This document shows, piece after piece, positions 1 through 64,000 of a stretch of DNA of 64,000 bases; the stretch's first letter is position 1, and each line of letters begins with the position of its first letter. The notes under the pieces were generated by a model that did not search any database, was not told where the DNA came from, and saw only the letters and a list, made by a program, of their open reading frames with translations. Source of the stretch: Candidatus Nezhaarchaeales archaeon (GTDB taxonomy: Archaea > Thermoproteota > Methanomethylicia > Nezhaarchaeales > WYZ-LMO8). The translations under genes were made by a program, and so were the position numbers. The stretch spans positions 640,001 to 704,000 of the forward strand of contig JAWAKK010000001.1 in NCBI GenBank assembly GCA_038887515.1, read 5' to 3'.

Positions 1-534
1 CACACCAACTTCGACCCTGGTAACCCCAAGTCTCAGTAGGAACTCAGCTATCTCCTTACTTGCGTAGTCGGGCCTTGTTTCGACAGTCAGACCGACACAC
101 CTACTATAGGCGCCCTCGTTTATCTGATGTGCCTCTTCAATGCTTTTTGACTCGCAAATTGCGCTAGGATACGAGTTAAGAGCGTCAAAGCATTTCCTTA
201 CGAACCATTCCTGATAGCTTTTTGGCAAGGCAGGAAAGGTCCCTCCGATGACTATGAGCTCCACCTTCGATGGTTCATGCCCCATAGATTTGTAAGCTTT
301 AAGTCTTGAAAACACTTGAAGGTAGGGGTCGTAGTTCAGCCTTTGAGCTCTAAGCGCCACGGGACTTAGATCAACATAGCTTTGGGGGGTAATGCTAGAA
401 CCTTTAGGACAATATATGCATCTTCCATGAGGGCACGGAAAGTACTTGGTCATTACGGTTACCACTACTACTCCTGAAATCGACCTTACGGGCTTTTTAG
501 CCTTGACTCCAAGTGATCTATGCCGAGATGTCAT
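1..534 (-). CDS. elp3: Elp3 tRNA wobble-uridine acetyltransferase (radical SAM), partial at window edge
   Basis: Manual minus-strand translation from ATG at 534: MTSRHRSLGVKAKKPVRSISGVVVVTVMTKYFPCPHGRCIYCP...KVELIVIGGTF...TVETRPDY, typical Elp3 motifs. Not in the ORF track because it runs off the window. Confidence 0.9.
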   Translation of the reverse strand, partial: MTSRHRSLGVKAKKPVRSISGVVVVTVMTKYFPCPHGRCIYCPKGSSITPQSYVDLSPVALRAQRLNYDPYLQVFSRLKAYKSMGHEPSKVELIVIGGTFPALPKSYQEWFVRKCFDALNSYPSAICESKSIEEAHQINEGAYSRCVGLTVETRPDYASKEIAEFLLRLGVTRVEVGV

Positions 535-601
535 AGTCTCTACTTGCTTCAGGACAACTCATCTATCGTCACTCTAATAAACTCTAACAGGTTACGCGTT
601 A

Positions 602-1453
602 TTGGAGGTCAATACCGTGATCGAAGTTACAGACAACCATGCACACGCGAACCCACTTAAGGGGCTAGGATTCGTGGAGGTAACAAAAAGATTCATGATG
701 TCTGGTGGAGTTGCTATAGTCTTTGCGCCTTTACCTTCATGGTACTACTCGGTATCGGTAACTTCACCCGAAAGTTACTCTCGCATTTACGATATTGTAA
801 TTAAAGGTGTTCAAGAAGCTTCAGCATATATCAAAACATTAGCTGTCTTGGGGATACATCCTGCAGAGGTAGTTAGGTTAGTTGAAGCTTTCGGGGCCAG
901 AAGGGCCCTTGAGGTAGCCGAAGGAGCTATGAGGAAGGCTGCTCGCTACGTCGCTGAAGGACTCGCGGTAGGTCTCGGAGAGGTAGGCAGACCTCACTAC
1001 GATACTTCTAAGATATCCCTTGAAGTCTGTAACCGTATATTGGATGTTTCACTTGAGCTCGCTAAGGACTTGGATTGCCCAATACACCTCCACCTAGAGA
1101 GGAGGAGCCATGCCGTTAAAGATGTTGTTGCAAGGGTCCGTAAAGTAGGGTTAAAACCTTATCGGGTCGTAATCCATCACGCTGAATCAAAGATTATAGG
1201 AGAAAGCGGGAGGTTGACTCCATCTATACCCCGTAGGGGCAGGAACTTGAGAGAAGCTTTCACTAAGAGAGCTACCTTCTTAGTCGAAAGCGATTTCATA
1301 GATGACCCTAATAGGCCTGGAGTTGTGTCATACCCGTGGGCTATAGCGACTGAGGTATTAGAGATGTTATCAAGTAACCTTGTAAGTAAGGATCATATTA
1401 GAAAGGTCTTCATAGACAGTTTCGAGGAGGTTTATGACATTAAGCTCCATTGA
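602..1453 (+). CDS. TatD-related metal-dependent hydrolase
   Basis: DNHAH, GIHP, GLGEVGRPHY, HLH, HHA and ESDFIDDPNRPG motifs of the archaeal TatD-like family. Confidence 0.8.
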   Translation: MEVNTVIEVTDNHAHANPLKGLGFVEVTKRFMMSGGVAIVFAPLPSWYYSVSVTSPESYSRIYDIVIKGVQEASAYIKTLAVLGIHPAEVVRLVEAFGARRALEVAEGAMRKAARYVAEGLAVGLGEVGRPHYDTSKISLEVCNRILDVSLELAKDLDCPIHLHLERRSHAVKDVVARVRKVGLKPYRVVIHHAESKIIGESGRLTPSIPRRGRNLREAFTKRATFLVESDFIDDPNRPGVVSYPWAIATEVLEMLSSNLVSKDHIRKVFIDSFEEVYDIKLH

Positions 1454-1691
1454 GTACATGTGCTATCTAGCTACCGTCAAAGCCTCCCCGAGGGTCCTTA
1501 ACATAAATATATTATTGAGTTTTGTTCCGCAGAAAGATACGCTCTTAGTTGAAGGCCGAGTTAAGCCGTGGTGGTTTACGATGATACGCGGCGTGAAGAC
1601 TACCTTTATATTGCTATCCCATTAATGCAATAATAGGAGGAAGGTTCTTGAGGAAGGTCTATTTTTATTCGCTGCTTGAGGTTGATGGAAG

Positions 1692-2879
1692 TTGTTAATA
1701 GCGCATTTGAGTGATAACCATTTGGGTTATAGGCAGTACGGGCTATTTGAGAGGGAGAGAGATCTATACGCTTGCTTTGAAGAGGCTGTATCTAAGGCTC
1801 TTGAGGAGCACGTCGACATGGTTATTCATTCGGGAGACTTATTTCATTCCCCCAATCCGCCACCTCAAGCTTACAGATCGGCTCTAAGGGCCCTGAAAGC
1901 GCTCAAGCAACGCGGTGTACCGTTTCTATATGTCATGGGCCAGCACGATAGACCTAAGACCCAAGCATTGGCGCCTACGTTAATTTTTGAGGATATGGAC
2001 CTTTTAATACACGTATCAGAAAAACCTTATGTACGTGGAGATTATGGCGTCATAGGACTAGACTACATGAAGAAACAAGTCTTAAAGGAGAGGTTGCAGT
2101 CACTTAAGCCATTAGCAAAAAAGAGCATTCTCCTAATGCATATTCTTCTCAAAGAGGTTTCACCTTTAGGCGACATATCGATACAGGAGTTACCAAAGGG
2201 ATTTACCTACTATGCTCTAGGCGACTACCACATTTTTAAAGTATTTAATGTGCACGGCTCGATAGCAGCATATCCCGGATCTAGCGAAGTCATATCGTTA
2301 AACGACTTGACTAGCACGGGGAAGGGATTTTGTTTCGTGGACCTGTCAAACGATGAAGTTAAGGTAGAGTTCCAAAAACTCGACAATGTGAGACCTAGGA
2401 TAGTCAGCGAGGTCAAGTTTAGCGATGTTGAAAATTTCGTGACAAAAATGTTATCCCAAGTCGCTGATATGAGACTGAAGCCGCTAATTCATTTAACTAT
2501 TAGGGGCGTTGGCATTAAGAGGAGGAGCCTCGAAAAGGTTAAGGAAGAGCTATCAAAGGTCAGCTTAAGGACCTTCATATCAATAGAGGAGGAAGGCGTT
2601 GAGCTACCTTCAATATCTAAGGCTTCATTCAGCGGGGTTGAAGAAGTGATACACTCATTATTTCCTGGGATAAGCGATGAGATCATAGAGCTCTACAGAG
2701 CTTACAAGCTTGGGACCCTTCATAATGAGCTTGAAAGGTTGCTAAAAACTGAAAAGTGGCTGAAGCTCGTTCCTCAGCAATTCAAAGCGGAAGATGCGTC
2801 AAAAACCGTTGATCATTCGATTAAAGTCAGGGATTCAACGATTCTAGGGTGGCTTAGGCATGATAGTAGAAAGACTTGA
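1692..2879 (+). CDS. mre11: DNA double-strand break repair nuclease Mre11
   Basis: Phosphoesterase motifs SDNHLG, GDLFH, GQHD, GDYH and YPGS; lies directly upstream of rad50. Confidence 0.93.
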   Translation: MLIAHLSDNHLGYRQYGLFERERDLYACFEEAVSKALEEHVDMVIHSGDLFHSPNPPPQAYRSALRALKALKQRGVPFLYVMGQHDRPKTQALAPTLIFEDMDLLIHVSEKPYVRGDYGVIGLDYMKKQVLKERLQSLKPLAKKSILLMHILLKEVSPLGDISIQELPKGFTYYALGDYHIFKVFNVHGSIAAYPGSSEVISLNDLTSTGKGFCFVDLSNDEVKVEFQKLDNVRPRIVSEVKFSDVENFVTKMLSQVADMRLKPLIHLTIRGVGIKRRSLEKVKEELSKVSLRTFISIEEEGVELPSISKASFSGVEEVIHSLFPGISDEIIELYRAYKLGTLHNELERLLKTEKWLKLVPQQFKAEDASKTVDHSIKVRDSTILGWLRHDSRKT

Positions 2880-5226
2880 GTTAACGGACTTCCTTTCTCA
2901 TAGAAACTCTGTGATAACGTTTAGTAAAGGGTTAACGGCGATCATTGGACCCAATGGTGCAGGTAAGTCGTCCATGATAGAAGGCATAGTCTTCTCGTTA
3001 TTCCAAGATAGTTTTAGAGCGATACGAGGAGGAACTAAGGAGTCCCTCAAAAGGATAGGTGCTAAGTCAGCTTCGGTTAAGCTAGTATTCAATGTTGCCG
3101 GGAGGAGGTTCAGGGTTGAAAGGTTCATCGAGAAAGGTTCTGTAGATAGGCTTTACGAAGATGATAGGCTTGTAGCAATTCAAACGTCATACGTAGACAA
3201 AAAGATACTCGAAGTGCTCGGTATTCCTAGAAAGGAGGCTTACCTGAACACCATCGTAGTAAGGCAGGGAGAACTCGAAAAAATACTTGAAAGCTTCACG
3301 ACAGCTAGCGGTAGAGAAGAGCTTATGAGAGCACTAGGTTTTAAAGAGCTTGACGACATAGCTGAAGCCCTTAAGGAGGAGCGTAACGAGTTTGAGAAAG
3401 AGTATATGAGGTTATTAGGTGAAGCTGCGCAACTGGAAAATCTAAAGAGACAATTAGAATATTCTCAGAAAGAACTGCAGAGATTTGAAAACGAGAGAAA
3501 TAGGATATTAGAGAACTTGAACGCCCTTGAAAAGGGCCTGTCCTATATAGAGAAGGCGTTAGCGGAAGTTCCTGAAAGTATAGAACAAGAGCTAAACTCG
3601 ATAACGGCAGAGTACTATAGAGTAAAGAGCGAGCTTGAGAGCTTAATTAAAGAGATCAAAAGACTCAACGAGGAGCTCGAGAGCTTAAAAACATTAAAAA
3701 AAGATGTAAGCGCTCTGCTTTCAACATTAAAATTAAAGGAAGGAATACACCGCTTACAAGACAAGCTAGAAAGAGCGGCCTTAGCTTACTTGAAGCTTGA
3801 AGAAGTTAAATCTGCGTTACATAAGTTCGAAGAGAAGTTGATGTACAAAATAAAGATCTTATCGCAAACCTTGCAGTGTCCTCCTGAATTGGACTCTATT
3901 ATCGAAGCTTACAACAAAATAAAAACTGAGGTTGAAACGAAGGAGAGGTTAATCGATAGCCTCAAAGCGAATATAGAGGAGAAGAGAGCAATGCTAAGTA
4001 GCCTCGAAAAGAGCGGGGATGAGTGTCCTTTATGCGGTACTAAATTGACAAATGAAGCTAGGCTTAAAGTTCTGGAGAAGATAGAGACTGAACTTAGTAG
4101 GGCATCTTCAGAGCTTGACGAATTGCTCAAGTCCTTAGAGCAAAGGAAAAAGACGCTCAGCATCTTAGAAAGACTAAATGTGGCTGGAATAGTCGATGAA
4201 GCTGCAGCTTTAAATGAGGAGAGGAGAAGGTATGATGAAGAAGAGAAGGCTTATCTCGAATTTATCAGAGATGTTAACAAGATATTGGAAGGGATATTGA
4301 GTAGCGAGATAAGCGGTGAAGTTGTCATTAAGCTTAAGGAGCTCTTAGGGCTTATTGAGACACCGATAGAAGCTATAAAATTAATGCGTCAAATCTCTGA
4401 TTTCGCAAGTAGGGCCGAAGGTAAGTTAGAAGAGCTCGAAAGGATTTCTATGGAAGAGAGCCAAATGAGGTCTGAATTAGAGAGACTTCTTAATCGTAAA
4501 GAAGAGTTAAATGCACGAGCTATTACTTTAGAAAGGCGCATCGAAGAGCTTAGGAAGAATCTTGAAGTTCGAAGGAAATTAACTGAAGAAAGTAATAGGA
4601 TTAAAACTCAAATAGCTGAACAGAGGGGTAGGCTTCTAGGCGTTGAAGAAAGCATTAGTGGTTATAGGAAGCGGCTTGAAGAGCTCAAAGAGCTTTGTAG
4701 CAAAGCTGAAAACGCAGAGCGCGAAGCTTCTAAAGTCAGGAGCTTCATAGACTTCATAGACCTCCTGAGAGTCAAGGTCTTTGGAAAGGATGGACTCATA
4801 GCTAAAAGTCTTAGGAGAATGTATAGGACGAAGCTTGAAAGCGAAGTCAATAACTACTTATCGAGGTTCGGTATGGACTTCGAAATAGAGTTCGACGAAG
4901 ACTTGAAGCTTAAGGTCTTATCGAGAGGTGAAGAATTAAGCGTAGATAGCTTAAGCGGAGGTGAGAAGGCCGTCCTCGCACTTTCAGCTCGCTTAGCTCT
5001 AGCAAAGGCCCTTAGCAGCAAAGAAGTTGAGATCTTAATATTGGATGAGCCCACGGCGAACTTAGACGCAGATAGAAGAAGGGAGCTAGTGAGGGTTTTA
5101 AGAGACTTAGCTGAGGAAATACCTCAAGTTATCGTAGTAACCCATGACCATGAAGTAGCCGAAGCGGCTGATCGAGTCTACAAGGTGAGGAAAGATGGCG
5201 GGATGTCGGTAGTGGAGGAGTATTGA
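2860..5226 (+). CDS. rad50: Rad50 ATPase
   Basis: Walker A GPNGAGKS, coiled coil, zinc hook CPLCG, signature LSGGE, Walker B ILILDEPT. Confidence 0.95.
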   Translation: MIVERLELTDFLSHRNSVITFSKGLTAIIGPNGAGKSSMIEGIVFSLFQDSFRAIRGGTKESLKRIGAKSASVKLVFNVAGRRFRVERFIEKGSVDRLYEDDRLVAIQTSYVDKKILEVLGIPRKEAYLNTIVVRQGELEKILESFTTASGREELMRALGFKELDDIAEALKEERNEFEKEYMRLLGEAAQLENLKRQLEYSQKELQRFENERNRILENLNALEKGLSYIEKALAEVPESIEQELNSITAEYYRVKSELESLIKEIKRLNEELESLKTLKKDVSALLSTLKLKEGIHRLQDKLERAALAYLKLEEVKSALHKFEEKLMYKIKILSQTLQCPPELDSIIEAYNKIKTEVETKERLIDSLKANIEEKRAMLSSLEKSGDECPLCGTKLTNEARLKVLEKIETELSRASSELDELLKSLEQRKKTLSILERLNVAGIVDEAAALNEERRRYDEEEKAYLEFIRDVNKILEGILSSEISGEVVIKLKELLGLIETPIEAIKLMRQISDFASRAEGKLEELERISMEESQMRSELERLLNRKEELNARAITLERRIEELRKNLEVRRKLTEESNRIKTQIAEQRGRLLGVEESISGYRKRLEELKELCSKAENAEREASKVRSFIDFIDLLRVKVFGKDGLIAKSLRRMYRTKLESEVNNYLSRFGMDFEIEFDEDLKLKVLSRGEELSVDSLSGGEKAVLALSARLALAKALSSKEVEILILDEPTANLDADRRRELVRVLRDLAEEIPQVIVVTHDHEVAEAADRVYKVRKDGGMSVVEEY

Positions 5227-6173
5227 TGTCGGTATGGGAAGAGGACATTAAGGAAGTTCAGAGAGCTTTAGAGAAGTTCAGGAAGGTTGAGAAAAGAAAA
5301 GAGGAGTTAAAGAAGGCGTTGGAGTACTGGATCAAGGTAGAGGACTTAGGCCATAGCGATAATTGTGAAGTTGTAGGGGTCGATGGAAGTTTCTTGGTAA
5401 GACCACTCATATTCTCAACATTCTACTTAGCTAGGGCCATAGCCATAGCCCCTTCACTTGGAGGCTTCAGAGTATCTAGGTCTGATATTCTCAAAACAAC
5501 CAATGACAATTACGCAAGACAGCACGCGGAGGCCGTGATGGCTCTTTTAGAGGTTGAAACTGCAACAAGAGCTCTGCTAGAGTTAAATAAGCACGGCAGA
5601 GAAGCCACGTTACTTTTCGACGGAAGCGTCTCCTCGCTAATACTGCACCGAGTGGTCTTACACAGGAGTCCCATATACCCTAACATTGCAGACAGCATCT
5701 CCAGAGGGCTATCCTTTCTGGTCAACGAAAGGAACGTAGTCTTTGTAGCTAAGAGGAGCAGTAACTCCATTTATGGTGAAGGACGCCTACCGGACATGAT
5801 GCTATTTAGCTCGATGCCTAAGGGTTATAGTGTACCGAAGACTGTGAAAATATCAGAGCTCTACAACATACCTGAGACAGAGCTCGACGACTTACCCCTT
5901 AGCTCTAAGCTCAAGGTCTTAACATTATCCTACGTTAAGTTGTCGGACGACGGGCCCTTATTGAAGATAGAAATCCCCGGAATAGTTTCTGAGGACGAGG
6001 TACGTGACGTGATAGCTAAGTTAAGTGACGTGTCGCCATCTGGCTACCCTGTACCTCTCCTCGTCGCTCATAGTAGCGCAAAGATAAGAGGTATAACGTT
6101 GAGGAAGGCCTTATCGCTCGTAGGTATTAGGCTTCCGACAGGAAGGGAGGCTTTGAGGGAGGCTTTTGCGTGA
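5223..6173 (+). CDS. nurA: NurA 5'-3' nuclease
   Basis: GVDGS, LFDGS, VAKRS and GYPVPLLVAH motifs; sits between rad50 and herA. Confidence 0.9.
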   Translation: MMSVWEEDIKEVQRALEKFRKVEKRKEELKKALEYWIKVEDLGHSDNCEVVGVDGSFLVRPLIFSTFYLARAIAIAPSLGGFRVSRSDILKTTNDNYARQHAEAVMALLEVETATRALLELNKHGREATLLFDGSVSSLILHRVVLHRSPIYPNIADSISRGLSFLVNERNVVFVAKRSSNSIYGEGRLPDMMLFSSMPKGYSVPKTVKISELYNIPETELDDLPLSSKLKVLTLSYVKLSDDGPLLKIEIPGIVSEDEVRDVIAKLSDVSPSGYPVPLLVAHSSAKIRGITLRKALSLVGIRLPTGREALREAFA

Positions 6174-7798
6174 ACGTGAGAGAAATAGGTCTAGTTGCAA
6201 AGTCAACTCCTACGAACGTGTATATAATTGCTTACGAGGCACCTCAAATCGCCAGCTACCTTTACTCTGAAGCCAACAATATGAAGGTAGTTATGGTAGT
6301 AACGGACGTAGAAGCAACGGATGAAGCCTTCAGTAGAGTTTTTGATTCTAAGGAAGCTGAAATTATGGCCAAGTACGTCAAAGCAAGTGGTGCATTGAAA
6401 ATAGTAGTAAAGGCTTCACCTGTCGTAGACCTCATAGCAAAGCGGAGACCCCAATTTCCAATACCTCCTCGCACACCGGTACGTGTAGCTTCCAAGGAAG
6501 TACTTGAAGAGGCGTTCTCGGTGTGCTATGGAGCCTTCACAGAGCTTTACTCTGATTCGCCTTTATCCAGTTGGGTGAGAATAGGAATATTGAGGTCTCA
6601 TGAAGATGTGGAGGTCAGGGTTAATGTCGATGCCGTATTGTCGAAGCACCTAGCGGTTCTCGGAAGCACCGGTAGCGGGAAGAGTAATCTAGTCGCTCTC
6701 TTAGTAGATAAGATAGCGAGCCTTGGAGGCCAAGTAATCATAATTGATAGCCATGGAGAGTATTCAGACCTGAATACATCCTCTAAAGGTGTTAAGCTTG
6801 TACACTTTGAGGCTAAGGTAAACCCACTTAAAATTAGCCCCCTTGTCCTTTCGTCGACGTTAATACCTGAGGCTACAGCTACAAAGCAAAGGAATATCCT
6901 TAGAAAAGCGATTAGAGAACTTAACGCCCTATACTCTAAGGCTGGAAGCGATAGAGCAGAAGTTGAGAAGAGGATAGAAGACCTAATTCAGAGAGCAAAC
7001 AATGAGCTTGATGTCGAAGTTGAAGATACTAGCGGTAGGCGATACCTTAAAGCTCTGTACGCGATCATCATGAGTTTAAGAACGAAAGCTGCATCGAGCA
7101 GGCGGGAACAAGAAGTCTTTGATGGTATACTCTTGAAGTTGGAGAAGAATATTGTTGAATACGATATATATAGTACAGATGTGGTCGATCCCGTGGACTT
7201 GCTAGAACCAGGAACCATAGTTGACGTTGATGTATCTCTCTTACCTGATGCCGCTCGAGATGAAGTCGTGTCTTATATATGTAAACAAGTATTGCAGAGG
7301 GCCACGATTGGAAAACTTTTGCCGACGCTTATAGTGGTGGAGGAAGCTCACTTGTACTTGAAGAGCGAGTCTGGAGGCGCAGCTAAGCAAGCTATAGAGA
7401 GGATAGCGAGAGAGGGCAGGAAGTATGGCATCGGCTTAATCATAGTCTCTCAAAGACCTAAGGGTATAGATCCTAACGTCTTAAGTCAGATGAATAGCTT
7501 GTGCGTCTTAAAGATAATGCAACCTGAAGATCAAGCATACGTTAAACAGTATAGCGAGTGGTTAACTAATGAAATGCTTGCTGCATTACCAACACTGGAG
7601 AGAGGAGAGGCCATACTACTTGGCGAGTGGGTTAGGATGCCTGTGGCCGTAAAAATAGACAAACATGAAGGCAAAAAGAGGGGTACAACTATAAGTTCCG
7701 TTAAAAGATGGGTTGAAGCAAGGAAAATGAAGTATCAGAAGACAAGAGAGGAGCTGGAAGAGGAAGAGATGATCAAAAGGGCTAAGGAAATATTCTAG
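6170..7798 (+). CDS. herA: HerA helicase/translocase
   Basis: N-terminal HAS barrel, HLAVLGSTGSGKS, DSHGEY, EEAH, IAREGRKYG and SQRP motifs. Confidence 0.93.
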   Translation: MNVREIGLVAKSTPTNVYIIAYEAPQIASYLYSEANNMKVVMVVTDVEATDEAFSRVFDSKEAEIMAKYVKASGALKIVVKASPVVDLIAKRRPQFPIPPRTPVRVASKEVLEEAFSVCYGAFTELYSDSPLSSWVRIGILRSHEDVEVRVNVDAVLSKHLAVLGSTGSGKSNLVALLVDKIASLGGQVIIIDSHGEYSDLNTSSKGVKLVHFEAKVNPLKISPLVLSSTLIPEATATKQRNILRKAIRELNALYSKAGSDRAEVEKRIEDLIQRANNELDVEVEDTSGRRYLKALYAIIMSLRTKAASSRREQEVFDGILLKLEKNIVEYDIYSTDVVDPVDLLEPGTIVDVDVSLLPDAARDEVVSYICKQVLQRATIGKLLPTLIVVEEAHLYLKSESGGAAKQAIERIAREGRKYGIGLIIVSQRPKGIDPNVLSQMNSLCVLKIMQPEDQAYVKQYSEWLTNEMLAALPTLERGEAILLGEWVRMPVAVKIDKHEGKKRGTTISSVKRWVEARKMKYQKTREELEEEEMIKRAKEIF

Positions 7799-9237
7799 TT
7801 TCTATAGACCCTTTTGACAATAGCCTCCGAATTATCAAGGCTCCTCCACAAGATCGTGAACCCATGTTTCTTCAAAATCTTATGGGCCTCTCGAATATCT
7901 TGAATACCGAATTTCCTTAAAACCTCAAGCACATTCTTTAATGGCTCTTCTTCTATTCTTAGAAGGAAGGATCGAAGATTTTCTTCGTCGACTTGTTGTG
8001 ATTCACCTTCTTTGCGCGGCATAATGGTTTGCTTCTCCAACTCTCTTAGCACTGGGGCTATGTCAGACAGTTTCAACTTTTCCTCGAAGAATAGAAGCTT
8101 AACATTTGGAGATTCCTTCAATGCGAAAACCATTTCTTTGGTGCATAAAAGGGCTTTATTTAATGCAACTATGATCGGAACCCTTACGGCACTTATTTTT
8201 CTAAGCTTCTTTTCAATATAACTCGGTGTCCAGAAGCCCACTATTTCTAGGAAAACCTTTAAGTCGCCTTTAGTCAACGCGAAATCCGGTATCAATATTG
8301 TTTCCCCCATAACTATGGGTTCTGGCTCTCTATGTATGTCCCAACCCATGTTGAATGCCTTGAACCTCAATATAAAGTCCTCCTCCAACATGCTGTCGAA
8401 CCCCTCTTCTATTGGTGGTTTGCTTGGTAGTAAGCCGCTATAGCGCTCATCGATCTCTAGGATGCAATGCTTGTTAGCGTGAAGTACTTCAGCCTTTATC
8501 CTCCAAGTCTTTAAGTGAAGGACTACGGGTAGCACTTTAGCCATCCTGGTGCCATACCTTCTAGTTTTAGTGAGTATAGATACGGGACCATCTATGTAGA
8601 TTTTTAATAATCCATCATCCTTTTCAACTGCGTACATAAGGCCAAGTAGTTTCACCGTCCTGAGTACGCTTCTTACCTCTGTTCCAGTCATGTTGGCTAT
8701 GATCGACATAGACGTGGCCTTAAACAACAACGTTTGAAGTAAGGACAAGTTGTATTGTTTTAAGAGATCTAAGGGGTTAGGTGCGTCAAAGCCCGTTATT
8801 AACTCAGAGCCCTCGTAGCTAGCTTCAAAGGCTTCGACCAGCTCCTCCATCGTCACTCCAAGTCTACGGGCAGCTTCACATAGAATTTCGTTCTTAGCCT
8901 GTTCTGTAACGGCAAACCCTTTCTCCGATGATATTGAGAAGACAGTTCTCCTAGCCACGTCAGGTGGTGCCTTAGTCTTCAGCTTTTCAGTCCTTATTCG
9001 CCTATTTAGAAGTTCTATAAGCCCTCTTATGAACTTAGGATGGTAGCCCATGTCTTCAAGTTGACTTTCAACTTCGTCTAGAGAATTCTCCAGTTCTTCT
9101 AGCCTCTTCCCTACATGTTCGTTGTATACTTCAATTAAGAGCGAGGCAGCAAACTCGTTTTCATACGTCAGTTGAACAAATCTTGGAAGAATCTTATTGC
9201 CCTTCCTCTTAACTCTAAGCAAAGTAGAGGGTAACAT
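7795..9237 (-). CDS. bax1: Bax1 endonuclease (DUF790 family)
   Basis: MLPSTLL start, YNLSLLQTLLF, FDSMLEEDF, REPEP, IPDF and EIVGFWT motifs; coupled to xpb. Confidence 0.88.
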   Translation of the reverse strand: MLPSTLLRVKRKGNKILPRFVQLTYENEFAASLLIEVYNEHVGKRLEELENSLDEVESQLEDMGYHPKFIRGLIELLNRRIRTEKLKTKAPPDVARRTVFSISSEKGFAVTEQAKNEILCEAARRLGVTMEELVEAFEASYEGSELITGFDAPNPLDLLKQYNLSLLQTLLFKATSMSIIANMTGTEVRSVLRTVKLLGLMYAVEKDDGLLKIYIDGPVSILTKTRRYGTRMAKVLPVVLHLKTWRIKAEVLHANKHCILEIDERYSGLLPSKPPIEEGFDSMLEEDFILRFKAFNMGWDIHREPEPIVMGETILIPDFALTKGDLKVFLEIVGFWTPSYIEKKLRKISAVRVPIIVALNKALLCTKEMVFALKESPNVKLLFFEEKLKLSDIAPVLRELEKQTIMPRKEGESQQVDEENLRSFLLRIEEEPLKNVLEVLRKFGIQDIREAHKILKKHGFTILWRSLDNSEAIVKRVYRN

Positions 9238-10631
9238 TAGCCTCCTACCAGCCCTTTACGTCTCTTCCTCGATATTGCTACTTCAGGAGTACCCTTAACT
9301 ACCACCTCGTAGAGGATTGCCTTCTTACCGGGTATCGGTCTCAGTATTCTTCCAAGCCTTTGAACGAAAGATCTTCTGCTCGCCGTCCCGCTTAGAACTA
9401 TGGCCACGTTCGCGTCAGGGACATCCACGCCTTCTTCGAGAACCCTACTAGTTACCACGGCTTTGTAAGTACCCTTCTTAAAGAGTTCCATTACTGTAGC
9501 CCTCTCTTTAGGGTTCGTCTTATAAGTTATTTCGGGTATTAATAGCATCTTAGATATCTTCCTGACCATATCGTTAAGCTCCGTAAATATTAGTACCTTA
9601 TCGTTTTGATGTTTCTTAAGGAGGTCCTTCAATATATCGAGCTTGGAAATGGAATTAAGAATCAATAATCGAGCATCACGCCACGCTATTAAAGCTCTCC
9701 TAGCTTCACGACTCAGACCGCTCACCATTATAAAGCGCCTAAAGTCTTGGAGAGACCTTAACTTCCACCTCTTTTTCTCTAAGAAGTCCTTGTACGTGAA
9801 GTACAGGTTTTTAAACTTCCTCTTCTCTTCATCGCTAAGCTCTACATATATCCTAATTAGATCAAAGTCTGCTAAATGCTTGCTCTTCATTTCGTATACG
9901 CTTTTCCTATACACTATGTCGCCAACGAGGTCTAATAGGTCTACGTGCTTACCATCCTCTCTTTCCGGGGTTGCTGTGAGACCAAGCCTATACGGAGCTG
10001 CGCTTAGAAGAGCTATTTGCCTAAAGTTCTCGCTAGGTAAGTGATGAACTTCATCGAATACTATGAGCTTAAACTTATTCCCAAGCTCTTCAGCGTTGAT
10101 ATAGGCCGAGCTATAAGTCGAGACCGTCACAAAAGCTAATTCCTTAGACCCTCCGCCTACGACGCCCACGTGGACGTTAAGGGCCCTTGAAAGCTCAAGC
10201 CTCCATTGCTCAAGGAGTTCTAAGGTTGGCACGACTACAAGTGTAGGCTCGTTGAGGAGAGCTATTATCTTGATAGCAATAATGGTCTTACCTGTCCCGG
10301 TCGGTAACACTATTACTCCTCTCTTACCAGCTTTAAACCATGCTTCTACAGCCTCCTCTTGATAGTCTCTTAAAGGCTTTATGGATATTGTTCCAATAGA
10401 GCCCTTAATGGGGGACAACACGTAATCCTCCACTTTGATGCCCAGCAACTCAAGGGATCTCTTAACTTCAAGATACTTGTAGGCTAGTGCTCGTAGACAT
10501 TTGACTTTTGGGTCCCACTTCAACGGTGGAATCTCGTGAGTCAAGCCTTTAACTACTATAGTTCCGCTATGGTATTCCAGCCTTATGGACTCGGTACCCG
10601 CGATTTTCTCGGCGTTGGATGCGACCAACAT
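9237..10631 (-). CDS. xpb: XPB/Rad25 DNA repair helicase
   Basis: LRDYQEEA, PTGTGKT, DEVHH, GLTAT and QRLGRILR motifs. Confidence 0.93.
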   Translation of the reverse strand: MLVASNAEKIAGTESIRLEYHSGTIVVKGLTHEIPPLKWDPKVKCLRALAYKYLEVKRSLELLGIKVEDYVLSPIKGSIGTISIKPLRDYQEEAVEAWFKAGKRGVIVLPTGTGKTIIAIKIIALLNEPTLVVVPTLELLEQWRLELSRALNVHVGVVGGGSKELAFVTVSTYSSAYINAEELGNKFKLIVFDEVHHLPSENFRQIALLSAAPYRLGLTATPEREDGKHVDLLDLVGDIVYRKSVYEMKSKHLADFDLIRIYVELSDEEKRKFKNLYFTYKDFLEKKRWKLRSLQDFRRFIMVSGLSREARRALIAWRDARLLILNSISKLDILKDLLKKHQNDKVLIFTELNDMVRKISKMLLIPEITYKTNPKERATVMELFKKGTYKAVVTSRVLEEGVDVPDANVAIVLSGTASRRSFVQRLGRILRPIPGKKAILYEVVVKGTPEVAISRKRRKGLVGG

Positions 10632-10703
10632 TCTCCTTTTTCTATAGATAATTCCTTATGGCTAAAAGCTTTCTCAATATTTTGCACCGGCACCTACATC
10701 TCG

Positions 10704-11555
10704 TCAAGCTAACGTTTTTACCTGTCTCACTAGGCTCGTTAGTTTCCTAGGCCCTATTTCATTGCCTTTAGCGTCTTTAAAAGCTTCTATGACCACGAAG
10801 TTTACCCTCGATTTCTCGTCCTTAATCCATTTAAGGAGAGACTTTATGGATTTAGATGACGTGGATGGAGCTACGTGTTCATTGATCCATCCACCTTCAA
10901 CTAGACAGTCATATACATGCACTCCACGTATCTTGGATCCGAGATTTTTAAACCATTCGTCTATTACTACGTCGACTTCCACTTCTTTCCAGTTACTGGA
11001 CCTTACGGCTTGGACTTGGGCATGTCCAACATCAAAACATATTTCCGATCCCTCTACACTTAAGATGGCTCTTTTTATGTGATCTATAGAGGAGCAGAAG
11101 TTTGATGGGACGTTCTCAAAGAGAATTGTTAACCCATTCTCGAAAGCAAAATCTAGTATTGTCTGAATAGAGGCAGACGTAGCATCGATTATCGATTGCC
11201 CAAAATTCCTTGCCTCCTCTATCGCTTGATCTGTAGAGACGTGAAGCACCACGTATTTAGGTTCGAGACCCTCCGTAATCTCAAGGAGCTTTAAGGTATA
11301 TTTTACGGAGGCTTCTCTTATTTCGTCGATTGGTGAGGCTAGCCTTATGTCCCTCCAACTTCCATGAACCGCCAAGTCGAGACCTGCTTCTCTGATGTAG
11401 TCAGCTATTTTCTTTGGCGTAGAGCTATCTGGGACCGGCCATGGATAATCTAGGCTGAGCTCTATGAAATCGAACCCAGCTTTGTGGGATTCGTCAACCT
11501 TGTATTTAAACTTCGCCTTGTCGCCTAGCCATAACGGAAAGCCTATTAACACCAT
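10704..11555 (-). CDS. Sugar phosphate isomerase/epimerase, AP endonuclease 2 TIM-barrel family
   Basis: GFDFIEL, VVLH, FENVP, CFDVGHA and HVYD motifs. Confidence 0.75.
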   Translation of the reverse strand: MVLIGFPLWLGDKAKFKYKVDESHKAGFDFIELSLDYPWPVPDSSTPKKIADYIREAGLDLAVHGSWRDIRLASPIDEIREASVKYTLKLLEITEGLEPKYVVLHVSTDQAIEEARNFGQSIIDATSASIQTILDFAFENGLTILFENVPSNFCSSIDHIKRAILSVEGSEICFDVGHAQVQAVRSSNWKEVEVDVVIDEWFKNLGSKIRGVHVYDCLVEGGWINEHVAPSTSSKSIKSLLKWIKDEKSRVNFVVIEAFKDAKGNEIGPRKLTSLVRQVKTLA

Positions 11556-11756
11556 AAATCATCGCCGTTAAATGGACACTGTCTCATAATTATACGTTTT
11601 AGCCCTTAATTTCTTTAAGGCGAGAACACCTCTCGAAAGCTTTAGAGAGATGCTCTAAGTAGAATAGTATAGTTTGTTTCCACGATAGACTTCTGGATAT
11701 CCATAGTAAGCCTTTGGTTATATTAAATTCTATAGAAGCTCGTAAACCTTTAGCAT

Positions 11757-12272
11757 TTACAACTTGAATTCTCCTAATTCTATTAACGCTAGCGCAATCG
11801 ATGTCGTAGGCATGAGTCTTATCCTGCCTCTAACTTTAAGTTCAAGGGCTTCTTTGGGAGTCATGTAGATGATATCTAATGCTGCAGAGGTCCTTCTAGG
11901 CTCGCCATTAAGCATGCACGGTATATAGAAATACATTTTATTTGGTTTGGGAGGCTCTTCAATCTCGGATGATTGCAGCTCAATAACCCTATAGTTGTGC
12001 ATTCCAATTCTTCCGTTTAGCGGCGGCCAAGATATCTCTAAGTAGTTGTCCGGTAAGGTTGCATTGCTAGGACCCTCAAGGACGAGCACTTTGTGCATTA
12101 TGGGTTCTACATTACAACCTATCTCTTCACGACATTCCCTAACTACCCCAGAAAAAATCGATTCCCCAACCTTTAAATGTCCCTCAGGAAACGAGTAGTA
12201 ACCCCTTTTCGGAGTCTCGCCCCTCTTGATGAAGAGGAGTTTACCGTTCCTCTCTATAAGGGCTGAGACCAC
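11757..12272 (-). CDS. NUDIX hydrolase
   Basis: Nudix box GHLKVGESIFSGVVRECREEIG. The start codon is uncertain. Confidence 0.8.
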   Translation of the reverse strand: MVSALIERNGKLLFIKRGETPKRGYYSFPEGHLKVGESIFSGVVRECREEIGCNVEPIMHKVLVLEGPSNATLPDNYLEISWPPLNGRIGMHNYRVIELQSSEIEEPPKPNKMYFYIPCMLNGEPRRTSAALDIIYMTPKEALELKVRGRIRLMPTTSIALALIELGEFKL

Positions 12273-12403
12273 TATTTGGAGGTCGTCGGACTCCTTGCCC
12301 TCGACAATTTATACTTCACCTCTTCTTAGAGCCTTAAAAGATAATTCGGTTTAAATCTTTTTCTGGCGTAATTTAGTGAGCCTAGTATTAAGGTCGGTTA
12401 GCT

Positions 12404-13414
12404 ATGATAACCGTATCATCACCTGGGAAGGTAACGCTATTCGGTGAGCACGCCGTCGTCTATGGTGAACCAGCCATTGCAGTTGCCATAAATAAAAGAG
12501 TGAGGGTTCAGGCGACTAGGAGGAACGATGAAGTTATTAGGATTGAGGCCAAAGACTTGATGCTTGCGGGCTTTAAGGCCTTACTAATGCCCAATGGTTC
12601 TGTAACTCTTGAAGGAGAGTCGGGAAAGATCCTAGCAGCCTTAAACTACGTAAAGAGAGCCATTGAAATGGTCCGTACTAAGTATGGAGTTAACATAGGA
12701 GCTTACGTAACAGTTACTTCGGAGATGCCCGTTGGAGCTGGATTAGGCACTTCGGCGGCAGTTGCTGTCTCAGTAGTTAAAGCTTATTCGTTGTTAGCTG
12801 GACTCGACTTAAGCCGAGAGGAGTGCGCAGAGCTTGGCTACCAAGTTGAGCTCAGCGTTCAGGGGATAGCTAGTAGAATGGATTCTACAACAACTGCTGT
12901 AGGTGGGGTGCTTTATATCGATCCGAGGATGGATAAGGTATATGAATCCATCAGGGGCGCTGAAAAGCTTGATGGTCTCGTAATCGGTTACGTAAATAGA
13001 GAGACTAGTACGGGCGAGATGGTTGAGAAGGTCAAGAACCTTAGAGATTCTATACCAGAAGTGCTTGGTTTCATTATAAGAGCAGTTGGTGAAATAAGTA
13101 GGAAGGCTAAAGGTCTCATTGAAGCTGGGAGGCTAGTGGATTTAGGTGTACTAATGAACATCAATCACGGGCTCCTCGAAGCGATGGGGGTATCGACTAG
13201 TAGGTTGTCTCAAATGGCCTATGCAGCCAGGGCTGCAGGGGCTCTAGGATCGAAGATAACGGGGGCTGGCGGTGGCGGATGCATTATCGCGTTGGCTCCC
13301 CAGCGCGAGGAAGAGGTGATAGCAGCCCTAAAGGCTATAGGTGCCTCTGCATTTAAGGTTTCACCTACAACGCAGGGTGTAAAGGTTGAGGAAGAAGATA
13401 GTCATAGGGCATAG
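12404..13414 (+). CDS. mvk: Mevalonate kinase
   Basis: PGKVTLFGEHAVVYG, PVGAGLGTSAA and KITGAGGGGC GHMP motifs. Confidence 0.93.
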   Translation: MITVSSPGKVTLFGEHAVVYGEPAIAVAINKRVRVQATRRNDEVIRIEAKDLMLAGFKALLMPNGSVTLEGESGKILAALNYVKRAIEMVRTKYGVNIGAYVTVTSEMPVGAGLGTSAAVAVSVVKAYSLLAGLDLSREECAELGYQVELSVQGIASRMDSTTTAVGGVLYIDPRMDKVYESIRGAEKLDGLVIGYVNRETSTGEMVEKVKNLRDSIPEVLGFIIRAVGEISRKAKGLIEAGRLVDLGVLMNINHGLLEAMGVSTSRLSQMAYAARAAGALGSKITGAGGGGCIIALAPQREEEVIAALKAIGASAFKVSPTTQGVKVEEEDSHRA

Positions 13415-14078
13415 AGGGGCCCCCTCTATTAAATTCGAGAACAGTCTAGAAGGAGTAGTTGAAGCTTTGAAGCTAGGCGTAGACGGTGTAGAAGTTGATG
13501 TAAGAACCACTAAAGAAGGTATTCCAATAGCATTTCACGATCAAACTACCTCGAGAATATTGGGAATTGACAAGCCTGTTAATGAGATAGGGCTCGACGA
13601 GATTAGATGCATGGGTAAAATCAGGGGCTTCACTATCCCCACAATAGGGGGGCTCTTGACTGTTGTTAGCGCGGAGACTATTCTAGTCTTGGACGTAAAA
13701 GAGTGGAGAGCTGTAGAGATGCTGGCAGATTTGCTAAGGCATTTAAGTAACAGAAAAATAATTATTGCATCATTTGATCACCGAATTCCCTTAACCATAA
13801 AGAAAGCTGTACCTTGGGTTAAGGCAGGGCTTATATTGTCTTTAAGGCCCTTAAGCTTATCGAGAATCACATGCGAAAATGTGGATTGCGTATTTGTAAA
13901 GAAAGACTACATAGATTGTGAGCTATTGGAGGAAGCAACTAGCCTAGGTCTTGACATCTATGCTTGGGTTGTTAACGATAAAGAAGAAGCCGAGCGACTT
14001 TGGTCGCTGGGAGTGTGTGGAGTGGTGACCGATACACCACAGCTATTTGCAATCGGTGGTCGAAGGTCATGGAGCTAG
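13386..14078 (+). CDS. Glycerophosphodiester phosphodiesterase
   Basis: GHRGA, ENS, EVDV, FHD, WVVND and VVTDTP motifs. Confidence 0.88.
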   Translation: MRKKIVIGHRGAPSIKFENSLEGVVEALKLGVDGVEVDVRTTKEGIPIAFHDQTTSRILGIDKPVNEIGLDEIRCMGKIRGFTIPTIGGLLTVVSAETILVLDVKEWRAVEMLADLLRHLSNRKIIIASFDHRIPLTIKKAVPWVKAGLILSLRPLSLSRITCENVDCVFVKKDYIDCELLEEATSLGLDIYAWVVNDKEEAERLWSLGVCGVVTDTPQLFAIGGRRSWS

Positions 14079-15079
14079 TGTTAAAAGGTTTTATAGCATT
14101 CCTAGCCAGCTTTCTGTCTTCCCTTTTAATCATGCCTAAGGTTATAGAATATTCTAAAAAGAGGAGGTTTATGGGGAGAGATGTGCATAAACCCGGCCAA
14201 CCTCTCGTACCAGAAATTGGCGGTATAGGAATATTATTTGGATTAATTGTAGGGTTCTTGGTTTATAGTCTCGTGTCCTTCAAACTCGAGGTCTATCTCG
14301 TAGTCTTTGTTTGTTGCGTGTTTATAGCTGGAGCTATAGGGTTATGGGATTATTTTAAAACGTTGAGTGGAACTACGAAAACCGCTCTAACAGTCATTGC
14401 ATGTATACCCTTGATAATCGGCTGGCTCCTCTCTCCTACTGAAATAATAATAGGGAGGCCAGAGCTTCCTTTCATAGGGACCTTGAGGCTTACAATAGTC
14501 TACTGGATCCTTCTACCATTTGCTATAGCGGTATCGGCAAACGCTGTTAACATGATTGATACGTTCAACGGTGTCATGCCGCTCACATCAATCTTTAGCG
14601 TTGCTGGTCTCCTCATTTCATCTATAATACTTGGAAGATATGAGGCCACGATTATGTGTTTACTAATTCTCGGGGCCCTACTAGGCTTCTTGCCGTACAA
14701 CCTGTACCCATCGAAGATCTTTGCAAGCGATGTCGGTAGCCTAGCGGTTGGAGCTGGTATAGGGGCCATATCGGTCATAGGCAGAATGGAGATAATAGGA
14801 ATAGTATCGCTCATGCCTCAAATAATGAATGCGTTCTATATATTGACTTCAGTTAAAGGTCTTCTCGAAAGGAGACAGATAAAAGAGAGGCCGACCGTAG
14901 TCCTTGGAAATAACGTTATAGCTGCAAATAGAAGCGAGAAGGCCCCCATGACCTTAGCAAACTTAATACTAGCGAGAGGCCCTCTCCGAGAGCCGGATCT
15001 AGTTAAGGCCTACGCTTTGCTCTCATTCTCCTCCTTCATCCTAACTATAGTGACGGCATGCTTCATGGTGATAAAATGA
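14069..15079 (+). CDS. UDP-GlcNAc:dolichyl-phosphate GlcNAc-1-P transferase (AglH/GPT/MraY family)
   Basis: GRDVHKP, PEIGG, NAVNMIDTFNG and FASDVGS motifs with multiple TM helices. Probable start is the ATG at 14069. Confidence 0.85.
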   Translation: MELVLKGFIAFLASFLSSLLIMPKVIEYSKKRRFMGRDVHKPGQPLVPEIGGIGILFGLIVGFLVYSLVSFKLEVYLVVFVCCVFIAGAIGLWDYFKTLSGTTKTALTVIACIPLIIGWLLSPTEIIIGRPELPFIGTLRLTIVYWILLPFAIAVSANAVNMIDTFNGVMPLTSIFSVAGLLISSIILGRYEATIMCLLILGALLGFLPYNLYPSKIFASDVGSLAVGAGIGAISVIGRMEIIGIVSLMPQIMNAFYILTSVKGLLERRQIKERPTVVLGNNVIAANRSEKAPMTLANLILARGPLREPDLVKAYALLSFSSFILTIVTACFMVIK

Positions 15080-15348
15080 AGATTCTAAGGTACATAATCG
15101 ACATACTTGGAATAATGGTATTGGTATGGGGCTTAATGCTTGCCTTACTGTTCTTCGTAAATAAAGTGGTAGAAGAAGTCGAGTTACCCATCTACGGCTT
15201 TATCGGTTCTTTACTGAATAACTTCATTCAGCTGGCGATAAGCGGCGTGATGTTCTTAGCATGGCTCTTCTTATGGTACAAGTTAACTGATTATTGTCGT
15301 AGGAGGAGACTTAAGCTCTGGAGCAAAGACCTTCAAGGACAGCAATGA
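15076..15348 (+). CDS. Hypothetical two-TM membrane protein
   Basis: Two hydrophobic helices; the ATG overlaps the upstream stop (ATGA). Confidence 0.6.
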   Translation: MKILRYIIDILGIMVLVWGLMLALLFFVNKVVEEVELPIYGFIGSLLNNFIQLAISGVMFLAWLFLWYKLTDYCRRRRLKLWSKDLQGQQ

Positions 15349-16378
15349 CTTTGGGCAATGGATCTTCCATTATACTCCACAATTTTTTACTCAGCTCCTT
15401 CTGCTTAACTTTCAGCTCTTTAATTTCAGACAACGACGCTATCGCTACATCCGGGATTTCCTCGCTTTTAACTCTCTTCAGAAGCCCGAATTCGATCAAG
15501 AAGCTCTCCACGAATATGGGTTCCTTCGGATAGAAGGATAGAGCTGGGACTCCTAGTAATGCTGCCTCGCAAGTCATTGTCCCCCCAGACCCTATGAATA
15601 GAGTTGTCTTCTCCAAAATTGGCGGGCTATATGTCGGTCTTGTAAGTATAGTTACGTTTGCAACACCTTTAAACTTCGCCTTTAAGTATCTTACCTGCCA
15701 CCAGTACCTCGGCATTACGAGTATGAGAGCTTCGGGAACCTTCTTAGCCAATATGGTTATCGACTCTTCCGCTACCGTCGGCTTATCGATCATCAAGTAA
15801 GAGGCGTGAACTTCCTCAATTCTTACAGTCACTAGATACTTGAACTTCCTTAAACCTGGAATTATAGGCTTCTCCTCTGCTGGTATGTGCTTAAGCCACA
15901 TGACTGGGTCCAGTGCCCTATATTGAATTACGTCCTCAGCAGCGATGCCATATTTAATCCATTCCTCTTTGGGTATGACCCAAGGCGTTACGAGTTTCGA
16001 GCTCAAAGGAACCGTAAGCTTTGCTACTGCCGTTGAATGTGGGGAGTCATTGACTAAGACATGTGGTATCCCTAAGCCAAAAGATACCCTTGTAGCATCA
16101 GGTGAGGTTGAAATAGCGACGTCAGGCTTAAACTTTCTAATTAATGGCATTAATTTCTTCATCCTGTTTACGCTACTAGATAACTTTCCATAGAGGTCTC
16201 CGCCACCATATCTTCCAATAATGCAAGCTTTGACGTTTAACTTCTTCGCCAAGATGTCGATCTCTCTATACCTGCGTGTGGTCACAAGAATGTCGTAGCG
16301 CCTTTTCCTCGCTTCTTCCATCAGTGGTTTAAAGTACATCAACTGTTTTGGAGTTAAATATTCAATCCATATCTTCAT
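15311..16378 (-). CDS. DUF354 family GT-B fold protein
   Basis: MKIWIE start, NDSPH and GSGGTMTCEAALLGVP motifs. Confidence 0.8.
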   Translation of the reverse strand: MKIWIEYLTPKQLMYFKPLMEEARKRRYDILVTTRRYREIDILAKKLNVKACIIGRYGGGDLYGKLSSSVNRMKKLMPLIRKFKPDVAISTSPDATRVSFGLGIPHVLVNDSPHSTAVAKLTVPLSSKLVTPWVIPKEEWIKYGIAAEDVIQYRALDPVMWLKHIPAEEKPIIPGLRKFKYLVTVRIEEVHASYLMIDKPTVAEESITILAKKVPEALILVMPRYWWQVRYLKAKFKGVANVTILTRPTYSPPILEKTTLFIGSGGTMTCEAALLGVPALSFYPKEPIFVESFLIEFGLLKRVKSEEIPDVAIASLSEIKELKVKQKELSKKLWSIMEDPLPKVIAVLEGLCSRA

Positions 16379-16993
16379 GCTTCTCAGACCTCTAGTTTAT
16401 GAAGGCTTGGTAGTATGAAGTTAGTAATTTCATAAACAATTTTATTGTTATAAATGTTCCCAGTTTAAGTATTGATAAAAAGTCTTCTATGCGCGATGAC
16501 TAAGTAAGGTGCTACTATTCCTCGCTCTCGACGGCTTTTACATTAATCGTAGCTTTCGACGACATATTTTTCTCATTTTATCCAGCTCACTTAGTCTTGA
16601 TGCCCTTGAGATTCCAAATTATGCACTAAAGACCTCAACTTTCCTTTTAACATGCCACAGACCATTAACATTATTAAGCGATGCTTTATTCGCTTTCTCA
16701 ATGTGTGAGATTTACCTCCATGCCGAGTCATCACATGATGCACATTCCGAGTTATTCTAGCAGGCTTAAATTCTCTAAATTTCCGTAGGGTGTCAGACAT
16801 AGAAGTCTTAAGTACGTGCTGTTCTAAGGAGCTGGTTAAGTTTGCTAACAACAATATTGTTTTATTTGAGCCGCCATCTAATGATGCATCAGAAAGCTTA
16901 ATACTAAAGGGTTAGGGACTTACACCGTAGATTTCGACGTCAGCCTACTTACTATCCATATGTTTAAGCTGGTGTTTGATGGTTTGATGGGAT

Positions 16994-17362
16994 ATGAAGG
17001 AGAACCATAAGGATTCACGCAATTTGATGACGAAAATGACGTTCGAATTATATTCAGCTGATGTACTCTCTCAGAGAGATGGGAAGTTTATCGTAAATGT
17101 TAGATGTGCGAATTCTAAATCCAGGGCCTACGACTTTCCAACTCCCATCCTTGTATTTAATGGTGTAGAGTACGTTGATCGCATAAACCGAGAAGCTTCG
17201 ATAGGAGACTCTACTTGTACTACTATCGTTTTTTCATTTGCAACGCCTAAGGAAAAAACTAGTATGTCGTATCACGATGGATCCTCCGCGATGAAGCGGA
17301 CCTTAAACATTAATTGTAGAACAACACTTAACCTCAACGATGCATTTCTCGTTAGTATGTAA
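16994..17362 (+). other. Possible hypothetical or decayed ORF
   Basis: 122-aa ORF with no recognisable motif, in a roughly 1 kb AT-richer gap. Confidence 0.25.
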
Positions 17363-17381
17363 GGTGGTGTTGGTGAAGCTA

Positions 17382-18329
17382 ATGAGCGACGTCAAGGTCT
17401 CGGTTATAGGGGCCGGCTTTTGGGGCCAGAACCACGTGAGGGTTCTCAGCAAGCTTGAAGGAGTACTCCTAGAGTCTGTCTACGACATAGATATCATTAA
17501 AGCTAAAAGTATTGCTGAAAGGTATAGGTGTAAAATCGCTGAAAGTCTAGATGATGCAATAAAGCGTAGTGATGCAGTTGTCATATCCACTCCAACTTCA
17601 TCTCACTTCCACATTGCCTTAAGGGCTCTAGAGCTGGGCAAGCATGTCTTTGTTGAAAAGCCTATAACTAGTAGGAGCTCAGAGGCGCTTAAGTTAATAG
17701 AGAGGGCTTGTAAAGAGGGCCTACTGATAATGGCAGGGCACATTGAAAGGTTTAACATGGGCTTTAGGAGGCTTCATGACTTAATTAAAAGCAATAGGCT
17801 TGGTGAAGTTGTGTCCATTAGAACTAAGAGAGTTTCAAGTGGCGCTTCAAGGATCTCTGACGTCGGGGTAGTGTTGGACTTAGCTATCCACGACCTAGAC
17901 CTAGTAATGCTTTTAACTTCTTCAAAACCATCGACGATATACTCTATAACGGGTTCAAAGCATTCGAGCAAGGAGGATTACGCATACATAATGATGGAAA
18001 TGGAAAACGGGGTTGAAGCTTATTTGGAGGCTTCATGGCTTACAAAACGTAAGATTAGGTTGATGGAAGTTACCGGTTTTGAAGGGACTGCAGAGCTCGA
18101 TTTCTTAAGTCAAGAAGTCTCCGTTAAACTCGAAAAAGAAGAATTTACGATAGCCGGCCCATGGATTGAACCCCTAAGACTCGAACTTGAAAACTTCGTT
18201 AAGTCTATTAGAGGAGAGGAAAAACCATACGTTACAGGGGTTGACGGTTATAGGGCCCTTCTATGCGCTGAACTAGCGCTAGAATCGTCGAGGGCTAGGA
18301 GGCCTGTTAAAGTTGAATTCGAAATTTAA
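17382..18329 (+). CDS. Gfo/Idh/MocA oxidoreductase (UDP-GlcNAc(A) 3-dehydrogenase-like)
   Basis: GAGFWGQNH, HVFVEKP, GHIERFN and DLAIHDLD motifs. Probable start is MSDVKV. Confidence 0.85.
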   Translation: MSDVKVSVIGAGFWGQNHVRVLSKLEGVLLESVYDIDIIKAKSIAERYRCKIAESLDDAIKRSDAVVISTPTSSHFHIALRALELGKHVFVEKPITSRSSEALKLIERACKEGLLIMAGHIERFNMGFRRLHDLIKSNRLGEVVSIRTKRVSSGASRISDVGVVLDLAIHDLDLVMLLTSSKPSTIYSITGSKHSSKEDYAYIMMEMENGVEAYLEASWLTKRKIRLMEVTGFEGTAELDFLSQEVSVKLEKEEFTIAGPWIEPLRLELENFVKSIRGEEKPYVTGVDGYRALLCAELALESSRARRPVKVEFEI

Positions 18330-18519
18330 AGTTAGCGATGACGTCGTCGAACTTACAAGCAAGCTAATTCGCCTAGTTATTGAGATAGAGGACTATTGGA
18401 GGAAGAGCTCCCCACTTCACGAACTAGAGGAGGGGGACATCAAAGAAATATTAAAGTTATTTGACGAAGCAGAGGAGCTTATTTCAAAAATTAAGGAAAG
18501 ATTGTGTTTTAAGCCATAG
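18313..18519 (+). CDS. Small hypothetical helical protein
   Basis: Overlaps the upstream gene; natural amphipathic composition. Confidence 0.45.
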   Translation: MNSKFKVSDDVVELTSKLIRLVIEIEDYWRKSSPLHELEEGDIKEILKLFDEAEELISKIKERLCFKP

Positions 18520-20050
18520 GTCTTACTTCTATGTGCATGTCAAAGCGCTTGCTTATTCTATCTAACTTCTTTCGGCACCTTTTCATGACTAGCGGTAGGT
18601 GATGGCGAGGCACGTAGACAAACGCTACGCCTTCTTCAGGCATTTCCAGCTCAAATTCCGTCGTCACTTTACTTAAGGCGTGCTCTAGAGCTTTAGTTAT
18701 TATCGAGCTAGGGATCTTGAGGCTCTTTTTTACCGGAACCACGAACGTCCTCTCACCGAAGACGTACAATTCGTATTCTGGTTCGTCAGTCAAGAAGTCC
18801 TTGACTACCACCACAGGTCTTGCCAGGTCTTCTTCTTTAAGACCGTGCGGTATCTTAATGGTAGTCTCAATGGAGTAAACCTTCTTTACATTACCTTCAC
18901 TTATAAAGAGAACTGTATCAACTATAGATGGTATCATGCCGAGTTCGACTCTACCGACAAACCTCTGTATAGCGTCTATAGGCGATGTAGCATGAACAAC
19001 CCCTACCATGCCTACGCCTGCTAATCTTAGATCTGCGTATAGCTTAAAGTCGTCGGTATCTCTCATTTCATCGAAAATCGTGTAGTCAGGCCTACTTAGC
19101 AATAGTACATCGTGAATCTCCTGCGAAGATGCTACGCTCTTAGAGTATTGAGTAATATCTTGTGGTAGTTGTAGATCTCTTGGTGCCTCAATAGTCTTCA
19201 CAACCTTGTTCTTCCTCCTATAGTACTCGGCGAGCGCTTGAGCAAAAGTGCTCTTTCCCATCCCTGGCGCTCCAGCAATCAATATCCCTTCAGCATGAGA
19301 GTCCAATCTTTCAAGTAGCTTCGAGGGTAAGCCGTACTCTTCTAACTTCAGCTTAACTATTGGCCTAACTGCGGTAAGCTCCAATCCATCTGAAAATGGG
19401 GGTCGCGTTATTACTATCCTGTAGCTACCTAGTTGTACTATAGTTGACGATTCCCTATCAACTTCCACGAAGCCATCTGGCGAGCTCCTAGCTCGCTCCA
19501 TGATCTCTGTTATAATTGTCTGAAGCTCTTCGCGAGTCATCGGAGAAGTTCTTATCGGCTCAAACATCCACTTACCTGGCTGACCACGCTTAGCGTATGG
19601 TATCACGCCTTCCTTTAAATGAACTGACATAGTTTTGTTATCAAAAAAGTCTTCAAGCTTCATTTTACCTGACGGCTTTACGTGCAGGACGCTTATCCCC
19701 ATGGCTTCAGCAACTTTAGCCATAACTACGTCGCATGTTATTAGGGTTGCCTTTAAGTCGAGCGTTAACTCCCTTATCATCTCGTTCAGAGCTTCAGGTG
19801 AAGACTTCTTAATGCCGTTAGCCTCACCGACGAAGACCATTTTTACATCCTTATCTTCGCACGCCCTCCTAATCTTTGAAAGCTCTTCAAGACCCGAAAA
19901 GTCGTTGAACTTTGCTTTCCTTTCGAGTTCACTTATTAATGCTCTATGTATTACAAGCCTACCCCTAACGACTCCGTCATCCACTAATCTCCTAACTACT
20001 CCCGCCTCTATAGCTAATAGATCTGGTACGTAGACCTCTGGGTCCGACAT
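18509..20050 (-). CDS. pinA: PINA ATPase (PIN + VirB11-like ATPase + KH)
   Basis: N-terminal PIN domain, TMSVHLKEG, GAPGMGKSTFAQALA, RPDYTIFDEMR and ADLRLAGVGMVGVVHAT motifs. Confidence 0.9.
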   Translation of the reverse strand: MSDPEVYVPDLLAIEAGVVRRLVDDGVVRGRLVIHRALISELERKAKFNDFSGLEELSKIRRACEDKDVKMVFVGEANGIKKSSPEALNEMIRELTLDLKATLITCDVVMAKVAEAMGISVLHVKPSGKMKLEDFFDNKTMSVHLKEGVIPYAKRGQPGKWMFEPIRTSPMTREELQTIITEIMERARSSPDGFVEVDRESSTIVQLGSYRIVITRPPFSDGLELTAVRPIVKLKLEEYGLPSKLLERLDSHAEGILIAGAPGMGKSTFAQALAEYYRRKNKVVKTIEAPRDLQLPQDITQYSKSVASSQEIHDVLLLSRPDYTIFDEMRDTDDFKLYADLRLAGVGMVGVVHATSPIDAIQRFVGRVELGMIPSIVDTVLFISEGNVKKVYSIETTIKIPHGLKEEDLARPVVVVKDFLTDEPEYELYVFGERTFVVPVKKSLKIPSSIITKALEHALSKVTTEFELEMPEEGVAFVYVPRHHLPLVMKRCRKKLDRISKRFDMHIEVRPMA

Positions 20051-20159
20051 GATCTCTAAATCGCACCTCTACATAAAGTCATTCTTAGCTTAACTATAGA
20101 GCATTTTATAAATGTTTTCAATGAATAAAGTAGAAGGCGCTTCGTGACGGTGGTTCAAA

Positions 20160-20822
20160 GTGAAATTGAAGAGTGGTCTCTATTATTATCCAGAGACCGG
20201 ATTTACATCAAACTCGTACTTAATTGAGAATGACGTAAGAATCTTGGTAGATCCCGGACACCACAACCATTTTCGTGACTTGGCCGAACTAATGAGGGAA
20301 GACGGATTTGAATTAAAGGACTTAGACTGGGTCATAGTAACTCACGCCCACGTAGATCACTGCGGTGCAGTCCATGAAATTCAAAAGCTCTTTAAAGTTA
20401 AGGTTGCAATGCACGAAGCGGAGAAAGAGTATCTTTATGAGTCTTCAGAGCGCATTCATAGATTAATAGGAGAAGTCCTCATACCGTTCGTAGTTGATTA
20501 CTGGATTAAAGGCGATAAATCAGTTGGCCTTGAAAATTTAAATTTAGATATAGTAGTCTTCCATACCCCAGGGCACACTCCTGGAAGCATCTCGATATAT
20601 TCTCCATCACAAAAATACTTAATAACTGGCGATCTGATATTTCAAGGAGGCGTTGGAAGGACGGATTTAGGCGGCAATAGCAACCTTTTGAAGAGGTCTA
20701 TAGAACAAGTTTCTCAACTGAACGTGGAAATGCTCCTTCCAGGTCATGGTCCTATAGTTGTCGGCACGAGCAACGTCTTAAAGAACTTTAAGCTAGTAAA
20801 AGAACTATTAGAACTATTCTAG
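20160..20822 (+). CDS. MBL-fold metallo-hydrolase (glyoxalase II-like)
   Basis: THAHVDH, TPGHTPG, GDLIF and PGHG motifs. Confidence 0.88.
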   Translation: MKLKSGLYYYPETGFTSNSYLIENDVRILVDPGHHNHFRDLAELMREDGFELKDLDWVIVTHAHVDHCGAVHEIQKLFKVKVAMHEAEKEYLYESSERIHRLIGEVLIPFVVDYWIKGDKSVGLENLNLDIVVFHTPGHTPGSISIYSPSQKYLITGDLIFQGGVGRTDLGGNSNLLKRSIEQVSQLNVEMLLPGHGPIVVGTSNVLKNFKLVKELLELF

Positions 20823-20841
20823 CAGGCAGAGAAGTGCGTAG

Positions 20842-21621
20842 CTATCGTATTAAGCCCATCCTTCTTACGATACTTCTTACAGCTACTAGAGCCGGGCTAT
20901 CGTCGGGTAGTTCTAGTAGAGATTTACCTTCAAGGTTGAAGCGGAAGATATTTTCGTCGTACGGAACTATGCCAAGAGGTTCGACGCCTATCTCTTTGGC
21001 CTGCTCGTATAGTAGGGCTTCTTGACTTGGAGTAAACTTGTTCCCAACTAGGAATATTCTCTTAAATTGTATGTGAACTTCCTTCGCTAATTTCTTTATT
21101 CTTGAGGCTGTAAGAAAGCCCATTCTACTTGGATCTGTAACCATTATCATGTAATCTACGTCCCTATCGGTCCTCCTGCTAAGGTGTTCAAGACCGGCCT
21201 CCATGTCCATAAGGGTAATAGCGTAATTCCTTGATAGCGCATCTACAACCTCAGTCAATATATCATTTACCATGCAATAGCATCCTTCACCCTCAGTTCT
21301 ACCCATGACTAGTAGGTCAAACTCTGGAAGTTCCTTCAGCACCTCAAATACCTTATACTCAAGCAGGTCCCTCTTAGATATTGTAGGTGGAAGCTCTCCT
21401 TGATCTATGGCTTTCTTAAGCTCGTTTGTCACGTCGCCTATGGTCTTCTCAACCTTTACGCCTAGGACCTCGGGAAGATTAGTGTCAGGGTTCGCATCTA
21501 CAACGAGGATTGACTTAACACCAGCCTCTATGAGAGACTTGAGCGTTAATGCCGTAATTGATGTCTTTCCTACCCCTCCCTTACCTGCAACAGCTATTAC
21601 GAGTTTTTCGCCTTTAGACAA
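20842..21621 (-). CDS. cooC: CO dehydrogenase/ACS nickel-insertion ATPase CooC/AcsF
   Basis: GKGGVGKT, GCYC and DMEAGLEHLSR motifs. The true start is probably TTG at 21621; the longer ORF-track start is spurious. Confidence 0.9.
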   Translation of the reverse strand: MSKGEKLVIAVAGKGGVGKTSITALTLKSLIEAGVKSILVVDANPDTNLPEVLGVKVEKTIGDVTNELKKAIDQGELPPTISKRDLLEYKVFEVLKELPEFDLLVMGRTEGEGCYCMVNDILTEVVDALSRNYAITLMDMEAGLEHLSRRTDRDVDYMIMVTDPSRMGFLTASRIKKLAKEVHIQFKRIFLVGNKFTPSQEALLYEQAKEIGVEPLGIVPYDENIFRFNLEGKSLLELPDDSPALVAVRSIVRRMGLIR

Positions 21622-21716
21622 GGAAACCAGCCTCAATAAGCAAATTATCAGCTCGTGATAAAAGTACTTAGCGCGCTTTATAAGGTGAATAATAAAAGTT
21701 GCAGAGGTCTTGGGGC

Positions 21717-21851
21717 TTAGGTGGAAAGCTCTTCCCTCTTTAAAACCTTCTTGACGAAGTCTGGTATCTTCGATGAATCTCTCGGCCCTACAAGAATTCT
21801 CCACCCTGCTAGAAGCTCTTCAAGTTCACCACTCAATCTAGCTGCTCTACC
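21717..21851 (-). pseudogene. cdhE: 3' fragment of a second, diverged cdhE
   Basis: Translates GRAARLSGELEELLAGWRILVGPRDSSKIPDFVKKVLKREELST*; 32 of 38 residues are identical to the C-terminus of the intact CdhE at 22829-24244. Confidence 0.88.
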
Positions 21852-21959
21852 CCCAAAGATCTTCACGTCAATGTCTCTCCTAGAGTACTAAAAGACTCAA
21901 GTGTCCATCGCATATTCGATATGTCTCTTTGAGTATGCCTAGCTAAAGAGAACGATAGG

Positions 21960-22146
21960 TTGATTCCTAGCCCTTTACCTAGTGTATGGCTTGTCCGCCT
22001 TCTTAATACACATAGCCATTGTCGCCGAGGCGTCTTAGCCGATGATTATCTACAATCCGTACAGCAAGCCAACAGTAGTGGATCCGCTGCAAATACCTTG
22101 CGTTGGCGCTAGTGGAGCCATATATGGGCTTCTAGGAGCCTACCTA
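21960..22146 (+). pseudogene. Rhomboid protease internal fragment
   Basis: FLALYLVYGLSAFLIHIAIVAEAS*...PCVGASGAIYGLLGAYL, containing the rhomboid GASG motif and an in-frame stop. Confidence 0.7.
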
Positions 22147-22329
22147 AACTACCTGCTGGAGCTGAAGAGAGGGGCGGAGGAGCTATATCGAGGAGGGAGG
22201 AGCATTGAGGAGGTAATAAATGAGCTCTTCCAGAACCCGCCACAGAAGGTTCTGCTAATGGAGATAGTCAGCGAAAAGGAATGGGCTCGCAAGAACATGG
22301 TTAAATCACTGCTCGGCCTCAAGCGTTAA
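22147..22329 (+). pseudogene. C-terminal fragment of another gene (MBL-hydrolase-like), fused in frame to the rhomboid fragment
   Basis: NYLLELKRGAEELYRGGRSIEEVINELF...NMVKSLL resembles the C-terminal helices of MBL hydrolases; there is an abrupt switch from TM to soluble character. Confidence 0.45.
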
Positions 22330-22373
22330 GTTAGCGATGCGTCTAAATCATCAATAAATTTGAAGGTGAGAGT

Positions 22374-22510
22374 TTAACCCTGTCTAGGCTCGGCTGAAGA
22401 GGGCTTCTCTTGCGCTTCGCTCTTCGGCTCCTCGATCTTCTTAAGCTCAGCTTCTATCTCCTTCTCTATCTCCTCTACGGGCTTTGGTGGAGGAGTTAAT
22501 GCAGCTTATA
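22374..22510 (-). pseudogene. C-terminal fragment of a small archaeal membrane protein (TPPPKPxEEIEKE family)
   Basis: LTPPPKPVEEIEKEIEAELKKIEEPKSEAQEKPSSAEPRQG*; the N-terminal TM part is missing. Confidence 0.6.
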
Positions 22511-22753
22511 GAGTAAGAGGTGGAAGCTCTCCACTATCTATCACCTTCTTGAGCTCGTTCGTGACGTCGCCACCAGTTCTATGGACCTTCATGCCCAACA
22601 CTTCGAGCAAGTTAGATGCTGGATCAGCGTCGACGACGAGTATTGATCTAATCCCCATGTCTACGAGTGACCTTAGCATGGGTGCTGTGATTGTTGTCTT
22701 ACCGACAGCCCCTTACTCGGGACAGCTATTATAAGCTTCTGGCCCTTCGACAC
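22506..22753 (-). pseudogene. cooC: Truncated, frameshifted cooC paralog
   Basis: VSKGQKLIIAVPSKG/(1-nt deletion)/VGKTTITAPMLRSLVDMGIRSILVVDADPASNLLEVLGMKVHRTGGDVTNELKKVIDSGELPP; colinear with the N-terminus of the intact CooC. Confidence 0.88.
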
Positions 22754-22828
22754 TTAAGACCCCGTTAAAAAGCTGTTAAGATTGGGAAAAAGATTGTTGG
22801 GGTTTGTTCAAGAAGTAGCTTAAGTCGA

Positions 22829-24244
22829 CTATATCTTCCCCTTAAGCACCTTCTCTACGAACTCAGGTATGGCTGATGAATCCCTTGGACCTATTAGAAT
22901 CTTCCACCCCGGAAGAAGTTCTTCAAGCTCACCGCTAAGTCTAGCTGCCCTACCCGGTATCACAAGCACTTTCTTCTTAAGCTTCTCATTCAGGCCGCTA
23001 GACTTTATGGCTTCAGCGAACTTTTCTGCCGTCAACCTTCTACCGGCTACTGACGACTCTACGCTCAAGCCCTCGCTATCCACCACAACCAAGTAGGCAT
23101 CTATCTTAGCGTTCTCTATGTCGCCTCTAACCAAGAAGTACGTGAGGGCAAAGTTGCCCGTCGCGAATACTGGTGAAACATCGGTGGGCTTACCTATTTC
23201 GTAGACTCCGGGCTTAACCGATGGTGGCACTCTCGGATCTGTGTAAATGTTCTGTCTCCATACCAAGACAGGCATTAAGACCCAAGGATCAAAGCTATGC
23301 ATCACTAAGAGGTCAGCGTACCTTGTCATCATTATCGATGCTATGTAAGACTCCTTCATCTTCTTCTCGACTTCTTCTCCTTCAGGCTCCATCCAAACCA
23401 CGGCTGGCACGGCCATTAGTGGAAAGCCTACCAACTTGTCTTCTCCATCTATTGCTGCCTTCCTCAGCATCGTGAACATGTTGATTGTCTCGGCTAGTGA
23501 ATCTCCCTTCACGAATGTTCCTGGATCTAGCACTATGTCCTCGATCCCTGCATCAACGAAGGTCGAAGATAGACTCTTCAGCAGGTCTAAGTTCCCTGGC
23601 GATGAGATGGTTATTGGGCACTTGTACTTGCCCGCCAAATCAAGCATCTCTCTCCAATTGTCCTTAGTTGCGGCGTATATGAGGGGTCTCTTGTCGCCAA
23701 CGACAGTTAGTGCTTCTTCTATTACGTCCGGGTTATAGGAACAAAGTATTAGGGGAAGGGATGTATTCTTTGAGATGTTGTCGGCAGCCTTAGCGAATTT
23801 TTCAGGTACGTCGGATGTACACCTCAAAGCTATCATATCGAGCTTGAGGAGTTGACCTATTCTCTCAAATTTGAGAGATTCAACAGCTTTAACTCTACTT
23901 ATAAGAGATTTTTCGTCTAATTCATCTATCACATCTATCGCTATTGCTGTTGGGTTATGCCACGTAAGCTCATGCCTATACATCACTACTTTATTTCCAA
24001 CAGTTACTTGGCTAGGCGGAACTCCTATAGCCACCGACTTCACTGGAGGCCTTACAAGGTTTAGCGCCGCTTCAAGTTTGCTCTTGTACTTCGGGTCCTC
24101 AAAGAGGGGCTTGCATGTCTTTATGTCTGCCACTCTATCAGCAACTTTAGCGGCGAATACCATACACGTAGTTTCGCCACATTGACCGCAATTCGTCTGC
24201 GGTAGGAGCTTGTACACGTCGAGAGGTCTAAGTATTTTAGGCAT
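22829..24244 (-). CDS. cdhE: ACDS gamma subunit (corrinoid FeS protein large subunit)
   Basis: LPQTNCGQCGETTCMVFA, IYTDPR and TGNFALTY motifs. Confidence 0.95.
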   Translation of the reverse strand: MPKILRPLDVYKLLPQTNCGQCGETTCMVFAAKVADRVADIKTCKPLFEDPKYKSKLEAALNLVRPPVKSVAIGVPPSQVTVGNKVVMYRHELTWHNPTAIAIDVIDELDEKSLISRVKAVESLKFERIGQLLKLDMIALRCTSDVPEKFAKAADNISKNTSLPLILCSYNPDVIEEALTVVGDKRPLIYAATKDNWREMLDLAGKYKCPITISSPGNLDLLKSLSSTFVDAGIEDIVLDPGTFVKGDSLAETINMFTMLRKAAIDGEDKLVGFPLMAVPAVVWMEPEGEEVEKKMKESYIASIMMTRYADLLVMHSFDPWVLMPVLVWRQNIYTDPRVPPSVKPGVYEIGKPTDVSPVFATGNFALTYFLVRGDIENAKIDAYLVVVDSEGLSVESSVAGRRLTAEKFAEAIKSSGLNEKLKKKVLVIPGRAARLSGELEELLPGWKILIGPRDSSAIPEFVEKVLKGKI

Positions 24245-24248
24245 AGCG

Positions 24249-25448
24249 CTACACCTTCATTTTAATCCAATTGCTATAGCTTATTTCTCCTAATTTGATG
24301 TCTAGCTTTGGTTTCGACAAAATCTCTGCTAGTCCTTTAACTATCTTAGCCGCCATAGGATGCATCATCATGAAGATGTTGGCCCCAGCCATCATGCCAG
24401 CAATGGCAGTTGTTGCTTCCCAGAGAGGCCCTCTAAGCTCTCTAGGGCCCCATTCTTCAACCTTCATCCACGCTTCTCGAGCCGCCCAAGCGTTTGTTGC
24501 GGCGCACGATATAGGTACTTGAAGGGTCTCATCACCCATTAAACCTGAGAGCCTAATCCTCTCCATAACGCTAAACGAGTATTCGATTCCGTAACCCAAG
24601 GCACCCGTTGTGGGATCCAATATTAGGTGATCCTTTGGAAGGCCTGCACTTATGAGCTTCCTTGAAAGTTCCTTTGCCTGGTTTATGTCCATGAAGGCGA
24701 GCGCTATGACGTTATGCCCCGTCTTGACCATTGATTTAGCCACAGCATCTAGATCCATATCTATCGTAGCTGATGCAAAAACTAGCCTCTCTCCTGCAGT
24801 TATCTCGCCTACATATTGAAATATCTGTAGATCTTTTTGAGGATTTCCTGATCCCCCGACAATTATTGGGACGTCAACGGCTTGAAGTACCCTTTCAACG
24901 GCTTTGGCCGCCTCCTTCACGGGGGTATCTTTCAAGGTAGGATCCGTACTAACTAAGTGTAGAGACACTAGGTCGGCTCCATATACCTCTATGGCCTTTC
25001 TAGCCCATTCGGCAGGATCATCAAGGACATCTTTATAAGCATTCTTAACCGGCCCTGCAAGCGGCACTATTGGTTGATCGAATACGTCTAACGCTACCAC
25101 GGGCCTATTCTTTGGTGGACTTTCAAATCTATAGAATGGAGGACAAGTGTCTCCCCCTATTTTTATTACTTTATGCCTAGTACCGCCTTCAGCTCTCGTT
25201 GCTCCTATCTGTACTTCGCATATAGAGCCCGGATACTTCATTAATGGTGGCTCAAATTTTTCGACCTTGAACTCTATTAACTTCTTAAGTGCTGCGGCTG
25301 CTTCAGGAACTAGTTTAGTCATCGTCTGAAGTATTGTTGGCAAGAACTCTACGACTAACTCTTCGGCTTCTATTTCGACATCTTCAAGTTCCAATTCCTC
25401 TGCTTCACCGAACAATTTAAATAGATCGAAGAACTTATCTTCGCTCAC
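24249..25448 (-). CDS. cdhD: ACDS delta subunit (corrinoid FeS protein small subunit)
   Basis: IGATRAEGGTR, GGSGNPQKD, DPTTGALGYGIEY and AWAAREAW motifs. Confidence 0.95.
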   Translation of the reverse strand: MSEDKFFDLFKLFGEAEELELEDVEIEAEELVVEFLPTILQTMTKLVPEAAAALKKLIEFKVEKFEPPLMKYPGSICEVQIGATRAEGGTRHKVIKIGGDTCPPFYRFESPPKNRPVVALDVFDQPIVPLAGPVKNAYKDVLDDPAEWARKAIEVYGADLVSLHLVSTDPTLKDTPVKEAAKAVERVLQAVDVPIIVGGSGNPQKDLQIFQYVGEITAGERLVFASATIDMDLDAVAKSMVKTGHNVIALAFMDINQAKELSRKLISAGLPKDHLILDPTTGALGYGIEYSFSVMERIRLSGLMGDETLQVPISCAATNAWAAREAWMKVEEWGPRELRGPLWEATTAIAGMMAGANIFMMMHPMAAKIVKGLAEILSKPKLDIKLGEISYSNWIKMKV

Positions 25449-26851
25449 TTCTTCTCGACCTTTTTGATTATCAGCTTCTTAATCGATATCTTAGCACCTT
25501 GAAGGATTATTCTGATGCCGCCAGCTGCTAGAGATGCTCCTACTGGGATGCCAGTCACTTCAACACCAGTCGTAGCTGAGACTACTGGTACCTCCTCCTT
25601 AGGCTTTTCTGGCGGAGCTACTGCAGCCTCCATCTCTTTTATCTTAGTTGCAAGTGGATGGCCTTTTTCCACAAGGAACTTCTTCAACTCTTCGATATTA
25701 GATGCATCTTTCTCGGTCGCTATCTTATCATAAATCTCTGAAGGTATAGCATCTTTGACCCTTTCTTTGAGTTCTGATGGCATCCATACAACCCTACTCC
25801 AGCCTCCATCAGCTTGGAAGAACTTCGGCGATCTGAAGTACTCGATGCCCATCCCCAGGAACCCCTCGGTCTGTATGCCTCCTCCAGTTTGAGCGGCCAT
25901 TGTCGAGAACGGTAGGCCGTTGACGGCATTTCCTCTAAAGCCTCTGTGGATAAAGCCTATTCCATCGACTTCAGGTATGTAGAAGGCTATGCACTCAAAG
26001 CATCCACACGATGTGTGCGGGTAACCAAACATAGAATACAGAAATACCCTCTTTACCGCACCTAGAGACCTTTTAGAGACAACCTCGTTAACTCCTTCGT
26101 ACTCACCTTTTACTGGGTCTAAGCACTTACCCTTCGGTATTGGAAAGTTAGGTCCTTTAGGATCAACGCTTGCTGCGGCCCTAGCATCGAACCACGTAAG
26201 AGCTCCGCATAGAGAGACTCTATTAGGAGCTATTACGCAGACGTGTTGCGGAGCGAAGGACTGACAAAGTACACAGCCATAGAACGTGTCTACGTCCTCG
26301 TCCCTTATTGCTCGCGCCCTAGCATCCCTCGCTTCATAAATCGCTAGAGCTTTGCTGTACCATTCCTTAACTTTCTCTAGATCAGTAATGAAAGTCACTT
26401 CCATTTTCTCTATGAATGGCATCTCAGCTTTAAATAGCCTTAAGAGGGCCTTGCCCCACCACTTTAGGCTTGTCAATCCCTTCTTGAAAGACTTCTTACT
26501 TATTCTAATCCATATATCGTATCTCTGATTTAAGTGCATGACTCCTTCAATATAGTTCGTATATAGGTGAATCCTTCTCTCTATGACTGGTTCAAGATCT
26601 TTCTCGATTTTAGTGCCAGCAACCTTAATCAATATGCCGAGCGGATAACTCTCTCCCTCTTTAAGCTCGTTGAGGTCGGGGCCTATGATCTTCACGGATT
26701 CGTCCTCGACTTCCTCCATTGGAGCTGAGAGCACTAGTTCGAACTTATAAGGAACCTTGGCTCCACCGAACTCAACGTACATGTCTTCCTTTCGTATTCT
26801 CTCTCCCTCATATATTGGGCTTACCTCGACTGGAAAGCCTTCAAAAGACAT
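25445..26851 (-). CDS. cdhC: ACDS beta subunit (acetyl-CoA synthase)
   Basis: YEGERIRK, CVLCQSFAPQHVC and PHTSCGCFE A-cluster motifs. Confidence 0.96.
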   Translation of the reverse strand: MSFEGFPVEVSPIYEGERIRKEDMYVEFGGAKVPYKFELVLSAPMEEVEDESVKIIGPDLNELKEGESYPLGILIKVAGTKIEKDLEPVIERRIHLYTNYIEGVMHLNQRYDIWIRISKKSFKKGLTSLKWWGKALLRLFKAEMPFIEKMEVTFITDLEKVKEWYSKALAIYEARDARARAIRDEDVDTFYGCVLCQSFAPQHVCVIAPNRVSLCGALTWFDARAAASVDPKGPNFPIPKGKCLDPVKGEYEGVNEVVSKRSLGAVKRVFLYSMFGYPHTSCGCFECIAFYIPEVDGIGFIHRGFRGNAVNGLPFSTMAAQTGGGIQTEGFLGMGIEYFRSPKFFQADGGWSRVVWMPSELKERVKDAIPSEIYDKIATEKDASNIEELKKFLVEKGHPLATKIKEMEAAVAPPEKPKEEVPVVSATTGVEVTGIPVGASLAAGGIRIILQGAKISIKKLIIKKVEKK

Positions 26852-26871
26852 CTACATCACACCTTTTTGAT

Positions 26872-27399
26872 CTATTCTTTCAGAACCTTAATTACGTTAT
26901 TTAAAACTTGCTCCCATTCTTCTTGACTTAAGTTGGGTATTGAAAAGGTAGCGTTGGGGTGAAAATATCTGTCGAGCGAGAGCGTCCTTAAATGCGGTGC
27001 AAAGTTTTTGAGTACCGACAACATTTGAGATTGAAGTTGGTACGAAAGACCTATGAAGATCACTAAATCGTGGGGCCCCTTGCCATCTACACTCCATGCT
27101 GGATCCTGGAGCCTATTAGTCACATCGGCTACGGTCATGATTGTGGTGGGCTCTACACCTCTATCCCTTAACGCCTTGCACGTATGGGCGGTAGCTACAA
27201 CGGGTAATCCTATCTTAGCTATCTCAGCTACGAAGTCTATTAGGGGTTTGCCGCTCCATGCATCCTTGAGAGCCGCTCCCCCAACTATGAGTAAAGGTCT
27301 TTTAGCATTTTTTATTAACTTGGCGACGACGTCACCTTTTACTGGCGTAGCCATCTCATGACCTGGCACATTACCCCACTGCCAGGGCTTAACAGTCAT
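26872..27399 (-). CDS. cdhB: ACDS epsilon subunit
   Basis: KNAKRPLLIVG, DGKGPHDLVIFIG and YFHPNA motifs. Probable start is MTVKPW. Confidence 0.92.
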   Translation of the reverse strand: MTVKPWQWGNVPGHEMATPVKGDVVAKLIKNAKRPLLIVGGAALKDAWSGKPLIDFVAEIAKIGLPVVATAHTCKALRDRGVEPTTIMTVADVTNRLQDPAWSVDGKGPHDLVIFIGLSYQLQSQMLSVLKNFAPHLRTLSLDRYFHPNATFSIPNLSQEEWEQVLNNVIKVLKE

Positions 27400-27417
27400 A
27401 GCCACGACTACCACCTC

Positions 27418-29772
27418 CTAGACTCTAACAAGTCTTTTTAGGAGCGTTGGATCTATAGATGGCTTTTCCCATGGCTTCCAGCCAACTTCCTTTAAGCACT
27501 GCATTATCTCATCCTTGAAGGTTATCGGTATGTCGGCCTCAGTTCTGATGAAGAGGTGAATATCTGGTGGCAACTTTCCGTAGAGCTTCTTGTATAGGTC
27601 AACGTAGTGGGTCAATTTAATCATCCTACCCTTTGTAGTATCGTTTGGTCTTATGCATAGTTTGGCAGTCCAGACCATGCACTCCTCCATGGTTTCGAGG
27701 GCTATGATCAAGTGTTCAGGTACTGGTCCAACCCAAACCCTTTCTCCAGTCCTTGCATCATAAACAGTAAAGGACTCCCTGTCCTCGGCTTTGCCTAGAT
27801 ACATCCTCCTATACTTTGACCCTTGCGGTCCAATTATGACTGGTATCCCTAGTCTGTTACAACCGGTAGCAATGGATGCCGCCTTTTGAGAGTATGCCCC
27901 CCAAGCGACGCCTACCGCACCAACCCTATTAAGTATGTAATCTGCTATTTCCTCGTAGTTCGCTCTTAAAGGTCTTTTAGCGAATATGTTGGCTATCTTT
28001 ATAGCCGCACCGGTTATGTGGGCATTTGCTACACATGAACCGACATTGACGACGCCGCCCCTCTCGAATGCCCCTGAAAACTCTTCGTATATTGTCTTGC
28101 CTTCTTCGCTTCTCACATAAGAGGCTACCATTGCTGAGCAACCTGAAAGGGTTACTATGTACCCTCTCCTAGCAAACTCTCTTGCCATAGTTGCAACTTC
28201 CCTTCCACCGTTCGGAAAGTTCGCACATCCTACGTAAGCCACAACTCCAGGTATCTCGCCAAGAACTATTGGAGAACCGACCTCCCTTATTTCTGTGTCG
28301 AGTATTGGACCTCTACCAACCCTCATTCTGTACTTCTCGCTCTTAATCTTCTGCTGAGATGCCGCTTCAATCAGCGATAAAGCAGGTATCTTTCTTGGAC
28401 AGGCTTGTTCGCATCTAGCACATCCAAGGCATACGTCGTGTAACATCGACAGTAACTCGAAGTCCCCTTTCTTAGCGTTAAATACTGCCTGATCCACGGG
28501 TAGATCTATTGGACAGTTCCTTCTACAAGTACCGCAAAGCGTACATCCAGCTGCTTGGGATTGTATTTGCGATGCATCAGGTATTACCTTAAACTTCTGC
28601 CTAACAGGCGCCATCCTTATAGCGGTTATAGCTGTAACTGCGCCAGCTTTCTCAAGGTCTGGAAGGAATACTCCAGGTGTCGAACCGCTAACCAACATGT
28701 TCACGATTTTTTCTATCGGTAGTTCGCTGACGTCAGGTAATCCGTAAGACGCCTTGTCTGAAACGGCTATAACGGGTGTCTTTACGCGCTGCGCTTCGTA
28801 GACGACGTTAGTTCTAATGCATTGTTCGTCGACCATTATTGCATCGGCCGCCCCCGACCTTATAATTCTTAGTTGATCTGATATCGGGCCAACTATCTTG
28901 GCCTGATCTCTGTATCTCGTTATATCGTGGGCTGTGCAACATAAACCTCCTATTTCGACTGTTTCCCCTGGACCTCCAAGGCCTGTCTTCTCTAAATAAT
29001 CTATGACTCCTATTCCAGCTGAAACGTTGTGGCCTATACATAAAACCACTGGCTTAGTTAAATCTAGTACTCCGAGCCCGACCCAAGTTAGGGGGGCATT
29101 AGGGTCTCCCTTGGGGAATTTGAATGTTATTATTTGGGCAACGTCAGCTATCTCCATTGCTAAGTGGTCTATCATCCCTACGTGAAGGGCCTTAGACTCG
29201 AAGTCTATGTAGCTACCTTCTTGTCCTGTATGTGAAGCTGCTAAGCATTGGGTTACCTGCTCTTCGCAATAATTGAGTAAGTAAGCTAGGTCGCCTAAAG
29301 TTTTTGGTTTTATCCCGGTTATCAGCCTTGCGTGAGGCATTTCGATAGCTATGTCCTGACCTAAGTTTATCGGGTAGTCCTCACCATATTTCTTAATTAG
29401 ATGGTCAACCATGTGCCTAGCGTGTGCTAAGTGAGTAGACGCTCCGATACAACAGGCGATCAAGACTATTCTGGCAGTCTGCCCTTTCATGTCAAGTCCG
29501 CATGCCCCAAGCTTTCCCTTAGATAGATCGCATTTCCCGTAAGTACATAAACAGCAGTAGTCGCAGAAGGGCGCATAGAAGGGCTTATACCTATTTAGCA
29601 ATAAGTGATCCCAAGCTCTAAGCGTTGAAATGGTTGGGAAGGGCGTTGGCCCTAATGGCTCCCACTCCTCTTCCATTGCTAGTCTCCCTATGGCAACTTC
29701 AACATCCTTTGCGTGAACAAGCCCGCTCGTCAACTCTTTAACCGAGAACTTCAAGGGGCCTTTTTCGACCAT
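27418..29772 (-). CDS. cdhA: ACDS alpha subunit (CO dehydrogenase)
   Basis: CDYCCLCTYGKC, C-cluster ligands (GHN, CCTAHD, DEQC, GCA, SGC, GSC) and two extra CxxCxxCxxxCP motifs. Confidence 0.96.
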   Translation of the reverse strand: MVEKGPLKFSVKELTSGLVHAKDVEVAIGRLAMEEEWEPLGPTPFPTISTLRAWDHLLLNRYKPFYAPFCDYCCLCTYGKCDLSKGKLGACGLDMKGQTARIVLIACCIGASTHLAHARHMVDHLIKKYGEDYPINLGQDIAIEMPHARLITGIKPKTLGDLAYLLNYCEEQVTQCLAASHTGQEGSYIDFESKALHVGMIDHLAMEIADVAQIITFKFPKGDPNAPLTWVGLGVLDLTKPVVLCIGHNVSAGIGVIDYLEKTGLGGPGETVEIGGLCCTAHDITRYRDQAKIVGPISDQLRIIRSGAADAIMVDEQCIRTNVVYEAQRVKTPVIAVSDKASYGLPDVSELPIEKIVNMLVSGSTPGVFLPDLEKAGAVTAITAIRMAPVRQKFKVIPDASQIQSQAAGCTLCGTCRRNCPIDLPVDQAVFNAKKGDFELLSMLHDVCLGCARCEQACPRKIPALSLIEAASQQKIKSEKYRMRVGRGPILDTEIREVGSPIVLGEIPGVVAYVGCANFPNGGREVATMAREFARRGYIVTLSGCSAMVASYVRSEEGKTIYEEFSGAFERGGVVNVGSCVANAHITGAAIKIANIFAKRPLRANYEEIADYILNRVGAVGVAWGAYSQKAASIATGCNRLGIPVIIGPQGSKYRRMYLGKAEDRESFTVYDARTGERVWVGPVPEHLIIALETMEECMVWTAKLCIRPNDTTKGRMIKLTHYVDLYKKLYGKLPPDIHLFIRTEADIPITFKDEIMQCLKEVGWKPWEKPSIDPTLLKRLVRV

Positions 29773-30285
29773 TAACTAAACCTCCAATAATGCGGCAAGA
29801 ACAAAATAACTGCCTCTATAGAATGTTTTAAAACTTACGCGTAGAAATCATTCGAGAGATAAAATCGATTAAAAGTGCAACGAAGTAGTAATTGAAAGGT
29901 AATGAATTTAGCGCTTGCATAATATTAAAAGCAAGAATCCTCTTGTTAACAAGTCATAGCACATAATCCTTCAAAGAGTAGCTTCGGCAACCTTAGTACA
30001 GCTACAATATTAAAAAGTACGCGGATTTCAACGTTATCTCGACGAACTCGCTCAGTGAGGTATCTAAACAGTTTGTCTATGAAAGTCATTATTTGTCGGT
30101 CCAGAAAAGTTTTCGACGAACGCTTGAACTTATGCTCGTACTCCCTAGCCATACAACGCCGTAGGGACTGTACCTCGCTGACTTTCGGCAAAAATAACTC
30201 TTTACTACCCATCGTTAACTGATGATTTAACGGTTATTCGAAGAACATATTAGTTAATCTCCTTGTAGAGGTATTTGGATCTCTC

Positions 30286-30705
30286 ATGTTCGAGAAGGGA
30301 GAGTTAATTAGCATAAGAGAGTTGGAGGGAGGGTTAACCCACGATAGGTTCCTGCGGAGCGCTGTTCAACAGAGGATAAAAGCGTTTAAAGATTTGAAGC
30401 CCGAAGAAGTTAAGGTCGTTGCCATAGCTGTAGGCGGTAGGGTCGTAGACTTTAAGATTGATGAGTCGACTGCTTGGGCTATAGCGGTGACTCCGCTACC
30501 GGGCTTCCACATAGTTTACTGTATGCAGAAATACTCACCAGAGTTTGAGGATACCATCGAAGTGCTATTCTCGAAGAAGGCTTTAGAGTTTGGGATGCCA
30601 GCTGAAGATGCCAGTGAGTGGGCTATTCTATACCTAAATGCAATGATATACGCAGCCAGGAAAATACTTAAGAAGGATTTTGGGAGAATCTCACATTACC
30701 TCTAA
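30286..30705 (+). CDS. DUF3786-like protein
   Basis: The C-terminal pattern TPLPGFHIVY...PEFEDTIEVLF...MPAED resembles DUF3786 (recalled consensus lP..pi..i.w.gDeEFpa...ilFd....l..ED); divergent from cdhA. Confidence 0.6.
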   Translation: MFEKGELISIRELEGGLTHDRFLRSAVQQRIKAFKDLKPEEVKVVAIAVGGRVVDFKIDESTAWAIAVTPLPGFHIVYCMQKYSPEFEDTIEVLFSKKALEFGMPAEDASEWAILYLNAMIYAARKILKKDFGRISHYL

Positions 30706-30753
30706 CACATTAAAGCATAAAAGTCTCTAGCGTCGGTTTAAGGAGAATGTGGA

Positions 30754-30831
30754 GGGCCGGTAGTTTAGCCCGGCTAGAACGCTACCCTTACGAGGTAGTG
30801 GTCCCCGGTTCAAATCCGGGCCGGCCCACCA
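30754..30831 (+). tRNA. tRNA-Val(UAC), intronless, CCA encoded
   Basis: GGGCCGG/CCGGCCC acceptor stem, CTACC-CTTACGA-GGTAG anticodon arm, GGTTCAAATCC T-arm, ACCA end. Confidence 0.96.
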
Positions 30832-30984
30832 TCTTTTGGGTACGAGATTAAGTATCTGTCTAGCCTTGCGTTGGCTATCCCAATAGGAATTAGAAACGTT
30901 CTTCCCTTCCAGCTTCTTTTAAATCTTGTAATACTAAAGTGCATTTATGTATTTCTGTGCATTCTCCACCCTCTTAAAGCTCCT

Positions 30985-31480
30985 CATGCGATGTTGCAGT
31001 TCTTAATAAATTCCATAACCTTCCCAGGATTCTCTACTAAATCGTCAAGAGGTACTGGTTGTGGAGGTGGAAGAATACCTCGTCTAGCACCACAGAATGT
31101 TGAGCAAAGAATCAGCTTCTTGGCTTTTTCAGGGTATTATAACACTAGCTCTTGAGCTATCATCCTACCAATCGAGAAGCCTAAGACGTTGGCTTTGGAG
31201 ATGCCTAATGCATCCATTAGGCCAGCAGTGTCGTCAGCAAAGAGCTTTATGGAGAACGATTTTTGACCCGTGTTACTACGTCTAGCATATCTATAGCCGA
31301 TTCTTTTGTCCAGCACCAAGATGTCAAAGAGAGTGGGCTTGAAGTGCTTTGATAATTTCGAAATCATTTTTGGATCCAACTAATCTAAGTTCCCAGCTAA
31401 GCCCATTATCATGACTAAAGGGCTCCTTCGCCCTTGATATCGTAGTAGATGTTTACGTCTCCCACCTTTATCTTAAGCAT
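30985..31480 (-). pseudogene. Alpha/beta hydrolase pseudogene
   Basis: MLKIKVGDVNIYYDIKGEG / PLVMIMGLAGNLD* / ...ANVLGFSIGRMIAQELVL* / LILCSTFCG, spread over several frames with stops. Confidence 0.8.
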
Positions 31481-31660
31481 AGACCTCCTCACACAATGCG
31501 TAACTCCTTTCTTTTACAATACCCCTGTCTATGGTCATGAGTCTATAGAGATTTCGGGCTTCTCTGTTGGAAGGATGTAAGAATAAACGAAGTATCAAGT
31601 TTATCCAGCAAGGAATAGGTTCATAGTCAAGATGAGGGAAAATGGAGGTATGTGGGTGGT

Positions 31661-31951
31661 CTACCTGTTTTTCTGCTTTGATTTCTCTCTTAGCATCCTT
31701 TCAAGGTAATCTGTCCTCTCGAGGGGGAGTGCACCCAACCTTTTCAGATTAGCTATGCACTCAGCCGCAGATTTACACCACATAATACATGACTCTGACG
31801 CCTCCCTCTTGACCACTCTACTGCACTCGGGACACTTCCTCTCAATCTCATACTCAAAGAACTCTACTTCAGCTCCACAAACTGGACAGTAGGCAATTAT
31901 TATTTGAGGTTCAACTAAGCTCTTAGTCCCTGGACAATATTTTAGTGCCAT
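31661..31951 (-). CDS. Small Cys-rich Zn-ribbon/FeS protein
   Basis: CPG...CPVCG..VEFF.....CPEC......CIMWC.....C pattern. Confidence 0.75.
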   Translation of the reverse strand: MALKYCPGTKSLVEPQIIIAYCPVCGAEVEFFEYEIERKCPECSRVVKREASESCIMWCKSAAECIANLKRLGALPLERTDYLERMLREKSKQKNR

Positions 31952-31968
31952 AAGCCCGACACCTTGTT

Positions 31969-32601
31969 CTAAGCCCTCCTTATCTTACCGTCAATTGTCA
32001 CTATAAGTTCTTCAATATTCAGCTTCTTCCCAGATCTCTCAAGGGCTTCGCGAGCTATCCTTGTTATGTCTGAGCAACATGGGACCTCCATTCTCACTGC
32101 CTTTATTGAAATAACGTCGTTACGCTTTATTAATCCCATAAGTTTATCCCTATAGAGGCTCTTATCCCCGAATATTGGGCAACCCGATACGACTATCTTA
32201 CCCCTCGACATTGAAGCAAAGTCTTTGTAGACGAAAGCTGTACAATCGGCCGCTACAACGAGTTCACGCCCACTTGAATTCAATAGCCGCGGATTAATAA
32301 GTTCAAGTTTTATAGGCCAGTTTACTATTCCAAAATCTTCAGATCGAGCCTCTTCATGGCGAAGAGGTTGTTCGACGTTCGGCTCGACCGACTCTATTCC
32401 CCGCTCATGGATTGTTATGGCACCCCTAGGACATTCCTTAATACATGCCCCCAAACCATCGCACATAGATTCCTTTACTAGCCTTGCCTTCCCATTAATT
32501 ATTTGGAGAGCCCCTTCTGGGCAAGCCGATATACAGGCACCACACCCATCACATTTCGTTTCATCTATCTTAATAATTTTCGTCGTGGAAATTTTTCCCA
32601 T
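31969..32601 (-). CDS. 2x[4Fe-4S] ferredoxin-domain protein (Hcp/CooS-neighbour type)
   Basis: CDGCGACISACP, CDGLGACIKECP, NWPIKL, AADC, GCP and MEVPCC motifs. Confidence 0.85.
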   Translation of the reverse strand: MGKISTTKIIKIDETKCDGCGACISACPEGALQIINGKARLVKESMCDGLGACIKECPRGAITIHERGIESVEPNVEQPLRHEEARSEDFGIVNWPIKLELINPRLLNSSGRELVVAADCTAFVYKDFASMSRGKIVVSGCPIFGDKSLYRDKLMGLIKRNDVISIKAVRMEVPCCSDITRIAREALERSGKKLNIEELIVTIDGKIRRA

Positions 32602-32705
32602 ATCGGTACACAGATTGTTGTGTCACGATATTTAATAAACTTTTATGTGTATTGTGAAATCATTTATAATTAGGAGGAGATGACGACTTTGTATTCTAAA
32701 TTTTA

Positions 32706-32990
32706 ATGGAGACTCGACGACAAAGACCTCAAAATAATATCGTTATACTCCGAGAACCCTGAAATTAGCTAAGAGGAAGTAGCAAAGAAAATTGGCGCAT
32801 CTCAGCCAGCCGTAGTCGTTAGAATTAGAAAACTTAAGCAGATAGGCATCCTTGAGGAAAGGATTGGACTAAATCTCCTAAAAATGGGCCTCCATGTGGC
32901 GAAAGTTAACGTGTCAACTATCAATTCAGGCAAGATCTTGAAAAATATGTTAAAGGAACGATATGATATTAATGTTGTCTCGAGCCCAAA
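32706..32990 (+). pseudogene. Lrp/AsnC regulator pseudogene
   Basis: LDDKDLKIISLYSENPEIS*EEVAKKIGASQPAVVVRIRKLKQIGILEERIGLN; in-frame TAA at 32770 and an out-of-frame ATG at 32706. Confidence 0.8.
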
Positions 32991-33058
32991 AAGTGATGTA
33001 AATGGGGTGTCGAGGGGTTCACGCTTGCATAACGCTCTACTTTTCATTCATAGTTCTA

Positions 33059-33652
33059 TCATTGGACTTTAACCCTTCTTTCCCTCTCCATTTCCTCTAT
33101 TATTTCGTCTACGGTCATCAACTTTGCGTTGTATACGAACTCTAAATATCGAAGGCCCTGCTCATGATCCTCCTGCGTAAATGATTCTACCCCATCTTTT
33201 GCTATTACTATTTTATAGCCTCTAAAGAAGGCGTCGGCGGCTGTATGTCTTACACATATATGCGTATGTAACCCACACAAAACTACGGTTTTGACTCCTT
33301 CACCGTCGTATAGGCTCCTCAAAAGGGTGTCTAAACCGGTTTCAAAGAAGCCGCTATAGGTCCGCTTTTCAATGATATAATCGTTCTCTTTAGGTTGAAG
33401 TTCCGGAATGACCTCGGCACCCTTGGTGCCTTTGATGGCATGAGGCCCCCAACGATGGACGATCTCGAAATCACTGTAGTAGTGGGCATCATTACAGTAA
33501 ATGACTGGGACTCCGTGACTCCTCGCGGCTTCTACGAGCTTCTTCAATTTTGGAATTATGTGTTGAGCCCTTTCACATCTTAGATTGCCGGACACGAAAT
33601 CGTTAAGCATGTCAATTATTATGATAGCCATCCTCTCCAATGGAACTGGCAC
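33059..33652 (-). CDS. Isochorismatase/nicotinamidase-family cysteine hydrolase
   Basis: IDMLNDF, HWGPH-like motif (HRWGPHA), EKRTYSGF and GLHTHICVRHTA motifs. Confidence 0.9.
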   Translation of the reverse strand: MPVPLERMAIIIIDMLNDFVSGNLRCERAQHIIPKLKKLVEAARSHGVPVIYCNDAHYYSDFEIVHRWGPHAIKGTKGAEVIPELQPKENDYIIEKRTYSGFFETGLDTLLRSLYDGEGVKTVVLCGLHTHICVRHTAADAFFRGYKIVIAKDGVESFTQEDHEQGLRYLEFVYNAKLMTVDEIIEEMERERRVKVQ

Positions 33653-34060
33653 CCCCTCGATTTTATAGCCACGCGATTTATTTGATGATACAGACTTGTC
33701 CTTAAAATAATCTTTAGAGGGGACCGATATATAACTGCGAGTTCCTTAACATTCTTGCTGCTCTAAAAACGAGTTTCTGACTCATGTTTCGAAATGTTAA
33801 ATTTTTAACGTAGCATGCAGGCCCTGTTTAAGCAAAATTGGTATCGAACACCACATTTGTTGGCTTTAAGGATGGAGCCTACCTTTTCGATGTTATGCCT
33901 ACGGATAACAGAAGAATTTGCAATTATTCATATTTCCAAGCGTGGATCGCCGATAATCGTTACAACGGCATAGAGTGTGGATGGTAGCAAGAGCGTGAAA
34001 CATATTTTGCGTCGTCGAAGATAACCGGACAAATAGGTTAAATTGTGTACGGGTTTTATC

Positions 34061-35059
34061 TCAGAGCCAGGCCGTGATCGAGGGAATTATCACTGAAATT
34101 ATGAGGGCTACCGCAGCCATTGGAAGGACGTACTTCCAGAATAATATTAATGCTTGATCTATCCTTAATCTACCGGTCATCGTTCTAATCCACGTCACCA
34201 CCGTCACTACGATTAAGTACTCTACCATCGTTATTATCAGGGATAAATATAATGGAAGGCCTGAGAATGGGATGGGGCCTCCGAAGAACAACATCGTTAT
34301 CAGTAATGAGCCTACTACGACCTCTACATCGTGCAGTCCTAGTATTAGAGCCAGCTTAAAGCCTGAGTACTCGGTAAAGGGTCCTGCAACTATCTCTGTC
34401 TCAGCCTCCGGTATGTCGAAAGGCTTGGTCATAAGCTTGCACTGAAGAGAGAGCAGAGCTGCTATGATAGAGAGTATCATAGGTATGACTGTGTATGGAT
34501 TCATCCAAAGCTTCCATGCTGTGAGGCACGACTTGTAGAGCGAGTATTCAGCTCCGTAAATCGTGCTAGATAAGACTACAGGTGTCAGTACCGATGCAAC
34601 GAAAGTAACTTCGTAGGCAAGAGTCATGCTGAGCACCCTCGATGTCCCAACGGTACTAAAAGGGTTCGGGGTAAGGGCACCTATGAGGGCTAAAGTTATA
34701 GTTGGCCACACGAGGAGGTACATGGCCAGCATTATATCGTGGCTAGCTACTATTGGGCGTAGTGGCGCTATAGGTAGCATGAGTACTAGGGCTACCGTAG
34801 ATCCAAGAGCTATCGACAAAAGTGTAACTGCTAGCCTTGGGCTGGAGCCCTCGGTTGAAACGTCTTCCTTAAAGAAGAGCTTGATGAAATCGGCTATTGG
34901 CTGCAAGATTCCGAAGGGACCTGTGTATAGAGGCCCTATCCTATTCTGCATGTGTGCGCAAAGCTTCCTATAGTACCATTGTGTTAACCAAGCTGCTACG
35001 CTTAAGAATACGAGCCCTGGATACACTATCACCTCAAATAAAAGGTCTAATACTGTCAT
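34061..35059 (-). CDS. Membrane hydrogenase subunit, NuoH/MbhM-like
   Basis: QNRIGP, GILQPIADFIKL and PFDIPEAETEIVAGPFTEYSG motifs. Confidence 0.9.
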   Translation of the reverse strand: MTVLDLLFEVIVYPGLVFLSVAAWLTQWYYRKLCAHMQNRIGPLYTGPFGILQPIADFIKLFFKEDVSTEGSSPRLAVTLLSIALGSTVALVLMLPIAPLRPIVASHDIMLAMYLLVWPTITLALIGALTPNPFSTVGTSRVLSMTLAYEVTFVASVLTPVVLSSTIYGAEYSLYKSCLTAWKLWMNPYTVIPMILSIIAALLSLQCKLMTKPFDIPEAETEIVAGPFTEYSGFKLALILGLHDVEVVVGSLLITMLFFGGPIPFSGLPLYLSLIITMVEYLIVVTVVTWIRTMTGRLRIDQALILFWKYVLPMAAVALIISVIIPSITAWL

Positions 35060-35400
35060 TAAGCCATCACCGCCACAAAAGTCGCTATTAATATCACCAT
35101 AAATATAAACATCCAGAACATCCAGTCGCTTAAGATTCCTGTATGGATCCTATCTCGAAGTGTGCTATAGAGAGAATGGAAGACCCTCTTCCATACTATC
35201 GAGTACATTCCTAAGTCGGGAAGACCTGTCTTGGAGGGCTGTAACGACTCACCGCAAGCAAAAGGCTTCCTCTTCTCCTCAGACCCCTTTGCAACTGACT
35301 TCGTAGCCCTTAAGGAGAGGCCGTAGATGGCTATGAGTATTACTGACGTTACAGCAATAGCAAAGGCCGCTTCCAGTACCGTAATTAGGAGAGGTAGCAT
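35059..35400 (-). CDS. MbhI-like small membrane subunit
   Basis: KPFACGE and HTGILSDW motifs; lies between the MrpD-like and NuoH-like genes. Confidence 0.75.
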   Translation of the reverse strand: MLPLLITVLEAAFAIAVTSVILIAIYGLSLRATKSVAKGSEEKRKPFACGESLQPSKTGLPDLGMYSIVWKRVFHSLYSTLRDRIHTGILSDWMFWMFIFMVILIATFVAVMA

Positions 35401-35406
35401 AATACA

Positions 35407-36999
35407 TCAACCTCCAAGTACCATTCTTATGATGTTCTGGGCTGCATATATGAAGCTCTGGGTATCGAAGAGAGATGAAACGGCTGGCAATATTACTTTA
35501 TCCACAAATATTGGCGCTAGTAAACCCAACATTATGCATGAACCTGCCAAGACCAATAGAGGTACGACCATGGATTTAGGCGCTTCCTTTATCGAAGACA
35601 TATCTCTAGTCGGTTGCCTAGCATAAATGTGATAGAAGGCCTTTAAGTAGCCCATCAACGCAAATACGCTTGTCAATACTATAACGACTACAAGTGGAGC
35701 CAACCAGCCGGTCTCCAAATAAGCTTTAAACAATAGCAACTTGCTCACAAACCCGTTAAGTGGAGGAGCACCTGCAAGAGCTAGAGAACCTATAAGAAGG
35801 GCCACGCTCGTCAGGGGCATTCTCTTGCCAATGCCAGCAAGCTCGTCAAGATTCCTACTACCCGCGGAGTGTATGATGGCTCCGGCTACCATGAATAGGA
35901 GGGCCTTCCCTATCGCGTGGTTTACTAAGTGGAAGAGGGCCGCTGATAATCCATCCGGGTTAGCTAGACCCATGCCCATAGCTATGTAACCTACGTTGAG
36001 GACTGTTCCGTACGCGATTAGCCTCTTCAGATCGCGTTGCGTAAGCATCAGCGTGGACCCTATGATTGCGGATGTAACGCCTAGGATTATCAGTGCGTAG
36101 TTAAGTGCTTGAACTATCGGGACTGTTGGTGACGCTTCTCTGAATATCGTTATTAGATACCTCATCAGCGCGAAGAGAGCAACTTTGACCATTAACCCCG
36201 ATAGTATTGCTGATATAGGTGATGGAGCGGCTGGATGAGCATCGGGAAGCCAGAAGTGGTTGGGAGCTAATGCAGCCTTTAAGCTGAAGGCCCAGAACGT
36301 CAAAGCCAAGAATATAGCAGAGCCTAGGAATACATTGCCAATCGGTGGACCCGTTACCGGTAATGTGGAGCCTCTAAGTTTTAAGGCTAGGTCGGCCATG
36401 TTCAGCGTACCAAAGGTTCCATAGGCAAACGTTAGGGCTATGAAGTATGCAGTTGTAGCGATTGAGCCTATAATCGCATACTTTACTGCTGCTTCGACAG
36501 CTTCGTGGGTTTCTCGGCGGAACGCTATTAAACCGTAAGCTGAAACCGACATTACTTCGAGCATTACGAAAAGGTTAAACATGTCGCCAGTATAGACGCA
36601 GCCAAGCATGCCTGCCTCGAAGCCTAGCATCAACGTGTAATATAGTTGCATTCTCGTCTCATGTTCCATGTAGCGCAGGCTGAAGATTGCCGCCGTTAAT
36701 ACTAGGCTAGTTATCAGGAGGCCCATTAGTGCTCCGCTACGATCAATCTCGTAAACTATACCTATGGGCGGAGGCCATGCACCGAAAATGTAAATAAGCG
36801 GTTCACTCGATTCAACGAAGAGATGATATGCTACTACGAGCGATAACATGAAGTCTATTGAGAAAATCGTTAAAGCAAAGCCCTCCCAAGCAACCCTCTT
36901 CTTTATAATTAAACTTATTAAGGGTAGCAGGAAAGCTGCAGCTATAGCTAAGAACGGCTGTACAGCTGCAAGCTTTACAGCATAATTTAGTTCGATCAA
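35407..36999 (-). CDS. MrpD/MbhH antiporter-like subunit
   Basis: WPPPIGI, TGDMFNLFVMLEV, HFWLPDAHPAAPSPISAILSG and HAIGKALLF motifs. Confidence 0.92.
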   Translation of the reverse strand: MIELNYAVKLAAVQPFLAIAAAFLLPLISLIIKKRVAWEGFALTIFSIDFMLSLVVAYHLFVESSEPLIYIFGAWPPPIGIVYEIDRSGALMGLLITSLVLTAAIFSLRYMEHETRMQLYYTLMLGFEAGMLGCVYTGDMFNLFVMLEVMSVSAYGLIAFRRETHEAVEAAVKYAIIGSIATTAYFIALTFAYGTFGTLNMADLALKLRGSTLPVTGPPIGNVFLGSAIFLALTFWAFSLKAALAPNHFWLPDAHPAAPSPISAILSGLMVKVALFALMRYLITIFREASPTVPIVQALNYALIILGVTSAIIGSTLMLTQRDLKRLIAYGTVLNVGYIAMGMGLANPDGLSAALFHLVNHAIGKALLFMVAGAIIHSAGSRNLDELAGIGKRMPLTSVALLIGSLALAGAPPLNGFVSKLLLFKAYLETGWLAPLVVVIVLTSVFALMGYLKAFYHIYARQPTRDMSSIKEAPKSMVVPLLVLAGSCIMLGLLAPIFVDKVILPAVSSLFDTQSFIYAAQNIIRMVLGG

Positions 37000-37514
37000 T
37001 CGAAGACCCCCCTAATATATTTCTCGAAGGATTTTGATATTGCATCGTAACACTTCGAATCTTCCACGTCTTTCACATCTATCCAATGAACGTAGTAGCT
37101 TTTCTTAGTCTCATCTATGTCAACGACGACTGTTCCAGGCGTATTGGTTATTGAGCAAGCGACTGCAGCTATAGCGTAGTCGCTCTTGACGTAATAGGGC
37201 ACTCTAACTATGCCGGGCTTGATTGGCATTCTCGGGTTAAGTATCCTCTTAATCACATCCCAATGGCATTTAAGTTCCGCAATTAAGAAGTAGTAGAAGA
37301 AGTAAGCTATTGCCCATGCCCACCTAGCCAAGTTAAACGCTTTACCGGGATGCTCCTTTACCACCAAAGTTGAAGTGAAGAAGGCTACAACCGCAGACGC
37401 TATTATGCCGAGCGTTATCGTCATGAGGGATACGGACGCCGACACGATCAGGAAGACCACGAGCAGTAACAGGAATACTACTATAAAGCTTAGAATTCTC
37501 GTCCGGTTCATCAA
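36996..37514 (-). CDS. MrpE/MbhA subunit
   Basis: IKPGIVRVP, SITNTPGT and YVHWID motifs. Confidence 0.88.
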   Translation of the reverse strand: MMNRTRILSFIVVFLLLLVVFLIVSASVSLMTITLGIIASAVVAFFTSTLVVKEHPGKAFNLARWAWAIAYFFYYFLIAELKCHWDVIKRILNPRMPIKPGIVRVPYYVKSDYAIAAVACSITNTPGTVVVDIDETKKSYYVHWIDVKDVEDSKCYDAISKSFEKYIRGVFD

Positions 37515-37517
37515 TTA

Positions 37518-37907
37518 TCACCCTTTAAGTCTAGTTATCTTCTTAACCATGATGGTGCCGTAGAGTCTATATACCTGGATTATTAGGAAGGCAATTAACA
37601 TCGTTATAGCCATGTTTATGACTATGGCTGTTACTACTAAACATTGAGGCACTGGATCTACGGCTACAGAAGCAAACCAAGCTATGTCAGTTGGCGTTGG
37701 TGCTTCTACGTGCAGTATTGGAGGTTGAGGTGTACCAAGTCTAAAGCCTATGTATATTATCAAGACGTTGGCTACGTCACCAAAAATGCTTAATGCGATA
37801 AGCTTCTTGGTAAGTGAGGCACCCCTAACTACTCCGTAAAGCGATATCGCCATTATAGCTATGAGGGCTAGGTAGCAGTACAGTTGAAGGAAGGCTTCAA
37901 TGTTCAC
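37518..37907 (-). CDS. MrpC/MbhG subunit
   Basis: KKLIAL and VDPVPQCLVVTAIVI motifs. Confidence 0.88.
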   Translation of the reverse strand: MNIEAFLQLYCYLALIAIMAISLYGVVRGASLTKKLIALSIFGDVANVLIIYIGFRLGTPQPPILHVEAPTPTDIAWFASVAVDPVPQCLVVTAIVINMAITMLIAFLIIQVYRLYGTIMVKKITRLKG

Positions 37908-38691
37908 GGCTGAACGCCCTCCTAAACTCTTCTTCAGGAATTGAGAGTAAGAGAAACAATAGTGTAAAGCCTGCTCCTACTGCAAGGAACTCTGCAATGT
38001 TGTAAAAGAAAATTGATCCAGAAGTCTCTACGGGGCCTATGGCTTCGGGGAATGAAAATAAGGGGGACCAGGGTTTTGCTTGGTTTTGCATTAACGCTAT
38101 TGCGCCGGCTAGAACAGGTAGACCTGCAACCAACACAATCATCATTAGAAAAGTCGTCTCAATAGTTAAACACCTATTCCTAGTTAATCTTAAGGTCCCC
38201 TCTAGGAAATATCGCGAGAAAGAGGCGATAATTATTAGTTGTGCAACAGCAAAAATGGAGCCTGCTTGGAAGCCGCCGATAATGGTAGCTATGGCTACCG
38301 AAACTATAACTATTAGGGGGTAGGTAAGCCTATTGACTGTCTTAACTATTATTGAAAGGCCCAGCTCCTTCTTCCTGTTGTTGGGGCCAAGCTTTATTCC
38401 AGCTATCTTGAATAAGGCTAGGCTACCCATGACAGCTAAGAAGAATACCGAGCTTTCGTAGTACGTATCTAGTCCTCTGTAATCCCATATCATAGCTGAT
38501 ACCGGCTCACGGCTTGCAGCCCACCATGTCTTATTGAATACGTTGAATGAGTTCTCCAAGTAGAACTTAGCCAATGGCCTTACTTCTTCTGAAGGGGTCC
38601 AACCAGTGCTACCCAACATTACTGTTGCCACCAAGGTAAAGAGGAAGACCGCAGCCATTATTCCTACAATTGCATCTTTAATTCGCATCAA
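37897..38691 (-). CDS. MrpB-type subunit (MbhE+MbhF fusion)
   Basis: WDYRGLDTYYE and GGFQAG motifs. Confidence 0.85.
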   Translation of the reverse strand: MMRIKDAIVGIMAAVFLFTLVATVMLGSTGWTPSEEVRPLAKFYLENSFNVFNKTWWAASREPVSAMIWDYRGLDTYYESSVFFLAVMGSLALFKIAGIKLGPNNRKKELGLSIIVKTVNRLTYPLIVIVSVAIATIIGGFQAGSIFAVAQLIIIASFSRYFLEGTLRLTRNRCLTIETTFLMMIVLVAGLPVLAGAIALMQNQAKPWSPLFSFPEAIGPVETSGSIFFYNIAEFLAVGAGFTLLFLLLSIPEEEFRRAFSREH

Positions 38692-38945
38692 TCTGACTCC
38701 TCCATTCTTTCGGTCTTGCTTATAACGTAGAGAAGTACTATTGTGTAGATCCCTACGGCTACGGCAACATACGCTAGAACTATGTCAACAGCCATGAGTA
38801 GGAGTAGGGCTATAGCGAACGTTGCTGACTGGCCAGCTGAAAAGATGGCTGCCTTTACCAAGTCTCTGCTTTTGATGGCAAAGTACGTGAATAACGCTCC
38901 TAGCGTGAACGATAATGCTAATAATGATAATGCTACTAGAGACAT
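38688..38945 (-). CDS. MbhD/DUF4040 subunit
   Basis: RDLVKAAIFS...AVDIVLAYVAVAVG, three TM helices. Confidence 0.8.
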   Translation of the reverse strand: MSLVALSLLALSFTLGALFTYFAIKSRDLVKAAIFSAGQSATFAIALLLLMAVDIVLAYVAVAVGIYTIVLLYVISKTERMEESD

Positions 38946-39322
38946 TATCCTCCCCTCCTCTTATCCTCCTCTAGGAGATCGCAGACCTTAGGTTCTACTG
39001 GAACCCCATGCCGGTGAGCCCCTCTAGCTAAGGCATGTGATCCTACCGGGGCCGTAATTACTATTATTAGGGCGGTTATAAACGAGCCTGCAGCTAGGAA
39101 CCATTTCCACTCTCCAAGAAAGTCGCAGGCTATAACCATTAGGGTTAAGCCGAATAATGGATAGACTGCGCCGCCAATTACTCCCACCGTAGCTGCATGA
39201 AGTCGAACAAAGAAGTTTGGAAACCTTACGAGACCTAGAGCGGCTACAAGATCGCAAAACGCCCCAATAATCATTAGTACAATCCCTAAGTATAGGAAAA
39301 TCGGTTCCAATATTGACCACAC
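38945..39322 (-). CDS. MrpG/MbhC subunit
   Basis: GLVRFPNFFVRLHAAT and APVGSHALA motifs. Confidence 0.88.
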   Translation of the reverse strand: MWSILEPIFLYLGIVLMIIGAFCDLVAALGLVRFPNFFVRLHAATVGVIGGAVYPLFGLTLMVIACDFLGEWKWFLAAGSFITALIIVITAPVGSHALARGAHRHGVPVEPKVCDLLEEDKRRGG

Positions 39323-39324
39323 GA

Positions 39325-39609
39325 TTATTCACCCAACTCCTTTCTTTCAAGGTATTTAGCCACGTATAAGTCGAAAATGTAAGTCCAAAGGGCGAGGCAA
39401 ATTGCACATACTATCAGGATGGGGGCTTCGAAGTATATGGCTAATACGGCCATTAGGAAACATACGTCGTAAGACAGGCAGTCGACCGCTAAAGTCATGT
39501 CTGCAACCGTTGGCCCTTTTATCGCTCTCACTACGTAAAGGATTATTGCAACACCAAATATCGGTATAACTGCGATGATGACCGTTTTGACGAGCTCTTC
39601 AATCGTCAA
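39325..39609 (-). CDS. MrpF/MbhB subunit
   Basis: RAIKGPTVAD...AVD and AKYLE motifs. Confidence 0.85.
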   Translation of the reverse strand: MTIEELVKTVIIAVIPIFGVAIILYVVRAIKGPTVADMTLAVDCLSYDVCFLMAVLAIYFEAPILIVCAICLALWTYIFDLYVAKYLERKELGE

Positions 39610-39787
39610 GCTCCGTGCACCGCCCTATAATTTAGGGGCTCTTTCACCATCTCACATAGATATTTATTATAAGTCTTACGCCTTCTTTCACAATTAATGT
39701 TAAGTCGGAGATTCTGATGGATTATCATACTAACGGGCTTTATGCAAGGACGTAGAAGACTACGTAGAGCTTAAAAGTCTAAGCGCT

Positions 39788-40252
39788 GTGAGCTCTAGAG
39801 GCAAAAGGTGTGGAGCTTTGTCTCTACAGAGACTGGCGACGTGGGCGAGGATTAAGTCTCCTTGGATACTACATGTCAATACTGGTGCATGCAATTCGTG
39901 CGACATAGAATTGCTGGCGGCTCTGACCCCTAGGTTTGACGTTGAGCGATTCGGAATACTTTTAAAGCCTTCTCCGAGACACGCTGACGTGCTAATGGTA
40001 ACGGGCGCCGTTACTAGGCAGGCAGCAGAGAGGATTAAAAGGATTTACGAGCAGACCCCCGACCCCAAATTTGTAGTGGCCTTGGGAAACTGCACAATAA
40101 GCGGAGGTGTATTCCAAAACTGTTATGGAGTGCTGGGTGGGGTTGACAAAGTCATCCCCGTCGATACTTATATACCAGGCTGCCCACCAAGACCTGACGC
40201 CATAATCTATGGAGTTCTAAAGTTGATAGAGAAGGTGACAAAAGGTGGCTGA
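39788..40252 (+). CDS. Group 4 [NiFe]-hydrogenase small subunit (MbhJ/NuoB-like)
   Basis: GACNSCDIE, SPRHAD, GNC and PGCPPRP motifs. The start may be TTG at 39818. Confidence 0.92.
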   Translation: MSSRGKRCGALSLQRLATWARIKSPWILHVNTGACNSCDIELLAALTPRFDVERFGILLKPSPRHADVLMVTGAVTRQAAERIKRIYEQTPDPKFVVALGNCTISGGVFQNCYGVLGGVDKVIPVDTYIPGCPPRPDAIIYGVLKLIEKVTKGG

Positions 40253-40694
40253 AGTACATCCCGATATCTCGACAAGTCTTAAAGAAGAGCTTAAGGAGGC
40301 CCTACTTGATTGCGAGTACATAGCTAAGAGAAGGGTCCTCAAGGTTATAATCGAAAAAGAGGCCCTACTTAGAACTATAGGGCTAATAAGCAAGATTAGT
40401 AATGGAGAATACCACCTTACAACTATAACTGGGGCTGACCTAGATGGCGACCAAGTAGAGCTCACGTACTTTTTGTGGCTTTTACCTCAAAAGCTTCGAG
40501 TATTAATTAAGACAAGAGTTCCAAAGAGAGAATTAAAGATTCGAAGTCTAACCGATTTTATACCGGCAGCGGTGCTTTATGAAAGAGAGACCTATGAGAT
40601 GTTGGGGGTAGTTTTTGAAGGTCATCAAAAGCTTGAGAGGCTGTTCCTACCCGAAGACTGGCCTGAAGGGTCTTACCCATTAAGGAGGGATTGA
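40245..40694 (+). CDS. MbhK/NuoC-like subunit
   Basis: TITGAD and YERETYEMLGVVFEGH...LFLPEDWP...PLRRD motifs. Confidence 0.9.
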   Translation: MAEVHPDISTSLKEELKEALLDCEYIAKRRVLKVIIEKEALLRTIGLISKISNGEYHLTTITGADLDGDQVELTYFLWLLPQKLRVLIKTRVPKRELKIRSLTDFIPAAVLYERETYEMLGVVFEGHQKLERLFLPEDWPEGSYPLRRD

Positions 40695-40695
40695 C

Positions 40696-41859
40696 TTGTC
40701 AACCATAGACTTAACTGTTGGACCTATACACCCAGCTTTACATGAACCTGAAAGGTTCATGTTTAAAGTTGACGGTGAGGTCGTAGTCGACGTAGAGCCG
40801 AGACTTGGATATGTGCATAGAGGTATAGAGAAGGCCGCAACCGAAAGGACTTTTATTCAAAGTTTATACTTGATTGAGAGGATATGTGGTATATGTAACG
40901 TCTCTCATACACTAGCCTGCGTCCAAGCCATTGAAGATGCTTTTAACATCGAGCCACCAAAGAGGGCCAAATACTTAAGGAGCGTGGTCCACGAATTGAA
41001 CAGGATTCATAGCCACTTACTAATATTGGGTATAGCATGCGAATTAATAGGCTTCGATACCATGTTCATGTTAATGTGGAGAGACCGTGAAAAGGTTATG
41101 GATTTAATCGAGATGATTACTGGGAATAGAGTTATGTCGGCCTACAACATTATAGGCGGAGTTAGAAGAAATATTAGAGATTTCGAGGTATCAGAGCTCA
41201 AAAAGACATTAGGTGGCCTCGTCGAGAGAGTTAAGCGATATAAAAATGCATTCATGGAGGATCCAACAATAAGAGCTAGGTTAGTTAATGTTGGTTACCT
41301 CAATAGATCTAAGGCTTTAAGTCTTGGGGCAGTAGGCCCGGTAGCTAGGGGGTCAGGCTTAGGTGTGGATGTTAGAGTCGAAGAACCCTATGCCGTCTAC
41401 GACGAACTGACGTTTAATGTAGTCGTGTATGAAGAGGGAGATTCATGGGCTAGGTTCATGGTTAGGCTAGACGAGATAATAGAATCCATAAAGATAATAG
41501 AAAATTGCCTAGATAAGATGCCTACAGGTCCAGTTAAGGTACCAGTTCCTGGAGCTGCACCTCAAAACGCTGAGGGCTTCTCTATAATTGAAGCCCCCCG
41601 CGGAGAACTGATACATCACATCTACGTTAAGAAGGGTAGCGAAAAACCATTGCGCTATAGGGTTAGAACTCCCACTTACGCTAATATACCTGCGGTCTGT
41701 GAGATACTAAGAGGAGGATACATAGCTGACATTCCTGCAACTCTTGTCAGTATAGATCCATGTTTTTCATGTACCGATAGAGTTGCTATTATAGACGTTA
41801 AAACTGAAAAGAAGACGAGCATAGATATCTTCACATTGGCAAGGAGGTATAGGAAGTGA
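40696..41859 (+). CDS. Group 4 [NiFe]-hydrogenase large subunit (MbhL-like)
   Basis: Both Ni-binding motifs are intact: ERICGIC and DPCFSCTDR, followed by a C-terminal extension. Confidence 0.93.
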   Translation: MSTIDLTVGPIHPALHEPERFMFKVDGEVVVDVEPRLGYVHRGIEKAATERTFIQSLYLIERICGICNVSHTLACVQAIEDAFNIEPPKRAKYLRSVVHELNRIHSHLLILGIACELIGFDTMFMLMWRDREKVMDLIEMITGNRVMSAYNIIGGVRRNIRDFEVSELKKTLGGLVERVKRYKNAFMEDPTIRARLVNVGYLNRSKALSLGAVGPVARGSGLGVDVRVEEPYAVYDELTFNVVVYEEGDSWARFMVRLDEIIESIKIIENCLDKMPTGPVKVPVPGAAPQNAEGFSIIEAPRGELIHHIYVKKGSEKPLRYRVRTPTYANIPAVCEILRGGYIADIPATLVSIDPCFSCTDRVAIIDVKTEKKTSIDIFTLARRYRK

Positions 41860-42194
41860 AGATTCCTTCGCTCTTTAAAGAGGTGTGGTCTAACTTAATC
41901 AAGAGACCGGCCACGCTTAAGTATCCGTTTAAGAAATTACCAGTCCCCCAAACATATCGAGGGTTACATATACTGGTAAGGGAGCGATGCACAGGTTGCG
42001 GTCTCTGTTCTAAAGTATGTCCAGCATTCGCCATATTGATGAGACCTGTAGGTGGGAGGGTTTACCCCTTTATTGACTTGGGCAAATGTGTTTTTTGCTT
42101 TCAATGCGAAGACGCGTGTCCTCGAGGAGCTATAAAACGTGGAAAAAGTTATGAGCTCGCAACTTGGAAAAGAAGTGAATTAATATTCGGGTGA
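41856..42194 (+). CDS. MbhN/NuoI-like 2x[4Fe-4S] subunit
   Basis: TLKYPF, CTGCGLCSKVCP and CVFCFQCEDACP motifs. Confidence 0.9.
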   Translation: MKIPSLFKEVWSNLIKRPATLKYPFKKLPVPQTYRGLHILVRERCTGCGLCSKVCPAFAILMRPVGGRVYPFIDLGKCVFCFQCEDACPRGAIKRGKSYELATWKRSELIFG

Positions 42195-42200
42195 GTTAAA

Positions 42201-43259
42201 GTGGTTAGTATGGAAAGCTTGTCCCAAAAGTTTCTTGGACCCAAGGGATTCAACGACTTAGTAAACGAAGTCGTAGCTAAAAGAATTTGTTGTAAATGCG
42301 GTCTTTGCGTTTCGTCTTGCCCAGTACACGCAGTTGCGATGACCGAAGAAGGTCCAGAGCTCGTCAGTCCATGTAAACAATGCGAGGCATGCTATTATGG
42401 TTGTCCAAGGGGTCCAGCTTTCTCGCATGAGTTACTTGAAGCTTCTTTAAATTCTAAGAGTAAAGACGAAGTTCTAGGAAGATACATCAAGATAGTTAGC
42501 GCGAAGACCTTGCTTAAGGAGGTAGGGGCGAGGGCGCAAGACGGTGGCGTCGTTACATCCCTCTTGATATACGCCCTTAGAAACAAGCTAGTAGATGGAG
42601 CCGTGGTAGCGTCGAAAAGTCGCCCAGATCCTTGGAGACCAGAGCCTCGATTGGCCTTAACCGTAGACGATATCTTAGAGGCGGCTGGAACGAAGTACTC
42701 CAATTGCCCAAACCTAGTAGCCTTAGAGGAGGCAGTTTACGGCTATGAGCTCGATAAGGTTTGCGTAGTTGGGGTACCTTGTCAAGTTGCCGCGGCTCGA
42801 AACGTTAAGGTTCAGCCAAGAGCTGCGACAAAACTAGGAGACAAGATAGCATTCATTATCGGACTGTTCTGTATGGAATCCTTCAACCATAGAAGGCTTC
42901 TGGAATTCATGGCATCTCGCAATATTGACATACAAAAGGTGTCTAAGTTTGACATAAAGGAAGGTAAATTTAAGGCTTATATAGAAGGTGCTGAAGTCCT
43001 AGGCGTTCCCATAAAAGAAGTTAAGGGGTGCGTAAACGAGTACTGCCATGTATGTAGAGATCTTACTGCGCTCTACTCCGACATATCTGTCGGAGCCATA
43101 GGCTCCCAGCGCGGATGGTCAACGGTTATAATACGAACTAGCCAAGGAGCTGAGCTATTCGAGGGAGCTGTCAGAGAAGGATACTTGGAGGTCAAGGACA
43201 TTGAGAGCGGAATCTCCATATTAAAGAAGATAGCCGAAAGAAAAGCTTCACAAAAATAG
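42201..43259 (+). CDS. F420-binding FrhB/FpoF-like subunit with N-terminal ferredoxin domain
   Basis: CCKCGLCVSSCP and CKQCEACYYGCP, then QDGGVVT, GTKY, VGVPCQ, IGLFC and CHVC...DISVG motifs. Confidence 0.9.
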   Translation: MVSMESLSQKFLGPKGFNDLVNEVVAKRICCKCGLCVSSCPVHAVAMTEEGPELVSPCKQCEACYYGCPRGPAFSHELLEASLNSKSKDEVLGRYIKIVSAKTLLKEVGARAQDGGVVTSLLIYALRNKLVDGAVVASKSRPDPWRPEPRLALTVDDILEAAGTKYSNCPNLVALEEAVYGYELDKVCVVGVPCQVAAARNVKVQPRAATKLGDKIAFIIGLFCMESFNHRRLLEFMASRNIDIQKVSKFDIKEGKFKAYIEGAEVLGVPIKEVKGCVNEYCHVCRDLTALYSDISVGAIGSQRGWSTVIIRTSQGAELFEGAVREGYLEVKDIESGISILKKIAERKASQK

Positions 43260-46121
43260 CTATTCGAGGTACAATGCCGGCCTATATGGTACTGCATTGA
43301 ATCGACGGTTTTTAGGGTCGTAAGCTTCTTCTTCCCTCCATATTTTAATTTTAAATTTAAATTCTCGTTCTAGAAACTCTTTAGCTGATGTAAGAACTTC
43401 ATATTCATCTAATATCCCGACATTTAACCTCACTTCTCTTTCCTCTCTGCTTACAGACGAAGCTTCCATGACGATTCTATGTATCATTTTAGAATCATTC
43501 ACTTGAAGATCTTTCGCTGCTTGATATGCCACTTTGATCGCTTCTTTAGGTGATGGTGCCCCTAGGGCCTTTAAATAAACTTCCCATTTCCGCTTAGAAG
43601 CTACGTAGATATGTGCTATCGAAGGAGTTATCTTCGTCGCCCTTATTATTTCCCTTAGGTCCTCAATCACCTGTTCTATTAGCAACTCGGAGGCTTCTGC
43701 AAGGTAGTCTATTTTGGACTCGTCGGGGGAGGGCCATGGAGCTCTACTGACGAAGCCTTCTCCGCCTAACATGCTCCAAAGCTCTTCGCACATGAAGGGG
43801 GCGAAGGGGGCTAACAGCCTAACCCAAGTCTTAGCTACTTCCAGCAATACCTCCCTAGAGGGCCTTTGAGTTCTTCTAAGATACCATCGAATGTCGTTCC
43901 AGACTTCGAATAGAGCGATTTCTAAGGCGGTCCTATTCCTCATAGACTCAAGGGCTTCGGTTACCGCTCTTACCCTCCTTTGCAACTTACTTATCAACCA
44001 CCTTTCAAGGACCCCTCTGGAACCAGAACTTTGTGTCGATGCTATGTCAGCAATAAACTTGAAAACCTGATTTAGCTTTTCTCTCATGTCTCTGCAAGTA
44101 TCAAATTTCCAATTTGGATCGTCCATACCTTCAGCAGCTATCATAAGGGAGCATCTAACAGCGTCGGCTCCATAGCTCGCTATCACATCGTTCAAAGTAA
44201 CGAAGTTGCCCTTAGACTTAGACATCTTCTCTCCTTCAACCATCATTATCCCATTAACAGCAATACCTCGAGGCCATAGCTCCTCCTGAAATATTGCCGT
44301 GTGATGAAAGAGGAAGAACGTTAAGTGATTTGGAACTAAGTCTTTACCAGAGCCTCTTAGGTCTACGGGGTACCAGTACAAGAACTCTCTTCTTACCTCC
44401 TCTACGAGTTCTGGCTTTAAGCCGCTAGTACTCGAAGCTAGCTCTAGACTTCCTTCGCCAAGAATGACGTAGTCAAAAAACTCCTCGGTTAAGTTATCGG
44501 CCTTCAAAAGACCTTTGTTTACGTACTTGGCTATTATGTAGAAGGCCATGTATATCGTTGAGTCGCTGAGGGTCTCAACTATCCAAGAATGGTCCCAAGG
44601 AAGAGGGGTTCCAAGACCTGTCCTCCTAGCACAAGCCCAATCCCTAAGCCAATCTACTACTTCAAAGAAGTAGTTCCTAGCCTCTTCGGGGTAAATGTTG
44701 ATCCTTGATATTAGCCTTTTAGTCTTAGCTTTCCACTCGGGATCTGAATATCTAAGGAACCATTGGTCAGTTAAAATCTTGACTATGCACCTAGTCGTAC
44801 ATCTACACACAACCCTTTCAGGTAATTCGTACATTTGATCTGACAGGCTTGCTTTCTTCATGTCTTCAAAAACTTTTTCTTTAGCATCCGAGACCTTGAG
44901 CCCAGCATAGTTCAAGCAGTTCTCCTTCATGATTCCTGAATGATACTCCTTCTTGTATACGATTCTGGTGGCTTCATCAGCTTTAGCATCTAGTTGGTCT
45001 TTGACGTTCAACTTATCTACGATTTCTATCGCTGGATAGTCCCCAAAACCTTCGACCCTTATTATTGATATCGGGGTTATGCCCTCAATCACCTTAGGAT
45101 CTAAACCGTACTTTTTAAGGTTCTCCGGGTCTCTAATTAAATCCCTTAGAGCTAACCAATCATACGGTGCATGGGCTGGCACGCTGAAGACTATGCCTGT
45201 ACCATTTTCGGGGTCCACAAAGTTTGCTGGAAGTACTGGAAGATCCCGGCCGGTTATCGGAGCTCTACAGGATAATCCTATTAATTCCTTTCCTCTAAGT
45301 TCCCTTAGAACCTCTACTTTTCTAAGTTGTTCTTTAAGCTTCATTGCCGCAGGCTTACTTACTATCCATTTCTCGCCATCAATTCTTGCTTCAACGTAGA
45401 TCGCCTCTGGGTTTACCCACAGGTTCGTAGCCCCAAATATCGTCTCAGGCCTAAAGGTGGCTGCAGGTAGGTAAGTATCGCTACACCTGAACTTCACCAA
45501 GACGTAGAGTTCTGGCGAAACCCCTTCACCCTCAAGTCTATCGTGATCTCCCGTCGGGCTTTGGCAGTGTGGGCACCAAACAACTGGGTGAGTGCCCTTG
45601 ACTACGTAGCCCCTCTTCTTAAGTTTATTGAACTGCCAAGTTACGAACTTCGAGAAGGCTGAGTGATAGCTCGAAGTATGGAATTCCCTCCTCCAGTCTA
45701 TTGATAAACCCATGTCTATAACCGTCTTCCTGTTCTCGTTCATGTAATATGAGGCCATGTATACGGGGTCCGTGAACCTCTTAATTTCCTCCTCAGGGAC
45801 CTTGTCTACAGTCTTAAGCGTCCTAATGAGTTTCTCATCTCCTTTACTTATCCTCTCAGCTGCACCTACAATTGGTTCTCCAGTCCAGTGCCAAGCGAAT
45901 GGAAAGAGCACGTTGTAGCCTTGCATCCTCTTAAATCGCGCGTACACATCTAATCTAGTTGCTGAAAAGCCGTGTCCAACGTGGAGCCTTCCATTCACGT
46001 AAGGGAATGGAAATGTGACGAAGATCTTCGGTCTGCCTGGTTGAGGATCAGCCTCGAAGATTCCCTCCTTTAACCATCTCTCCTTCCATCTTTCTTCTAT
46101 GCTTCTCCAGTCCAGCTCCAT
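43260..46121 (-). CDS. leuS: Leucyl-tRNA synthetase (archaeal type)
   Basis: FPYVNGRLHVGH, SDSTIYMA, GKDLVPNHL and KMSKSKGN motifs. Confidence 0.96.
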   Translation of the reverse strand: MELDWRSIEERWKERWLKEGIFEADPQPGRPKIFVTFPFPYVNGRLHVGHGFSATRLDVYARFKRMQGYNVLFPFAWHWTGEPIVGAAERISKGDEKLIRTLKTVDKVPEEEIKRFTDPVYMASYYMNENRKTVIDMGLSIDWRREFHTSSYHSAFSKFVTWQFNKLKKRGYVVKGTHPVVWCPHCQSPTGDHDRLEGEGVSPELYVLVKFRCSDTYLPAATFRPETIFGATNLWVNPEAIYVEARIDGEKWIVSKPAAMKLKEQLRKVEVLRELRGKELIGLSCRAPITGRDLPVLPANFVDPENGTGIVFSVPAHAPYDWLALRDLIRDPENLKKYGLDPKVIEGITPISIIRVEGFGDYPAIEIVDKLNVKDQLDAKADEATRIVYKKEYHSGIMKENCLNYAGLKVSDAKEKVFEDMKKASLSDQMYELPERVVCRCTTRCIVKILTDQWFLRYSDPEWKAKTKRLISRINIYPEEARNYFFEVVDWLRDWACARRTGLGTPLPWDHSWIVETLSDSTIYMAFYIIAKYVNKGLLKADNLTEEFFDYVILGEGSLELASSTSGLKPELVEEVRREFLYWYPVDLRGSGKDLVPNHLTFFLFHHTAIFQEELWPRGIAVNGIMMVEGEKMSKSKGNFVTLNDVIASYGADAVRCSLMIAAEGMDDPNWKFDTCRDMREKLNQVFKFIADIASTQSSGSRGVLERWLISKLQRRVRAVTEALESMRNRTALEIALFEVWNDIRWYLRRTQRPSREVLLEVAKTWVRLLAPFAPFMCEELWSMLGGEGFVSRAPWPSPDESKIDYLAEASELLIEQVIEDLREIIRATKITPSIAHIYVASKRKWEVYLKALGAPSPKEAIKVAYQAAKDLQVNDSKMIHRIVMEASSVSREEREVRLNVGILDEYEVLTSAKEFLEREFKFKIKIWREEEAYDPKNRRFNAVPYRPALYLE

Positions 46122-46153
46122 GGCTTCACCTCGCCACTATGGCTTCCTTGTAA

Positions 46154-47497
46154 TTAGGCTTTACTTGATACTTGTACTTCCGAGACAAGTATTGGTGGTG
46201 AGTACAAGTTAAAGTGCTTAGCTCTTTCATTACCTATGGCCTTGATGTTCTTGACTAAACCGGCTATATTGGTCGCAAACAGTGTATGTTTTACGGGCGT
46301 CTTTACCTCGCCCTTTTCTATAATATACCCGCAAGTAACCATTGCAGATAGGTCTCCGGTCGCTACGTTGGGAACGTCGTAGGTATCAAGTATTAAAAGC
46401 CCATCCTCAACTTCTCGAATCATCTCTTCTAGGTGCCAGTCACCGGTCTCTACTACTATGTTTGAAGGAGCTATGGTGACCTGCCCCCTAAAGTCTAGGG
46501 GGCCTCCACTCCTTGAGGCGTTACCTGTGCTTCTCGTCCCAGCCTTACCAGCGGTATACGAATTGTGAAGAAGTCCTTTTACGACCCCCTCTTCTATCAA
46601 TATAGTCCTTTGTCTAGGAGAACCCTCAACGTCAAACCTTCTAGTAAAGGGACCTCCTTCAACGAGACCGTCGTCTACTACTGTAAGAGAGCTGACGCCA
46701 ATCTTTTGGTTCATCTTCGTAGACAGGTAACTCCTACCCCTCTGAACTAAGTCTGCATTTAGAGCCGACGCGATGCCTTCACCTATCATCGCTAACAACA
46801 CTTTGCCGGATAATACGGCTGGCGCCTTAGCGGTCTTATAGGGTTTTGCGTTGAGGCCGCGTATGGCTTCTTGAGCAACTTTCACTGCCACGGATTCCAT
46901 GTCTATGTCGTTCATAACCCTAACGACGTCACCGTCATAACTCGACGACATGTCAGTTCCATCCCTCGCAGTTACATATACTAGAAAGCTTAATTGCGTC
47001 CCTTCATCGACTCCTTCTACGCCGTTTGAATTCACCACGAAACACTTGAATTTCGAGCTTTCAAGTGTTATGTTCACGGAATATACTTTATCTATCTCGA
47101 TCTTTCTAGCTATTGAGACTACTATATCAACAAGTTCTTCCGGGGTTAACGAAGCTATCTTGTTGTCGTAAGTTCTCTGTGGAGATGGAAAGCTGGAGGG
47201 TCTTGGAAGTCCCTTAAAGTCTGGGTTCGGATAGCCTACTTTAGCCGCCTTTACAGCCTTACTAGCTACGTCGTTTACGTCGGCTTCTAGGCTTGTAGCG
47301 TAAGAATACCCGCTCGCTCCTTTGACTATAGCTCTAATGCCTACACCGACTTCATGGACGATCTTGGAAGCCTTTATAGCGCCTTTCCTAAGCTCTATTT
47401 TAAGGGTTTCAACATCTACACCGTACGCATCAACAGCTTCGGCACCGGACTTAAGAGCTTCATCGACGGCTCTCTTACAAAAAGTGAAGAGGTCCAT
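46154..47497 (-). CDS. pmbA: PmbA/TldE family protein
   Basis: FDVEG, STGNASR and TGDLS motifs; lacks HExxxH; downstream of tldD. Confidence 0.85.
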   Translation of the reverse strand: MDLFTFCKRAVDEALKSGAEAVDAYGVDVETLKIELRKGAIKASKIVHEVGVGIRAIVKGASGYSYATSLEADVNDVASKAVKAAKVGYPNPDFKGLPRPSSFPSPQRTYDNKIASLTPEELVDIVVSIARKIEIDKVYSVNITLESSKFKCFVVNSNGVEGVDEGTQLSFLVYVTARDGTDMSSSYDGDVVRVMNDIDMESVAVKVAQEAIRGLNAKPYKTAKAPAVLSGKVLLAMIGEGIASALNADLVQRGRSYLSTKMNQKIGVSSLTVVDDGLVEGGPFTRRFDVEGSPRQRTILIEEGVVKGLLHNSYTAGKAGTRSTGNASRSGGPLDFRGQVTIAPSNIVVETGDWHLEEMIREVEDGLLILDTYDVPNVATGDLSAMVTCGYIIEKGEVKTPVKHTLFATNIAGLVKNIKAIGNERAKHFNLYSPPILVSEVQVSSKA

Positions 47498-48898
47498 TTA
47501 GCCCAAGCCCCCTATAACTACATCCCTAACCCTTATGTGGGGGGCCCCCGTAGTCACTCTCACGTATTGGTCTTCTTTACCACAGAAACCTGGCCTAAAT
47601 GAGAGATCGTTGGCCACGGCCTCAGTATTCATTAATACGTCCAACGTGTACCCGGAAAGGGATGCATCTCTGCAAAGTTGCTTTAACTCGCCTCCTTTAA
47701 CTACGTATAATTTGGAGCACTTGAAGACGAACTCGCCCTTCGCAGTATCTACATAACCATAGCTACTTCCTTGAGCGTAAACGCCCTCTTTAAGGTCTTG
47801 AAAGAGTTCTTCGACCTTCCAGTCCCCCCTCTCTATGAATGTATTAGTCATCCTTACTATGGGAATGGAGCTATAGCCTTGTGCCCTTGCGTTTCCAGTA
47901 GAGCTCACACCCATTCTAGTTGATGTTTCGAGACTGTGTAAATAGGACTTAAGAAAGCCCCTTTCAACCATTAGCGTTCCGCTTCCATTCGTACCCTCGC
48001 AATCTATTGGGATGTAACCAAAGAGACCCTTAATGGTTGGATCGTCTCTGACGGTGACGCCCTCCGAGCCCACCTTCTTCCCGATCATCCTTTCAAGTAT
48101 CGAGCCACCTTGCAAAACTATGTCTGCTTCACAAGCGTGTCCAAATGCTTCGTGGATAAAGACTCCAGCAAGCTCTGGATCGAGAATGCATGTATACTTA
48201 CCAGCAGGCGGGCTTCTAGCGTTTAAGAGTTCTAAGGCTTCTTCTGAAGCTTTCTGGGCAACCTGAACTGGGTCTCGTTGCCTTAATATTTCGAGCCCCC
48301 CGGTTCCACCATGACTTTCGTGCCCCCGTTGAATAACCCCCGCCTCACTTGCGTATGCAGTAGCTGAAATTATTAGTGACGGTATTGCGTAGTCTGCTCG
48401 AAGTCCAAGGCTATTAGCTATGCATGCGCTTTCCTCCATTTCGAAGTAAACTGCGTTCGTACTCTTGATTCTACTGCTTACGCTCTTCATGGCTTTCTCC
48501 ATTTCAGCACACAGCTTAAGCTTCTCTTCTACCGTGACCAACGATGGGTCTTCGCCTGGAACCACTCTTTGAGAGAGCTTGAGCGATCTACATGAAATGT
48601 CGAGATTTTCGGTTTTATCTTTGCTAACGCTCTTAGCCAACTTATACGCCCGTATACACGCTTTCTCAATCTCATGTGGAGTTAAGGCCGAAGTAGAGGT
48701 GAACCCCCACTTACCACCTATAAGACATCTTATGGCCAAGCCCCTTTCATTCATGAACTTTAGCTCTTTTAAGATGCCATCAGCTACCTCTATTCTAAGA
48801 CCCTTAATTTCAACAAACCTGACGTCCGCGAAGTCTACTTTGAAGCTTAACATTACGTCAAGCGCCTTCTGGACAAGGGTTTCATGGTGGCCATACAT
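47498..48898 (-). CDS. tldD: TldD metalloprotease
   Basis: FIHEAFGHACEAD, TGNARAQ, IVRMTNT and CGKEDQ motifs. Confidence 0.9.
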   Translation of the reverse strand: MYGHHETLVQKALDVMLSFKVDFADVRFVEIKGLRIEVADGILKELKFMNERGLAIRCLIGGKWGFTSTSALTPHEIEKACIRAYKLAKSVSKDKTENLDISCRSLKLSQRVVPGEDPSLVTVEEKLKLCAEMEKAMKSVSSRIKSTNAVYFEMEESACIANSLGLRADYAIPSLIISATAYASEAGVIQRGHESHGGTGGLEILRQRDPVQVAQKASEEALELLNARSPPAGKYTCILDPELAGVFIHEAFGHACEADIVLQGGSILERMIGKKVGSEGVTVRDDPTIKGLFGYIPIDCEGTNGSGTLMVERGFLKSYLHSLETSTRMGVSSTGNARAQGYSSIPIVRMTNTFIERGDWKVEELFQDLKEGVYAQGSSYGYVDTAKGEFVFKCSKLYVVKGGELKQLCRDASLSGYTLDVLMNTEAVANDLSFRPGFCGKEDQYVRVTTGAPHIRVRDVVIGGLG

Positions 48899-49096
48899 TT
48901 AGCGTCCTCCTCTTAACCGAGACTTCAAATTCACCGCCCTAGCTCATAGGTTTAAGCGGCCAGGGCGCTAAGGCTTTCCGCATACATCTCCTCGAAGCGT
49001 TTAATAATTGTTGCTGGAGCTTCAAGTATAGCTAGCACAATTATAAACATCCATTGAATGGTTGATGAGTCTAGTTTGAGAGAATTACTGTTGTTT

Positions 49097-49654
49097 TTAA
49101 ACTTTATCTCTTTGCATTGATCCAGCCAAAACCAACAACTCTTCGAGGAAGCTTACCCTCTTCTCTACTAATTCCTTCAACTTTTCCTTGACGTTACTCC
49201 TAGTAATGGTTGATCTCAACTTGCTAACTTCGCGCGACAGGTACTTGTCGCCTATCGAGTAAAGCCATCTAGACAGGTTGCCAGTCCTCACCTGTTGATA
49301 TAGACTTTCGTTCTCGACTTCATTTACAACATTTTTGAAGTCGCGAAGGTTTCGTACCTCTAATTCACTGTTGCTTGCCTTGAGCTTTAGGGGTTCTCCC
49401 TCTCCATTAAGTATCTTATGTACCTCATGGAGGTCTACAAGCTTTTCCGCCAACAACCTGCCTTGCTCGGTTAACTGGTACTCTCCTGTTAAAACCCTGC
49501 TTACAAGGCCAAGCTTAATTAGCTTGTTTATACAGTTGTAAAACTTGGTCCTTTTGAAGTTTACAGCCGACATAAGCGCTTTCGTACCCACTCTACTCCA
49601 CCTACTCATAACCTTCAATAACACGACATCATCTACGTCTATCTCCTTAAGCAA
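49097..49654 (-). CDS. Winged-HTH protein with DUF5752-like C-terminal module
   Basis: N-terminal wHTH (KLIKLGLV...YQLTEQG); C-terminal NLRDF...SLY...GNLSRWL..IGDKYL pattern. Confidence 0.65.
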   Translation of the reverse strand: MLKEIDVDDVVLLKVMSRWSRVGTKALMSAVNFKRTKFYNCINKLIKLGLVSRVLTGEYQLTEQGRLLAEKLVDLHEVHKILNGEGEPLKLKASNSELEVRNLRDFKNVVNEVENESLYQQVRTGNLSRWLYSIGDKYLSREVSKLRSTITRSNVKEKLKELVEKRVSFLEELLVLAGSMQRDKV

Positions 49655-49864
49655 GAGGGAGACCCCTTAAGCGGTTTCAATATGATGGTTTACCTGTCTC
49701 TTAATTTAAAAGCTTTCCTTAACCCTGTTTTAGGGACAAATGCCGTATTAAGGATCAGGAAATTGCGGCGACTACTTCTTAACAAGATTGCCTTCCTGTT
49801 TTAATGAAGAAAGTCGACGACTGTTAAAGTTTAAGTTTTGTCGAGTACACGCTCTATATTCAGA

Positions 49865-49940
49865 AGCCCGGTGGTGTAGCGGCCAAGCATGGCGGGCTCT
49901 GGCCCCGTCGACGGGAGTTCGAATCTCCCCCGGGCTACCA
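49865..49940 (+). tRNA. tRNA-Gln(CUG), intronless, CCA encoded
   Basis: AGCCCGG/CCGGGCT acceptor stem (A1-U72, typical of archaeal tRNA-Gln), loop CT-CTG-GC, GTTCGAATC T-loop, ACCA end. Confidence 0.95.
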
Positions 49941-50013
49941 TCCTTAAATGCATAATCTCCATAAAGCACAAAGCTCTTAGCTCGAACACGAAAAGTCTTT
50001 TTGGTGTTTTAGT

Positions 50014-50538
50014 ATGAGCAAGGAAGTGATCCCAACCTCAGCGTCATGCTACTTCAGCGTTTCAAAGAATGGGGAGTTCAATCAGTTTTTAATTTACGAC
50101 TACTACGATCCTAGAGGGTATTACGCTAAATTACTTAACAAGCCCCGAAGGTGTAGGGAAGAACTTAAAAACCTCTGCATTAACATGCAGAGCTTCTTGG
50201 ACCAAGAAGAAGTTAAAGTCAACGGTTTGAGAGTTTACCCTCAAGTCGTCACAGCTTACCTCAGCCATAGAGGATTCATGGATTCGCCCTATATAACTTG
50301 GATCATAACCTTCAAGGGAGAGTTAAGGAGTGGTCTAAACATCTTCGAGAATACGACTGAGCGCGAAGTAGCAGAATACGATTTCGAAATTGTTTGGCAG
50401 TTTCCAAGGAGGAGTAGAATTGTAAATGTAAAGGTATCTAGTAGTAGCCAAGTGATAGGCGGAAATACATTGTACGTGTGGGCTAGGAGAGGGGAAACCG
50501 TAGGTGGATATGAAAAGATCGAGTTTACCCTGTACTAA
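50014..50538 (+). CDS. Hypothetical protein
   Basis: 174-aa ORF with protein-like, beta-rich composition; no motif recognised. Confidence 0.7.
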   Translation: MSKEVIPTSASCYFSVSKNGEFNQFLIYDYYDPRGYYAKLLNKPRRCREELKNLCINMQSFLDQEEVKVNGLRVYPQVVTAYLSHRGFMDSPYITWIITFKGELRSGLNIFENTTEREVAEYDFEIVWQFPRRSRIVNVKVSSSSQVIGGNTLYVWARRGETVGGYEKIEFTLY

Positions 50539-50596
50539 GGCGTCGGCCAAACCCTTAAGGAGTATGAAAATATATTTTTTCTAGATACAATATTTT

Positions 50597-50654
50597 ACGA
50601 CGATGAATTCTTCTGGCCTTTCTGATAGATGATGAAAACTTACCCGTACGAGTC
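50597..50654 (+). ncRNA. Probable box C/D methylation-guide sRNA
   Basis: ACGATGA (C, 50600), 15-nt guide, CTGA (D', 50622), ATGATGA (C', 50629), guide AAACTTACCCGT, ACGA (degenerate D, 50648). It is intergenic with an AT-rich promoter-like tract upstream. Confidence 0.65.
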
Positions 50655-50771
50655 ACTCGCACAATCCTTTACGTCTTAGTCCTACCGCCTCTATACCAAT
50701 GGAGAAGCAGGATTTCAATGTTGCAGAACTGTTAAGCTCAGCTCAAGGTTTAATTTAAAATTAAGCTTAAA

Positions 50772-51734
50772 GTGGTAACCATGCAATCTATTGACGTCGT
50801 AGGCTTTGGATCTCTCTGCATCGACTTCGTATTTAAGGTTGACAGATGCCCTAGAAAAGGTTTAACAAATCTTTCAACTGCGAGTCTTGTAGGTTTCGGG
50901 GGTATAATAGGAAACTTCTTAGTTTGTTGTTCTAAACTTGGCTTAAGATGCGGTGTCATAGGCGTTATTGGTGGAGACCGGTACGGTAAGACCGTTATCA
51001 GATGCCTTACGAAGGCCGGAATCGACACGTCCATGCTTCTCGTAGATCCTAAAGGTTCAACAGCGAAGGTCGTTTGCATAGTTGACCGTAAGGGTGAAAG
51101 AACGTTTATAGTTGACCCCGGCGTCCAGGCTCAAGTTAAGTTGCCCGATGTGGCATTTAAATACGTAACGAAGTGTAAAGCCTTTCACACAGACTGCCTA
51201 GACCTAAAGCAGGCCTGCATCTTGCTGAGAAAAGCCAAGCAAAACAACGTTACGACGAGCGTAGATGTCGGAGCTTTAGCTGAACACATACTTCAGAGAA
51301 TTGAAAAAGCGTGGGTTTACGAAGTCCTTAATTTATGTGATGTAGCCTTCATTTCTAAAGACCATGCATTGAGGATGTTTCCAGGACTAAGCGATGTAGA
51401 AGTCGTAGGTAAAATGCTCGAGTGCGGAGTTAAGGTTGCAGTAATGACGCTGGGTAGGAAGGGCTGCATCATAGCTAGCGACGACAAAATTGTCAAAGTA
51501 AAGGCCTTCAAAGTAGATGTTGTTGATACAACTGGAGCCGGAGATGCTTTTGAAGCGGGCTTTATCTATTCCATGCTAAAGGGGTTAGAAGTCGAAGAAG
51601 CTGCGATATTTGGAAGCGCTGTAGCTGCAATAAAGTGTACTAGGCTTGGTGCTCAAGCTGGCTTGCCGACGTTAGACCAAGTTAAGACCTTCCTTAACGA
51701 TCGGGGTTATCGTTCCATAACCTCTAAACTCTAG
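50772..51734 (+). CDS. PfkB-family carbohydrate kinase
   Basis: GVIGGDRYG, TLGRKG and VVDTTGAGDAF motifs. Confidence 0.9.
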   Translation: MVTMQSIDVVGFGSLCIDFVFKVDRCPRKGLTNLSTASLVGFGGIIGNFLVCCSKLGLRCGVIGVIGGDRYGKTVIRCLTKAGIDTSMLLVDPKGSTAKVVCIVDRKGERTFIVDPGVQAQVKLPDVAFKYVTKCKAFHTDCLDLKQACILLRKAKQNNVTTSVDVGALAEHILQRIEKAWVYEVLNLCDVAFISKDHALRMFPGLSDVEVVGKMLECGVKVAVMTLGRKGCIIASDDKIVKVKAFKVDVVDTTGAGDAFEAGFIYSMLKGLEVEEAAIFGSAVAAIKCTRLGAQAGLPTLDQVKTFLNDRGYRSITSKL

Positions 51735-51737
51735 ACT

Positions 51738-52298
51738 CTACATGTAAGACCCTAAGAGGTCCGCGAGCTTTCTCTCAAATATCTTATACGTATCGTTATC
51801 GTAGAGGCACACTATGACTTCTTCTAGATTTGTGTTACCTCTAAGGTACTCTATTATCGTTTTAAGCATTATTTCAGCACATCTATCCTTTGGAAAGCCG
51901 AAAGTACCTGCCGAAATTGCTGGAAAGGCTATCGACTTAATGTCCCTCTCATCAGCCCTCCTCAAGCTATTGAGGGTTGCGTTCTTCAATTTATCGTCCT
52001 CGCCTCCTTCACCATATCTAGGTCCTACCGCGTGTATGACGTACTTCGCCTCAAGTTTACCAGCCTTAGTAACCACTGCTTCTCCAACGGGACAGTAGCC
52101 TATCTTATCGCATTCTTCTTGGATTTCACGGCCTCCTTTCCTTAAAATGGCGCCTGCTACTCCTCCTCCAAGCTTTAACCTCTCGTTCGCAGCGTTTACT
52201 ATTGCATCTACCTTCAGCTCAGTTATATCTCCTCTAGCTAATTTTAGCTTCCTACCATTAATTTTGACCTCACGTAAAATCTCGACCATCACCAACAC
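51738..52298 (-). CDS. Macro domain protein (ADP-ribose binding/hydrolase)
   Basis: GDIT, DAIVNAAN, GGGVAGAI, VIHAVGP and PAISAGTFGFP motifs. Confidence 0.92.
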   Translation of the reverse strand: MLVMVEILREVKINGRKLKLARGDITELKVDAIVNAANERLKLGGGVAGAILRKGGREIQEECDKIGYCPVGEAVVTKAGKLEAKYVIHAVGPRYGEGGEDDKLKNATLNSLRRADERDIKSIAFPAISAGTFGFPKDRCAEIMLKTIIEYLRGNTNLEEVIVCLYDNDTYKIFERKLADLLGSYM

Positions 52299-52368
52299 CG
52301 AAGACTATTTGCGTGTAAAAGGAGTAATGTAAAAAGGAGGTTTAAAAATGCGTGGAAGTAATGCTTCT

Positions 52369-53871
52369 CTACCACCATCTCTGCATGATCACTTTTCTGT
52401 CCGTAAAGAAGTCCAGCGCATCCATTTGTCCATGCAATACGCCGTAGAAGCTCTTCTTGCGTCCAGGGAACGGGAAGAACTGTTGCGGCTGGGCTACGGC
52501 CATATTTATGGCAATGTTTCCGGCTTGTATTCTCCTTGCAAATTCTCTAGCCCACTTTCCGCTTGACGTATATATTGTCCCAGTATTGCCATAAATTCCG
52601 CTATTAGCTATCTCGACTGCCTCTTCAAAGCTTGACGCCCTAATTACAGGCATGACTGGTCCGAATATCTCTTCCCTAGCTATCTCCATGTCTGGTGCTA
52701 CATCCACGAGTATTGTGGGACCTAAGTAAAAGCCGTTAGAGTATGGCTCCTCAACCTTGTACTTGCGGCCGTCTATTAGAGGCTTAGCGCCTTCGTTTAT
52801 AGCTCGCTCTATCATTCCACTTATCCTTTCCTTAGCTTTCGCAGAAACTATAGCACCCATGTCGGTTGTCTCAAGAAGTTGATAGCCCACTTTTATCCTC
52901 TTAGTCCTTTCCACTATCATTCCCATGAATTTATCGTAGGCATCTCCAACCGTTATAAGGAGACCTGGCGCTAGACATCTCTGGCCACACATATCAAAGA
53001 AGCCTCCAACTATGTTTTCAACGGAAGGTTCTGGGACAGCGTCGGGCATCAGTAGTACAGGGTTTTTAGCACCGCACTGACAAAGCGCTCTCTTGCCATG
53101 GGAGCATGCTAGCGTGTACACCTTCTCGCCTACCGGGGTAGAGCCTACAAATGCTACACCTGCGACTTCAGGATGTGTGATTAAGGCTTGGCTTGCTGAC
53201 GCATCACCGTGAATTAAGTTAACAACGCCAGGCGGATATCCTGCTTCTCGAAATAGCTTTACGAAGTACGTTGTTGGCGTTGGATCCAGTTCGCTTGGCT
53301 TTATGACAACGGTATTGCCTAACGTTATCGCAAGCGGGACAAACCACATCGGTATCATTATCGGAAAATTAAATGGTGTTACTACAGCAAAAACTCCTAT
53401 AGGTTCTCTAACCACTTCCATGTCTATCTCGGGCTCGGTTCTAGCCACATTCATTATTTTACGAACAAACGCCATGAGGTGGGGCGTGCCTAGCGCAGCA
53501 TCAACTGCTTCCAGCGCTCTACGAACTTCCGCTATACCCTCTTTAACGGTCTTCCCCACATTTTGCGCTAAGAGCTTGGCGAGCTCGTTCACCCTTTGCT
53601 CCATCAAAATCTTAAGTTTAACTAAGAACTGCAACCTATCGAATACCGGCAATTTAGACCACTTTTCGAACGCGTCTGCAGCTGCTCTCACGACCTTGTC
53701 TACGTCTCTCTTAGATGAGGCCGGTACTTCAGATATCACTTTACCCAGCCCTGGGTCGTAGGATGTCATGTACGCGTCTGTGTCTGCCTCCACGTACTCA
53801 TTGTTTACAAAGTTTGGCAACTTCCCATAGTAACTTGAAAAGCCCTTTATCTCTTCAACCATTAAAGACAC
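52369..53871 (-). CDS. CoA-acylating aldehyde dehydrogenase (methylmalonate-semialdehyde dehydrogenase-like)
   Basis: TPFNFPIMIPMWF, FVGSTPVG, GAKN, GQRC, EEIFGPV and SFYGVLHGQ motifs; no general-base Glu, as in MMSDH. Confidence 0.8.
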   Translation of the reverse strand: MSLMVEEIKGFSSYYGKLPNFVNNEYVEADTDAYMTSYDPGLGKVISEVPASSKRDVDKVVRAAADAFEKWSKLPVFDRLQFLVKLKILMEQRVNELAKLLAQNVGKTVKEGIAEVRRALEAVDAALGTPHLMAFVRKIMNVARTEPEIDMEVVREPIGVFAVVTPFNFPIMIPMWFVPLAITLGNTVVIKPSELDPTPTTYFVKLFREAGYPPGVVNLIHGDASASQALITHPEVAGVAFVGSTPVGEKVYTLACSHGKRALCQCGAKNPVLLMPDAVPEPSVENIVGGFFDMCGQRCLAPGLLITVGDAYDKFMGMIVERTKRIKVGYQLLETTDMGAIVSAKAKERISGMIERAINEGAKPLIDGRKYKVEEPYSNGFYLGPTILVDVAPDMEIAREEIFGPVMPVIRASSFEEAVEIANSGIYGNTGTIYTSSGKWAREFARRIQAGNIAINMAVAQPQQFFPFPGRKKSFYGVLHGQMDALDFFTDRKVIMQRWW

Positions 53872-53970
53872 CTCTACACGCTTTTATCTCCCTGCTATAG
53901 CCAATTTAGCTTTTACTGCAGTTATCGTCACATAAGAGGCCGAGCTAGAACATTGCAACCTCTATATGCA

Positions 53971-54501
53971 TCAATACTCTATCCCCTTCCTAGCTTCGAC
54001 TCCGAGCCTATGGGGATGCTTTATTTCTCTCATCTCCGTAACTAAGTCGGCTATCTCTATAAGCTCTTTAGGTGCACTACGTCCCGTCAGCACGACCACC
54101 GTTTCCTCTGGGACTTGCTTTAATAGCCTTAAGACCTCCTCTACCTTTACAAGACCTATAGCTGCCGCTAAGTTTACTTCATCTAGAACGAGAACCCTAG
54201 GCTTCTTTTTAAGGACCTCCTCAGCGAACTCCAAAGCTCTCTTGGCAAGTTCAAAATCGATCGGTTGAGGGTTATTTAAATCCACGAACTCCTCTCTACC
54301 AAACTGATAAATTTCGTATTCAGGTTGCAATCTATCCTTTACCTTGTATTCTCCCACGTCCTTTCTACCCTTCATAAATTGAATTATGACCACCTTGTAT
54401 CCATGACCTACAGCCCTTAAGGCTAAGCCAAAAGCTATCAGCGTCTTGCCCTCACCGTTGCCAGTATACAAGTGAATGAAGCCTCTATTCACCGATTGCA
54501 C
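53971..54501 (-). CDS. cobO: Cob(I)alamin adenosyltransferase (CobO/BtuR type)
   Basis: YTGNGEGKT, ALRAVGHG, QFMKG, LDE, TGR and KHP...GIEY motifs. Confidence 0.9.
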   Translation of the reverse strand: MQSVNRGFIHLYTGNGEGKTLIAFGLALRAVGHGYKVVIIQFMKGRKDVGEYKVKDRLQPEYEIYQFGREEFVDLNNPQPIDFELAKRALEFAEEVLKKKPRVLVLDEVNLAAAIGLVKVEEVLRLLKQVPEETVVVLTGRSAPKELIEIADLVTEMREIKHPHRLGVEARKGIEY

Positions 54502-54508
54502 CTCAATT

Positions 54509-56605
54509 TCATAGCAGGCATGTTCCTTTAGGGCACTGTTCTAGGTATTCCATGCTTAATGCTATCGACGCATCCTCCCCCGGCTCTAGACCGACATAAA
54601 GCACTTGCTCGGGTTTACTTCCATACCTATATACTGTAATACCTTTACACCTTAGCTTGTAGGCTAACATAAAGACCTTCCGAACGACGTCTAGGCTTGC
54701 TTCATGTCTAAGGTTTACGGTCTTGGCTACGGCGTTATCGACGTGCCTCTGAAACGTCGCCTGCATCTTGACGTGCCATTCTGGATCTATGTCTAAGGCC
54801 GTAGCTACGAGCCTCTTAACGTCCTCAGGTACCCCAGCTATTTCTCTCAGCGACCCTGTCTTGGCTACCTTAATTATAAGGTCTCGACTATAAATACCTC
54901 TTTCTCTTATAACCCTCTCGAATATCGGATTTATCTCTATGAAGTTTACCCCTCCAAACGCTCTCCTTACGTAAATTGGGGCGAATAGAGGTTCTATACC
55001 GCTAGAGGTACCGGCTATTATGCTTATAGTGCCTGTAGGAGCTATAGACGTAATTGTAGCGTTCCTAAGAGCGTCATAGCCTTCAGCCCTCCATCGACTT
55101 TCATCAAAAGTAGGGAAAACCCCTCTTTCTAGGGCTAGCTCTCTTGATGCTTTCTTTCCTTCAGATGATATGAAGTCCATGACCTTATCCGCTACGTTGA
55201 GGGCTTTATCAGAATCGTAGGGTATTCCTAGCTTGAGTAACATATCGGCAAAACCCATGACTCCTAGACCTATCTTCCTGTTCAACTTGGTCATATGCTC
55301 TATTTGAGGTAGCGGGTACCTATTGACGTCTATGACGTTATCTAAGAAGTGGACCCCTATCCAGACGAGCTCGCGAAGCTTGTCCCAATCTATATCATTA
55401 TTCTTAATTACCTTAGAAAGGTTAATTGACCCTAAGTTGCATGCTTCGAAGGGTAGTAGCGGGACCTCGCCGCAGGGATTTGTTGCTTCTATTTCACCTA
55501 GTTTTGGAGTAGGATTTTTCCTGTTAATTTCATCTATGAAGATTAGCCCTGGATCTCCAACCCTCCACGACATGTCGACTATAAGCTCGAAGAGGTCTTT
55601 AGCGCTAATAGTTTTGACTGGTTCCTTGGTTCTCGGATTTACGAGCTCTATTGAGCCTCCCGTTTCTGCCATTTGCATGAATTTGTCGGTCACCGCGACA
55701 GATATGTTAAAGTTTCTAAAGCTAACTCCATCACTCTTCGCAGTTACGAACTCTCTTATGTCAGGGTGATCTACCCTCAAAACCCCCATGTTCGCTCCCC
55801 TCCTTTTGCCTCCTTGCTTTATGACGTCAGTCGCAACGTCAAAGATTTTCATGAATGAGACCGGGCCGGATGCGACACCCATAGTTGATTTGACTACGTC
55901 CCCCCTAGGCCTTAGCTTAGAGAATGAGAAGCCTGTTCCGCCGCCCGACTTATGGATTATAGCCATGTATTTGAGGGCATCAAATATGCCTTCAATAGAA
56001 TCATCTATTGGTAGCACGAAGCATGCCGCGAGCTGACCTATCTGCGTTCCAGCATTCATTAATGTAGGGCTGTTGGGCAAGAACTCAAGGTTCCTCATGG
56101 CATTAAAGAACTTCTTCTCCGCCACGTCAGGATTTAAATTGTAGAAGGAGTCCGCCCTAGCTACTGCCTTTGCTACTCTCATGAACATTTGGCTTGGAGT
56201 CTCGACGATCCTACCTCCTTCGTCTCTTAACAAGTACCTCCTCGCAAGAACTCTAACTGCGTTTATAGTTAGCTTAAGGTCATCCTCTACGCCCAAGAGC
56301 CTCTTGACTTCCCTTATGCTTGTCCTCCACCTCCTGTAAAGGATGTATGCTTTAGCCGTATTTACCAGCCCATGTTTTATTAGAGTGTCCTCTACTATGT
56401 CCTGTATTTCTTCAACTGATGGCGTTTGTCCAACAAATTTCTGATTTAAAGTTGCCACGACCTCGTCGCTAAGTCTCTTAGCCAGCTCATAACCTCCTTC
56501 ACCTGTAGTACTTAAGGCCTTGTATATCGCATTTGTTATCTTTTGAGGATCGAATTTTTCGAGTCTCCCATCCCTCTTCCTTACGTTCTCGATGGTAAGG
56601 ACCAT
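54509..56605 (-). CDS. nrdJ: Class II (AdoCbl-dependent) ribonucleotide reductase with ATP-cone
   Basis: N-terminal ATP-cone, PNSPTLMNAG, ACF, TNPCGE, CNLGS, APTGTIS and KGITVYR motifs; C-terminal Cys pair; no intein. Confidence 0.95.
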   Translation of the reverse strand: MVLTIENVRKRDGRLEKFDPQKITNAIYKALSTTGEGGYELAKRLSDEVVATLNQKFVGQTPSVEEIQDIVEDTLIKHGLVNTAKAYILYRRWRTSIREVKRLLGVEDDLKLTINAVRVLARRYLLRDEGGRIVETPSQMFMRVAKAVARADSFYNLNPDVAEKKFFNAMRNLEFLPNSPTLMNAGTQIGQLAACFVLPIDDSIEGIFDALKYMAIIHKSGGGTGFSFSKLRPRGDVVKSTMGVASGPVSFMKIFDVATDVIKQGGKRRGANMGVLRVDHPDIREFVTAKSDGVSFRNFNISVAVTDKFMQMAETGGSIELVNPRTKEPVKTISAKDLFELIVDMSWRVGDPGLIFIDEINRKNPTPKLGEIEATNPCGEVPLLPFEACNLGSINLSKVIKNNDIDWDKLRELVWIGVHFLDNVIDVNRYPLPQIEHMTKLNRKIGLGVMGFADMLLKLGIPYDSDKALNVADKVMDFISSEGKKASRELALERGVFPTFDESRWRAEGYDALRNATITSIAPTGTISIIAGTSSGIEPLFAPIYVRRAFGGVNFIEINPIFERVIRERGIYSRDLIIKVAKTGSLREIAGVPEDVKRLVATALDIDPEWHVKMQATFQRHVDNAVAKTVNLRHEASLDVVRKVFMLAYKLRCKGITVYRYGSKPEQVLYVGLEPGEDASIALSMEYLEQCPKGTCLL

Positions 56606-56846
56606 GGCTTATGCTCCACTAAACTTCTAGTTTTAATTTTAGACTTTGAAGCTGTTAGGCTTATCGGTCTCCACAAGTCTTCAGCTCGTTTCAATAAGGT
56701 TCAAAAGTGTTCAACGATTCAAGCACTTTCTTGAAGATGTCTTAATATAGGTAGCTAAAGGGTTCTCAACCATTAAGCTATCAAAGGGCTACTAAGCCCT
56801 ACTTTGCCAGTTCTAGCTTGCTGAAAAATGTTGATTTAACTCGCTT

Positions 56847-57650
56847 TTAAGAGAACTGTATCCCCGCATTTATGAAGGATTGCCTTATCGCTTTCAATAT
56901 CTGGGACCTTACTTGAGGGATCCTACGCGGATTTAGGACCTTAACTGCCACCTGCATAGTTAGCACGTCGTTACTCATATCTATTAAGTAGACTTCAGGC
57001 TCAGGCGTTGTAGCCACTTCTTTGCATTGCTTAATAGCGTCTTTGATGAGTTCTTCTGCCATATCTACGTTGACGTCACCTTTAACCCTGATGAGGATGG
57101 ATAGCTTCGATAGAACGTCAAGGGGCCTCATAGTGAAGGATTTTTTCATGAGCTCCGCGTTGGGTATATAACATACGCCATCCTCTCTAACCACTTCAGT
57201 GTAAACCGCGGTTATGTCCCTGACGTAACCTGGCTCGCCATCTATTACTACGATGTCGCCTCTCTTAAAGGGCTTATACATCATTAATGCGTAACCTGAG
57301 AGGGCATTGATTAGAACATCTTTAGATCCCAGTATCAACATTAAAATTATTGCGCCTAATATTAGGCCAAGTGCGAGGTATATTGCGCTTGAATATCCTC
57401 CAACAAACGGTACGGCTATTAGCCCTGATATTAGCATAATTATCGCTAATGCAATGTATTTCCAGAAAGAGGCTATGCCCGTCTCGACCCCAGAAACCTT
57501 GACTACCTTATCTATAACCTTCGCTATAATGAGCCTGTACAGCATGTAGGCCACCACGAATATCGCTATCACTATTAGTAAGTTTATGACGTGGCTCGGT
57601 ATGGTCTCAAGCGTCCCTACAGCCTCACCCTGTAAAAATTCTTTTAACAT
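56847..57650 (-). CDS. MscS mechanosensitive channel
   Basis: Three TM helices followed by NALSG...KPFKRGD...IPN. Confidence 0.85.
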   Translation of the reverse strand: MLKEFLQGEAVGTLETIPSHVINLLIVIAIFVVAYMLYRLIIAKVIDKVVKVSGVETGIASFWKYIALAIIMLISGLIAVPFVGGYSSAIYLALGLILGAIILMLILGSKDVLINALSGYALMMYKPFKRGDIVVIDGEPGYVRDITAVYTEVVREDGVCYIPNAELMKKSFTMRPLDVLSKLSILIRVKGDVNVDMAEELIKDAIKQCKEVATTPEPEVYLIDMSNDVLTMQVAVKVLNPRRIPQVRSQILKAIRQSFINAGIQFS

Positions 57651-58305
57651 CGTCTACCACCTCTGTCCTTGCAAGTACTAAAACCCTATCCCCTTCCTTA
57701 AGTTCAAGGTCTTGGCCTGGCATCTCTAAAGCGCCATCTCTTATTAGAGCAACTATAAGCCAGTCTCCGCTACTAGGTACTTCACTTATTTTTCTATTAA
57801 CTATCAAAGAGCCCGACGTGACCGTGAGCTCTAGTAACGAGAATGAGCCAGTTGGCGTCGTAACCTTCACGAACTCTGCTAAGAGAGGTTCTTTAACGAT
57901 TAGAGAAGCTATGTGTTCTGCCGTTAGCTCTTCGGGCGCTACGGCTTTTGTTATCCCAAGCCTTTCAGCAATTCTCGCCAACCTCTTATCACTAACCCTT
58001 ATAATTACGTTAGGGATCCCATACTCCTTAGCTATAAGTCCCGTCAATACATTGACTTCGTCTCGATCCGTAACTGCTGCCAAACCATCAGCTCCCTCTA
58101 AGCCTGCACTTTCAAGGACGTCTACGTTAGTTGCCTCCCCTTTAATAACCGTGGCATCAAGTTCCTCGGAAAGTTTCCTACATATATCTTCATTCGCTTC
58201 AACTATAATGACCTCATGGCCGTTTTCTATGAGTTTTCTTGATAATAGACTACCTACCCTACCTCCACCTACAACTATAACTCGCAAAGGAAATAAGCCC
58301 TCCAC
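57625..58305 (-). CDS. trkA: TrkA potassium uptake NAD-binding protein
   Basis: VGGGRVG, GEAT, AVTDRDEVN motifs and a TrkA-C domain. Confidence 0.9.
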   Translation of the reverse strand: MEGLFPLRVIVVGGGRVGSLLSRKLIENGHEVIIVEANEDICRKLSEELDATVIKGEATNVDVLESAGLEGADGLAAVTDRDEVNVLTGLIAKEYGIPNVIIRVSDKRLARIAERLGITKAVAPEELTAEHIASLIVKEPLLAEFVKVTTPTGSFSLLELTVTSGSLIVNRKISEVPSSGDWLIVALIRDGALEMPGQDLELKEGDRVLVLARTEVVDDVKRIFTG

Positions 58306-58353
58306 GAACTAACTGACAGGAAAGTTGTTTTTGTGGTACATATAAACATTTAA

Positions 58354-59880
58354 ATGGACATTAAAGGTGGCCGATCAGAATTGCTGAACCCAAGGAACTT
58401 ATTAAGAGGCTTATCCGCCATAACCATGGCCATAGGCGTGGTACTGGCTCTTCCGACAACAATAGCTGTAATCTACGCGGAGTACGGTGCGGTATTAGGC
58501 TTTGCAGCACCAATGGTAATTTTGACAAGCGTAGGCTTTATAGCTTATAGAATTTTAGGCTTTCCAGTCAAGCTGACACACGTTGAAGCGATAGTTATTT
58601 CAAGTATAGGATGGCTCTTAGCAGCGGCTTATAGCTCTATTCCCTACATCGTAGTCCTGGGCGTAAACTTCGTCGATGCTTACTTCGAGGCTATCTCTAG
58701 TTTAACGACAACCGGGATGACCATCCTACAAACACTTGAAGAGGTCCCCAAGTCAATATTGCTGTGGAGAGCTTTAGGAGAATGGATTGGCGGAGCCGGC
58801 ATAATCCTGCTTACTACTCTTTTAATCCTCAGCCGCGAGGGAATAATAGCGTGGAGGTTGTACGTATCTGAAGCTCGAGACGAGAGACTTGCTCCAACAA
58901 TTAAGGATACCATTAGGAGGATATGGTTAATATACGTATTTTACACGGCTGTGTGCGCTCTTGCCCTTATGTTCCTCGGGTTAAATTCCTTCGACGCGAT
59001 ATGCCACGCACTAGCATGCCTATCAACCGGAGGTTTCTCTACGAAAACTAGTAACGTAGGGGCATTCAATAGTGCAGCTGTCGAAATTGTGCTTGTATTA
59101 TTCATGGTAATGGGGGCCATAAGGTTCTCGCTACATCATAGGCTCTTTACAGGCGGATTAAGAGAATTTGTTAAAGATTTTGAGCTTAGAGCCTTTATTG
59201 CCATACTAGCTATAGCGTCACTAGTGATCTCACTAGACTTAGCCATTAGTTCCGGTTCAAGTTTTATTGAAGCTTTTCGCATAGGCTTTTTCCACGCTAT
59301 CTCTGTAGGAACCACAACTGGCTTTACGACCAAAGACTTAACAGTATTTCCTCCTCTAAGCAAAGTTGTCTTCCTCACGCTCATGATAGTTGGTGGATGC
59401 CTTAATTCTACAGCAGGTGGATTAAAAGTTTGGAGATTTATGGCTCTACTTAGCGTATCAAGGTATGAAGTTGAAAGGCTTTTCTTACCGCCTGGAGCGG
59501 TTAGAAGCTTAAAGGTGGGCGGCAGGATTCTAGGAGAAGACGAGATATTGAGAGTAGCAACAATATTCTTCATATACGTCCTTTTTGCGCTTATAGCTAC
59601 CGCCGCAATGGTATCATTCGAGGGCAATTTCTTAGAAAGCTTATCCGCAGTTTTATCAGCCATGGCTACGGTAGGTCCCTTCTACGGGTCGCCCATTTCC
59701 TTAAGTCTTGAGTCCAAGGTTGTATTGATAATATCAATGTGGGCAGGAAGGCTGGAACTAATTCATGCCTTCCTTCTTTTCACACCTAAACTATGGAGAA
59801 GAGAACATAGACATCTAGCTGAATTAAGTAATTCGCTGTCGCTTAGGGGCAGGTTGTCAAAAATGATATTAGGTTTCTAG
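58354..59880 (+). CDS. trkH: TrkH potassium uptake permease
   Basis: TTTGMT, STGGFS, TTTGF, STAGGLK and GRLE motifs. Confidence 0.92.
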
Positions 59881-59902
59881 AAGAGGAGTTTCTCTAGAGA
59901 CT

Positions 59903-60655
59903 ATGCCCATTGAGAGAATAGAGTCAGGAATACCTGGACTTGATGAATTACTTAAGGGGGGGATCCCTAAGAGGAACGTTGTGTTACTATCCGGCGGCCC
60001 TGGAACGGGTAAGTCAATTTTCGGTCAACAATTCTTATATCATGGCCTACTTAAGAGGCAACCAGGCATTCTAGTTGCATTAGAGGAGCACCCGGTTCAG
60101 GTACGGGTCAACATGGCTCAGTTCGGCTGGGAAGTTAAGAGGTATGAATCTGAAGGGCTTTTCGCAGTAGTGGACGCGTTTACTGCTGGCATTGGCGAAG
60201 CGGCTAAGTATGAGAAGTACGTTGTTAGAGCCGTTGACGATACCCAGGCACTAATAGAAGTTCTCAGGAAAGCGATAAAGGACTTAGGAGCCGAGAGAGT
60301 AGTAATAGATTCTGTAACCACCCTCTACATGACTAAACCTGCCGTCGCAAGGAGCGTAGTAATGTTGCTAAAGCGGGTACTATCCGGGCTTGGTTGCACT
60401 TCAATACTTGTTTCTCAAGTCAGCGTCACTGAGCGAGGCTTTGGAGGTCCAGGTGTTGAGCATGCCGCTGACGGTATAATTAGGCTTGACCTCGACGAGG
60501 TCAATGGTAGGCTTTACAGGAGCATCTTAATATATAAGATGAGGGGGACAGCTCATTCCATGAACAGACACCCCTTCGACATAACCGATAAGGGGATCAT
60601 AATATATCCAGATAGAACGTTATCTGTTAGCAGAGGGAGATGGATGGAGGAGTAG
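59903..60655 (+). CDS. KaiC-domain ATPase (PH0284-type)
   Basis: [31 protein letters not shown] and KMRGTAH motifs. Confidence 0.9.
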
Positions 60656-60658
60656 GAT

Positions 60659-61168
60659 ATGCCTGAGGAAGTCTCATTATCGCCTATAGGTCGGGACGAA
60701 ATACATAAGCTTGAAGTCGCTCTATTAATAGGCACGTTATTAAACCCAGAGTTCATAGAGTTGATGAAGAATCCGGAAGAAAGGCTTACGTGGGTTGACT
60801 CCCTTGCAGTTGCAGCTGCTGCACTTGCACGTGAAAAGGCCCACATGAGCATACCTCAAATAGCTGAAGAACTTGGTAGAAGCGAAGCGACAATTAGGAA
60901 TCACTTATCTAGGAAGACGAAGGCTGGTCAATTAGTTTGGCAAACATATGAAAGATTCGTAAGGGAAGGAGTCAAGTTAGACATAGAAAACTTAGTTGGG
61001 CATAGTTTAACGGAGACTTCTCGGCTAAAAAATGAAAACGAAGAATTGAAAAGGAAACTAGAAGAAGCCCAGAAAAGAGTTATGGAGTTGTCGCAACAGA
61101 TCCAAGAGTTATCGAGAAAGATTAGCCTTGCGAAGTCGGGGCTTCAAAGGCTCCTCGAGGAACTTTAA
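60659..61168 (+). CDS. KaiC-associated HTH regulator with coiled coil
   Basis: ERLTWVDSLAVAAAALAREKA and IAEELGRSEATIRNHL..KTKAG, the conserved KaiC neighbour. Confidence 0.85.
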   Translation: MPEEVSLSPIGRDEIHKLEVALLIGTLLNPEFIELMKNPEERLTWVDSLAVAAAALAREKAHMSIPQIAEELGRSEATIRNHLSRKTKAGQLVWQTYERFVREGVKLDIENLVGHSLTETSRLKNENEELKRKLEEAQKRVMELSQQIQELSRKISLAKSGLQRLLEEL

Positions 61169-62016
61169 AGTTCTTTCACAATCCTCCTCCTAAACCTAAC
61201 AAGTTCTTTACATTTCCTTCTCTTAGGCGAGACTAATAACGCTAGTAAATAAGCGACTGAAGCTGTAATTCCTATGAGGGCACTCGTGGTTACGTTAAGG
61301 ATCAACGATAGAATGAAACCGGAAATCCCTGATGAAATAGATATTAAGAGCGATAGAAGGAGCAACCTCTCTAAGTTATGTGAGAACTCGTAGGCTGAAG
61401 CAGCCGGAGCAATTAGCAGCACGACGGCCAAGATTATGCCCACAACTTTGATTGCTACAACAGAAAATAAAGCTATCAAAATTATCATGGTGTAGTGGTA
61501 TAAAGAAGTCCTCAAGCCCATGGCCTCGGCCCCTTCAGGGTCGAAAGTTATGAACTTAAATTCATCGTAGAAGAGGGCTACTAAGCAAAGTGTTGATGCG
61601 GCAACAATCATCAGCGTGTAGAGATCTATTAGCGAGACGCCTAGCACATCGCCAACTATGAAGGACCAAGCCGTAGCCGTATGCGTACGAGCTAAAGAAA
61701 GAAAGAGTACAGCTAATGCTGTTGAGAGGCCGAATATCATTCCTATGAAAACGTCGGCCTTCCTCTCATTACCTTGACTGACGTAAGCCGTAATCCCCGA
61801 GAACCCTAAACTCATCGCTAAAGCCCCTAATAACGGGTTCACCCCATAGACGGCTGCTATTGACGCTCCAGCAAACGATGAGTGAGTTATGGCCGCACTA
61901 AGCGTTGAAAAGCCCTTCAAGACGGTAAAAGCTCCTACTACGCTCGAAATTATTGAAGCTATTATCACTGCCACAAATGGGTTCAACATGGAGTGATGCA
62001 GTAAAAGGTCAAGCAT
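61165..62016 (-). CDS. Metal (Zn/Mn-type) ABC transporter permease
   Basis: ABC-3 family motifs THSSFAG, GDVL, FDPEGA and VGIIL. Confidence 0.9.
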   Translation of the reverse strand: MLDLLLHHSMLNPFVAVIIASIISSVVGAFTVLKGFSTLSAAITHSSFAGASIAAVYGVNPLLGALAMSLGFSGITAYVSQGNERKADVFIGMIFGLSTALAVLFLSLARTHTATAWSFIVGDVLGVSLIDLYTLMIVAASTLCLVALFYDEFKFITFDPEGAEAMGLRTSLYHYTMIILIALFSVVAIKVVGIILAVVLLIAPAASAYEFSHNLERLLLLSLLISISSGISGFILSLILNVTTSALIGITASVAYLLALLVSPKRRKCKELVRFRRRIVKEL

Positions 62017-62788
62017 GATGATCAGCTCCTGATACCACTATCTTCTCACCGGCTCTAATTACGGATACCCTCCTCATGAAGGTCTTCGACAACAAGTACT
62101 CGTTCAAGACATCATAGCTCCTACCGATGGCTATTATTGTTCTATTGAGCAACATTACGTAGTCCGAGATCTCCATGAGTGGGTTTAGGTCGTGAGTTAC
62201 CATGATCACTGTAACTCCTTTATCGGCCTCCGCCCTCAAAACCTTCAATATTACATCTTGAGTTGTGGCATCGACTCCTGATAATGGTTCATCCAACAAT
62301 AGGAGTCTCGGCTCAACTGCAAGCGCTCTGGCAATCAGTACTCGTTGTTGCTGACCCCCAGACAAGTGGGCATAGGGTTCATCCCAAAACTCTTCCATCT
62401 CAACCACTTTCAAAGCTCTTTTAGCTGCATCGTAGTCCGCCTTAGTCAACCTCCTACACCATCCTCTTTTTGCAATTCTTCCCATTAAGACTACATCCTT
62501 AACTAGGAGGGGCTTTGTAGGGTCTATCCTCTCTCTTTGAGGGACATACCCCGTATACTTCCTTACTTCGTAACGTTCACGCGGTACTTCATGCTCCAAA
62601 ACCCTTATGGTACCATTAACCGGGTTTACCATTCCTAAGAGAGCCTTGAGTAGCGTGGTCTTACCAGAACCGTTGGGACCGACGATAGATAGAAAAGCTG
62701 GCTTCTTGAGCTCGAACGTGACGTCTTCTAAAGCCATCTTATCTCCGTACGCTACAGAAAGATTTTTAACAGATATGACTGTGCTCAT
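62009..62788 (-). CDS. Metal ABC transporter ATPase
   Basis: GPNGSGKTT, GYVPQ, LSGGQQQR, LDEP and VTHD motifs. Confidence 0.92.
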   Translation of the reverse strand: MSTVISVKNLSVAYGDKMALEDVTFELKKPAFLSIVGPNGSGKTTLLKALLGMVNPVNGTIRVLEHEVPRERYEVRKYTGYVPQRERIDPTKPLLVKDVVLMGRIAKRGWCRRLTKADYDAAKRALKVVEMEEFWDEPYAHLSGGQQQRVLIARALAVEPRLLLLDEPLSGVDATTQDVILKVLRAEADKGVTVIMVTHDLNPLMEISDYVMLLNRTIIAIGRSYDVLNEYLLSKTFMRRVSVIRAGEKIVVSGADHHA

Positions 62789-63801
62789 TGAGTCCTCAAC
62801 CTCAGTATTAATACTGCTTCGACTATCGCTATTGCGGCCAAAGCTATCGTAGATATAACAAATGCGTCCATAGTTGGCGGTCTCGAAGATGGTGCCGCCG
62901 GTAGAAGCTCCACAAAGTGCGAGGCGATAATAACGATATTGCGCTTTATGAAGCTAACGTAGTCGTCGTCCGTGGACATTGGTATCCCATATAGATAAGC
63001 CATTCGAGCTCCAGACGCCTCTGAGACCTGTTGTGCAATACGACCTTCATCTCCTTCACTTTGAGTAGCAGATACAATTATCAAAGTGGAGGTTTTTGCT
63101 CTTTCTATTGCTTCACTTATATCTCGAGGACCAGGTAGACCCTCGCCCCTGATAATTGTACATGTTACGTCTAGCCCAAGCCACTCTGCGAGAGGCTCAA
63201 AGTGATCTGCAACAAGCACTACCTTTCTGCCTTTGAAGCCTTTACCTTCTAACCTTTTCACTACATCATCGATGTCTTGAAGCCATAACTTGAGGGCTTC
63301 AATCTTAACTTCAAATTCGCGCGCTTGGCTATAGTAGTAGTTTGAGTTTAATGGATCCAATTCCGACATCACTTCGGCTATCCTCTTGGCCAATACCTTA
63401 GCGTTATCGGGATGAAGCCACAGGTAGTGTGGATTATTGTCCCTTATAAAGGCCCCCTTCCCGACCCAGTCACTCCACGATAATACTCTCCCCTTAGGCT
63501 GAGGCAACGTGCCTAAGAACTCCTCCTTCCCTACGCTTATGAAGAGGTTGCAAGATTCTATGAGTAGTAGATCTTCGGGGGTGGGAGAATAGTGATGAGG
63601 GTCAACTCCAGCTTGTGCTAGTACACGGATCTCAGCTTTATCTCCTACGACTTCTTTAGCTATGAGGTAAAGGGGGCTTATGGTCACTACTACGATAGGT
63701 CTATCAGAAACATCAGCAGCATGAGTATAGAATGTTTGAGATAACGTGAATACTAGGAAGCAAAGAAGAAGTAGGCTAGATAACATTTTTCTCCATTCCA
63801 T
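62785..63801 (-). CDS. Metal ABC transporter substrate-binding protein (ZnuA/TroA family)
   Basis: Signal peptide, DPHHYSPTP, NPHYLWL and DHF motifs, C-terminal TM anchor. Confidence 0.9.
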   Translation of the reverse strand: MEWRKMLSSLLLLCFLVFTLSQTFYTHAADVSDRPIVVVTISPLYLIAKEVVGDKAEIRVLAQAGVDPHHYSPTPEDLLLIESCNLFISVGKEEFLGTLPQPKGRVLSWSDWVGKGAFIRDNNPHYLWLHPDNAKVLAKRIAEVMSELDPLNSNYYYSQAREFEVKIEALKLWLQDIDDVVKRLEGKGFKGRKVVLVADHFEPLAEWLGLDVTCTIIRGEGLPGPRDISEAIERAKTSTLIIVSATQSEGDEGRIAQQVSEASGARMAYLYGIPMSTDDDYVSFIKRNIVIIASHFVELLPAAPSSRPPTMDAFVISTIALAAIAIVEAVLILRLRTQ

Positions 63802-63804
63802 ACA

Positions 63805-63888
63805 ATAAAAAAGTGTTAAGGTGATATATTAAAATTTTTCTTAAAAATTATTAAAAATATTAAAAGATTCCGGTATATAAATTAATAT
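63805..63888. promoter_or_regulatory. Divergent AT-rich promoter/operator region
   Basis: ATATATTAA...TTAATATAT inverted ends and repeated TTAAAA units between the ABC operon and the regulator. Confidence 0.5.
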
Positions 63889-64000
63889 ATGGTGAAGAGC
63901 TCTGACTATAATAACTTTTTCGATCACGGAAGAACTTGAAAAGAACTTGGATGAAGCTGTAAAGCGCATGGGCTTTGTGAGTAGATCCGAAGCGATAAGG
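63889..64000 (+). CDS. NikR/CopG ribbon-helix-helix regulator, partial
   Basis: MVKSSLTIITFSITEELEKNLDEAVKRMGFVSRSEAIR, matching the NikR-like GY.SRSEAIR motif. Confidence 0.8.

Follow-up and report, generated by a model that had tools for sequence, protein, structure and literature searches.

Gene Content of the Mrp-Mbh Locus

We analysed a window of 64,000 nucleotides from the genome of a hot-spring archaeon related to Nezhaarchaeota. Using domain and family profile searches, we found that positions 34061-43259 of the window hold a complete Mrp-Mbh gene set split into two divergent operons (Table 1), and every gene named for this set in the first-pass annotation is present at the coordinates given there. 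These are strong family matches and not chance ones. The minus-strand operon (34061-39609) encodes the membrane arm. The plus-strand operon (39788-43259) carries mbhJ, mbhK, the large-subunit gene, mbhN and an FrhB-like gene, in this order. The promoters of both operons presumably lie in the intergenic region that separates them. A sigma-70 scan gave 8 sites at 6.9 expected, and the scan is uninformative for the locus because the model is bacterial and the host is an archaeon.

Table 1. Genes and intergenic region of the Mrp-Mbh locus; positions are those of the window.
Feature	Coordinates	Strand	Evidence
MbhM, NuoH-like membrane anchor of the hydrogenase module	34061..35059	-	PF00146 5.7e-69
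MbhI-like small membrane subunit, weakly supported	35059..35400	-	NF053600 MbhI 5.4e-7, 30 bits vs cutoff 95
MbhH, MrpD/NuoL-type antiporter-like subunit	35407..36999	-	PF00361 2.6e-58
MnhE/MrpE-like subunit, MbhA equivalent	36996..37514	-	PF01899 6.7e-40
NuoK/MrpC-like subunit, MbhG equivalent	37518..37907	-	PF00420 6e-15
MnhB-like subunit, 264 aa	37897..38691	-	PF04039 on residues 115-243
MbhD	38688..38945	-	PF13244 1.2e-9
MnhG/MrpG-like subunit, MbhC equivalent	38945..39322	-	PF03334 1.9e-17
MrpF-like subunit, MbhB equivalent; first gene of the membrane-arm operon	39325..39609	-	PF04066 2.4e-11
Divergent intergenic region, 178 bp, A+T-rich	39610..39787	.	sequence read
MbhJ, NuoB-like small subunit	39788..40252	+	PF01058 1.9e-33; NF005012 178.6 bits > cutoff 116
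MbhK, NuoC-like	40245..40694	+	PF00329 3.7e-26
MbhL, [NiFe] large subunit	40696..41859	+	PF00346 and PF00374; translation
MbhN, NuoI-like 2x[4Fe-4S] subunit	41856..42194	+	Fer4 families; TIGR01971 97.6 bits
FrhB-family F420-reductase-type flavoprotein, 352 aa	42201..43259	+	PF04422 and PF04432

Within the membrane arm, MbhM stayed below the cutoff of the NuoH/FpoH models, and MbhH scored 388 bits against PRK08376, below the cutoff of 662. For the MbhI-like ORF neither a Pfam nor a PDB match was found; relatives keep this ORF at the same position. The MnhB-like protein matched 6u8y_E (2.2e-5) and 6cfw_E (0.008) in the PDB, and its sequence suggests that it is probably MbhE and MbhF fused.

The translation of the large subunit contains RICGICNVSH near the N-terminus and DPCFSC followed by a 28-residue C-terminal tail. 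Because both Ni-binding CxxC motifs are kept, the enzyme is a true [NiFe] hydrogenase of the Mbh type and not Mbx, Mbs or Fpo, as had been read at first pass. Its best solved relative is the P. furiosus MbhL (6cfw_L, 2.9e-87), followed by 7z0s_E (5.8e-77) and 6u8y_L (3e-52). MbhN, the usual ferredoxin entry point of Mbh, matched 6u8y_N (5.4e-22) and 6cfw_N (3.3e-17). All 14 subunit types of the P. furiosus Mbh (6CFW), which we take to belong to HydDB group 4d, are accounted for at the locus, and the two systems share the Ni motifs and an Mrp-type sodium/proton module. Unlike in P. furiosus, the genes lie in two divergent operons and in another order, the MbhE/MbhF fusion is probable, and the FrhB-like gene is extra. 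The electron donor of the Pyrococcus Mbh is ferredoxin, and to our knowledge that enzyme has no flavoprotein.

Sequence and Fold of the FrhB-Like Protein

The stop codon of mbhN ends at 42194, and the GTG start of the FrhB-like gene lies at 42201 on the same strand. This confirms the gap of 6 bp noted earlier; an alternative in-frame ATG at 42210 would give a gap of 15 bp. GGTGA sits just upstream of the GTG, and no terminator-like site was found between the two genes.

In the encoded protein, the FrhB_FdhB_N (1e-23) and FrhB_FdhB_C (5.9e-45) domains are preceded by two CxxCxxCxxxCP motifs. An N-terminal 2x[4Fe-4S] domain (approximately residues 20-75) is followed by an FrhB core, for which FAD and one [4Fe-4S] cluster are predicted. 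The 12 cysteines of the clusters are invariant among 15 homologues. With 289 bits the protein passed the FrhB subfamily model PRK09325 (cutoff 269), and it stayed below the cutoffs of the frhB equivalog model (268.5 against 331.5) and the NCBIfam FpoF model (176.4 against 475, residues 21-350 aligned). Residues 17-351 matched 6qgr_B (8.8e-62) and 8riu_B (2.3e-60) in the PDB. Using Foldseek with the predicted structure (pLDDT 87.3, pTM 0.87), we obtained the best match to the F420-reductase subunit of Ca. Ethanoperedens CODH (8RIU_B, TM 0.88) and a further one to that of its Fwd (8rja_E, TM 0.83). The match to these subunits was full-length, and the match to FrhB covered only the core. Domain, profile, PDB and fold matches therefore agree with the FpoF-like architecture, ferredoxin plus FrhB, of the first-pass annotation.

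CODH zeta of Ca. Ethanoperedens thermophilum consists of an N-terminal 2x[4Fe-4S] ferredoxin domain and then an FrhB-like domain with one [4Fe-4S] cluster and FAD, and the CODH and Fwd F420-reductase subunits are attached to their host enzymes through the N-terminal ferredoxin domain (Lemaire, Wegener & Wagner 2024, PMC11493965). Our protein has the same three-part build as these subunits (8RIU_B, 8RJA_E). The sequence identity is only 31-35%, and our protein lacks the dimerising extension found at the C-terminus of zeta (350-370).

FpoF of Methanosarcina Fpo and FqoF of Archaeoglobus Fqo also combine a ferredoxin domain with an FrhB core, and their partner complexes are homologous to Mbh (complex I family). 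However, our protein is far below the FpoF cutoff and its core is closer to FrhB. Moreover, the Mbh of the locus keeps the [NiFe] site, in place of which Fpo and Fqo have a quinone or methanophenazine site. With FrhB of the soluble group 3a hydrogenase FrhABG (6QGR, 4OMF/3ZFS) the protein shares about 40% identity and a core TM of 0.85-0.87 on the target. In FrhABG the ferredoxin domain is part of FrhG, whereas here it is fused to the FrhB core (TIGR03294, residues 19-71); neither FrhA nor FrhG was found in our genome.

F420 Metabolism of the Genome

Statements on gene absence refer to a genome that is 94% complete. Genes of F420 biosynthesis are there: cofG, cofH, cofD and cofE each exceed their NCBIfam cutoffs, and by this gene content the genome makes F420. 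The F420-dependent enzymes Mtd and Mer are also over cutoff, and nothing over cutoff was obtained for FrhA in the profile search of the genome. Apart from the gene at 42201..43259, the genome has no full-length FrhB-family gene; the remaining 5 matches of the FrhB search cover a ferredoxin domain only. The Mer/Mtd cluster holds tblastn matches (51-60% identity) to the FwdB-, FwdA- and FwdC-like and Mch ORFs of a relative. These Fwd-like genes lie about 640 kb from the FrhB-like gene, and no FrhB gene adjoins them. A second [NiFe] group 4 complex in the genome, which is Fpo-like, likewise has no FrhB neighbour.

Gene Order in the Family and Beyond

In 5 of the 10 family genomes (G000, G001, G005, G006, G009), the FrhB-like gene is the next gene after mbhN, in G005 as two tandem copies; our genome has one copy and some relatives have two. 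In two genomes the gene is unlinked from Mbh. In G002, DUF362, diphthamide synthase and chelatase genes come after mbhN, with the FrhB-like gene on another contig; in G004, the genes upstream of it encode a hybrid-cluster protein, AsnC, an aldehyde dehydrogenase and a ferredoxin. LeuRS still adjoins it at L029/L051 and L032/L050. In G008 the Mrp-Mbh-LeuRS synteny is whole and the FrhB-like gene is missing, so Mbh cores without the module do occur; neither a close homologue of this gene nor cofD was found in G008. Thus, the pairing is kept in several relatives, but it is not universal in the family. Gene-order conservation inside one family is, taken alone, weak evidence.

Mbh genes were found within about 9 kb at none of 13 loci with homologues of 37-52% identity, which comprise the second G009 copy, sister families and other classes. 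The annotated neighbours at L036, L037, L042, L043 and L047 are housekeeping genes. Since such homologues occur away from Mbh, the protein family can evidently work without an adjacent hydrogenase.

It turned out that two Hadarchaeota loci (L068, L077) also combine Mrp-Mbh with an FrhB-like gene of the same architecture, transcribed in the direction of the operon. Their large subunits carry the Ni motifs of a true [NiFe] enzyme. There a single strand carries all genes, and the FrhB-like gene is placed between mbhH and mbhI-J-K-L-M-N, whereas here it comes after mbhN. The Hadarchaeota and Nezha-family proteins share 41% identity and do not form one clade; a single clade of both, a group chosen once an exploratory tree had been inspected, was rejected (AU p = 0.009). 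This suggests that the partnership with Mbh arose more than once.

Relation to the Ehi Complex

The relevant passages of a recent report (Kohtz, Nupp & Hatzenpichler 2025, PMC12700198) state that Ca. Methanonezhaarchaeum fastidiosum expresses a group 4 [NiFe] hydrogenase whose genes have frhB beside them (expression in this cultured relative, n = 1), propose F420H2 oxidation for it, and give the FrhB-associated Ehi complex as largely conserved across f__WYZ-LMO8. Our analysis confirms the arrangement of Mbh with an FrhB-like gene, which this 2025 publication had put forward before. As the arrangement has been described for this hydrogenase subgroup, the earlier claim of an undescribed system does not hold. 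The Ehi organism (strain YNP3N, Methanonezhaarchaeaceae) belongs to the same lineage as our locus, and the nearest named records, Ca. Nezhaarchaeota WYZ-LMO8 contigs, have the same arrangement. As far as those passages go, both hydrogenases are membrane-bound group 4 [NiFe] enzymes with a flanking frhB, both organisms have F420 biosynthesis and a second group 4 hydrogenase assigned to ferredoxin, and another F420-recycling gene was found in neither. By taxon and description, Ehi would correspond one to one to our cluster; the text of the paper uses both Ehi-1 and Ehi-2, at different places, as the name of the FrhB-linked complex. In contrast to the Ehi organism, McrA was not found in the profile search of our genome, nor was a third (Ehg-like) group 4 large subunit found there.

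Possible Function of the Complex

To judge from sequence and structural models, there is a slightly better than even chance that the locus encodes an F420(H2)-coupled, ion-translocating Mrp-Mbh-type [NiFe] hydrogenase with an FrhB-family module. The module would dock on the distal cluster subunit MbhN via its N-terminal 2x[4Fe-4S] ferredoxin domain, and the electron wire would run F420(H2) - FAD - [4Fe-4S] - 2x[4Fe-4S] - MbhN 2x[4Fe-4S] - MbhJ [4Fe-4S] - [NiFe]. As with the Ca. Ethanoperedens subunits, an added module would connect a ferredoxin-type enzyme to F420, but the host here would be a membrane hydrogenase instead of CODH or Fwd. Such a complex would be a reversible, membrane-coupled F420H2:H+ / H2:F420 oxidoreductase. 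It would catalyse the same overall reaction of H2 with F420 as FrhABG, but with a membrane-bound, ion-coupled hydrogenase in place of a soluble one. The potential quoted for F420 is about -340 mV and that of H+/H2 is -414 mV. Since the couples are close, the Mrp module could work in either direction: it may conserve the little energy that H2-dependent F420 reduction yields, or an ion gradient or low H2 may drive the release of H2 from F420H2. The complex would provide this genome with its only link from the Mtd/Mer F420 pool of the archaeal Wood-Ljungdahl pathway to other redox carriers, and ferredoxin would be handled by the second, Fpo-like hydrogenase. If this is true, an ion pump trades electrons between hydrogen and coenzyme F420.

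The main rival to the docked module is a soluble ferredoxin:F420 oxidoreductase, as has been proposed for free FpoF/FqoF, that is only co-expressed with Mbh; we regard this as possible but rather doubtful. The two mechanisms named in the first-pass annotation are exactly these two remaining readings. Mbh would then stay a ferredoxin-dependent, H2-evolving pump as in Pyrococcus, and co-expression would be explained by both enzymes acting on the ferredoxin pool. The N-terminal 2x[4Fe-4S] domain could take electrons from free ferredoxin, and an FqoF-type soluble role of this kind is proposed for Korarchaeia in a passage of PMC10667645. The same-architecture homologues that stand alone among housekeeping genes, the loss of Mbh linkage in G002 and G004 while LeuRS adjacency stays, and the Mbh of G008 also favour a soluble enzyme. 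However, a free-standing enzyme would not usually be encoded in mid-operon between membrane-subunit genes, as is the case in Hadarchaeota. Furthermore, the solved structures that come closest to our protein over its full length are those of permanently bound subunits, and the second group 4 hydrogenase could serve ferredoxin, its presumed substrate.

It is unlikely that the FrhB-like protein serves another enzyme (e.g., Fwd, CODH/ACS or an Hdr-type complex) and follows mbhN by an accident of family synteny. The best structural matches are indeed F420 reductases of CODH and Fwd, Fwd-like matches lie beside Mtd, Mer and Mch, G002 and G004 have lost the linkage to Mbh, and FrhB acting with HdrA/MvhD or HdrABC has been proposed elsewhere. 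Nevertheless, the only FrhB gene of the genome is far from the Fwd-like genes, Hadarchaeota show an independent association with Mbh, and G008 lacks both this gene and cofD at an otherwise unchanged locus. A diverged FrhB-fold flavoprotein with NAD(P) or another flavin or deazaflavin as acceptor is highly improbable: both equivalog scores are under cutoff and FrhB folds with other substrates exist (e.g., 7-hydroxymethyl chlorophyll a reductase, 5dqr), but in G008 neither the gene nor cofD was found, our genome makes F420 and has Mtd and Mer with no other recycling enzyme, the FrhB subfamily cutoff is exceeded, and enzymes with demonstrated use of F420 match the protein at 35-40% identity and TM 0.85-0.88.

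Gene content of the Mbh locus

An ORF listing together with Pfam and NCBIfam scans confirmed the gene set and the coordinates that the first-pass annotation had reported for the locus (see the table). Outward from the divergent promoter, the nine membrane proteins of the minus-strand operon are MrpF-like, MnhG-like, MbhD, a 264-aa MnhB-like protein, NuoK-like, MnhE-like, MrpD/NuoL-like, MbhI-like and the NuoH-like MbhM. Across a 178-bp A+T-rich spacer, the plus-strand operon encodes MbhJ (NuoB-like), MbhK (NuoC-like), the large subunit, MbhN (NuoI-like) and an FrhB-like flavoprotein. The NuoB-, NuoC-, NuoI- and NuoH-like partner subunits were recovered with Pfam (PF01058, PF00329, Fer4 families, PF00146) and also with NCBIfam. 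The Mrp antiporter module is represented by equivalents of MrpE, F, G, B, C and D plus MbhD (PF01899, PF04066, PF03334, PF04039, PF00420, PF00361, PF13244). The assignment of the MbhI-like protein is weak, at 30 bits against an NCBIfam cutoff of 95, with nothing credible in Pfam at E ≤ 1 and no PDB match. The 264-aa protein matches 6u8y_E, the fused Mbs subunit, at 2e-5 and MbhE (6cfw_E) weakly, at 0.008; no MbhE domain was found in its residues 1-114 in Pfam at E ≤ 1. These matches suggest that it probably spans both MbhE and MbhF, more tentatively for the MbhE part.

The large subunit carries both Ni-binding motifs, L1 (RxCGxCxxxH) as RICGICNVSH and L2 (DPCxxC) as DPCFSC, and ends in a 28-residue tail. 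Both motifs are likewise found in the orthologues of three other genomes of the family (G005, G006 and G009). Among the solved relatives, P. furiosus MbhL (6cfw_L, 2.9e-87) ranks first, the E. coli FHL subunit 7z0s_E second, and MbsL (6u8y_L) well behind. Because both Ni motifs are present and P. furiosus MbhL is the best solved relative, the large subunit is, judged from its sequence, that of a true [NiFe] Mbh-type hydrogenase, as had been claimed at first pass. An Mbx/Mbs- or Fpo-like complex was ruled out, since the large subunit keeps both motifs.

The stop codon of mbhN ends at 42194 and the GTG start of the FrhB-like gene lies at 42201, with GGTGA just upstream. Scanning with bacterial consensus sequences, applied here to an archaeal host, revealed no terminator-like site between the two genes, and gave 8 promoter-like sites versus 6.9 expected. 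Three metatranscriptomes of the same study, none of them known to contain this DNA, gave no matching reads in the roughly 3–5% of each run that was sampled.

Coordinates of features at the Mbh locus, elsewhere in the window's own genome (G000) and at loci of relatives (L numbers)
Feature	Location	Strand	Remarks
Nine membrane proteins of the Mbh locus	window 34061-39609	-	
FrhB-like gene	window 42201-43259	+	last gene after mbhJ-K-L-N
Leucyl-tRNA synthetase (LeuRS)	window 43260-46121		convergent, closes the locus
Protein of ~210 aa with N-terminal 2x[4Fe-4S] domain	window 31969-32601	-	upstream of the Mbh membrane operon
Similar gene, 220 aa	L031 585-1247	-	in the G004 region replacing Mbh beside the FrhB-like gene
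Tandem TldD/PmbA-family metallopeptidase genes	window 46154-48898	-	447 and 466 aa; downstream of LeuRS
Second group 4 [NiFe] hydrogenase cluster	G000:C1:734000-746200 (locus L139)		~40 kb past the window end; large subunit of 51% identity
Soluble [NiFe] hydrogenase operon	G000:C1:169300-173800 (L140, 4319-8782)		group 3b-like sulfhydrogenase build
Two tandem FrhB-like copies after mbhN	G005, L030 8657-11052		59% identical
Region from Mbh to LeuRS without FrhB-like gene	G008, L149 7696-13171		compared with window 39788-46121
FrhB-like gene directly downstream of NuoD-like gene	L061/L064 ~8000-11040		NuoD-like protein of ~547 aa, without Ni cysteines

Sequence and predicted fold of the FrhB-like protein

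In the FrhB-like protein (352 aa), two CxxCxxCxxxCP motifs fall within the first 70 residues; the FrhB_FdhB_N and FrhB_FdhB_C domains (PF04422, 1e-23; PF04432, 5.9e-45) come after them. The core cluster cysteines C194, C224, C282 and C285 are invariant in 15 homologues, and so are the eight cysteines of the ferredoxin domain. The protein passed the FrhB subfamily model PRK09325 (289, cutoff 269) and failed the frhB equivalog TIGR03289 (268.5 bits, cutoff 331.5). It also failed the FpoF model NF040616 (176.4 bits, cutoff 475); a further difference from FpoF in the Fpo complex is that the partner large subunit here retains both Ni motifs.

The N-terminal domain aligns with the ferredoxin domain of FrhG (NCBIfam). 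Solved FrhB chains align with the core alone (residues 88-349, 8.8e-62), and the 370-aa chain 8riu_B matches residues 17-351 (2.3e-60). An AlphaFold2 model was built from a 15-sequence alignment (pLDDT 87.3, pTM 0.87). The best Foldseek matches to this model were 8riu_B (TM 0.88 over 349 columns) and 8rja_E (TM 0.83), then FrhB, again for the core only, and the N-terminal half of Fsr. 8RIU is a component of the F420-reducing CO dehydrogenase and 8RJA is the F420-reducing formylmethanofuran dehydrogenase, both of Ca. Ethanoperedens (Lemaire, Wegener & Wagner 2024, PMC11493965). According to the description of these enzymes in PMC11493965, the subunit consists of a ferredoxin domain with two clusters and an F420-reductase domain with one cluster and FAD, and is anchored on the host enzyme through its N-terminal domain. 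By its predicted structure, the window's protein would resemble these zeta-type plug-in subunits over its full length, with an N-terminal 2x[4Fe-4S] part and an FrhB-like domain.

F420 metabolism and other hydrogenases of the genome

The genome that holds the window comprises 1.29 Mb in 9 contigs and is 94% complete. The F420 synthesis genes for which the first-pass annotation had proposed a search are there: cofH, cofD, cofG and cofE all exceed the NCBIfam cutoffs. F420-dependent Mer and Mtd also exceed the cutoff, and their cluster includes tblastn matches of 51–60% identity to the FwdB-, FwdA-, FwdC-like and Mch ORFs of a relative. Since the cof genes, Mer and Mtd all pass, the cell is predicted to make F420, which would serve the methyl-branch reactions of its Wood-Ljungdahl pathway. 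The search for McrA gave no candidate in this 94%-complete genome, a result consistent with the main-text report of Kohtz, Nupp & Hatzenpichler (Sci Adv 2025, PMC12700198).

No FrhA exceeded the cutoff in the genome. The best match (148.9 versus 392.5) belongs to a four-gene group-3b-like operon, which encodes a Fer4_22 protein, an FAD/NAD-binding protein, a small subunit and a large subunit, and is followed by the HycI protease. Canonical FrhABG was thereby ruled out: neither FrhA nor FrhG is present, and this operon is the sole group 3 enzyme. A search of the genome with the FrhB-like protein gave six matches, only the window gene being full length. Judged from these searches, the FrhB-like gene that ends the Mbh peripheral-arm operon appears to be the only recognisable source of an F420-recycling protein in the cell.

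The second group 4 large subunit, from the cluster listed in the table, also has both Ni motifs (RICGIC...H, DPCMSC). It belongs to a cluster of NuoA-B-C-D-H-I-x-K with three antiporter-like subunits and no FrhB neighbour, which resembles the Fpo-like layout described for 'Hfo' of Bathyarchaeia (Loh, Hervé & Brune 2021, PMC7886697). A third, Ehg-like complex was not found: the genome yielded two group 4 large subunits in all.

Conservation within the family

Among named records, contigs of Ca. Nezhaarchaeota archaeon WYZ-LMO8, which carry the same cluster, come closest, together with Methanomethylicota or 'Nitrososphaerota' MAGs. The FrhB-like proteins of the nearest records are 72–74% identical to that of the window, and LeuRS of WYZ-LMO8 is 83% identical. 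We tallied ten genomes of the family (G000–G009). The FrhB-like gene directly follows mbhN in five of them: the window's own genome, G001 (whose contig breaks off within the gene), G005, G006 and G009. The synteny in relatives that the first-pass annotation had wanted surveyed is real in half of these genomes; it is broken in G002 and G004, and in G008 the gene is missing. Downstream of mbhN in G002 come DUF362, diphthamide-synthase and chelatase genes, with the FrhB-like gene on another contig, of 3 kb. In G004 (75% complete), genes for a hybrid-cluster protein, an AsnC regulator, an aldehyde dehydrogenase and a ferredoxin precede the FrhB-like gene, and the only large-subunit match is a paralogue of 50% identity. 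The contig of G003 stops 238 nt beyond the FrhB-like gene, and no large-subunit match was found in G007 (72% complete).

G008, rated 67% complete, consists of one 1.0-Mb contig. The Mrp-Mbh-LeuRS synteny is fully preserved there, with 225 nt from mbhN to LeuRS and no FrhB-like gene between them. No close homologue of this gene was found elsewhere in the genome (best 30–31% identity), nor any cofD candidate; cofD exceeds the cutoff in G005, G007 and G009. It could be that the FrhB-like module and F420 synthesis were lost together in G008, the one such case and an incomplete genome (67%).

The two tandem copies of G005 define, in the trees, 'proximal' and 'distal' paralogue types. The single copy in the window is of the distal type, although it lies 6 bp from mbhN; the copy after mbhN in G009 is of the proximal type. 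Such a pattern points to a tandem duplication and later, differing losses. McrA is present in G005, G006 and G009, and none was found in G000, G001 and G003. Thus, the cluster occurs both with and without methyl-coenzyme M reductase.

Distribution beyond the family

At thirteen further loci with FrhB-like homologues (37–52% identity), namely a second copy in G009 and twelve loci from sister families or other classes, no Mbh genes were found within about 9 kb. Those that are annotated have housekeeping neighbours, for example HSP20, SUI1, arginase and TFIIB. A large-subunit homologue lies within 10 kb in six of the 80 named loci retrieved with the alignment; these 80 overlap the relatives already sampled, and after merging all 122 tree rows are distinct. 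The six are the WYZ-LMO8 contig, L055, L061 with L064, and L068 with L077. L055, from a 'Nitrososphaerales' MAG, has a convergent Nuo-ordered [NiFe] cluster. The large-subunit homologues of L061 and L064 (Thermoproteota MAGs) are without Ni cysteines. A second Cys-less NuoB-C-D-H-I set lies close to the FrhB-like gene there, and the genes of these loci may encode an Fpo/Fqo-like complex with its F420 input module.

The Mrp-Mbh operon of the two Hadarchaeota loci, L068 and L077, lies on one strand and has the FrhB-like gene between mbhH and mbhI-J-K-L-M-N; hycI and hypA follow the operon, and the large subunit has both Ni motifs. We built an exploratory FastTree tree of the 122 rows and a quick IQ-TREE tree (LG+G4) of 46 picked rows. 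In the latter, one clade (SH-aLRT 99) unites the FrhB-like proteins of the family, and a second consists of the Hadarchaeota pair. Constraining both to a single clade cost 61 log-likelihood units (AU p = 0.009), the tested group having been named after the exploratory tree was seen. Nor do the stand-alone homologues of other Nezhaarchaeales families form the sister group of the family's proteins. Because the family and Hadarchaeota proteins fall in separate clades, with this AU result, the partnership between an FrhB-like module and a true Mbh appears to have arisen at least twice. Such a recurrent partnership is better functional evidence than gene order kept within one family.

Proposed function and rival explanations

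In the best-supported reading, towards which the balance tips slightly, the FrhB-like flavoprotein docks on MbhN. Its ferredoxin domain would be the docking part, and the docked module would lengthen the Fe-S wire of Mbh as far as FAD and F420. The complex would then work as a reversible, ion-coupled F420H2:H+ / H2:F420 oxidoreductase. The data show the parts with their cofactor-binding motifs, the place of the gene in the operon, a need for F420 recycling in the genome, a precedent for the fold and the recurrent association; physical docking, F420 use, ion coupling and direction are inferred. The H+/H2 couple lies at -414 mV. For F420, about -340 mV is quoted in PMC10667645. From these two values, H2-dependent F420 reduction would yield roughly 14 kJ/mol under standard conditions, and H2 formation from F420H2 would need low H2 or a contribution of the ion gradient to become favourable. 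Since the energy gap between F420 and H+/H2 is small, a coupling module would be sensible in either direction.

We give an even chance to a fuller proposal. Here the FrhB-like protein would be a stoichiometric fifteenth Mbh subunit, and the complex an ion-translocating F420H2:H+ / H2:F420 oxidoreductase without biochemical precedent, which does in the membrane and with energy coupling what Frh does in solution. Such an enzyme would have at least two origins, one in Nezhaarchaeales and one in Hadarchaeota, each with its own FrhB-like lineage placed on the ferredoxin port of Mbh. In organisms that have lost methanogenesis, it would be the sole link of the Wood-Ljungdahl F420 pool to H2.

The main rival, possible and clearly less probable than docking on MbhN, is a soluble Fd:F420 oxidoreductase whose only connection with Mbh would be co-expression. 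Stand-alone FrhB-like homologues fit this, as do G002 and G004, where the linkage is broken, and G008, where Mbh occurs without FrhB; the recurrent association with Mbh and the fold precedent speak for docking. It is improbable that the module serves another enzyme such as Fwd or CODH, the kinds of enzyme to which its best fold matches belong. The use of a cofactor other than F420 is very doubtful in a genome that encodes cofH, cofD, cofG and cofE.

To our knowledge, the electron sources of all characterised group 4 energy-converting hydrogenases are ferredoxin, formate or CO modules. We know of a link between F420 and H2 only in soluble Frh, and of one between F420 and the membrane only in Fpo/Fqo, in which the [NiFe] site is lost. 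If docking on MbhN is true, Mbh with an F420 port would be a new enzyme activity that fills the gap between Frh and Fpo/Fqo, and it would make input-module swapping in complex-I-type machines visible. It would also account for the balancing of F420-dependent Wood-Ljungdahl steps in Thermoproteota without Frh, and bear on the hydrogen cycling of newly cultured thermoproteotal methanogens and their non-methanogenic kin.

Relation to earlier work

The first-pass annotation had put forward Mbh and the FrhB/FpoF-like module, as one hybrid complex or as co-expressed enzymes, as a candidate for an undescribed energy-conserving system. The mechanism remains plausible; the claim of novelty was wrong, since the same arrangement has been proposed for this lineage in PMC12700198. 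The arrangement and its interpretation are thus already in print, as genomic and transcriptomic inference. That paper, on the cultivated Ca. Methanonezhaarchaeum fastidiosum YNP3N, describes in Methanonezhaarchaeaceae an frhB-flanked group 4 [NiFe] hydrogenase, 'Ehi', with which the cluster in the window agrees in lineage (family f__WYZ-LMO8) and description. According to its main text, F420 biosynthesis is encoded, no other F420-recycling gene was found, and the second group 4 hydrogenase would serve ferredoxin; expression is from a single sample (n = 1). The main text numbers the frhB-flanked complex inconsistently, as Ehi-1 where it deals with metabolism and as 'FrhB-associated Ehi-2' where it compares genomes.

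New here are the predicted fold match, over the full length, to the plug-in F420 reductases of Ethanoperedens, the history of the paralogues, and the family tally with its broken linkage, including one FrhB-less genome in which cofD was not found either. The retention of the cluster in a genome in which no McrA was found and the evidence of independent recruitment in Hadarchaeota are also new. For the FrhB-in-Mbh arrangement of Hadarchaeota, we found no paper in the literature searched. The relevant passages on Culexarchaeia (PMC9723716), Korarchaeia (PMC10667645) and Bathyarchaeia (PMC7886697) mention lone FrhB genes and group 4g hydrogenases and do not link them. Many of the Promethearchaeota/Asgard loci (L084–L125) have two or three FrhB-family paralogues, with two in tandem and a small ferredoxin gene about 2 kb upstream.
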